From assembly GCF_035084215.1 (NCBI RefSeq), contig NW_027139442.1, forward strand, positions 5,208,001 through 5,272,000: a DNA stretch of 64,000 nt, read 5' to 3'. The position numbers and the translations under genes are program-made. The first letter of the stretch is position 1. Each line of letters opens with the position of its first letter. Of the stretch, positions 1 through 64,000 are shown one piece after another. The notes under the pieces are model-generated. The model made no database searches and was not told where the DNA came from. It saw only the letters and a program-made list of their open reading frames with translations. The stretch comes from Heptranchias perlo. Lineage: Eukaryota.

Positions 1-12399: not shown

Positions 12400-13680
12400 T
12401 AAAATTCTATTTTATCACAGGGTCCAGTTCAATCAACCTGAGCAGTTTTCCACTCTCCTTGTGTGAAAAAGAGCTTCCTGATTTCAATCCTAGACGCCCT
12501 AGCTCTAAATTTAAGGTTATGTCCTCTTGTTCTGGATTCCCCCACCAGAGAAAATAGTTTCTGTTTCTACCACTTCGAATCCCTTTATCATTTTAAATCC
12601 CTGGATCAGATCACCCTTCAAACTTCTAAACTCAAAGGAATGCAAAACCAAGTTTATGCAACCGGTCCTCATAATTGAACACTTCAATGCCCAGTATCAT
12701 TCTGGTGAATCTGCACTGTCCCCCCTCCAAGGTCAATATATCCTTGGTGAGGATCAGTACTCCAGATGGGCTCTGACCAAGGCTCTGTAGAACTGAAGCA
12801 TCACTTCCTTCCCTTTGTATTCCAACACTGGAGATAAAGGCCATTAGTCTGTGGTTGCTTTTTGCATCTGTGCACTAGCATTTAGTGATTTGTGTACATG
12901 GACACCCAAATCCCTTTGCTCCTTCACCATTCGCAGTCTCTCACTTTAAGAAAATACTCCAATGTTACCTTTTTGCATCCAAAGTGAATGATCTCACACT
13001 TCCCCACATTGAACTCCATCTGCCACAGTTTGTCCATTCACTTAAACTTTCCCTTTGTAACTTCCTGCTCCCATCTACACAACTTACTGTGCCTCATAAA
13101 TTAGTGTCATCTGGAAACTTGGATCTACAACTCTCTATTCCTTCATCCAAGTTATTGATAAATATGGTGAAAAGCTGAGGCCCCAGTCCAGATCCATGGG
13201 GACACCACTAGTCATATCCCGCCAATCAAAGAAAATTCCCTTTCTCCTTACTCTTTTCTCCGACCTCCCAACCAAGGTCACTTTCAATTTTGTGCCTTTT
13301 ATTTATTCCATTAATCTCTTGTGCTGAACCTTTTCAAATGCATTCTGTAAGTCCATATAGAAAACCTTCATAGACAATCCACTGTCCACCTTGTTAGTTT
13401 CCTCAACAAATCCAACGAAATTAGTCAGATATGACCTGCCGTTCACAAATCCAAGTTGACTCTAAAATGACAGGTCTGTATTGTCCTGGTTTCTCCCTCC
13501 TTCCTTTCTTAAATAAACGGAGTGACATTTTCAACATTCATATCCAAAGGCACAATTCCTGAGTCTGGAGAGCTTTGGGAAATTATGATGAATGCATCTG
13601 CAATTTCCCCACCTGTTTCCTTTAAAACTCTGGGGTGGAAACCGTCACATCCTGGAGATTTCATTCTTAGTTTGCAGTTA
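12400..13680 (-). mobile_element. Decayed CR1-clade LINE RT fragments
   Basis: Minus strand LEGGQCRFTRMILG...YEDRLHKLG and further RT-like segments with stops. Confidence 0.75.
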
Positions 13681-13689
13681 TTTATTTAT

Positions 13690-13980
13690 CTGACTGTGTA
13701 TAACAGGACTGAGTGTCCCAGCACTCAGTGTGTGTATAACAGGACTGAATGTCCCAGCACTGATTGTGTCTACAACAGGACTGAATGTCCCAGCACTGAC
13801 TGTGTCCATAACAGGACAGAGTGTCCCAGCACTGACTGTGTGTATAACAGGACTGAATGTCCCAGCACTGAATGTGTCTACAACAGGACTGAATGTCCCA
13901 GCACTGACTGTGTCTATAACAGGACTGAGTGTCCCAGCACTGACTGTGTGTTATACAGGACTGAGAGTCCGAGCACTGAG
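13690..13980. repeat. 36 bp minisatellite, ~8 copies
   Basis: Unit CTGACTGTGTGTATAACAGGACTGAATGTCCCAGCA. Confidence 0.95.
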
Positions 13981-13984
13981 GGTG

Positions 13985-14200
13985 GCGAGACATGCGGTTG
14001 TCGGTGGAGATTAAATCGGTTGCAGTGGATTACAGAGATAGGGAGAGGGTGAGGGCCATGGAGGGATTTGAACAGGAGGATTGTAGGGCTGGAAGAGGGT
14101 GCAGAGATAGGGAGGGGGTGAGGGCCATAGAGGGATTTGAACACGAGGATGAGAATTTTAAAATCGAGGCATTGCCACACCGGGAGCCAATGTAATAGAA
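13985..14200 (-). mobile_element. L2-clade LINE fragment with short internal duplication
   Basis: Minus strand LHWLPV...FKILILVFKSLYG, repeated as FKSLHG. Confidence 0.75.
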
Positions 14201-14267
14201 CACGAACAGAGCAAGACACACACAGAGGCCTCACAACAGAGCATGGACGGTCTGAAAGACCACCTCC

Positions 14268-14563
14268 CTCCAGGGGTCACGATACCTCCATCCCGGGGTC
14301 GCGGTCCCTCCATCCCGGGGTCTCAGTCCCACCGTTCCAGGGTCTCGGCCCCTCCATCCCGGGGTCTCAGTCCCACCGTTCCAGGGTCTCGATCCCTCCA
14401 TCCCGGGGTCTCGGTCCCACCATCCCGGGGTCGCGGTCCCTCCGTCCCGGGGTCTCAGTCCCACCGTTCCAGGGTCTCGGTCCCTCCATCCCGGGGTCTC
14501 GGTCCCTCCATCACGGTGTCTCGGTCCCACCGTCCCGGGGTCTCGGTCCCTCCGTCCCGGGGG
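14268..14563. repeat. 22 bp GC-rich minisatellite, ~13 copies
   Basis: Unit CGGTCCCTCCATCCCGGGGTCT alternating with CAGTCCCACCGTTCCAGGGTCT. Confidence 0.95.
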
Positions 14564-14564
14564 T

Positions 14565-14960
14565 TGCGACCCCATTAACGGCGATCGTGCCTGAAGTCGG
14601 AGGAGCTGTTGCTCGGACCGCCCTCACGGCGCCATTCCAAGGCCCCGGGGCCCAGGCCACTTCCAGATGCGGACCCTCCCTCTGTCGGTCTCGACCCCGC
14701 CCACAGCAGCGGCCCTCCGACCGCCGACCCGAGGCCGCCATCATCATCCTCCCGGGACGCGCCTGTTGCTAAAGGAACGCGGCATAGGGACCGCGCGGCG
14801 CATGCGCGGCGCCCCTCGGGCCGGAGATGGATGTGCTCATCGCGATGTCAGCGCGCAAAGGTGAGAGACGATGCCGCGTGTCACGTGATAGGAGGAGTCA
14901 GCCCAGGACGCAGGCGGGCGGAGGTGAGGGCTGTCAATCAAAGGGCCCGGAGTCAGCATT
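14565..14960 (-). promoter_or_regulatory. CpG-island promoter-like element
   Basis: GCGCATGCGC at 14798-14807; YY1-like GATGGCGGC (minus, ~14734-14742); palindrome CATCGCGATG ~14838; E-box GTCACGTGAT ~14880. Confidence 0.55.
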
Positions 14961-15544
14961 CACTGCGCACAGGGTTTGGAGAATTTGTTCAAAAAATAAA
15001 AATGGAAATGTACAAAAAAGTGGATAAATTGCAAATTCAATAAGCTGAATTAAAAACAGAAATGTCTAAAGTCACATAAGGCTAATGGTCTGGGTCCTCC
15101 TGCCTCTCTCAGTCTTCTCTACCTGGGGCACAGGATGAGCAGAATGCTTGAATCTATATTTTTTAATGCAGAGTGCGCTGGATGTATGGAATGGACCAGC
15201 AAGGGAGGCAGTGGGGCCTGATTGTATCAGCAAATTCCACAGAGTTGGGAAAGTACCTGATAGCGCTACCTTGGGATATGACAGCCTAGAAATTGGGATC
15301 TTTCATTCATTTTTTACACTTGTGCACTTATTTTTATTGATTGGTGTACCTGGACACCCAAACCCCTCTGCTCCTCCACAGTCCCTAGTTTATCACCCTT
15401 AAGAAAATACTCCCTATTTCTCACCTGATGCCTGCAATAAATGATATTTGTATAACTTCCAACATCTTTACGATTCGGGTCTGTTTCCACTCTTCAGTGT
15501 CCAATAAGAAGAGACATAGTGAGACTGGAACTTTATTTAATATT

Positions 15545-16060
15545 TCAAAATATACTTTATTTCATAAAATTCATGAATACACACAGTTCAATGTAAATAT
15601 TACAATTACAATTCAAAACAAATACAATACACATCATACGATTCCATTATTACAAGTCAAAACACAGTAAATATCTTCTAACACATGCTGTACAATGCAA
15701 GGTGGGATAGCCTTACACGGTTGCCTTTCCCCATAAAGCCTTTGTGCAGGCCACACCTCGCTTCAGTGTGCACCTCAGCATGAAATACTGGACCTTGGAT
15801 TGTGCCAGTGGCCAACACTTGGCCGCGGACAGTTCCCTCGGCAGGAAGACCAGCAAGATTCGGGGGAACAAAGGGCCTCCTTGACCGAATTGATGGTCTT
15901 CCAGCAGCTGTTGATATCTGTCTCGTTGTGCATCTTGGACAACTGCCCATAGAGGACAGCGACCTGTGTTACCGAGCTGTTGGGGATGAACTCCTCTTCG
16001 ACACCACGGTATAGGGTTTCAGTCTCCGTTGGGTGGGTTATCAGCTTTTACCCGAATACA
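15545..16060 (-). mobile_element. Tx1-like (L1 clade) non-LTR retrotransposon 3' end
   Basis: Minus strand HNETDINSCWKTINSVKEAL ... GKATV* C-terminus followed by A/T-rich 3' UTR with AATAAA. Confidence 0.7.
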
Positions 16061-16150
16061 CGGATCCATTCGCCCACATTCATGTTCGTGTTTGGCAAAC
16101 ACTATCTGATGTCTTTCACACACCTGTCGAACCTTGGGGTCAGAGACGTA

Positions 16151-16279
16151 GGGGGTAATTTCACCTTCACATCTTGGGCGGTAAAGTGACGGAGCAAGAA
16201 TTAAAATCGGGTCGGTTCTGTAAGGGGCGGGTGATCCGCTCTACCAGTTCAGTCCCCAGCAATGGTGAAAATTTCCCTC
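16151..16279. mobile_element. Short MITE-like element
   Basis: Imperfect terminal inverted repeats GGGGGTAATTTCACC / GGTGAAAATTTCCCTC flanked by TA on both sides. Confidence 0.5.
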
Positions 16280-18504
16280 TACGTGTTATGAACCGATGCA
16301 ATTTGTGAAAATGGACCAGCTTTTAGGCTTCGAAGATTCATTCTAGGGCGTAGGTCAGGAAAGGTGTGGCCGAATTTAAGTATCCTCGCCTGGCGGAAAT
16401 AGGGTGGTCGAGGCTTGTAAATGGTGTCAGGTCGTTACCGCCCCTTTAACACTGGCGTTCCTGCCTCCACCATCGTGGGTCATGTCCTGAGAAGAGAGGC
16501 CAGAACAACACCCACCTGTTTCTCGTCAGGCCACGTGTAAAATGTAAATCAGAGTATTATGACGTACAGGGGAAACCATTTAATGTTGGTTAAAAATGGG
16601 GGGAGGATCCGCCCTTTCGATGGGCATTGAGTGGTCCAGAACACTGAGAAGTTTCTTTTTAACTTATATTTTGTGGGCCAAGGAGGGGCAGAAGAGCTTT
16701 CCCTTGGCCTGCTCGAGCCGTGTGAAATCTCCCGGCCCCTGATCGTCTCAGAAATGTATCAGGAGGTTTCCATATAGATGTATGTAGCCAGGTCCAGCCT
16801 CATGTCCCATTAAACTCCCTGCAGTGAGTAAACATTGCTGCACAACAGCTCAGAGAGGAAACGATCTCCGGAACTCCCCACTGGAGTTAGAAATTACATT
16901 AATATTTTACCAGTTAGTAACGGTCCGGGTGTTGGTCCATTATTATTCTGTTCTGGTCTGAACAAATGTCCGAATGAACAGGACGCTGTCTGACCCTGAC
17001 AGCTCACCTTCAGTCCATCCCACCGGGCAGTGTGTGTGATGGGAAATAATCATCAACCGAAATGGAGCATTTGATTTTATTCATTGCAGGATTAAACATT
17101 TAATATTGAAATCATATTATTTCCCGACTAATAACAGCAAACCATTTCATGTTGGAATCAAATCTTGTATTATTTATCAAAAAGCATTTGTTGGATAAAA
17201 TATAATTCCTGTCTGGTATTTCCAAATTTATTTGAAGTATTGGATTGATATCAGTTACTTCAGTGAACTCATTGGTGTCAATGGATAGTAAAATCAGGCG
17301 TAGTGAACAATGGGGGCCCGATCCGCTATCGCCGACTTACTCCACCGCCAAAGCGGAAAATCCACTCTCATTCAGCAGTTTACATAAATCTTATTCCAGC
17401 TGATTTGTAGAATCTCATGTGTTGGGCTTTGAATTGTGAAGCGGATTTTCTCCGCCAGTTTTACCGTCTCACAGAGACTCTCACCCTGAATCGGTGAAAA
17501 GGTTATGACCATGAACTGGGACTGGAGCCGAACACATCCCCAGTTACGGTGAGGCCCGGACACCCCATTCTCTCTGTTTTATCTCAGACAGTATTCCACA
17601 TTCAAAATCAGCACTCGAGAGAGAAAGCGAGACACACACTGTCAGTCTTACACTTCCTATCAGTATGTTCATATCACGGTTAATAGCAGTATCCAACCTT
17701 CATATACAGCACCGGTGAGTGAGAGAGAAAGGCAGACAGATACTGTGACAGAGCGAGCGGAGAGGCACCGTGCAACAGTATCAGTTCCAGACTGACTTGT
17801 AAAGTTGCGTTTTATCCAGAAACTCCCGTTGTAGAGACAGAAGATGCAGTCTTGTCTCTCACTGATATACCAGAGACGGACACACTATTAATCCCACACT
17901 CAGGGACAGTGCAGAGAGTGACAAAAACAATGTGGGCCGAATTTAACCCTCTCTTGCCTGTTGTACTACATTCGGTTTTGCAGATCAAGGCCGTTCGCTC
18001 TTACTCTCAGTGACCGAGAGTTTCACTCTGATTCTATTAATATGGGACTGCTGCTGTCAGATATTAATCCTACACGCTCCCAGCAAGTACACGGACTCCA
18101 ACTTTCCTCCCATTTTTCTCCAGGATTGGTTTGAGAAATCCTGCATCCAGTTTCGGAGTCACACCTTACGTAATGGGAGAAGGGGCCAAGAATGAACAGA
18201 ATCCATTGGTTCATTTCAAAAAGTCCCACTTTATCTATGAAAGATTATGGACCATCAAAAGATACCGAGAGAAACAGCAGGGATGGAAACATCTAGTTTC
18301 ATAGTGAGAGATTGTAAAGTCAGTCTGGATTTCGGCGTTAGTCACTGGTGGAATCCCATCTGTTTTCCATTCTGGTGCCTGTTCCTGCACTGCCTGTGGA
18401 CCCCATTCCCTCTGACCTTTCCCCCAGCCCCACTTCCTTTGCTCAGACTCTGAAAAATTCCAATTGGGGAAAGTTTCCATCGATTTTTGTATTGGGAATT
18501 CAAC

Positions 18505-18700
18505 CAGATATCCGCGCATGCGTGACTCAACCCCGCCCCCAGCGCTGGTTGTTGGTGAGCAGAAGAGCGCATGCGCGCTCCCCTCCCCCAGCTCGGCCTG
18601 TGGGCGCCATTCCCTCAGTGAGCGGAAGAAGATTGTTTAAAACAGCCGGGAATGGAGAGATCACGGCCCCCGGGGGAAGGGAGCAAAGAGCAGCCTCGTT
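18505..18700. promoter_or_regulatory. Element X CpG promoter core
   Basis: NRF1-type GCGCATGCG at 18514 and 18567, TGACTCA, GC box CCCCGCCCC, CGCCATT (YY1), CGGAAG (ETS). Confidence 0.65.
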
Positions 18701-20079
18701 ACAGCAGCTCATCGCTTCGGGACCGTGTCCGCAGATGGGCTCAGAGATCGGCATTGAGTCCGGGTGAAGGGCAGGGGGAGTCCGTGGGCTGTTTGTAAGA
18801 GGCGGAGTGGATCAGGAACTGGTCCCGGAACATGGAGTGAGAGGGGGAAGGGAGAGGTCATTCTCGGGCTGTGTGTGTACAGGGTGTGTCCAGGGGAAGG
18901 GAGACAGAATGGGAAGAACCTGCTCTTTAAAATCATTGCTGCTTTCTCTCCCCAGACCAGTAGGTAATGTTCCTGGTTTAGGTCCAGTCTCACCCTGTTA
19001 ATTGTTATTGTAAAGTGAAGAGTGGAACAGAGCAGGACAGTAAGGATGTGGGGAGTTAAACAAAGAGCATCTATTGAAGGCACCAGGTGAGAAGTGTGAA
19101 GGACACATTTTAAACCGCGGTCGTTTTGTTTCGGTTGAACGGTTAGTCCCATGGGAGAGGGGATTAGAAACCTGACCTGCACAAAGGACCCTGCCCCATC
19201 GCGTAGTCCCATTTATCGATCAGTTGTGTTGTGTCTGGATGTCACTAAATTGTTGTAAAACAGCCCACCACACGTGGTGTGCAGAAGCTGAGTGCTGCAG
19301 TACTGCAGTGGAGTCAGATACTGACACTGTTTGTATTGCTGGTTTTGTGGATAATCAAAATAATCATTAACAAAGATATTAATTCGAACACTTTTATATT
19401 TTCTACCTCACTGGTTCTTGAGTTACAAGAGATAAATTTCTTCCTGCAGGCAAATCCTTGATGGACCCAGAATCAGTGTTATGTTTCCTCCACTCGAGGC
19501 ACAAGGAACAGTGCAGCCAACTCCTTCTCCCACACAGTAAGTACATTATCACACACAGCGCACAGAGACACAGAGGCACAGACAGGTCATCAGTTCCACA
19601 GTCTCAGACAGTAGAAGCAGTCAATCCCACACTGATCCCAAGTTCCATTTTCAATCCAACATTCAAACAAAGCAGGTGAGGCAGACGCTGTTCCATTTCC
19701 CCCGAGCTGAGTCCCGCTGACAGGTAGATACAGAAATCCCAGTCCAATATCACACTATCAGATTGAAAGGCACTGTGTCAATCTCACAATAGGGCAACAT
19801 AAGCTACGAATTAAATACCAGATCGAAATCACACATGGTACTCGATTGAAAGGGACAGAATGAAACCCAATAATTTACCCTGAGATTCCAATTGAATAAT
19901 TGCCCAGAACTCACACACTCACGTGAGTTTAATACACTGTTCGAATGGATATTGCATGTATCATGTGATACAAATTGCATACGTGTCCAAAACTCATGTA
20001 CAGTATCAGATTGAGAAATGCTGTGAGAGTGTAACCTGAGAAACAAATTAGATATCAGTTTATAATACACTCATAGTAT

Positions 20080-23000
20080 GAGATTTATAGATACAGTATC
20101 AATTCTATTAGTACAGACTGAGCTACACATTATACACCATTTGAAAAGTGTCACGAAATCAATTTGAAAGATACATTATCATTCACAACAGTACTCACAG
20201 AGATACAGATTTAATAGTAGCTCAAAAAGCAGACAAATTATGTGATTAAAACCTACAGCGTCAAATCCTACAGAGGACCCATATATACCAGTTAATGAGA
20301 AATAAGATCTAAACATGAAGATATTAAAGGTACAATTTTGAACGCCATAATGCAATCTTAGAGAATAATTACATACAGATACAGAATGAATCTCACACTC
20401 AGGTACAGTACCAGAGACTGACAGATGCAGAAGGAATCCCAAACTCACATACAATACTAGAGACTGACAGACACAGAGTGAATCCTACACTCACATATGG
20501 TACCAGAGATGACAGATACAGAATGAATCCCACACTGACACACTGTTCCAGAGACTGAGAGATACAAAATGAATCACACATTAGTGCAGGCTGAGTAACA
20601 TTACTTACCAGTTAAAGAAGTATCAGATTGAAAGATACAGTATCAATTACATTATTGCAGACTGATCTGCACGTTATAAACCACTACAAAAAACTGATGC
20701 AAATTCACTCTGAAATATACAGTATTCCATTGATGCAGACTGAGCTGCACGTCATATATAAGTTCAAAAATGTCAACATATCAGTTTGGAAGATAAACTA
20801 ATGCACAATTGTGTTCACATCGATACAGATTTAATAGTAGTCCGAAAAGTGCCCACATTCTCTGATTATATTCTACAGCATTTCATTATCAACCAATTAA
20901 ACACTGGGGAAAATATGCACAAATTGAGGTATTAAAGATACAGTTTTGAACACCATACTGAAAACGGAGAGACTAATTACATACAGATAAAGAATGAATC
21001 ACATATTCAGATAGAGGGCCAGAGACTGACACACAGAATGAAACCAGCACTCACACAATATAACAGTGACTGACAAATACCGAATGAATCCTACATTCAC
21101 ACACAGTACAAGGGACTAACAAATATAGAATGAATCACACACTCCCACAATACCAGAGCCTGACAGATACAGAATGAATCTCATACTCACAGACAGTACT
21201 AGGGACTGACAGATACAGAATGAATCCCACACTCACACACAGTACTGGGGACTGACAGATACGGAATGAATCTCACAGTCACACACATTTATGCAGTCTG
21301 AGTTACACATTACATATCAGTCCAAAAATCTCATAGTGTCAGATTGAAAGATACAGTATCAATTCCATTAGTGCAGACTGATCTACACATTATAAACCAC
21401 TACAAAAAACTGATACCAATTCAGACTGAAATACACAGTATTCCTTTCATGCAGACTGACCTACACATTATATACAAGGTCAAAAAAGTCACCATATCAT
21501 TTTGGAAGATAAACTAATTCACAATACAGATTTAATAGAAGTCCAAAAAGGTCCACATTCTCTGATTATAACCAACAACATTACATTTTAAAATGTATCA
21601 TTATCAACCATTGAAACACTGGGAAAAATATTGATACATTGAGGTATTACAAATAGAGTTTTGAACAACATACTGTAAACGAAGATACAAATTACATATA
21701 GATAAAGAATGAATCTCACACTCAGATGGAGGGCCAGAGACTGACACACAGAGTGAAATCAGCACTCACACAACCTAACAGTGAATGACAGATACCGAAT
21801 GATTCCTGCACTCACACACTGTAGCACAGACTGAAAGAGACAAAATTTATATCACTCACATACAGTACCAGAAATTGATGGATGCAGAATGAATGACTCC
21901 CTCACATATAGCAGCTGAGACTGACGGGAACAGAATGAAACCCTCATTCGCACACAATACCAGAGACTGATAGATACAGAATGAATCCCACACCCACATA
22001 CAGATACAGAATGAATCCCACACCCACGTACAGTAACAGAGACTGATAGATACAGAATGAATCCCAATCCCACGTACATTACCAGAGACTGACAGATACA
22101 GAATGAATCCCACACTCATACACATTACCAGAGACTGACAGATACAGGATGATTCCCACACTCATACACAGTACCAGAGACTGACAGATACAGGATGATT
22201 CCCACACTCACACACAGTACCAGAGACTGACAGATACAGGGTGATTCCCACACTCACACACAGTACCAGAGACTGACAGATACAGGGTGATTCCCACACT
22301 CACACACAGTACCAGAGACTGATAGATACAGAATGAATCCCACACCCACATACAGATACAGAATGAATCCCACACCCACGTACAGTAACAGAGACTGACA
22401 GATACAGAATTAATCCCACACTCACACACAGTACCAGAGACTGACAGATGCAGAATGAATTCCACACTCATACACAGTACCAGAGACTGACAGATGCAGA
22501 ATGAATCCAACACTCACACACAGTACCAGAAACTGACAGATACAGAATAAATCCCACACTCATACACAGTACCAGAAACTGACAGGAACACAATGAATCC
22601 CACACTCACACACAGACATTATTGCAGATCTGAGCTACATATTACACACCAGTCCAATAATTTCACAATGAACATATTAAAAGGTACATTATCATTCACA
22701 ATATCGTTCAGAGATTAAGATGTAACAAAAGTCCAAAACTCACACACGTTGTTTGATTGAAGAAAATCGAAAAATATATCCATGGTTACAAATTAAATAC
22801 TTGACGAAAAACTGCTTATACTTTAAATTATCAAGGCTGCAGTTTGAAGTAAAATAGTGGGAACTGAAATAAGAATACAGAATGAATCCAGATTTGCACT
22901 TTGTCTCAGGGATTGAATTACAGAATGAATGCCACACTGAGATAAATTAGCATATAATGGCAGATACAGAATGAATCCCACACTCACAGACAGGACCAGA

Positions 23001-23357
23001 GACTGACAGTTACAGAGTTAATTCCACACTTACACACAGTACCTGAGACTGGCAGATACAGAATTAATCCCACTCTCAAATACAGTGCCAGAGACTGGCA
23101 GATACAGAATGATCCCAAGCTCATATGTAGTGACAGAGACTGAGAGATACAGAATGAATCCCACACCCACACTCAGGACCAGAGACTGACAGATACAGAA
23201 AGAATCTCACACTCACAGAGACTGACAGATACAAAATGAATCTCACACTCACACACAGTACCAGAGAATGACAGATGCAGAATGAATCCCACACTCACAG
23301 AGTATCAGAGATTGACAGATACAGATTAAATCCCGCTCTCATACAGAGTACTAGAGA
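20080..23357 (+). repeat. Composite satellite array (46-bp and ~82-bp units)
   Basis: 46-bp unit CAGTACCAGAGACTGACAGATACAGAATGAATCCCACACTCACACA interleaved with ~82-bp CAGACTGAAAGATACAGTATCAATTCCATTAGTGCAGACTGAGCTACACATT units. Confidence 0.9.
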
Positions 23358-23390
23358 CTGGCCTCTACTGGACGTAGGCGAGAACTGTAA
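23358..23390 (-). promoter_or_regulatory. CTCF-like site at satellite edge
   Basis: Minus strand TACAG-N13-CCAGTAGAGGCCAG. Confidence 0.5.
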
Positions 23391-23984
23391 AAGAGCGGAA
23401 CAAATTCACATTATCTGTCGTGGTGACAGTGACAGGACAATGTGCAATGTGAAAAAAAGTTTCAGTCTGCAATTTCTACTCTCATATTTTTGCACGTTTT
23501 CTTATTGGAAAATGAAGACAATTAATTCATAATAAAGTTTTTGTTTTACTCATTCGATAGTTGTGAATTTACCCCCTTATTTTTGCACTTACGTTGCACA
23601 GTATTTCTCTCTGATTTCTCAGGACACGATTTACATTGCTCCTCTACCCCATTTAGTCTCGTATTTCCCAAGCAGTATGTGGCCTCCTTATTCCCCCTAA
23701 CAAAATTAATCAGATCACAACTTTCTATATTTAAATTCAATGCACATTGACACGACCGTTCTGCAAGCTGATTTTGTCGCAGTCTTCCTCAGTATTGACT
23801 ATAGTCCCGAAATCAATTACAATAATTTAACACAGCATTACAACTAACGTATGGTCTAAAAAAAATGTGCTTGCATCTCATCTCCATTCCAAGTTTTTCC
23901 AAATCTCACTCGTGCAATATAATGTGAAGAATGAGTTCATATTCTGTCCCTCTCTCATCTGCAAACTTCAATGTCCCGGGGTTT

Positions 23985-24018
23985 GGGGACATCTACTGGC
24001 CGAACGCAGAATTGCAAC
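23985..24018 (-). promoter_or_regulatory. CTCF-like site upstream of H2B promoter
   Basis: Minus strand TGCAA-N12-CCAGTAGATGTCCCC. Confidence 0.55.
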
Positions 24019-24266
24019 AGTTCGGAACAAATTGCTGAAACCGGACAATGTGCAGTGTGATTGGTGGCAGGTATGAAATCCGATTGGTTTCTTCAGGTAT
24101 CCAATCAGAGAGTTACAGTGAATAATTATTGTTACATCATTCCCAGTGACCCAATCATGATCATTGCCTTCCCCATCCCTCATTAGCATAGGGCTGTGGG
24201 GCTGCCTATTTAAGCCGAACTTGGAGCGGATTTGGGTCATTTCTGTTTCTGAAATTGAGTTTGAAA

Positions 24267-24641
<375 letters not shown>

Positions 24642-24672
24642 AACTCCACAATGTACTGAAAAAAAAAACAAC

Positions 24673-24688
24673 GGCTCTTTTAAGAGCC
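24673..24688 (+). terminator. Histone 3' stem-loop
   Basis: GGCTCTTTTAAGAGCC ACCCA. Confidence 0.95.
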
Positions 24689-25541
24689 ACCCACAACCTC
24701 TCTGAAAGTGCTGCATTTCTTATATATTTTCTTAGTATCTTTTTAATACCGCGATATTGTTCCAATCCAATACTGATACTGTAACTACGCCATTGAAATT
24801 TCTGACACATGAACTGAACGCGAGTTTATGATCCGCTCCTTCCCATTCGCTTTGTTCTAAAAGCGTTATTATTCCGGCCACGAACACACCCTGAATGACC
24901 ACCTTAGCAGTGCTATTATCTCTTTGAATTCAGTCTCCGAAATGTTTACCAACTGATGTGAAAATCCCCATATTAACAGCAACCACACCCCTTGCAGTAA
25001 AACAGCGGAGTAGGGGCAGAATGAGAACTCCGTCCGGGTCCCTCTTTTCACAGAAGCACACCCGGCTCTGTGAGAAGGGACCAATCTATAACGTGTCACT
25101 TTTAGAAAGATTAAATTGAAATGTGTCCCTTCACGGAATGCTGTGAATGGGGATTTAGTCCAGTCCGATACTGTTTGAAAGCGATGATGGAATAAGCCAT
25201 AATTTAAAGCAGGTTTTAAAATAGCTCCAGCGATTGGTGACGTGTAGCGCTGAATAAGACAAGGTAAAAAGAACGGGTTTAAAATCTTGTGCTCGGGGCG
25301 ACATTGATCCAAATCCGGTCCTTTACAAGACTGAAATTGGCGGTTTTTTTGAAATTCATAAAATTCCTGGTCCAACCGTTGAAGCCGATAAATCCCGCCC
25401 TCTTCTGTTTCTCAGGTATCTGATTGGTTAATGAAATATGCAAATAAGGTGTATTAGAGAACAACCAATCAGATGATCTTTCAGTCTTTGAGAAGGGCAA
25501 ATACAGCCGTCATTCTTCATTCTTTGTGAAAGTGTTTGTGA

Positions 25542-25949
<408 letters not shown>

Positions 25950-25979
25950 AGCGACCAAGAATTAATCTGATAACACAAA

Positions 25980-25995
25980 GGCTCTTTTCAGAGCC
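25980..25995 (+). terminator. Histone 3' stem-loop
   Basis: GGCTCTTTTCAGAGCC ACCCA, then GAAAGGGCTG HDE-like. Confidence 0.95.
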
Positions 25996-26138
25996 ACCCA
26001 CTTTATCTATGAAAGGGCTGGTTACTGTATGAACGGAGTCAGAAATCAATTTAATAATAAACAATCTGTTTCACATCTGGATCAAACTGCCTCCCGTTAG
26101 TTCCAAACGAACGATGTCTTGTTAAATACAAACGATCT

Positions 26139-26173
26139 GTTGCAGTACTCGCTTCCGGACAGTAGATGTCGCC
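26139..26173 (+). promoter_or_regulatory. CTCF-like site downstream of H2A
   Basis: GTTGCAG-N13-ACAGTAGATGTCGCC (first C of core changed). Confidence 0.5.
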
Positions 26174-27244
26174 AACCTCCAATAGGTTGAAATATACAGA
26201 TTGTATGGAAAATGAGACAAATAATCAGTTCATTAAACTGGGCGGGTGGGCTAGAGAGATAACGGGTGTATTTGATCATCGGCAACAAGACGCACTCTAT
26301 TGTGTTCGAGCCATTATTTTAAGTGTTATTTGCAGTCTCATTCTCCCACAACACTTACTCGGTCTGACTTCCATTACCCAGAAGGTGACGGATGTGTTGA
26401 TCATTGTGTCAGCGATTGCTGAATCAGTGAATGAAATTTGTCTGTTACTAGATGTGAGTGAGAGATTTATTCTGTCCCTGTCAGTCTGACGAGTACCGCA
26501 GTGAATGTGACACTAAGTTTCACACTGCTTCCGATTCGAGCGCTGAAAGAAAACACTTTGGATCTATTATTGCGAGTTACAGTGAAACAGCCTCTGTCAC
26601 TACAGCTGGAGAGGGATAATAGACAAACTGCATTTGATCCGAGACTGATTCTTTAGAGATCAAAGTATTTCCAACAGAGCCAAGCTGACACTATATCGGA
26701 AATGAGAACTTGCATCTCTTGTGCTTTGGACGCTGCACGATCCTCTCCCTGTATATATGTCCGAGTTAGATTGACACTGGGGGTGCAGATACCTGATGTG
26801 AAAAAGTAGGATCGAATTCAGCCCTTTCCGTACCTATTTGCCAGTAATTTGACTGTCCAAATGTGTCACTGGATGTGATGATGGGACTCAGTCTGCGCAG
26901 TGAGTGGAATTCACCTCCCTCCAATCCTGGGTGTGATGTGTGGAAATTAAACTGTGTCGTTTTCAAATACCTGATGTCGGTTAGTCTGGAATTGTCACCC
27001 TTGTCTGTTTGTGTATATTTAACACTGCTACTGTACCTGCCCAGAACTTCACAGATCAGCTCCACTCCTAACTCTCTCCCGTGTTATAACGGGCTATGAT
27101 ATGGACAGTTTATAAATGCTAGTCGTGCGCAGCTTGACATCCGCTACCTCCATTCATGAATTTCCCGTTTAATTATTTTTTTTATCTGCACTGTACCACC
27201 ATTTCAACCCAGGAGATCACAGCTCTTTCCATCGCCGATTTGGT

Positions 27245-27260
27245 GGCTCTGAAAAGAGCC
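27245..27260 (-). terminator. Histone 3' stem-loop (H3)
   Basis: Minus GGCTCTTTTCAGAGCC, then GAAAGAGCTG HDE. Confidence 0.95.
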
Positions 27261-27293
27261 TTTGTTGCACTTGGTGCTGAAGCCGGGTCGGGT

Positions 27294-27773
<480 letters not shown>

Positions 27774-28560
27774 TTAAATGGTCCAAGGGAATCCGCCCCT
27801 GGCCTGTGATTGGATAAAGTCCCACACCCTGTCAGGGAGGGACAGCTCCGGGCCTGTGATTGGCGGCTTTGAACCGAGCTCTCACAGTCAGACCGAAACG
27901 GCGGGAGGTATTGGACCCCAATTGGCTGAGCTGAAATTAATCATCAATGTCAAAAAGCCCGCCAATTTCAGAGCATCAAATAACAGTTTCAAGAAAATTT
28001 CATTTCCCTCCAGCAATTTAAGAATCTCTCTCTTTATAATCTCCATTAATTCCCACTCGTCAGCTCAAATCTCAGGCTGTTTCACATTCCGGTTCATTCT
28101 CTGATCTGTCTGGAAACCGGTGGTAATAAAGTCCCGGTCATTGCTTTCCGTAACGGGACAAAGTCAGCTTCAATTTCAAAAATCCCGCCAGTTCCGGCCC
28201 GGTGAACCGGACCTCACATAGAAACTTCACATCGAACTGATAACTGAATGAGGGCAGGAAATAAACATCGAGCAGAGAGGACACAGGGGGAGAGGGAGTG
28301 AGGAGGGATTTTACTCTGAGCGGAGAAGGTAATGTCTGGGGAAAGACTCTGTATCACCGCCTGTTCATTTATACCGTGAAACCGGGAATTCCGCTCCTTC
28401 TCTCGGGATGGCCGAGAACCCCGGCCGTTGTTTCTGATCTCCCTGTACCGAGTGTTGGGGAATCTCCCCATACTAAATAAATATCGGAAACTGATTCCTC
28501 ACCCCGAGATCTTTCCTCTCCCCGTTCCCAGGTCAGTGCTCTCTCTGTGAGGCTGTGGGT

Positions 28561-28576
28561 GGCTCTTAGAAGAGCC
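28561..28576 (-). terminator. Histone 3' stem-loop (H4)
   Basis: Minus GGCTCTTCTAAGAGCC ACCCA. Confidence 0.95.
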
Positions 28577-28611
28577 TTTGTTTTGTGTTCGGTTTGAAAG
28601 GGTCGAGTTGT

Positions 28612-28932
<321 letters not shown>

Positions 28933-29089
28933 TCACTCAAATCGCCGTTGAATGAACAGCGAATTTATGCTGGTTCCATTTTTATGCAGCTTGTCCCGAC
29001 CTGACTGAAACTTCCACAGGATGAGCGAGGGAGGGGAGAAGACAGAGTGAGATATTAAACGGAGAGGGGAGGAGATAGAGTGAGATATT

Positions 29090-29307
29090 GGCAACGGGCA
29101 GTTGCAGGGGCAGTCTGTAAACACCATGTATTATTGTTCAATATGTATAAATGCGTAGGCTTCAAGGAGATCTTGAAACATTTGCCTGAGGAAGGAGAAA
29201 ATCTCCGAAAGCTTGTGAATTTAAAATAAAATTGCTGGACTATAACTTGGTGTTGTAAAATTGTTTACAATTGTCAACCCCAGTCCATCACCGGCATCTC
29301 CACATCA
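29090..29307 (+). mobile_element. Penelope-like element terminal (pseudo-LTR) fragment
   Basis: CCTGAGGAAGGAG...CTCCGAAAGCTTG...AAATAAA...TGGACTATAAC...CCAGTCC...GGCATCTCCACATCA; flanked by TGAGATATT at 29081-29089 and 29308-29316. Confidence 0.75.
29180..29220 (+). ncRNA. Minimal type I hammerhead ribozyme motif
   Basis: ATTTGC-CTGAGGA-A-GGAGA(AAA)TCTCC-GAAA-GC-TT^-GTGAAT; helix I ATTTGC/GTGAAT with two G:U pairs. Confidence 0.65.
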
Positions 29308-29916
29308 TGAGATATTAAACAGAGAGGGGAGGAGACAGTCAGAGTGACGCACAGACCCGAGAGCCGCCTCTGACCTTCAAGCTCCACCTCCAGCTTTCTC
29401 CACCCGCCGATTTCAAACCGTTTATCGATAATAGAACCGAAACACAGCGCTCCGCACAAACCCTTACAGACTCGGGCTTCATATTCAAGGATTCCCAGAA
29501 ACCCGGAGCTTTTAAATAATCCCCGTTACAATTAACAGTCAGTAATATTTTTGCCTAAATACAGTCCCTTCTATAACAAGTCAACCCGCTTCCTTCCATT
29601 TCAGACTCAGACCGGATTCTATCTCCCCACACATCCCCTCCCAGACGGGTTCAGCAGTTTACAAACACTTTATTCCAGTTGATTTGAAGAATCTCATGTG
29701 TTGGGGTTTGAATTGTGATAGCGGCGGATCTCCGCCAGTTTTACCCTCTCACGGACTCTCGCCCTGAATCTGTGAGAAAAAATAAACTGGGATTGTTGCG
29801 GAACACGCGCCGGTTACAGTGAGGCCCGGCCCGGACAGATCGGAAACTGCTTCCCCACCCCGAGATCTTTCCTCCCCCCAGTCCCAGGTTAGTGATCTCG
29901 CTGTGAGGCGGTGGGT

Positions 29917-29932
29917 GGCTCTTGGAAGAGCC
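29917..29932 (-). terminator. Orphan H4-type stem-loop
   Basis: Minus GGCTCTTCCAAGAGCC ACCCACCGCCTCACAG; flank matches H4 3' flanks at 28490-28576 and 48069-48120. Confidence 0.85.
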
Positions 29933-30111
29933 TTAATCTTGTGTTCTCTCTATTTTATTCCAGACAGTGGGGTTGGGGCGGGGGTGGCGAATGTCAGCGA
30001 GTCACCAGGACCCTGGGTTTATTTTCAATGATTTCCATCTGAAATCTGAGCCCGGCCCCGGGACAGGAATCATCTGATTCCGGGGTCAGCTCTTTTCTGA
30101 GAGACGTGGGT

Positions 30112-30127
30112 GGCTCTGAGAAGAGCC
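30112..30127 (-). terminator. Histone 3' stem-loop (H1)
   Basis: Minus GGCTCTTCTCAGAGCC ACCCA, then AAAAGAGCTG HDE. Confidence 0.95.
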
Positions 30128-30163
30128 GTTGGGTTCAGATGTTCACAAGTTGCACTTGATTTT

Positions 30164-30799
30164 TTACTTCTTTTTGCCCGCTGCTTTCTTGGGCTTTGCT
30201 GACTTCGGCTTGGGCTTGGCCCTCGCTTTTTCTACCTTCTTCGCCTTCACCGGCTTGGGGGTCTTGGGCTTCTTAGCCGCCGCTTTCTTCTTAATTGGTG
30301 ATTTCACCGCCTTTTTCGTGGTTGATTTCTTGGCAACAGGTTTCTTGACCGCTGATTTCTTGGCGGCCGGTTTCTTGGCCGTTAATTTCTTGACGGCTGT
30401 TTTTTTGGTCGCTGGTTTCTTTCCGGGAGATTTCTTGGTCACTTGTTTCTTCACCTTCTTTCCCACTTTTGCCTGAGTTTCCTTCTTAGCGACTCTGAAG
30501 GAGCCCGAGGCGCCCGTGCCCTTGATCTGCACCAGGGAGCCTTTTTCCACATTTCTCTTGATACTTAATTTAATCTGGGACCGCTGCTTCTCCACATCGA
30601 GGCCTTTGGCAGCCAGAACCTTCTTTATCGCGGCCAGGGATATCCCCTTGCGATCCTTGCAATCCGCCACAATCTTGAGGATCTGTTCGCCCAACGGGGG
30701 ACCGGTGGGTCGGGGAACCGCCTTCTTCTTATTCGGAGCATTGGTTCGAGCGGCGGCGACGGCAGGAGGAGCCGTTTCGGCGGCTGCAGTGTCTGTCAT
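30164..30799 (-). CDS. H1: Linker histone H1 (211 aa)
   Basis: [13 protein letters not shown]...globular [12 protein letters not shown]...[14 protein letters not shown]-rich tail; H1 AC box AAACACA at 30944-30950. Confidence 0.95.
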
Positions 30800-33700
30800 G
30801 TCCGGGACTCTGGAGAAAATCTCTCTGACAGTCAGAGCTGGGTCAGAAATGAAACGAGAGGCGGCGGCACAGAGCAACTTAAAGGCACAGAGCGGACGGG
30901 GCGGAGACATCCTGCTGTCAGCTCCCGGCCCCTCCAGCCTCTCTGTGTTTCTCTCTCCTCTTAAACTTCCCGATTCCAATTAAAAGCGGGCACTCCAGAG
31001 TCCCAGACTAGCCCCTTCCTATATCTCACACCGGAATGTTTGCTGTCGAAAAACTTTCACCGGAATTGAAAGCACCAGTTTCGATTTAAACCCGTTTCAT
31101 TGCTGCACTGATCGCGCTCTCTCACCCGATCGCTGACAGGATCTCCGTTTTTCGTCTGAAATCTTGAATTGAACTCAAACCTTACCTTAATTTTTCACTT
31201 CGGAGCTCGGCAGGGGAGGAGGGCGATCCTTTGAAAGGGATTTTTTTTAATTTTACTGAAAAGCGACCCGGAAATACGGCGATGTGACCGGCCACACAAA
31301 CACAGTGACATTAATCTACCCCGCCCGCCCCTTTAACACACTCTCTCTGACACAATGTTCACATCTTCACATTCACAGGACAAACTGGTCGCCAGATTGA
31401 CAATTCCCGGGACAGGCTTTCCTCCCCGCTCGGCCTGTGCTGCAGATTCTCGGGTGTTAGTTGTAGTTTCCCAGCTCAGTAACTGTTAAACACTCTGAGG
31501 CCGGCGCTCCTCACAGTGTCTGGTCCGCAGATTCAGTGGCAGGAGACAATCACAGCTGTTGGTGTGATAATTCACATCTGGTTTTAAAATATTATACTGT
31601 TCGTACACAGAAATATGTTTGGTTAAGACGATAATACAAATTATCCGCTCTGGGCTCTTCCAGTCTCTCTGTGTTTCTCTCTCCTCCTAAACTGACTGAC
31701 AGACAATAGTAACTGGTGTCCTATCCGTCCCATTCTCAACACCCAGAGACGGCTCGTTACAGAATAAATTCAACACTAACAGGCAGTCCAGTGTCAGGCC
31801 GTTCCAGGCTGTTTCTCCCCACCTTTCCTTACTGGACTGGAGACTGATAAATGCACCGTCAATCCGGCTCATACATAATAGAAGGGACAGTGACTATCTC
31901 ACCAACAGCACCGGAGGTCTGTTCACAAACACTGAATCAGTCTTTACCTTCCACCAGGGTGTCGATATTAAGCTCAGTAACAGTATTTCGCTTTCATTTA
32001 CAGCGCTGGAGAGAGAGAAAGACAGACCGACAGATAAACAGACAGACAGAGACACACACACAGACAATGTATCAGTCTCACACTTCCTATCAGTATGTCC
32101 GTTTCACGCTCAGTAACAGTATCCCACATTCATATGCTGTGCAAAAGAGAGAGAGAGAAACTGACCTGTAATGTCCAGCATTCACCCAGTAACAAATTGG
32201 AAAAAATATTCCATTCCAATTGATATTCCAAGGTGGAGTGACAGAAGATGCAGTCTCATCTCTCACTAAAATTATTTCAGAGACAGACACATTATTAATC
32301 CCATTCTCAGGGACAGTGTCACACATTTAACCCTCTCTTGCATGTTTCACCCTTTGTAATCTTGCAGCTCAGGCCCATTCAGTATTTCTCTCAGTGACCG
32401 AGAGTTTCATTCCGATTGAAATAATCTGGGACTGTTGCTGTCAGATGTTAATCCCACACGGTCGCAGCAAACATACGGACTCCCACTTTGCTCCGCTGTT
32501 TCTCCAGGATTGGTTTGAGAAATCGTCCCTCCAGTTTCGGAGTCACGCGTTGCTTTATCAGTCAGGGAGCCAACAATGAACAGAACCCATTGGCTCATTT
32601 CACAGCCGCCCATTTTATCTATGAAAGGCCGTTTACCATCAAAAGATACCGAGAGAAACAGCAGGGATGGAAACATCGAGTTTAATAGTGAGAGATTGTA
32701 AAGTCAGTCTGGATTCCAGCGTTAGGCACTGGTGGAATCCCATCTGTTTCCATTCTGGTGCCTGTTCCTGCACTGCCTGTGGACCCCATTCCCTCTGACC
32801 TTTCTGAGAGTGATAATATACATACTGTGTGTGAGAAGGAGTTGGCTGCACTGTTCCTTTGTCTCGGGGGGAGGAAACTTCACATTCATTCTGGATCCTT
32901 CTCGGATTTGCTCAGACTCTGAAAAATTCCAATTAGGGAAAGTTTCCATCGATTTTTGTATTGGGAATTAAACCAGATATCTGCGCATGCGTGACTCAGC
33001 CCCGCCCCCAGCGCTGATTGTTGGTGAGCAGAAGAGCGCATGCGCGCTCCCCTCCCCCAGCTCGGCCTGTGGGCGCCATTCCCTCAGTGAGCGGAAGAAG
33101 ATGGTTTAAAACAGCCGGGAATGGAGAGATCACGGCCCCCGGGGGAAGGGAGCAAAGAGCAGCCTCGTTACAGCAGCTCATCGCTTCGGGACCGTGTCCG
33201 CAGATGGGCTCAGAGATCGGCATTGAATCCGGGGGAAGGTCAGGGGAGTCCGGGGGCTGTTTGTAAGAGGCGGAGTGGATCAGGAACTGGTCCCGGAACA
33301 TGGAGTGAGAGGGGGAAGGGAGAGTTCATTCTCGGGCTGTGTGTGTACAGGGTGTGTCCAGGGGAAGGGAGAGAGAATGGGAAGAACCTGCTATTTAAAA
33401 TCATTGCTGCTTTCTCTCCCCAAACCAGTAGTGAATGGTCCTGGTTTAGTTCCAGTCTCACCCTGTTTATTGTTATTGGACAGTGAAGAGTGGAAACAGA
33501 GCCGGACAGTCAGGATGTGGGGAGTTATACAAAGAGCATCTATTGAAAGCACCAGGTGACAAGTGTGAAGGACACATTTCTAACAGCGGCTGTTTGCTTT
33601 CAGTTGAACGGTTAGTCCCATGGGAGAGGGGATTTGAAACCCGACCTGTACAAAGGTCCCTGCCCCATCCGGTAGTCCCACTCATGGATCAGTGCAGGGG

Positions 33701-34479
33701 TTGCATTTTGTCTGGATGTCACTAAATTGTTCTAAAACAGCCTAACACACCTGGTATGCTGAAGCTGAGTGCTGCAGTACTGCAGTCGAGTCAGACACTG
33801 ACACTGTATCACTGGTTTTCATTTGTCGAAGCACAAAATAATTATTAACAGAGGTTTTAAACTGATCACTTTTGTATTTTCTACCACACCTGTTATTGAG
33901 TAACAAGAGATAATTTTCTTTCTACAGGCAAATCCGAGAAGGATCCAGAATGAATGTGAAGTTTCCTCCCCCCGAGACAAAGGAACAGTGCAGCCAACTC
34001 CTTCTCACACACAGTATGTATATTATCACTCACAGAGACACAGACAGGTCATCAGTTCCACAGTCTCAGACAGCAGAAGTAGTCAGTCCCACACTGATCC
34101 CAAGTTCCAGAGACACATTTTCAATCCAACAGTCAAACAGAGCAGGTGAGGCAGACGCTGTTCCATTGCACCCGAACTCAGTCCCGCTGACAGGTAGATA
34201 CAAAAATCCCAGTCCAAAGTCACAAGATCAGATTGTCAATTTCCAAGAAGTGCAGCATTCGCCATGAATTAAAAACCCCGAGATTCCAATTGAATACCAG
34301 ACAAGAAGTCTCACACCCACACGTGAGTTTAATACATGCAGTATCCATTCGAATAGTGTACCATTCGAATACAAATTGCAAGTCCAAAAATCATGTACAA
34401 TATCAGATTGAGAAATGCTGTGACAGTGTAACCTGAGAAACAAATTAGATACCAGTTTATAATATACTCATAGCATGAG

Positions 34480-37400
34480 ATTTAAAGAGACAGTATCAAT
34501 TCCTTTACTACAGGCTGATCGACACAATATATAGCAATTCAAAAATGTCACCATTTCAGTTTGAAAGAAATATTATCATTCACAATAGTACTCACAGAGA
34601 TACTGATATGATACTAGTCCAAAAAACACAAATCTTCTGATTAAAACCTCCAGCATCAAATCCTAAAGTGTATCCATGTTTACCAATTAAATACTGGGAA
34701 AAACTGTTGAAACATTAAGATAGTAAAGCGACAGTATTGAACACCATAATGTAATCTGAGAGAATAATTATATACAGATACAGAATGAATCTCACACTCA
34801 GATACAGTACAGAGACACACAAACACAGAATGAATCCCACACTCACATACAGTACTAGAGTTTGCCAGACACAGAGTGAATCCAACACTCAAGTATGGTA
34901 CTAGAGATGTCAGATACAGAATGTATCCCACACTGAAATACAGTACCAAGGACTGACAGATAGCAAAACCATCCCACACTCTCATAAAGCACTGGAGAAT
35001 GAGAGATACAAAATAAATCCCAAACTCAAACACAGTACCTGAGATTGGCAGATACAGAATGAAGGCCACACTCACGTACAGTACCAGAGTCTGACAGAGT
35101 ACAGAATGAATCTCACACTCACACACAGCACCAGAGACTGACAGATACAGAATGAATCCCACACTCACACGCAGTACCTGAGTTTGGCAGATACAGAATA
35201 AATCCCACACTCACACACAGTACCAGAGACTGACAGATACAGAATGAATCCCACACTCACACACAGTACCTGAGATTGGCAGATACAGAATGAATCTCAC
35301 ACACAGCACCAGAGACTGACAGATACAGAATGAATCCCACACTCACACACAGTACCAGAGACTGAGAGATACAGAATGAATGCCACACTCACACGCAGTA
35401 CCTGAGATTGGCAGATACAGAATTAATCTCACACTCACACACAGTACCTGAGACTGACAGATACAGAATGAATCCCACACTCACACACAGTACCAGAGAC
35501 TGACAGATACAGTATGAATCTCACACCAACATACATTATGAGAAACTGCATATATGGAAATAATTCAACACCCACACACAGTACTAGAGAATGTATATAC
35601 AGAATGAATCCCACAGTCAAATAGAGTACCAGAGAGTGACAGTTACAGCATGAATCCCACACTCACAGTCAGTACCAGAGACTGAGAGATACAAAGTGAA
35701 TCTCACAGTCACCTACATTAGTGCAGGCTGAGTTACACATTACGTACCAGAGCAAAAATCTCACAGTCGCAGATCGAAAGATACCTCATCAATTCCATCA
35801 ATGCTGGCTTAGTGACACATTACATACCAGTCCAAAAATCTCATAGTGTCAGTTTTAAAGGTGCAGTATCAATTCTATTAGCGCAGACTGAGCTACATAT
35901 TAGATATATTGGTAAATACTCATGGAGTATTATACTGAAATAAACAGTATCAATACCATTGGTACAGACTGAACTACACATTACATACGAGTCCAAAAAA
36001 CACATAAATGATTCGACTGGAAAATAGAGTTTCAATTCTATTAGCACTGCCTGAGCTGTACATTACATACCAGACTGGAAATCCCATAAAATATTAGACT
36101 AAAAGATGTAGTATCGATTTCATGAGTGCAGACTGAGCCACACATTATATAGCAGTCCAAGAATCTCATACCTTATCAGACTCAAAGATACAATATCAAT
36201 TCCATTAGCACAGACTGAGCTACATGTTACACACCAGTCCAAAAATCTCATACAGTTTAGACTGAGATACAGAATTAATCCCATTATTGCAGACGAAACT
36301 AAACATTACATACCAGTCCAATAATTTCACAGGGAACAGATAGAAAGGTACATTATCATTCACAATAAAGTTCATAGATTAAGATGTAATACTACTCCAA
36401 AACTCACACACATAGTTTGATTAAAGAAAATTGAAAAGTGTATCCATATTAACAAATTAAATACTCGATGAAGAACTGTATATAATTTAAACTATTAAAT
36501 CTACAGTTTCAAAAACGATACTGTAAACTGAAATAAGGACACCGAATGAATCCAGACTTGCACATTGTCTCAGAGACTGAATTACAGAATGAATCCCACA
36601 CTGAGATGAAGTAGCAGAGAATGGCAGATACAGAATGAATCCCACACACACAGACAGCACTAGAGACTGACAGATACAGAATGAATCCATCACTTATATA
36701 TAATACCCCTGAGACTGAGAGATGCAGAATATTCCCCATGCTCACACTCAGTACCAGAGAATGACAGATATATTATGAAACCTACAATCACATACAGTAT
36801 CCGGAACAGAATGAATCTCACTCACGCACAGTACCAGGGACTGACAGATACAGAATGAATCTCTCACTCAAAAAGAACCAGAGACTGACGGATACAGAAT
36901 GAATGTCACAGTCACATTACTGCTGACTGAGTTACACTTTACAGACCAGTCCAAAGATCTCATAGTATCAGATTTAAAGATAAAGTATAAATTCCATTAG
37001 TGCAGACTGAGCTACATATTAGATATATTGGTAAATACTCAGTATTATACAGATATAAATATTATCAATACCATTGGTGCAGACTGAGCTACACATTACA
37101 TACGAGTCCAAAAATCACATCAATGATCAGACTGAAAGATATAGTTTAAATTCTTCTTGCACCGCCTGAACTAAACATTATATAACAGTCCAACAATCTC
37201 ATACAATGTTAGACTGAAAGGTACAGTATCGATTTCATTAGTGCAGACTGAGCCACACATTATATAGCAATCCAAGAATCTCATACCTTATCAGACTCAA
37301 AGATACAATATCAATTCCATTAGCACAGACTGAACTACATGTTACTCACCAGTCCAAAAACTTCACACAGTATAAGACTGCTAGATACAGTATCAATTCG

Positions 37401-38095
37401 TTTAGTGCAGGATGAGCTACATATTAGATATCGTGTCCAAAAATCACATGTCGTGTTAGACTCAGATACAGAATTAATCCCATTATTGCAGACTGAGCTA
37501 CTCATTACATACCAGTCCAATAATTTCACCGGGAACAGATTGAAAGGTACATTATCATTCAAAATACAGTTCAGAGATTAAGATATAATACTACTCCAAA
37601 ACTCTCACACATTGTTTGAATAAAGAAAATCGAAAAATGTATCCATATTAACAACGTAAATAATCGACGAAGAACTATATATAATTTAAAGCATTAAAGA
37701 TACAGTTTCAAATACGATACTGTAAACTGAAATAAGAACACAGAATGAATCCAGACTTGCACATTGTCTCAGAGACTGAATGACAGAATGAATCCCTCAC
37801 TGAGATAAAGTAGGAGAGAATGGCAGATACAGAATGAATCCCACACTCACATACAGCACCAGAAAATGACAGATACAGAATTAATCCCACACTCACATAA
37901 AGTACCAGAGACTGAAAGATACAGAATGAATCCATCACTTATATATAGTACCTGAGACTGAAAGATGCAGAACATACCCCATGCTCACACTCAGTACCAG
38001 AGATTTACAGATACTGAATGAATCCCAAACTCATGCACAGCACCAGAGACTGACAATGACAGAATCAACCCCACTCTCATGTACAGTGCTAGAGA
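34480..38095 (+). repeat. Composite 46/82-bp satellite array with ~1.2-kb higher-order duplication
   Basis: Same units as 20080-23357; ~35800-36950 recurs at ~36960-38090. Confidence 0.88.
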
Positions 38096-38128
38096 CTGAC
38101 ATCTACTGGCCGTAAGCGAGAACTGTAA
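38096..38128 (-). promoter_or_regulatory. CTCF-like site at satellite edge
   Basis: Minus TACAG-N13-CCAGTAGATGTCAG. Confidence 0.55.
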
Positions 38129-38717
38129 CGAGGGAACAAATTCACATTAACTGTCGTGGTTGCAGAAACAGGATAATGTGCAATGTGATGGAAGTTTCGG
38201 TCTGCAACTTTTACTCTCGTATTTTTGCACTCTTTGACGGTGAAAAATGAAGACAATTGATTCATAATAAAGTTTTTGTTTCACTCATTCGATAGTTGTG
38301 AATTTACCCCATTATATTTCACTTTACATTGCGAAGTATTTCTCGCTGATTTCTCAGGATGATTTACATTGCACCTCTACCCCATTTAGACTCTTATTTT
38401 TCATGCAGTATGTGGCCTCCTTATTCCCCCAGCGAAATGCACCACCTCACACTTTTCTATATTGAAATTCAATGGCCATTTACACGGCCGTTCTGCAAGT
38501 TTATTTTGTCCCAGTCTTCCTCAATATTGACTATACGCCCTAAATCGATTACAAGAATTTAACACAGCATTACAAGTAGTTTTTGGTCCAAAAAAAATGT
38601 ACTTGCAGCTCGTCTCCATTGCCAGTTTTTTCTAAATGCCACTCGTGCAATATAATGTGAAGAATGAGTTTATCTTCTGTCCCTCTCTCATCTGCAAACT
38701 TCAATGTCCCGGGGTTT

Positions 38718-38751
38718 GGGGACATCTACTGGCCGAAAGCAGAACTGCAAC
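38718..38751 (-). promoter_or_regulatory. CTCF-like site
   Basis: Minus TGCAG-N12-CCAGTAGATGTCCCC. Confidence 0.6.
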
Positions 38752-38854
38752 AGTTCGGAACAAATTGCTGAAACCGGACAATGTGCAGTGTGAGCGTGTT
38801 TGTGATTGGTGGCAGGTACTAAATCTGATTTTTTAAACCTGCCCATTAACCTTT

Positions 38855-41800
38855 AGTGTTTGTTATTGAACAGTAAACAGAGCCGGACAGTAAGGATATG
38901 GGGAGTTATACAAAGAGCATCAATTGCAGGCATCAGGTGAGAAGTGTGAAGGTCACATTTTAAACAGCGGCTGTTTTGTTTCGGTTGAACGGTTAGTCCC
39001 ATGAGAAAGGGGAGTAGAAATCTGATGTGTACAAAGGTCCCTGCCCAATCGGGTAGACCCATTCATGGATCAGTGCAGGGGTTGGGTTGTGTCTGGATGT
39101 CACAAAATTGTAAAATTGCCCAACACACCTGGTGTGCAGAAGCTGAGTGCTGCAGTACTGCAGTGGAATCAGACACTGACACTGTATCGCTGTTTTTCCT
39201 TTGTGGATATTACAATGATTATTAACAGAGAGATTCAATTGATCACTTTTGGTTTTTTCTACCTCACCTGTTCTTGAGTTACAAGAGACAGTTTTTTTTC
39301 CATCAGTCAATTCGTTGAAGGACCCAGAATCAGTGTGATGTTTACTCCACCCGAGGCACAAGGAGCAGTCAGTGCAGCCAGCTCCTTCTCACACACAGTA
39401 TGTACATTAACACTCAGAGCATAGAGACACAGACAGGTCATCAGTTCCACATTCTCAGATAGCAGAAATGGTCAATACCACGCTGATCCCAATCCAACAG
39501 TCAAACAGAGCAGGAGAGACAGACGGAATTTCTATTTCACAATGACTCAGTACCGCTGACTGGCAAATAAATAATTCCCAGTCCAAAATCACACCCAGTT
39601 TCAGATTGAAAGGCACTGTTTCAATTCTCACATTATTTCAGCCTTAGCTACAAATTAAATACCAGATAGAACTGACAAATGGTACTGATTGATAGATACA
39701 GAGTGAATAACAATAGTGTACTCCAAGATTAAAATTAAATACCAGCCCTCAATTCACACACATTTTGAGTTTAAAGGTGCAGTATTCATGCCAATCGTGC
39801 ACCTTGAGATACAAATTAGATACCAATTCAGATGTTACCCATATTTGACTCACATATATGTTCAAAAACCTCATGGTGTCAGAATGAAATGTACAGTTTT
39901 AATTCCTTTACTGCAGATTGAGGTACACGTTAGATACCAGTCTAAAATTCTCATACAGTATAAAACTGAAAGATATAGTATTGATTTGATTAGTACAGAC
40001 TGACGTACACATTACATACCAATACAAAAATCTCTCACAGTAAGAGACTGAAAGATGCAGTATCATCCCATTAGTGCAGACTGAGCTACACATTAAATAC
40101 CAGTCAAAAATCACATTCAGGGTCAAACTGAAAGGCACAGTATGAATTCCATTACAGCAGACTGAGCTACACATTATATACCAGTTCAAAAAACAGATTC
40201 AGGGTCATGCCGAATGATGCAGTATCAATCCTATTAGTTCAGAATGAGTTACACATTACACACCAGTCTAAATATATTCCGCAGCATCAGACTGAAAGAT
40301 ACAGTATCAATTCCATTCGTGCAGACTGAGCTACACATTATATACAGTCCAAAATTCGCATGCAGTGTCGTACTGAAATATACAGTATGAATCCTATTAG
40401 TGTGGACTAAGCCACACATTACAAACCAGTCCAAAAATCTCTCTCAGTGTCTGACTGAAAGCTAGAGTGTCAATTCCATTCGTACAGACTGAACTACACA
40501 TTACATATCAGTCCAAAAATCACTTCAAGCTCATGCTGAAATGTACAGCATCAATTCCATTAGTGTTGACTGAACCACACATTCCATACTAGAACAAAAA
40601 AAATCACAGTGTCAGATTGACAGAAAACGTATCAATTCCATCAATGCTGAATGAGCTACAAATTACATACAACCCATAAATCTCATACAGTGTCAGACTG
40701 AAAGATACTTTATCAATTGCATTAGTGCAGGCTGAGCTACACATTATATATAGTCCAAAATTTGCATAGTGTATCCTACTGAAAGATACAGTAACAATTC
40801 CTTTACTGCAAACTGAGCTACACATTAACCACCAGTCCAAAAATCACATTCTTGGCCATGCTGAAAGATACAGTATCAATCCCATTAGTGCAAACTGAGC
40901 TACACCTTACACACCAGTCTAAATATATCACACAGTAGCAGAATAAAAGGTACAGCATCAATTCCATTAGTGCAGACTAAGCTACACATTACATACCGGT
41001 CCAAAAACCTCACACGCAATCGGACTGAAAGATATAGTATCATTCTTATTATAGCTGATTGAGCCCCAGTATCAATTTGATTTGTACAGACTGAGCTACA
41101 CATTCCATACCAGTTCAAAAACCTCATACTTCATCTTTAAGTCTGTTACTGTATCAATTCCATTATAGCTGACTGAGCTACACCTTACAGACTAATCTAA
41201 ATATATTACACAGAATCAGACTGAAAGATACAGTATCAATTCCATTAGCGCAGACTGAGCTGCACAAGAAATACCAGTCCAATAATTTCACAGTAAAAGA
41301 TGAAATGTAAATTATCATTTACAATAGTCTTCAGAGATTAAAGTGTAATCCTACACCAAAACTCACACACGTTGTTTGATTAAAACAACATCCAAAAGTG
41401 TATCCATAATTACAAATTAATGCTAGACAAAAGATTGTGCATACATTAATGAATTAAACATACAGTTTCAAGCAATATACTGTAACATGAAATAAGAATA
41501 AAGACCGAATCCAGACTTGCACTTTGTCCCAGAGACGGAGTTACAGAATGAATCCCACACTCACACGCAGTACCAGAGACTGACAAGAATAGAATGAATC
41601 CTACATTCACATAAAGCACCAGAGACTGACAGATAAAGAATAAATCCCACACACACACATACACACACACAGTATCAGAGACTGACAGACACAGAATGAA
41701 TCTCACACTCACATGCAGTCCCAGAAACTGACAGAGAATTAATCACAAACTCACATACAGTCTGACATCTACTGGCTGTAAGGGAGAACTGTAACAGAGT

Positions 41801-42030
41801 GGAACAAATTCACATCATCTGTCGTTGATACAGATTCAGGACAATGTGCAATCGGAGGAAATAGTTTCTCTCTGTAACTTCTGCTCTCGTATTTTTTCAT
41901 ATTTTGTCAGTGAAAATGAAGACAATTGATTCATAATAAAGTTCTTGTTTTGCTTATTCGAAAGTTGCCCCATTATATTTCACTCCACATTGCTCAATAT
42001 TTCTGTCTGATTTCTCAGGACACGATTTAT
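38855..42030 (+). repeat. Fourth, promoter-less partial module copy dominated by ~82-bp satellite units
   Basis: Begins at the equivalent of ~19000; 82-bp units at ~39870-41280; CTCF-like site at 41762-41795. Confidence 0.8.
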
Positions 42031-42129
42031 ATTAATTCAAATAAACCGAACTGAAACACAAATAAAAACTGAGCGCAAATCTGGAACTTCCAATGACCGT
42101 CAAAAGTGAAAGGGATAAAACATAGAAAA

Positions 42130-42230
42130 AATTAAAACCGAAAATGCTGGAAAGACTCAGCAGGTCCGGCAGCATCTGTGGAGAAGGGAAGCTCGGGTTA
42201 ACGGTTCAGGTCAATGACCCTTCTATAGAT
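42130..42230 (-). mobile_element. Decayed Penelope-like terminal fragment
   Basis: Minus GAAGGGTCATTGACCTGAACCGTTAAC...CCACAGATGCTGCCGGACCTGCTGAGT...CCAGCATTT. Confidence 0.55.
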
Positions 42231-42516
42231 TAGAATGGTTAATCCGACATAATTTAAATAAGGAACTGAATCTGCAGAGGGAAAAACCTCAGAAAATCAA
42301 TTAATTTCACTGAATCCGGGCAATTGTGTCCTGTATCCACTGTACAGATCAGGAGAAATAATAATACAAAGGAACAAAGTTAAATTCAACGTTATGGAGG
42401 AAATAAATGAATTTTTAAAATATTTTTTTAATATAAGTTAGACCCGTTTGTGTTTTGGAAACACTATCCCTCTGAACATCATCAAATTTGATTCCAGTCT
42501 TGGTGTTTCTGAATTC

Positions 42517-42585
42517 AGCGTGCTGGGATTCAAACCTGTTTGGAATTAACTGTTTGGAAGGCAGCTATACTCACCATTATAGCGC
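42517..42585 (-). pseudogene. tRNA-Gly(TCC) relic
   Basis: Minus TATAATGGTGAGTATAGCTGCCTTCCAAACAGTT...GGTTTGAATCCC; acceptor stem lost. Confidence 0.6.
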
Positions 42586-42739
42586 CTTATTTCACGAGGA
42601 GAGAGAAGTAGAGTGTTTCTGTGGAGTTTCATACTGAATTGCGCCCTTTGGGTTTTTGGTACTTTAATCATAGACAATAAATATTTCCCAAACATCAGCC
42701 CCTGATCAGACACAACAAGCTGGTGGAATTTCTCATTCA

Positions 42740-43395
42740 TAGATATTAAATAAAAGGATGACAAAAGCGAATAGGAAGAGGTTAGGAAGAAGTCACAAAA
42801 ACAATTACGGAAGAAAACAGGAACCACGAAATCAAATTATCAAGGAATATGAAAAGAAATAATAAATTATTCGACAGACACAAAAATAACAAAATGAAAA
42901 TCAGAATAGTTTGAGTGCCACTGAGGGATGCACAAGATAAACTCACAGGTAACGTCAGCGAAATGGCAGAAATATTGAATTATTACTTTGCTCATTATTT
43001 ACCCGGGTGATTAACAGGGTGAACATGATATTAAAGGAAGAGGTCAATAAAGATATCAAGACAGTTAAGTTAGAAAGGGTGGTTAAACTGGTCCTGATGG
43101 ATTGTATCCGTGCATATTAAATGAAGCAAGGGAAGAGATAGCAGAGGCACTGTTACACACATAGGAAAAAAATCATCACAAAGTGCAATAGTGCCAAAGG
43201 ACTGGATGACAGCGAATGTGATTCTTATATTTTAAAAAAGGAGATAGAACAAGTGCAGGGAACTATAGACCAGTTAACTAAAGGTCGGTGGTGGGGATGA
43301 TCATGGAATCCTTTACTCAATGATACAGTAGATAAACATCTAGAAACCGAAAATATAATAAAGAATAGTCAGCACTGATTTCAGAAAGGGAAGGT
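42740..43395 (+). mobile_element. Decayed CR1 ORF2 fragment
   Basis: DWMTANV...KGDRTSAGNYRPV...NSQH motifs preceding the RT core. Confidence 0.75.
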
Positions 43396-43419
43396 TTAAT
43401 AGTTTGACAGAAGGTTTGA

Positions 43420-43760
43420 CAGTTTAAATTACAGTTCAACAGAACTTATCTCCTTTTCAATTCTGTTCCTTTAGAAATAAACCTCTGTGTTTGTTTTCTA
43501 TGACATTATCAACCTGTGTTGCTACTTTAATGATTTGTCAATCTGTACCCCGAAATCCCTTTGCTCTTCGACCCCATTTAGACTCTTATTTTCCAAGCAG
43601 TGTGTGGCCTCCTTATTCCCCCGAGCAAAATGCACCACGTCACAACTTGCTATATGGAAATTCAATGGCCATTTACACCGCCTTTCAGCAAGTTTATTAA
43701 AGTCTTCTTGAATTTTGTTAGATTCTTCCTCAGTATAGGCTCTACCCACTAAATAATTAC
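43420..43760 (-). mobile_element. Decayed CR1 RT fragment
   Basis: Minus KIQEDFNKLAE...FHIASCDVVHF...EEQRDFGVQID; truncated paralogues at ~23630, ~38385, ~53950. Confidence 0.7.
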
Positions 43761-43910
43761 AAGCATTTCACACGACATTACAACAAATGTTTGCTCCAAC
43801 AAAATGTTCTCCATTCCCAGTTTCTCTGAATCCCACTCGTGCAATATAATGTGAAGAATGAGTTTATCTTCTGTCCCTCTCTCATCTGCAAACTTCAATG
43901 TCAGGGGTTT

Positions 43911-43944
43911 GGGGACATCTACTGGCCGGAAGCAGAACTGCAAC
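43911..43944 (-). promoter_or_regulatory. CTCF-like site upstream of H2B promoter
   Basis: Minus TGCAG-N12-CCAGTAGATGTCCCC. Confidence 0.6.
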
Positions 43945-44203
43945 AGTTCTGAACAAATTGCTGAAACCGGACAATGTGCAGTGTGAGCGTGTTTGTGATT
44001 GGTGGCAGATACTGAATCTGATAGGATATCTGAAGAAACCAATCAGAGAGTGAAAGGAAAAGGTGACGTTTATCACTCCCAATGACCCAATCACAATCAT
44101 TGCCTTCCCCCATCCCTCATTACCATAGGGCTGTGGGGCTGCCTATTTAATCCGAGCTCGGAGTGGATTTGCGTCATTTCTGGGTCTGAAATTGAGTTTT
44201 GAA

Positions 44204-44578
44204 ATGCCTTAGGACAAGAAAGCAGCTTCCAAGAAGGGCGCCAAGAAAACCTTGAGTAAAGCACCAGCCAAGGGCGGCAAGAAGCGGAGAAAGTCGAGGA
44301 AGGAGAGTTACTCCATCTACGTCGACAAAGTGATGAAGCAGGTTCACCCCGACACCGGCATCTCCTCAAAGGCCATGAGCATCATGAACTCCTTTGTGAA
44401 CGATATTTTCGAGCGCATCGCGGGTGAGGCTTCCCGCCTGGCCCATTATAATAAACGCCACACCATCAGCTCCCGGGAGATCCAGACCGCTGTGCGCCTG
44501 TTGCTGCCCGGAGAACTGGCCAAACACGCCGTGTCGGAAGGGACAAAGGCGGTGACCAAGTACTCCAGCTAAAAGTAA
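44204..44578 (+). pseudogene. H2B: Histone H2B pseudogene
   Basis: ATG CCT TAG (codon 3 nonsense); Y>D in YVDK; early TAA at 44570-44572. Confidence 0.92.
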
Positions 44579-44613
44579 AACTCCACAATCAACTGAAAAA
44601 AACGAAACACAAA

Positions 44614-44629
44614 GGCTCTTTTCAGAGCC
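44614..44629 (+). terminator. Histone 3' stem-loop
   Basis: GGCTCTTTTCAGAGCC ACCCA; HDE degenerate (GAAGACGCTG). Confidence 0.93.
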
Positions 44630-45544
44630 ACCCACAGTCTCTCTGAAGACGCTGTACCAACCCCTCTGTATGGAATCATTTTACTGTAGATAGTTTGATA
44701 CTAACTGTCTCTCTATAACTCTTGTGCTTTTCTAATTTCTCTTGAAATCTGGAAGATTCTCATAATCACTGCCAGGTATAATCTATGTGTCGCTTTCTAT
44801 TTAATTCCAATAACCAAAAACGTGTCCCTGATCATCTCATTCCCGTTCATATTCCGCCCCTTTCCCCGCGTCTGCCCCTTCATAGCCGTCTTTAGGCGAT
44901 GGATTAGACTTCATTTCTTTCTCCTTTTCACGTTTGTTTGTTCATTATTCGGGAATATCACTTTGAGAACCGCAATCGTTTGAAATGCAGCAACCCTGAA
45001 AGGGACTTCACACCGAGTACAGAAAAGTCGAAAGGCTCTGTCACTGTTCGACTTCTTACACCAGGAGTCTCGGCTCCGGTTTCGATCGCGCTGCAGCTCC
45101 TGTGAACAGGTATCAATCCACAATCTGTGGTTTGTTACTTTTACAAAGATTGAGCTGGAATCTGCCCCGTTTCAAAATGGGACTTCATTCCCGCCGGATT
45201 GAAAGCGAACGATGAAGGGAGCCGGATTTTAAACGTATTGTAAAAGATTCTGGAAGTTGTGACGGGAAATGTGGAATAACAGAGTAAAAGGAGAGAGATT
45301 TTTTAATCTTTGTCTCAAGGCGACATTATTTACTAAATCCGCTTCTTGTGTTACAAATATTTTGGCGGGCTTTTCAAATTTCAAAAAAAACGGTTCAGTT
45401 CGGTATTTTCCGCCCTTTTCTCATTGCCGGCTATTGATTGGCGAATAAAACAGCTCTCTGATTGGGCTGTTCGCTAAACCAATGAGATTGACAACAGATT
45501 GACCAATTACAAGTGCCCCCACTTTATACCTCCAGAAGGTATAA

Positions 45545-45994
<450 letters not shown>

Positions 45995-46025
45995 ATCGGC
46001 CAAGATTTAATCTGATAAACCCAAA

Positions 46026-46041
46026 GGCTCTTTTCAGAGCC
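46026..46041 (+). terminator. Histone 3' stem-loop
   Basis: GGCTCTTTTCAGAGCC ACCCA, GAAAGGGCTG. Confidence 0.95.
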
Positions 46042-46134
46042 ACCCACTGTATCTGAGAAAGGGCTGTTTACTGTCTGAAGAGACTGACCTATTGATCACA
46101 GTTGACCCCGGTCTACGTTGATATATTACATCAC

Positions 46135-46480
46135 TATAAAGGTTAAAGGAATGGGAGCCAATGTAACTCACCGAGCACATGGGTGACAGGTGAACGGGAG
46201 TTGGTGGGAGCAGAATAGGGCAACGGAGATTTGGAGGAGTTCATGTTTACAGAGGGTGGAAGATCGGAGGCTGACCAGGAGAGCATTGGAATAGCAAAGT
46301 CTGGAGGTAACAAGGGAATGGATGAGGGTTTCAGCACCAGATCAGCTGAGGCAGGGGCGGAGACGCGCGATGTTTCAAAGGTGGAATTAGGTCTTGGTGA
46401 TGGAGCGGATATGTGGTCGGATGCTCATCTCAGGGTCAGATAGGACACAAAGGTTGCGAACGGTCATATTCCGGCTCACA
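46135..46480 (-). mobile_element. L2-clade LINE fragment
   Basis: Minus SPVTHVLGELHWLP motif. Confidence 0.7.
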
Positions 46481-46494
46481 CAGTGGCCAGGGAG

Positions 46495-47190
46495 AAGTCT
46501 CTGTCCATCCCGGTCCCTGAATCGATCCAGTCCCCAAACAGGACCTGGGTCTGTCCATCCCGACCACTGAATCTATCCAGTCCCCACATAGGATCTGCGT
46601 CTGTCCATCCCGGTCCCTGAATCGATCCAGTCCCCAAACAGGACCTGGGTCTGTCCATCCCGACCACTGAATCTATCCAGTCCCCACATAGGATCTGCGT
46701 CTGTCCATCCCGGTCCCTGAATCTATCCAGTCCCCACACAGGACCTGGGTATGTACATCCCGATCCCTGAATCTATCCAATTTCACACTGACTCCAGCTC
46801 TAATTCAATTCATAATAGCCACACATGACCAATCTCCATCCATCCCGGTCCCTGAATCTATCCAGTCCTCAATGACCTCAGCTCTAATTAAACTCATTTT
46901 ACCCACACAGGAACTGTCTCTGTCCATCCCGGTCCCTGAATATATGCAGTCCCCACACAGGACCTGGGTCTGTCCATCCTGGTCCCTGAATCCATGCAGT
47001 CCCCACACAGGACCTGGGTCTGTCCATTCCATTCCCTGATTCTGTCCAGTTCCCAATGACTTCAGCTCCAATAAACGCATTGTACCCACACAGTAACTGT
47101 CTCTGTCCATCCCAGGACCTGAATCTATCCAGTCCCCACACAGGATCATTCTCCATTCATCCCAGTGCCTGATTCTATCCAGTCCCATAC
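46495..47190. repeat. 50 bp minisatellite
   Basis: Unit CTGTCCATCCCGGTCCCTGAATCTATCCAGTCCCCACACAGGACCTGGGT; 46501-46600 identical to 46601-46700. Confidence 0.92.
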
Positions 47191-47712
47191 TGACCCAAGC
47201 ACGGAAAGGTACAGATTGCCTTCCACACCGATTGATGTTTATTAAACTATTGGGCGCCTCCTGTCAGCTACAAATCTGAAACTAAAACTATCCCTCTTCC
47301 AACGTTTCCGTAGCGGCATTGATTGATTTTATTATGAAAGTGATTGTGTTGGAACTGTAGTGTGCTTCATTTATTGAATTTAAATTATATATTCCGCCTT
47401 TTTTTCTGGAAACCCTTGAATATCATGCCGGAGTCTGTAAAGATTGTGTCTGAATTTGTATTTCCTATTTGCTGCTGGTGAAAATTTTATAAAGGACGGT
47501 AACTAATTCCTGGAGGCGGAGCTTGAAGTTGCACGTCCGCTTGTCCGTCATTCTGAGCCAGTCTCCTCCCCTCCCGCACTTCATGCTCTGTCTTTCATTC
47601 AAACACTCTTCCCCGGCCTTTCCGATAATGTGCCTTTCTCAACCAGGTCGGGGCGAGCTTTATAAATACAGAAGAAAGGCGAGAGTCTTTCATTCAGCAG
47701 CGATCTGAGTGA

Positions 47713-48033
<321 letters not shown>

Positions 48034-48068
48034 ACGACTCGAACCTTTCTAACCGGACACAAAACAAA

Positions 48069-48084
48069 GGCTCTTCTAAGAGCC
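48069..48084 (+). terminator. Histone 3' stem-loop (H4)
   Basis: GGCTCTTCTAAGAGCC ACCCA. Confidence 0.95.
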
Positions 48085-49375
48085 ACCCACCGCCTCACAG
48101 AGAGAGCACTGACCTGGGAACTGGTGCGGGGTTATGTGGGGCTCGGGAATAGTTTTACAATTAAAGAGTTTTCTGTGACACACAGTACGGTGAGGTGGGA
48201 TCGGCGGCGAGCTGCACCGGTTACTGAGAGGGAACTTTCCCTTATTGAGTGCACTGAATTGTCCAGGAAACGTTACAAGTGAGTTTACCCGGAGCTGAAT
48301 TCCACCCCCCGCCCCCCCACCTCGCTGAAATGTTCCTTCACTCCATTCGCTCTGTTTTGGTTCTATTTATCAGTCAGATGTTGTGATGTGGGACCGGGGG
48401 TTTCCATGGGAGAACAGGTTGAGCTGAGCCGCTGTGATAAGGGCCCAGCTTGTGATCTGGATTTTCCCTCTGACGGTTGTTTCTGACACTGATACTGAGA
48501 GGGTTTGTGAAATTGAACCGTTTGAGCTCAGTCATTGGGGACCTGGAATTACCACAGGCCCAACTGGCAAACCCCGCTGTAAATAGAGGCTACTTCTCAT
48601 TGGTTGCTTTGCTTGAAAACTAATTTCCTTAACCAATCGGAGAGACGACAATAAGAAAACGGAGCAAATTGTTGGCCACAATTGACCGATTTTTTAAAAT
48701 TTGAAAAAGGCCGCCAATTTCAGTGTATGAAATAAGTGAATTACTCGGCCATGTCGTTTTTACACAAAGACTTAAAATCTCTTTGTAATAATGTTATTCC
48801 GTATTACACGTCCCAAATTCCGAGCGCTGTTTCAAAAACACATTGTCTATAACTTGCGGAATATAATCCCAATCATAGATTGCTGATATGGACAAATTTC
48901 ACTTCTACCTGTAAAAATAACAAACTCCAGGTTATCAATTGATTCCGTTGCAGGGACTGAACAGGAACCGTGTGTCCTGAAAACGGAATCATGGACGAAG
49001 CCTGAAAATGAGCCAATTCTTTTCTCCAGTCGTTCATTCTGGATTGTTACACTGCGGGGAACGTGCTGCTAATATGCGGGATATTAAGATCAGTAATTAA
49101 TTATTTCAGAGATTGGCTCCACAGTGAGAAAGAGGAAGGAACTGAATTCTGATTCATAGCCCTGAAAGTGGTGGTTCACGGGAAAACCGGGGGCGGTGTA
49201 AATCTGAATGAGAGCGAGAGCAAAGCAAAAGGGAATTGAACGGACCCCGGCCCCGTGTTCACTTTATTGGGCAGTAAATTCTACAGAGGCAAACATTAAA
49301 ATGGAGTAGTTTCACTTAATTTCTTTCCATTTATCCACCAGATTCAAAGGATGATGACCGAGTAAAGCAGCAACT

Positions 49376-50890
49376 CTGTATCTGTCAGTCTCTGGTCCCG
49401 TATGTGAGTCAGATTCATTCTGAATCTGTCAGTTTCTGGTCCCGTATGTGAGTCAGATTCATTCTGAATCTGTCAGTTTCTGGTACTGTGTGTGAGAGAG
49501 GGATTTATTCTGTATCTGTCAGTCTCTTGGCCTGTGTGTGAATGTTGGATTCATTCTGGATCTGTCCGTCTCTGGTACTGTGTGTGAGTGTGGGATTCAT
49601 TCTGTATCTGTCAGTCTCTGGTACTGTATTTGAATGTAGGATTCAATCTAAATCTGTCAGTCTCTTGTCCTGTGTGTGAGTGTGGGGTGCATTCTGTATT
49701 TGTTAGTCTCTGGTACTGTGTGTGAATGTGGGATACATTCTGTATCTGTCAGTCTCTGGTACTGTGTGTGAGTGAGGGATTTATTCTTTCTCTGTTAGTC
49801 TCTGGTACTGTGTGTGTGTGTGGGATTCACTCTGTATCTGTCAGTCTCTAGTACTGTATGTGAGTTTGGGATTCCTTCTGCATGTCAATCTCTGTCCTGT
49901 ATCTGAGTGTGAGATTCATTCTGTGTCTATATTTATTCTCTCAGATTACATTATGGTGTTCAATATTGTAGCTTTAATATCTTAATGTTTAAATAGTTTT
50001 TATCAATATGGATACACTTTAGGATTTGATGCTGGAGGTTTTAATCAGATAATTTGTGTGCTTTTTGGACAACTATTAAATCTGTATCTCTGAGTAATAT
50101 TATGAATGATAATGTATCTTTCAAACTGACATTTTTGAATTGGTACATAATGTGCAGATCAGTCTGCACGAAATGAATTGATACTGCATCTTTAATTTTT
50201 GTTTTGTAAGATTTTTGGACTTGTGTGTCTGTGATACTGTGTCATTAAATCTCTTAACATGAGTATATTATAAACTGGTATCTAATGTGTTTCTCAGGTT
50301 ATACTGTCACAGCATTTCTCAATCTGATATTGTACATGAGTTTTGGACTTGCAATTTGTATCCGAATGATGCACTATTCGAATGAATAAGGCATGTATTG
50401 AACTCACGTGTGTGTGAGAGTTCTGGGCTAGTATTCAATTTGAATCTCGGGGTATCTGGTATGTAATTCACGGCTAATATTGCCATTTTGTTAAATTGAC
50501 AATCTGAAAACGAGACTTTGGACTGGAATTTTTGTATCTCCCTGTCAGCGGGACTGAGTTCGGGAGAAATGGAACAGTGTCTGCCTCACCTCCTCTGTTT
50601 GGCTGTTGGATTGAAAATGTGTCTCTGGAACTTGGGATCAGTGTGGGACTGACTACTTCTGCTGTCTGAGACTGTGGAACTGATGACCTGTCTGTGTCTC
50701 TGTGCTCTGAGAGTGATAATATACATACTGTGTGTGAGAAGGCGCTGGCTGCACTGTTCCTTTGCCTCGGGTGGAGGAAACGTCACTTTCACTCTGGCTC
50801 GTTCAAGGGTTTGCCTGTAGAAAGAAACGTATCGCATGTAACTCAAGAACAGGTGAGGTAGAAAATACGTAAGTGATCAGTTTAATAACT
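49376..50890 (-). repeat. Fifth partial module copy (exon-like segment plus 46-bp satellite)
   Basis: Reverse complement of ~33860-35400; 46-bp units at 49376-49930. Confidence 0.8.
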
Positions 50891-51768
50891 GTTAACCCAT
50901 CAACACATCCAGTGGCACATTTGGACAGGGAAACTACTGGCAAACAGGTACAGAATGGTCTGATTCCGGTCCTACACTTTCACGTGAGGCATCTACACCC
51001 ACAGTGTCACTCTAACTCGGACATCGATACAGGGAGAGGCTCGGGCACGCGTGCAAAGTACAAGAGATGCAAGTTTTCATTTCCGATATAGTATCAGCTT
51101 GGCACTGTTGGAAATATTTTCATTTCTAATGAACCAGACTCGGATCAAATAAAGTTTGTCTATTTTCCCTCTCCAGTTATTGTGACAGAGGCTGTTTCAC
51201 TGTAACTCGCACGAATAGAACTTAAGTGTTTTCGCTCAGCGCTAGAATCAGAAGCAGTGTAAAACTTAGTGTCACATTCACTGCGGTACTCGTCACTGAC
51301 ACAGGAACAGACTGACAGGGACAGAATAAATCCCTCACTCAGCCAATAACAGACAAATTTCATTCACTGATTCAGCAATCGATGACACAATAATCAACAC
51401 ATCCGTCACCTTCTGGCGGACAAATCTGGGTATTGGAAGTCAGACCGAGTAAGTGTTGTGGGAGGATGAGACTTTAAATAACACTTACAATGGCCGGAAC
51501 ACAATAGAGTGCCTCTTGTTGCCGATGATCAAACTCACCTGTTATTTATGTATTCCACCCTCCCAGTTTAATGAACTGATTATTTTGTGCCTCATTTCCT
51601 ATACAATCTGTAAATTTCAACCTATTGGAGGTTGGCGACATCTACTGTCCAGAAGCGAGTATTGAACAGATCATTTGTATTCAACAATATATCGTTAGTT
51701 TCTAACTAAGCGATTTATTATTAAATTAAGCTCTGACTCGCTTCAGCCCTTTCATAGATACAGTGGGT

Positions 51769-51784
51769 GGCTCTGAAAAGAGCC
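51769..51784 (-). terminator. Histone 3' stem-loop
   Basis: Minus GGCTCTTTTCAGAGCC ACCCA. Confidence 0.95.
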
Positions 51785-51814
51785 TTTGGGTTATCAGATT
51801 AAATCTTGACCGGT

Positions 51815-52261
<447 letters not shown>

Positions 52262-53068
52262 TTAACCCTTTTTATTGACTGAAAGATCATCTGATTGGTT
52301 GGGCATTATTACACCTCATTTGCCTGTTTCAATAACCAATCAGATAGCTGGAAATTAGATGAGGGCGGGATTTAACGGCCTCAACGGACAGATCAGGAAT
52401 TTTATGAATTTCAAAAAACCCGCCAGTGTCGTAAAGGACCGGATTTAGATCAATGTCGCCCTGAGCACAAGATTTTAAACCCATTCATTTTATCTTGTCT
52501 TATTCAGCGCTACCCGTCACCAATCGCTGGCGCTGTTTAAAAATCTGCTTTAATTTATGGCTCATTCTATTATCGCTTACAAACTGTACCGGACGGGACT
52601 AAAGCCCCATTCATAGCATTCCGTGAAGGGAAACGTTTCAATTCAGTCTTTATGAAAGTCACACGTTATAGTTTGTTCCTTTCTCACAGAGCCGGGAGTG
52701 CTTCTATGAAACGAGGGACCCGGACGGAATTCTCATTCTGCCCCTATTCCGCTGTGTTTCTGCAAGGGGTGCGTTTGCTTTTAATATGGGGATTTTCACC
52801 TCAGACATTAAACATTTCTGAGATTGAATTCATAGAGATAATGGAATTGCTCCCGGGGTCATTCAGGGTGTGTTCGTGGCTGGAATAGTAACGCGTTAAG
52901 AACAAAACGAATGGGAAGGAGCGGATCAGAAACTCGCGTTCAGTTTATGGGTCAGAAATTTCAACGGTGCAGTTACAGTATCAGTTTTGGATTGGAATAA
53001 TATCGCGGTATTAAAAAGATACTAAGCAATTATATAGGAACTGCAGCTCTTTCAGAGAGGTTGTGGGT

Positions 53069-53084
53069 GGCTCTTAAAAGAGCC
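53069..53084 (-). terminator. Histone 3' stem-loop
   Basis: Minus GGCTCTTTTAAGAGCC ACCCA, GAAAGAGCTG HDE. Confidence 0.95.
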
Positions 53085-53116
53085 GTTGTGGTTTTTTTTC
53101 AGTACATTGTGGAGTT

Positions 53117-53491
53117 TCACTTGGAGCTGGTGTACTTGGTCACCGCCTTTGTCCCTTCCGACACAGCGTGCTTGGCCAGTTCCCCGGGCAGCAGCAGGCG
53201 CACGGCGGTCTGGATCTCCCGGGAGCTGATGGTCGCCCGCTTGTTGTAATGGGCCAGGCGGGAAGCCTCACCCGCGATGCGCTCGAAAATATCGTTCACA
53301 AAGGAGTTCATGATGCCCATGGCCTTGGAGGAGATGCCGGTGTCGGGGTGAACCTGCTTCATCACTTTGTAGATGTAGATGGAGTAACTCTCCTTCCTCG
53401 ACTTTCTCCGCTTCTTGCCGCCCTTGGCTGGTGCTTTACTCAAGGTTTTCTTGGCGCCCTTCTTGGGAACTGCTTTCTTGTCCTCAGGCAT
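53117..53491 (-). CDS. H2B: Histone H2B, intact (124 aa)
   Basis: [11 protein letters not shown]...[20 protein letters not shown]...KYTSSK; CCAAT boxes and TATTTAA upstream. Confidence 0.97.
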
Positions 53492-53752
53492 TTTCAAACT
53501 CAATTTGAGACTCAGAAATGACCCAAATCCGCTCCGAGCTCGGATTAAATAGGCAGCCGCACAGCCCTATGGTAATGAGGGGTGGGGGAAGGCAATGATT
53601 GTGATTGGGTCACTGATAGTGATGTAACAATAATTATTCACTGTAACTCTCTGATTGGATACCTGAAGAAACCAATCAGATTTAGAACCTGCCACCAATC
53701 ACAAACTCGCTCACACTGCACATTTTTCGGTTTCAGCAATTTGTTCCGAACT

Positions 53753-53786
53753 GTTGCAGTTCTGGTTCCGGCCAGTAGATGTCCCC
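53753..53786 (+). promoter_or_regulatory. CTCF-like site
   Basis: GTTGCAG-N12-CCAGTAGATGTCCCC. Confidence 0.6.
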
Positions 53787-54388
53787 AAACCCCGGGTCAT
53801 TGAAGTTTGCAGATGAGAGAGGGACAGAAGATAAACTCATTCTTCACAATATCTTGCACGAGTGTGATTTAGAAAAACTGGGAATGGAGACGAGATGCAA
53901 ATACATTTTGTTAGACCAAACATTGGTTTTAATGCTGTGTTAAATTCTTGTAATTGATTTTGGGATTATAGCCAATACTTCGAAAAAATATACTTGCAGA
54001 ACGGCCGTGCAAATGCGTATTGAATTTCAATATAGAAAGTTGTGAGCTGGTGCATTTTGTTGGGGGGAATAAGGAGGCCACATACTGCTTGGAAAATATG
54101 AGTTTAAAAGGGGTAGAGGAGCAATGTAAATCGTGTCCTGAGAAATCAGAGAGAAATGCTGCGCAATGTAAGTGAAAAATAACTGGGTACATTCACAACT
54201 ATCGAATGAGTGAAACAAAAACTTTATTTTGAATCAATTGTCTTCATTTTGCAATCACAAAACGTGCAAAATTACGAGAGTAGAAGTGACAGACAGAAAC
54301 TTTCCTCACATTGCACATTGTCCTGTTTCTGCAACCACGACAGATAATGTGAATTTGTTTTCCGATCTTTCACAGTTCTCGCCTACGT

Positions 54389-54402
54389 CCAGTAGAGGTC
54401 AG
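54389..54402 (+). promoter_or_regulatory. CTCF-like site at satellite edge
   Basis: CCAGTAGAGGTCAG running directly into satellite GTCAGTCTC. Confidence 0.5.
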
Positions 54403-57400
54403 TCTCTTGTACTGTGCATGAGAGCGGGATTTCATCTGTATCTGTCAATCTCTGATACTGTGTGTGTGGGATTCATTCTGCATCTGTCATTCTCTGGTAC
54501 TGAGTATGAGCATGGTATTTATTCTGTATCTCTCAGTCTCTGGCACTACATATGAGTTTAGGATCGTTCTGTATCTGCCAGTCTCTTTCACTGTATATGA
54601 GAGAGGGATTAATTCAGTATCTGCCAGTCTCAGGTACTGTGCATAAGTGTGGAATTAACTCTGTTACTGTCAGTCTCTTGTGCTATCTGTGAGTGTGGGA
54701 TTCATTCTGCATCTGCCATTCTCAGCTACTTTATCTCAGTGTGGCATTCATTCTGTAATTCAGTCCCTGAGACAAAGTGCAAATCTGGATTCACTCTGTA
54801 TTCTTATTTCAGTTCCCAGTATTTTACTTGAAACTGTATCTTTAATATTTTAAAGTATATGCAGTTTTTCGTCAAGTATTTAATTTGTAAATATGGATAT
54901 ATTTTTCGATTTTCTTTAATCAAACAAAGTGTGTGGGTTTTGGAGTAGTGTTTCATCTTAATCTCTAAACTCATATGTGAATGATAATGTACCTTTCAAT
55001 CTGTTCATGGTGAAATTATTGGACTGGTATGTAATGTGTAGCTCAGATCTGCAATAATGTTTGTGAGTACTGTCTGTGAGTGTGGGATTCATTGTGTTCC
55101 TGTCAGTTTCTGGTACTGTGTGTGAGTGAGCTTAATTTTGTATCTGTCAGTCTCTGGTGCTGTATGTGGGTGTGGGATTCATTCTGTATCTGTCAGTCTC
55201 TCGATCTGGATGTGAGTGTGGGATTCATTCTGTATCTGTCAGTCTCTGGTACTGTGTGTGAATGTGGGATTCATTCTGTATCTGTCAGTCTCTGGTGCTG
55301 TGTGTGAGCGTGGGTTTCATTCTGTATCGATCAGTCTCTGGTATTGCATGTGAGTGTGAGATTCATTCTGTGTATGTCAGTCCCTGGTACTGAATGTGAC
55401 TGTGGGATTCATTCTGTATCTGTCAGTCCCTGGTACTGAATGTGAGTGTGGGAATCATTCTGTATCTGTCAGTCCCTGGTACTGTGTGTGAGTGTGGGAT
55501 TCATTCTGTATCTGTCAGTCTCTGGTACAGTATGTGAGTGTGGGATTCATTCAATATCTGTTAGACCCTGGTATTGTGTGTGAATGAGGGTTTCATTCTG
55601 TTCCCCTCAGTGTCAGGCGATATATGTGAGGGAGTCATTCATTCTGCATCTATCAATTTCTAGTACTGTTTGTGAGTGATATGAATGTTGTCTCCTTCAG
55701 TCCGTGCTACAGTGTGCGAGTGTGGGTTTCATTCTGTTTTTCAGTCTCTGGTACTGTGGAAGTGTGCGATTCATTCTATGTCTGTCAGTCACTTGTACTG
55801 TGTGTGAGTGTCGGATTCATTCGGTATCTGTCAGTCACTGTTACGTTGTGTGAGTGTAGGATTCATTCTGTATCTGTCAATCACTGGTATATTGTGCGAG
55901 TGTGGGTTTCATTCTATTTGTCAGCCTCTGGTACTGTGGGAGTGTGTGATTCATTCCATGTCTGTCAGTCCCTTGTACTGTGTGTGAGTGCAGGATTCAT
56001 TCGGTATCTGTCAGTCAATGTTACATTGTTTGAGTGTTGGTTTCAATCTGCATCTCAGTATCTGGCCCTCTATCTGAGTGTGAGATTCATTCTTTATCTG
56101 TATGTAATTTGCATCTCCGTTTACACTATGGTGGTCAAAACTATCTTTAATACCTCAATGTATCAATATTTTTTCCCAGTGTTTAATTGGTAGATAATGA
56201 TACATTTTAAAATGTAATGTAGGTTATAATCAGAGAATGTGGGCACTTTTTGGACTTCAATTAAATCTGTATCGATGGGAAAACAATTGGGAATTAGTTT
56301 ATCTACCAAAATGATATGGTGACATTTTTGAACTTTTATATCATGTGGAGCTCAGTCTGCATGAATGGAACACAGTGTATTTCAGTCTGAATCCGTATCA
56401 GTTTTTTGTAGTGGTTTATAATGTGTAGATCAGTCTGCACTAATGCAATTGATAATGTATCTTTCAATCTGACACTGTGAGATTTTTGGACTGATAAGTA
56501 TTGTGTAACTCAGACTGCATTAATGTGTGTGACTGTGAGATTCATTCTGTATCTGTCAGTCCCAAGTACTGTCTGTGAATGTGTGATTCATTCTGTATCT
56601 GTCAGGCTCTGGTACTTTGGAAGTATGTGATTCATTCTATATCTGTCAATCCCTTGTACTGTGTGTGAATATAGGATTCATTCTGTATCTGTCAGTCACT
56701 GTTACATTGTGTGAGCGCTGCTTTCCTTCAGTTTGTCAGTCTCTGGCCCTCTATCTGAGTGTGAGATTCATTCTTTATCTCCATGTAATTTGTATCTCCA
56801 TTTACAGTATGGTGTTCAAATCTGTATCTTTAATACCTCAATGTATGCATATTTTCCCCAGTGTTTAATTGGCTGATAATGAAATTCTGTAGAATATAGT
56901 CAGAGAATGTGTGCACTTTTGAGAATACTATTAAATCTGTATCGATGTGAACACAATTGTGCATTAGTTTATCTTCCAAACTGATAAAGTGACATTTTTG
57001 AACTTGTATATGACGTGTAGCTTAGTCTGCATGAATGGAATACTGTATATTTCAGAGTGAATTTGCATCAGTTTTTTGTCGTGGTTTATAATGTGTAGAT
57101 CAGTCTGCACTAATGGAATTGATACTGTATCTTTCAATCTGATACTTCTTGGACTGGTAAGTAATGTGTTACTCAGCCTGCACTAATGTGTGATTCATTT
57201 TGTATCTCCCAGTCTCTGGAACAGTGTGTGAGTGTGAGATTCATTCTGTATCTTGTCAGTAGTGTGTGTGAGTTTGTGATTTATTCCATATATGCTGTCT
57301 CTGATACTGTGAGTGTGGGATTTATTCTATGTCTTTCAGTCTCCAGTCTTGTATGTGGGTGTTGAATTCATTCTATATATGCAGCCTCTCAGACTGCATG

Positions 57401-58050
57401 TTGGTGTGGGATGCATTCTCTATCTGTCAGTCTCTGGTACTTTGTGTGAGTGTGTGATTCATTCTCTATCTGTCAGACTCTGGTACTGTGTGAATGTGGG
57501 TGTCATTAATTATCTGTCAGTCTCTAGTACTTTATGAGAGTGAGTAATTAACCAGATATCTAGCAGTCCTTGGTACTGTATGCCAGTGTGGGATTCAATC
57601 TGTATCTGTCATCTCTGGTACCATATGTGAGTGTAGGATTCGCTCTGTGTCTGTCAGTCTCTAGTATTGTATGTGAGTTTGGGATTCCTTCTGCATCTGT
57701 CAGTCTCTGGTACTGTATCTGAGTGTGAGATTCATTCTGTATTTGCATGTAATTATTCTCTCAGATTGCCTTATTGCGTTCAAAATTGTAGCTTTAATAT
57801 CTTCATGTTTAGGTCATATTTCTCATTATTTAACTGGTAAATATGGGTACACTTTCGGATTTGACGCTGTAGGTTTTAATCAGATAATTTGTGTGCTTTT
57901 TGAACTACTTTTAAATCTGTATCTCTGAAAGTACAATTGTGAATGATAATGTACATTTCAAATTGATATGGTGACACTTTTCAAATGGTATATAATGTGT
58001 ATCTCAGTCTGCACTAATAGAATTGATAATGTATCTATAAATCTCATACT
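54403..58050 (-). repeat. Composite 46/82-bp satellite array
   Basis: Reverse complement of the 20080-23357 array. Confidence 0.9.
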
Positions 58051-61000
58051 ATGAGTGTATTATAAACTGATATCTAATTTGTTTCTCAGGTTACACTGTC
58101 ACAGCATTTCTCAATCTGATACTGTACATGAGTTTTGGACATATATGGAATTTGTATCACATGATACATGCAATATCCATTCGAATAGTGCATTAAACTA
58201 ACATGTGTGTGTGAGTTCTGGGCTAGTATTCAATTGGAAACTCAGGGTACATTATTGGGTTTCATTCTGTCCCTTCCAATCGGGTGCCATGTGTGATTTC
58301 GATCTGTTATTTAATTCGTACCTAATGTTGCCCTATTGTGAGATTGACACAGTGCCTTTCAATCTGATAGTGTGATCTTGGACTGGGATTTTGCATCTGC
58401 CTGTCAGCGGGACTCAGCTCGGAGCAAATGGAACAGCGTCTGCCTCACCTGCTCTGTTTGAATGTTGGATTGAAAATGTGTCTGTGATACTTGGGATCAG
58501 TGTGGGACTGAGTGCTTCTACTGTCTGAGACTGTGGAACTGATGACCTGTCTGTGTCTCTGTGCGCTGTGTGTGATAATGTACTTACTGTGTGGGAGAAG
58601 GAGTTGGCTGCACTGTTCCTTGTGCCTCGAGTGGAGGAAACATAACACTGATTCTGGGTCCTTCAACGATTTCTTTGTAGGAAGAAATTTATCTCTTGTA
58701 ACTCAAGAACCAGTGAGGCAGAAAATACAAAAGTGTTCGAATTAATTTCTATGTTAATGATTATTTTGAATATCCACAAATGAAAATCAGCGATACAAAC
58801 AGTGTCAGTGTCTGACTCCACTGCAGTACTGCAGTACTCAGCTTCTGCACACCACGTGTGTTGGGCTGTTTTACAACAATTTCGTGACATCCAGACACAA
58901 CCCAACCCCTGCACTGATCCATGAGTGGCACGACCCGATGGGGCAGGGACCTTTGTACAGGTCAGGTCTCTAATCCCCTCTCTCATGGGACTAACCGTTC
59001 AAATGAAACCAAACAGCCGTTGTTTAAAATGTGTCCTTCACACTTCTCACCTGGTGCCTGCAATAGATGCTCTTTGTATAACTCACCACATCCTTCCTGT
59101 CCGGCTCTGTTTCCACTCTTCACTGTCCAATAACAACAAACAGGGTGAGACTGGAACGAAACCAGGAATATTCACTATTGGTTTGGGGAGAGAAAGCAGC
59201 AATGATTTTAAATAGCAGGTTCTTCCCATTCTGTCTCCCTTACCCTGGACACACCCTGCACACCTCGAGCCCGAGAATGACCTCTCCCTTCCCCCTCTCA
59301 CTCCATGTTCCGGGACCAGTTCCTGATCCACTCCGCCTCTTACAAACAGCCCCCGTACACCCCCTGACCTTCACTCGGACTCAATGCCGATCTCTGAGCC
59401 CATCTGCGGACACGGTCCCGAAGCGATGAGCTGCTGTAACGAGGCTGCTCTCTGCTCCCTTCCCCCGGGGGCCGTGATCTCTCCATTCCCGGCTGTTTTA
59501 AACCATCTTATTCCGCTCACTGAGGGAATGGCGCTCACAGGCCGAACTGGGGGAGGGACCGCGCATGCGCTCTTCTGCTCACCAACAAGCAGCCCTGGGG
59601 GCGGAGCTGAGTCGCGCATGCGCAGATATCTGGTTTAATTCCCAATACAAAAATCGATGGAAACTTTCCCCAATTGGAATTTTTCAGAGTCTGAGCAAAG
59701 GAAGTGGGGCTGGGGGAAAGGTCAGAGGGAATGGGGTCCACAGGCGGTGCAGGAACAGGCACCAGAATGGGAAACAGATGGGATTCCACCAGTGCCTAAC
59801 GCTGGAATCGTGACTGACTTTACAATCTCTAACTATGAAACGAGATGTTTCCATCCCTGCTGTTTCTCTCGGTATCTTTTGATTGTAAAGAGCCTTTCAG
59901 ATACAAAGTGGGCGGCTGTGAAATGGGCCTATGGCTTCGATTCATTCTTGGACTCTTTGCTGATAAAACTGACGCGTGAGGAAGAAATTGGGGGGAGGAT
60001 TTCTCAAACCAATCCTGGAGAAAGAAGGAAGAAAGAGTGAGTCAGTGTGTTTGTCGGGACCGTGTCGGATTAATATCTGACAGCACCGGTCCCAGATTAA
60101 TTTAATCAGATTGAAATTCTCGATTACTGGGAGTAATACCAAACGTCCCTGTGCTGCAAAACAGAAAATAGTACAACAGGCAAGAGAGGGTTAAATGTGG
60201 CCCATTGTTTTTATCACTCTCTGCACTGAGTGTGGGATTAATAGTGTGTCTGCCTCTGGTACAATATCAGTGAGAGATGAGATTGCATCTTTTGTCACTC
60301 CAATGGGATCTTTCTGGATAAAACGAAACTTTACAGGTCATTCTGCAACTGATACTGTGGCACTTTGTCTCTCTGCTCTCTCGCACCGTATCTGTCGCCC
60401 TCTCCCTCTCTCTCTCTCTGGTGCTATATATGAAAGTGGGGTAGTGTTATTGAGCGTGATATGAACACACTGATGGGAAGTGTAAGACTGACGGTGTGTA
60501 CGTGTGTCTCTCTCTCTGGTGCTGTATATGAAGGTGGGATACTGCTGTTGGGAGTGATATGAGCACACTGATAGGAAGTGTAAGACTGACAGTGTGTGTC
60601 TCTCTCTCTCTAGTGCTGGACATGAAGGTGCGATATTGTCCGATGTAAAGCAGAGAGAATGAGATGTCCAGGCCGGGCCTCACTGCAACTGGGGATTTGT
60701 TCGGTTCCAGTCCCAGTTCATGGTCATAATCTTTTCACAGATTCAGGGAGAGAGTCTCTTTGAGAGGGTAAAACTACGCGTCATAATTCAAAGCACAACA
60801 CATGAGATTCTCCAAATCAGCTGGAATAAAGTGTTTGTAAACTGCTGAACCCGTCTGGGAGGGATGTGTGCGGAGATGGAATCGGGTCTACCACTGAAAT
60901 GGAAGGAGGCGGGTTGACTTGTTATAGAAGGGACTCTATTTCGGCAGGAATATTACTGACTGTTAATTGTAACGGGGCTTACTTAAAAGCTCCGGGTATC

Positions 61001-61657
61001 TGGAAATCCTTGAAAATGAAGCCCGAGTCTGTAAGGTTTTGTGCGGAGCGCTGTGTTTCGGTTCTGTTATCGATAAACGGTTTGAAATTGGCGGATGGAG
61101 AAAGCTGGAGGTGGAGCTGGAAGATCAGAGGCCGCTCTCCGCTCTGGCCCTCATTCTGACTCCTCCCCTCCCGCTTTATCAGTTTAATCCCCCAGATGGA
61201 ACCAAAGCGGGTAGGTGGACTCTAAACACGGTTTACTTGTTAACAGGACGAAAGGCGATTAATGTTTCTGATCTACTGGACACATGTACATAGTTACATT
61301 TCAGTGATTCCCCAGTGTGTTCGATGCGTTATGTTAATAATCCAACAAAATAGAACAGAAACGGAGCGAAGCGCTGAATCCCACAGATGCAGCAAGGTTA
61401 GTCGATCAGTTCTGGTGATGCTTTACGAACCCAGCATGGCAAGTAGTTTAAATAAATACAAGAAATCTGGTGATGTGTGGACTTGGGTCTATCGGTCACC
61501 GTTTAAAGTACCGGACTGTGGTCGGTGCCCCGACTCCAGTCCCATTAATACCTCATCACGTCTGCAACGAGACAAAAGCAGCTCAAAGCAACACTGGTGT
61601 CATGATATCAGCGTCTCCCTTCAGTCAGTAACCAGCCCTTTCACAGATACAGTGGGT

Positions 61658-61673
61658 GGCTCTGAAAAGAGCC
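61658..61673 (-). terminator. H2A stem-loop displaced ~1.2 kb from its gene by a CR1
   Basis: Minus GGCTCTTTTCAGAGCC ACCCACTGTATCTGTGAAAGGGCTG, matching H2A 3' flanks. Confidence 0.92.
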
Positions 61674-61675
61674 TT

Positions 61676-62853
61676 TACATCGAGTTACATCGAAACAAAG
61701 GCACTGAAACAGGCCATTGGGCCCAACTGGTCTGTGCCGGCGTTTATGCTCCACTCGAGCCTCCTCCCCCCCTAATTTATCTAACTCTGTCAGAATAACC
61801 TTCGACTCCTTCCTTCCTCATGTGTTAATCCAGCTTCCCCTTGAATGGATCAGTGATATTTATCTCAACTACTGCTTGTGGTCGCGTTTTCCACATTCCA
61901 TCCACTCCTTGGGTAAATCAGTTTCTCCTGAATTCCCTAGTGGATTTATTAGCGACTATTTTATTTTTATTACCTTTAGTTTTGGACTTCCCACAAGTCG
62001 AAACATTTTCTCCATATCTAACACATGAAACCCTATCGCAAGACCTCTATCAGGTCACCCCTCAGCCTTCACTTTTCCAGAGAAAACACACCCAGCATTT
62101 CCTGATAAGAATATTCTCTCATTTCTCGTATTATGAGAATCGTTTTTGCACCTTCTCCAATCCCTCTCCGTCCTTTCTATAATATGGAGACCAGAATTGT
62201 GCACAATACTTCAAGTTTGGTCTAAACAAGTTTCCATACATGTTTAAAATAACTTCTTTGCTTTTCCATTCTATCTCAGAAGAAGTGAATCCTCGTGTTT
62301 GAGTTTTCTTTTTGTGACCTTATTGACCTGCGTCGCTACTTCTTGTAATTTGTATATCTTACCACTAGATCCCTTTGCTCCTCTATCCCGTTTAGACTCT
62401 TATTATCCAAGCAGTGTGTGATCACCTTATTCTTCAATCTGCAAGTTTATTAATGTCCTCTTCCATTTTGATGCATTCTTCCTTTGTATTAACGATATCC
62501 CCCAATTTGGTGTCGTCCACAAATTTTGGAATTGTACTTCCGATTCCCGAATCCAAATCGTTGATGTAAATTGTGATGAACAGTGGTCCCAGCAACTGAA
62601 ACAACACTTCCCACCTTTTGCCAGTCTGAGTAGCGACCCCTAACCTCTATTTTTAGTTTTCTGTTTTGTAGCGAACTTGCTATCCATTCTGCCACCTGTC
62701 CCCTGACTCCACGTGCTCTGAACTTACCCATGAGTCTACAATGCGGTAACTTATCGAAGGCCTTCGGAAAATCCAAATATATTGCATCGACTGCATTAAA
62801 CTTGTATACACTTTCTATTCCTTCTTCAAAGAATTCAATAAGGTTGGTCCTGT
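61676..62853 (-). mobile_element. 5'-truncated CR1 LINE inserted into H2A 3' UTR
   Basis: TNLIEFFEE...DAIYLDFPKAFDKLPH RT motifs; 3' tail TCGATGTAACTCGATGT; CCTT at both flanks (61672-61675, 62854-62857). Confidence 0.88.
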
Positions 62854-62885
62854 CCTTCGGGTTATCAGATTTACTCTTGGCCGCT

Positions 62886-63255
62886 TTACTTGCTCTTGGA
62901 GCTGACAATGCTGATTTTTTTCGGCAGCAGCACGGCCTGGATATCTGGCAAAACCCTGAGCGTTGGTCACCCCTCCCAACAGCTTGTCGAACTCCTCGTT
63001 GTTGCGGATGTCTGGGGATGATGCGGGTCTTCTTGTTGTCGATGGTCGCGTTGCCGGCAGCTCGAGGATTCCAGCCGCCAGATACTCGAGCACAACAGCC
63101 AGATAGACCGGGGCTCCGGCACCCATACGTTCAGCATAGTTCCCCTTTCGCAGGAGCCTGTGAACACGGCCCACAGGGAATTAGCGTCCGGCCCGGGATG
63201 AGCGAGGCTTGGCCTTGGTCCGAGCTTTACCGCCGGTTTTTCCTCTTCCAGACAT
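62886..63255 (-). pseudogene. H2A: Histone H2A pseudogene with multiple small deletions
   Basis: 370 nt versus 390; frameshifts after ILEL; stem-loop displaced. Confidence 0.92.
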
Positions 63256-63629
63256 TTCCACAATCTCACAAATACTTTCATGCAGAATAAAGAAATCTCC
63301 AGCACTCGCCCTTCTTATACCTTCTGGGGGAGTACAGTTGGGGCATTTGTGATGTGTCTCTCTCAGAGTGTTTACACTGCCCGCTCACCCTCATTGATAT
63401 ACAATCTTTCAACTGTCCTTGAGCAACATTTCTGCTCCCCCTCCTTTCCCTACTTCTCTGTCCTTTCTAAAGATCTTATAGAGTTGAATATTAAGCAGCC
63501 AGTCGTGCCCAGCTGGTAGTCAGGTCTCCGTAATTTAATGTAATTATTTAACCTCACGAAATGGGTGATGCTGCCGTAATCAGGAGAAGGATTCCTGGCT
63601 GGTGTGTAATTTCCATTGATTGGGGGGTT

Positions 63630-63664
63630 GGCGACATCTACTGGGCGGATACGGGTACTGCAAC
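63630..63664 (-). promoter_or_regulatory. CTCF-like site with upstream motif
   Basis: Minus TGCAG-N13-CCAGTAGATGTCGCC; paralogue of 3241-3275. Confidence 0.65.
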
Positions 63665-63777
63665 AGAGCGAGCAAGGATCCGTCAGAAACCAGTTTAAAT
63701 GAAGAAAAAATCCAACAGCCTGCAGTGTCTGTTCAGGGTCTGGTGTTTGTCAACTATTTTAATATCGTGCATTGTCA

Positions 63778-63849
63778 GCGATGGTGGCATAGTGGTGAGC
63801 ATAACTGCATTCTAAGCAGTTGATTCGGGTTCCATTCCCGGCCATCTTA
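63778..63849 (+). pseudogene. tRNA-Gly-derived pseudogene (anticodon now TCT)
   Basis: Paralogue of 3390-3461; loop ATTCTAA, B-box GGTTCCATTCC, acceptor 3' end CCATCTT mispaired. Confidence 0.8.
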
Positions 63850-64000
63850 ATTAAGTGTTCATATTAGTTTATTTCCTTCAGAAACTCTTAAGTTTGCAAT
63901 CGAATTTGATACAGTTCAGTTGGATATTGTTTCCAAAACATAAACGGGTGTAATTATAGTAAAATGATTTCAGCCTTCTTTTCTTTTCACTATAAAAGGA

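What the first reader, a model, noticed from the sequence alone, without database searches (positions are those of the whole stretch)
17620..26200. Recurrent module: housekeeping-type promoter, exon-like segments, satellite, CTCF pair, H2B-H2A (candidate satellite-lncRNA unit coupled to histone genes)
Seen: four copies of a CpG promoter core (NRF1 x2, GC box, ETS, YY1; ~60-190, 18505-18700, 32980-33170, 59440-59625). Where visible, it is followed at fixed spacing by a segment bounded by splice-like signals (TTCCTGCAG| at 19449, CAG|GTGAG at 19676; also 33927/34146, partly in other copies), then 2-3.5 kb of strand-asymmetric satellite, two CTCF-like sites and the H2B promoter. No credible protein ORF or TE hallmark (TIR, LTR, poly-A) was seen. 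Inference: a non-coding transcription unit reading into the satellite, amplified with the histone genes and possibly affecting histone-locus chromatin or producing small RNAs. Best candidate for an undescribed system here, but function is untested.
Basis: partly seen in the sequence, partly recalled or inferred. Interest (0 to 1): 0.7.

Follow-up and report, generated by a model that had tools for sequence, protein, structure and literature searches.

The report
Spliced RNA gene inside histone repeat
Hundreds of copies of a small spliced gene that likely encodes no protein sit in front of the H2B gene in the repeated histone-gene block of a fish genome (likely a shark's), and its promoter likely helps keep that repeat-rich block open while predicted insulator sites shield the histone promoter.

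Summary
The module is real. Four promoter cores lie in the window, and the genome holds 844 matches to exon 1 and 1,099 to exon 2. Public contigs (RNA status guessed) peak on exon 1 (about 18630-18763) and exon 2, with GT-AG joints. Exon 2 is 19450-19536, not 19450-19675. An exon 2-to-exon 2 joint implies that satellite and CTCF pair are likely intronic. In 1.12 Mb mapped, 26 of 27 H2B genes have the unit upstream. It is not confined to histone clusters: 116 promoter-deleted copies exist (3 of 3 mapped sit among zinc-finger genes), and five copies run into a zinc-finger exon, apparently by later fusion. Coding is unlikely (exon 2 out of frame in 26 of 55 copies). Exon 1 and promoter vary 2-7 times less than introns, exon 2 does not, and part of that contrast persists without the promoter. 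Here H2B (stop) and H2A (frameshift) are broken. Best reading: a housekeeping-type non-coding gene built into the histone repeat, acting likely through its promoter rather than its RNA. The 3' end and any function are untested. The scan already noted this element on other DNA of this genome.

The parts
17830..18250 (+). Upstream spacer shared by copies; starts with degenerate 46-bp satellite monomers
   Evidence: 76-83% identity to other copies; local alignment to the satellite z=10.6, 0 of 200 shuffles
18251..18500 (.). Conserved upstream block, role unknown; antisense ORF not conserved
   Evidence: diversity 0.086 vs 0.232 further upstream; ORF length 11-127 aa across 56 copies
18501..18635 (+). 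CpG-rich promoter core: NRF1-type 18514-18523 and 18567-18576, GC box 18531-18540, YY1-type 18604-18611, ETS-type 18623-18628, YY1-type 18629-18635 (changed in this copy); names recalled
   Evidence: CpG observed/expected 0.77, GC 0.62 over 18500-18830
18630..18763 (+). Exon 1 (start approximate; donor GT at 18764 in this copy, one or six bases further on in most copies)
   Evidence: contig depth rises from 60 to 59,445 and a joint 18763 to 19450 reads GT..AG; diversity 0.022; donor types
19020..19086 (+). Optional exon A (start approximate)
   Evidence: joints from exon 1 to 19026 and from 19083(+3) to 19447(+3), GT..AG; donor CAG|GTGAGA
19450..19536 (+). Exon 2, 87 nt here (86, 91 and other lengths in other copies)
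19540..19900 (+).
   Evidence: alignment to 46-mer z=4.4-5.1 and to 82-mer z=15.5
20037..23359 (+). Strand-asymmetric satellite, alternating 46-bp and 82-bp arrays; likely intronic where a second sub-unit follows
   Evidence: exon 2 to exon 2 joint
23360..23388 (-). CTCF-like site 1 (two-part, weaker), pointing towards the satellite
23531..23536 (+). Predicted polyadenylation signal AATAAA with GT-rich tail; candidate 3' end, untested
   Evidence: kept in 41 of 56 aligned copies
23607..23675 (+). Predicted acceptor (AG at 23621-23622) and possible small exon; untested
23988..24016 (-). CTCF-like site 2 (core plus upstream motif), pointing away from H2B
   Evidence: diversity 0.046 in 23990-24039
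24060..24266 (+). H2B promoter (CCAAT-type boxes, TATA-like at 24206)
24267..24713 (+). H2B pseudogene (in-frame TAA at 24510, 81 aa) with stem-loop 24668-24713
25552..26020 (+). H2A pseudogene (8-base insertion near the start, 61 aa) with stem-loop 25975-26020
26141..26170 (+). Third CTCF-like site, behind H2A, pointing away from the H2B-H2A pair
27219..30797 (-). H3, H4 and H1 that complete the repeat unit
32234..46066 (+). Second unit: promoter, exons, satellite, CTCF pair, a second exon-satellite-CTCF sub-unit, H2B (broken) and H2A
51744..60618 (-). Third unit, inverted, with intact H2B and H2A frames
1..1082 (-). Fourth unit; continues off the window through two exon 2 sub-units to an H2B
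49375..50895 (-). Promoter-less fragment: exon 2 plus satellite behind H2A

Best explanation
The module is a spliced, likely non-coding gene that forms a regular part of this genome's histone repeat, and it likely works through its CpG-rich promoter, which would keep the repeat open, rather than through its RNA. Shown: the anatomy (promoter, exon 1, optional exon A, exon 2, satellite, CTCF-like pair, then H2B-H2A-H3-H4-H1), the copy numbers, the exon joints in public contigs, and broken frames in exon 2. Inferred: the promoter is active and unmethylated in the germ line; the transcript runs through satellite and CTCF sites as intron where sub-units are chained; the CTCF sites shield the H2B promoter from the upstream promoter and satellite; H2B is normally made from its own start; the unit entered one ancestral histone repeat and spread by unequal recombination, which also made broken copies (this one), promoter-deleted copies and fusions to zinc-finger exons.
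For: Splicing: joints 18763 to 19450 (GT..AG, run X6), exon A to exon 2 (GT..AG, X4), exon 2 to exon 2 (X1); 0 genomic matches to exon 1-exon 2 or exon 2-exon 2 junction patterns. The exon 2-exon 2 joint lands two bases before the usual acceptor, which fits a shifted acceptor seen in 7 of 46 aligned exon 2 copies, all 7 in second or later sub-units. Coupling: 26 of 27 H2B genes have a same-strand exon 2 as nearest upstream part; 26 of 45 exon 1 copies lead to H2B; the same order holds on C2, C3, C49, C284, C402, C1275, C1456. Non-coding: 26 of 55 exon 2 copies are not a multiple of three; exon 1 frame has 7 synonymous and 19 non-synonymous codon variants; no Pfam match for 5 module frames; no protein relative. 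Promoter constraint: motif columns 0.047 vs other promoter columns 0.093 (p=0.015, columns not independent); CpG columns 0.009 in exon 1 vs 0.22-0.38 in introns. RNA body unconstrained: exon 2 diversity 0.166 vs introns 0.157-0.164; no folding beyond shuffles for 7 of 7 pieces. Three lone H2B copies (C10, C35, C43) begin about 25 bases before the ATG with no module exon. PMC12885311 (passages) reports that two-part CTCF sites typify insulators and work best facing the enhancer; the sites here face the module.
Against: No test of function, methylation, CTCF binding or 3' end. The low diversity of the core also appears, more weakly, in 23 promoter-deleted copies (22 of 526 vs 116 of 1,278 variable columns, p=0.0003), so mutation rate or gene conversion explains part of it. 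Tight coupling to H2B is expected from common descent alone. Exon 1 itself is more conserved than the promoter, which could point to the RNA. The focal H2B and H2A are broken although the promoter is nearly intact. The runs are only guessed to be RNA, are contigs (no strand, start or level), and come from paralogues, possibly of other species; one joint in them (18446 to 18642) matches a genomic deletion. The mapped DNA was chosen around module hits.
Confidence: 0.45

Rival explanations
1. Passenger without a job: an ordinary CpG promoter with cryptic exons was caught in the ancestral histone repeat and is copied with it; its uniformity comes from low mutation in unmethylated DNA and from gene conversion.
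For: Core stays 2-3 times less variable in promoter-deleted copies; exon 2 drifts like intron; exon 2 is flanked by old satellite monomers; 116 promoter-deleted copies were amplified elsewhere; many broken histone genes (17 of 23 H2B and 14 of 29 H2A frames intact).
Against: Motif columns vary less than neighbouring promoter columns; the exon 2 donor GT is kept in most copies, and 0 of 37 examined copies lacking it (of 112) carry the NRF1-type motif nearby, though these may descend from one event and keep a second GT four bases on.
Confidence: 0.3
2. The RNA is the working part: nascent transcripts with exon 1 and satellite introns would scaffold histone locus bodies or feed small RNAs against the satellite.
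For: Exon 1 is the most conserved stretch (0.022); exon 2 can be chained, as repeated exons are in Firre (PMC4820808, abstract and outline seen).
Against: No stable fold, no Rfam family, exon 2 unconstrained, contig depth at the start of the satellite low (122 vs 59,445 in X1).
Confidence: 0.15
3. It is the 5' half of a C2H2 zinc-finger gene, or encodes a short peptide, and the histone-linked copies are remnants.
For: 6 of 45 exon 1 copies lead on the same strand to a zinc-finger acceptor; one frame of exon 2 has no stop in 50 of 55 copies; copies also occur among zinc-finger and tRNA genes.
Against: The 5 directly joined copies are nested among histone-linked copies, need 4 changes on the tree and show two different junctions; their finger frames are short (15-224 aa, 0-8 fingers) against 336-532 aa (10-18 fingers) for 4 genes with their own promoter; exon 2 is often out of frame.
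Confidence: 0.07
4. A non-autonomous transposon or solo LTR that prefers histone loci.
For: High copy number; a few copies on C23, C40 and small contigs lie away from histone genes.
Against: Copies carry the same kilobases of spacer on both sides, with ragged upstream ends (17371, 17450, 17589, 17830); among the first 100 exact exon 1 matches, chromosome-sized contigs other than C2, C23 and C49 have none.
Confidence: 0.03

Closest known systems
Read-through transcription of satellite at newt (Notophthalmus) and Xenopus histone loci (as stated in PMC11602149, passages seen)
   Same: Histone genes interleaved with satellite, and transcription that crosses the satellite.
   Different: There it starts at histone promoters. 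Here a separate CpG promoter with its own spliced exons lies upstream of H2B and reads towards it.
Sea urchin alpha-histone repeat with the sns5 insulator (PMC2794192, abstract and outline seen)
   Same: A five-gene histone repeat with an insulator built into each unit to separate promoters.
   Different: sns5 buffers H1 from the H2A enhancer and no extra gene is described in the abstract; here the sites are CTCF-like, binding is untested, and they flank H2B-H2A.
Firre-type lncRNA with local repeats and CTCF sites (PMC4820808, abstract and outline seen)
   Same: Spliced non-coding RNA with repeated units and CTCF-type sites in introns.
   Different: Firre is one locus with tested RNA elements (single-locus status recalled); this gene has hundreds of copies tied to histone repeats and no tested element. 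No sequence relation was tested.
Two-part CTCF insulator sites, e.g. human IL3 (PMC12885311, passages seen)
   Same: Core plus upstream motif with a short linker, oriented towards the element to be blocked.
   Different: Sequence match only; amplified with a repeat.
Ubiquitous chromatin opening elements such as HNRPA2B1-CBX3 (search listing and abstract starts only)
   Same: CpG-rich housekeeping-type promoter beside genes at risk of silencing.
   Different: Activity untested here; about 330 bases of CpG-rich DNA; no divergent gene pair shown.

Membership tests
Replication-dependent histone gene repeat | Intronless H1, H2A, H2B, H3, H4 with 3' stem-loop, clustered | tested here: met
   10 Histone3 matches in the window. 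The focal H2B and H2A are pseudogenes.
Spliced long non-coding RNA gene | Transcribed and spliced at GT-AG sites | tested here: met
   Joints in 3 of 4 runs laid; none in the genome. RNA status of the runs is a guess; the focal copy itself is not shown to be the source.
Spliced long non-coding RNA gene | Longer than 200 nt | tested here: inconclusive
   Exon 1 (about 134) plus exon 2 (87) gives about 220 nt; start approximate, end unknown.
Spliced long non-coding RNA gene | No conserved reading frame | tested here: met
   a short peptide from some copies is not excluded.
Spliced long non-coding RNA gene | Defined cap and poly(A) end | not testable with these tools
   Contigs show no ends; no RNA data were obtained beyond 20050; AATAAA at 23531 is a prediction.
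Newt-type histone read-through satellite transcription | Starts at a histone promoter | tested here: not met
   Depth rises at 18557-18645, at a separate promoter 5.6 kb upstream of H2B.
Newt-type histone read-through satellite transcription | Transcript crosses satellite | tested here: inconclusive
   Implied by the exon 2 to exon 2 joint; back-splicing of one exon would give the same joint.
Two-part CTCF insulator | Core plus upstream motif with short linker | tested here: met
Two-part CTCF insulator | CTCF binding and blocking activity | not testable with these tools
   needs ChIP and a reporter
C2H2 zinc-finger gene 5' end | Leads to a finger exon in most copies and in the ancestor | tested here: not met
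   6 of 45 copies; nested in the tree; short frames
Transposable element | Discrete ends, dispersed independent insertions | tested here: not met
   ragged ends and shared flanks
Transposable element | Terminal repeats and target-site duplications | not tested
   no dedicated search was run
snoRNA or miRNA host gene | Conserved structured RNA in an intron | tested here: not met
   No Rfam hit at threshold; introns are the most variable part; satellite pieces do not fold beyond shuffles. Unknown small RNAs are not excluded.
Chromatin opening element | Unmethylated CpG island that protects a neighbour from silencing | not testable with these tools
   Only CpG retention is shown.

The most novel reading that the evidence does not exclude
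A vertebrate histone repeat carries, as a selected sixth member, its own housekeeping non-coding gene whose transcription through satellite and CTCF sites licenses or organises hundreds of histone loci; the same promoter cassette is recycled by recombination to drive new zinc-finger genes.
Probability: 0.25. Interest if true: 0.8.

Novelty: new variant of a known kind. Interest (0 to 1): 0.5.

Why it matters
Histone repeats are usually thought to hold histone genes, spacers and insulators. A spliced polymerase II gene in front of almost every H2B, in hundreds of copies, gives a natural series (intact, promoter-deleted, fused, next to broken histones) to ask how large histone arrays stay active among satellite DNA and whether spacer transcription matters. 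If it proves a passenger, it is still a clear case of a promoter cassette spreading with a multigene family and being swapped onto zinc-finger exons.

Tried and rejected
No RNA data were obtained for the part beyond 20050, so the 3' end and a possible splice into H2B or a finger exon stay open. Protein searches with the 121-aa exon 1 read-through frame (lengths 66-212) and a 45-aa exon 2 frame (lengths 80-2000) found nothing (weak evidence). Pfam: 0 families for 5 module frames. Rfam: only histone stem-loops and tRNAs. Folding: z between -0.74 and +1.15 for 7 pieces. A search for processed copies that would show the mature RNA found none: 37 of 112 exon 2 ends without GT were read and all continue into intron sequence. 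My early reading that the module is a captured zinc-finger 5' end was dropped. A spliced-leader reading was dropped because every exon 1 loose end and joint shown leads to exon A or exon 2 types (126 loose ends and 5 joints were not shown). The H1 rows are a script artefact (0 of 9 scored) and are not used. The tree has no true root and three C3 rows are distorted by insertions. No look-alike windows in other genomes; G000 has no relatives here. Ten paper searches gave no listing that describes this element; the library lacks most subscription papers, and bioRxiv supplements (e.g. of 10.1101/2025.06.08.657570) were not seen. PMC2114352 (abstract and a reference line) concerns a different newt satellite and was not used.
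Full report
Setting. The window lies at G000:C1275:5208001-5272000 in a 3.25-Gb genome. It holds histone genes, a C2H2 zinc-finger gene and tRNAs. That it is a shark is my inference from gene style and the wording of earlier scan notes; no call names the species. A preprint reports histone clusters mixed with tRNA genes in a stingray (10.1101/2025.06.08.657570, passages seen).

Observation. The four promoter cores, the acceptor at 19449, the donor-like signal at 19676, the satellite and the two CTCF-like sites are at the stated places and far above chance. The focal H2B has an in-frame stop at 24510 and the focal H2A an 8-base insertion near its start, so both are pseudogenes. Across the fetched DNA 17 of 23 H2B, 14 of 29 H2A, 10 of 11 H3 and 10 of 10 H4 frames were intact.

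Transcription and splicing. Nine runs hold part of 18200-19800, none on record as RNA. I laid 4 of them (3 samples, 3 studies) on 17400-20050. Summed contig depth, a poor measure of level, rises in X1 from 60 (18468-18556) to 59,445 (18646-18734), falls to 0 (19358-19446), peaks at 40,903 (19447-19535) and is 122 at 19981-20050; X4 and X6 show the same shape, X5 is shallow. Joints link exon 1 to 19450 (GT..AG, X6), exon 1 to an optional exon near 19026, that exon to 19450 (GT..AG, X4), and the end of exon 2 back to the start of exon 2 (X1). Exact junction patterns have 0 matches in the genome, so these joints are best read as splicing. One other joint (18446 to 18642) matches a genomic deletion, a warning that contig joints can be DNA variants. 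Direction is inferred from GT-AG polarity. Exon 2 ends at 19536, not 19675. The exon 2-exon 2 joint enters two bases before the usual acceptor; 7 of 46 aligned exon 2 copies have exactly such a shifted acceptor and all 7 are second or later sub-units. The simplest reading is linear splicing across satellite and both CTCF sites; back-splicing is not excluded. No RNA data were obtained downstream, so the 3' end is open. An AATAAA at 23531 is kept in 41 of 56 copies and an acceptor at 23622 is well kept; both are predictions.

Genome-wide. Short patterns give 844 matches for exon 1, 1,099 for exon 2 and 462 for this H2B type (up to 2 mismatches); some contigs may be duplicates, as C1499 matches the focal promoter at 100%. 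In 20 stretches (1,124,000 bases, chosen around module hits) the order is H1, promoter, exon 1, exon A, exon 2, satellite, CTCF pair, optionally further exon-satellite-CTCF sub-units, then H2B, H2A, H3, H4. Of 45 exon 1 copies, 26 lead to a same-strand H2B, 2 meet an opposite H2A (with H2B fragments between), 6 lead to a same-strand finger acceptor, 3 to an opposite one, and 8 are unresolved; 26 of 27 H2B genes have exon 2 as nearest upstream part. C284 and C402 show the same unit. Three lone H2B copies on C10, C35 and C43 start just before the ATG without module exons, as retrocopies of normally started mRNA would (retrocopy status inferred).

Not confined to histone loci. 116 copies lack the whole promoter core; the 3 mapped over 20 kb lie among zinc-finger genes without histone genes. 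A second, smaller deletion removes both NRF1-type sites in 9 copies seen on six other contigs. Five copies run straight from satellite or intron into a finger gene's intron by two kinds of junction; a sixth on C23 has a LINE-like insert and another CpG stretch in between. The five are nested among histone-linked copies and their finger frames are short, so they look like later fusions.

Coding. Exon 2 lengths are 87 (27), 86 (16), 91 (7) and others (5); 26 of 55 are not multiples of three, although one frame has no stop in 50 of 55. The exon 1 donor sits at three positions, 12 of 56 copies lack one base in exon 1, and codon variants are 7 synonymous to 19 non-synonymous, near what neutral change gives (recalled ratio about 1:3). 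No protein relatives or families were found.

Conservation. Among 56 copies diversity is 0.022 in exon 1, 0.075 in the promoter, 0.077-0.086 in the blocks on either side, 0.157-0.166 in intron 1, exon 2 and intron 2, and 0.232 upstream (insertions inflate the flanks somewhat, and a BLAST profile gave the same pattern). Motif columns vary half as much as other promoter columns, and CpGs in exon 1 hardly vary, which fits an unmethylated, constrained promoter. Against a pure selection reading, 23 promoter-deleted copies also vary less in the same core (22 of 526 vs 116 of 1,278 columns). Exon 2 is flanked by degenerate satellite monomers and drifts like intron.

Mechanism. I commit, at 0.45, to a housekeeping-type non-coding gene fixed in the histone repeat that acts through its promoter and transcription, with outward-facing two-part CTCF-like sites shielding H2B-H2A; orientation agrees with what PMC12885311 reports for insulators (passages). 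A functionless passenger is the main rival (0.3), then a working RNA (0.15), a zinc-finger remnant or peptide (0.07) and a transposon (0.03). Every step beyond anatomy, copy number and splicing is inferred.

Known systems and novelty. It works partly like newt histone read-through (PMC11602149, passages) but fails the defining start at a histone promoter; it shares built-in insulation with the sea urchin repeat (PMC2794192, abstract) and repeat-rich anatomy with Firre (PMC4820808, abstract). Ten searches listed no paper on this element. Earlier unreviewed scan notes describe the same unit elsewhere in this genome; they are not independent support. Verdict: real, new variant of a known kind, interest 0.5.

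Noticed in passing
window 32804-32911 (also L028): An inverted copy of exon 2 (about 108 bases) is inserted in the conserved block upstream of the second promoter.
   Followed up: partly
window 7380-12101: C2H2 zinc-finger gene (364 aa, 13 fingers) with its own promoter and 45-, 39- and 62-bp repeats in its intron; related cassettes recur on C1456, C3 and C49.
   Followed up: partly
window 14600-14960: A second CpG-rich promoter-like stretch with an NRF1-type palindrome, beside 22- and 36-bp repeats; relatives lie behind several finger genes. A stretch like exon A lies at 15418-15532 on the minus strand.
   Followed up: no
window 42033-43561: A 1.5-kb insertion between the CTCF sites marks second sub-units; at least 40 genomic matches at 87-100%. 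It puts AATAAA just behind the predicted acceptor.
   Followed up: partly
window 44204-44569: H2B of the second unit has a stop at codon 3.
   Followed up: yes
G000:C49:20732290-20777155: The satellite of one unit has grown to about 45 kb between exon 2 and the CTCF region.
   Followed up: no
G000:C10:71486087, C35:12130686, C43:10107613 (L132, L135, L138): Lone H2B copies without promoter or module, likely retrocopies.
   Followed up: yes
L172, L201-L207 and G000:C360:289796: A second promoter deletion that removes both NRF1-type sites, on C360, C1317, C1349, C1370, C1403 and C1477; wider surroundings not mapped except on C360.
   Followed up: partly
window 3390-3461 and 63778-63849: tRNA matches beside diverged H2A copies; the tRNA-H2A block recurs upstream of several module copies, also on C23 and C49.
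   Followed up: no
window 1193-2350 and 5500-7090: Decayed frames that look like LINE and hAT-type transposon remnants (labels recalled; no Pfam match for the two frames tested).
   Followed up: no
G000:C1499:2985077-2985357: 100% match to the focal promoter; C1499 may be a second haplotype or a very recent duplicate of this region.
   Followed up: no
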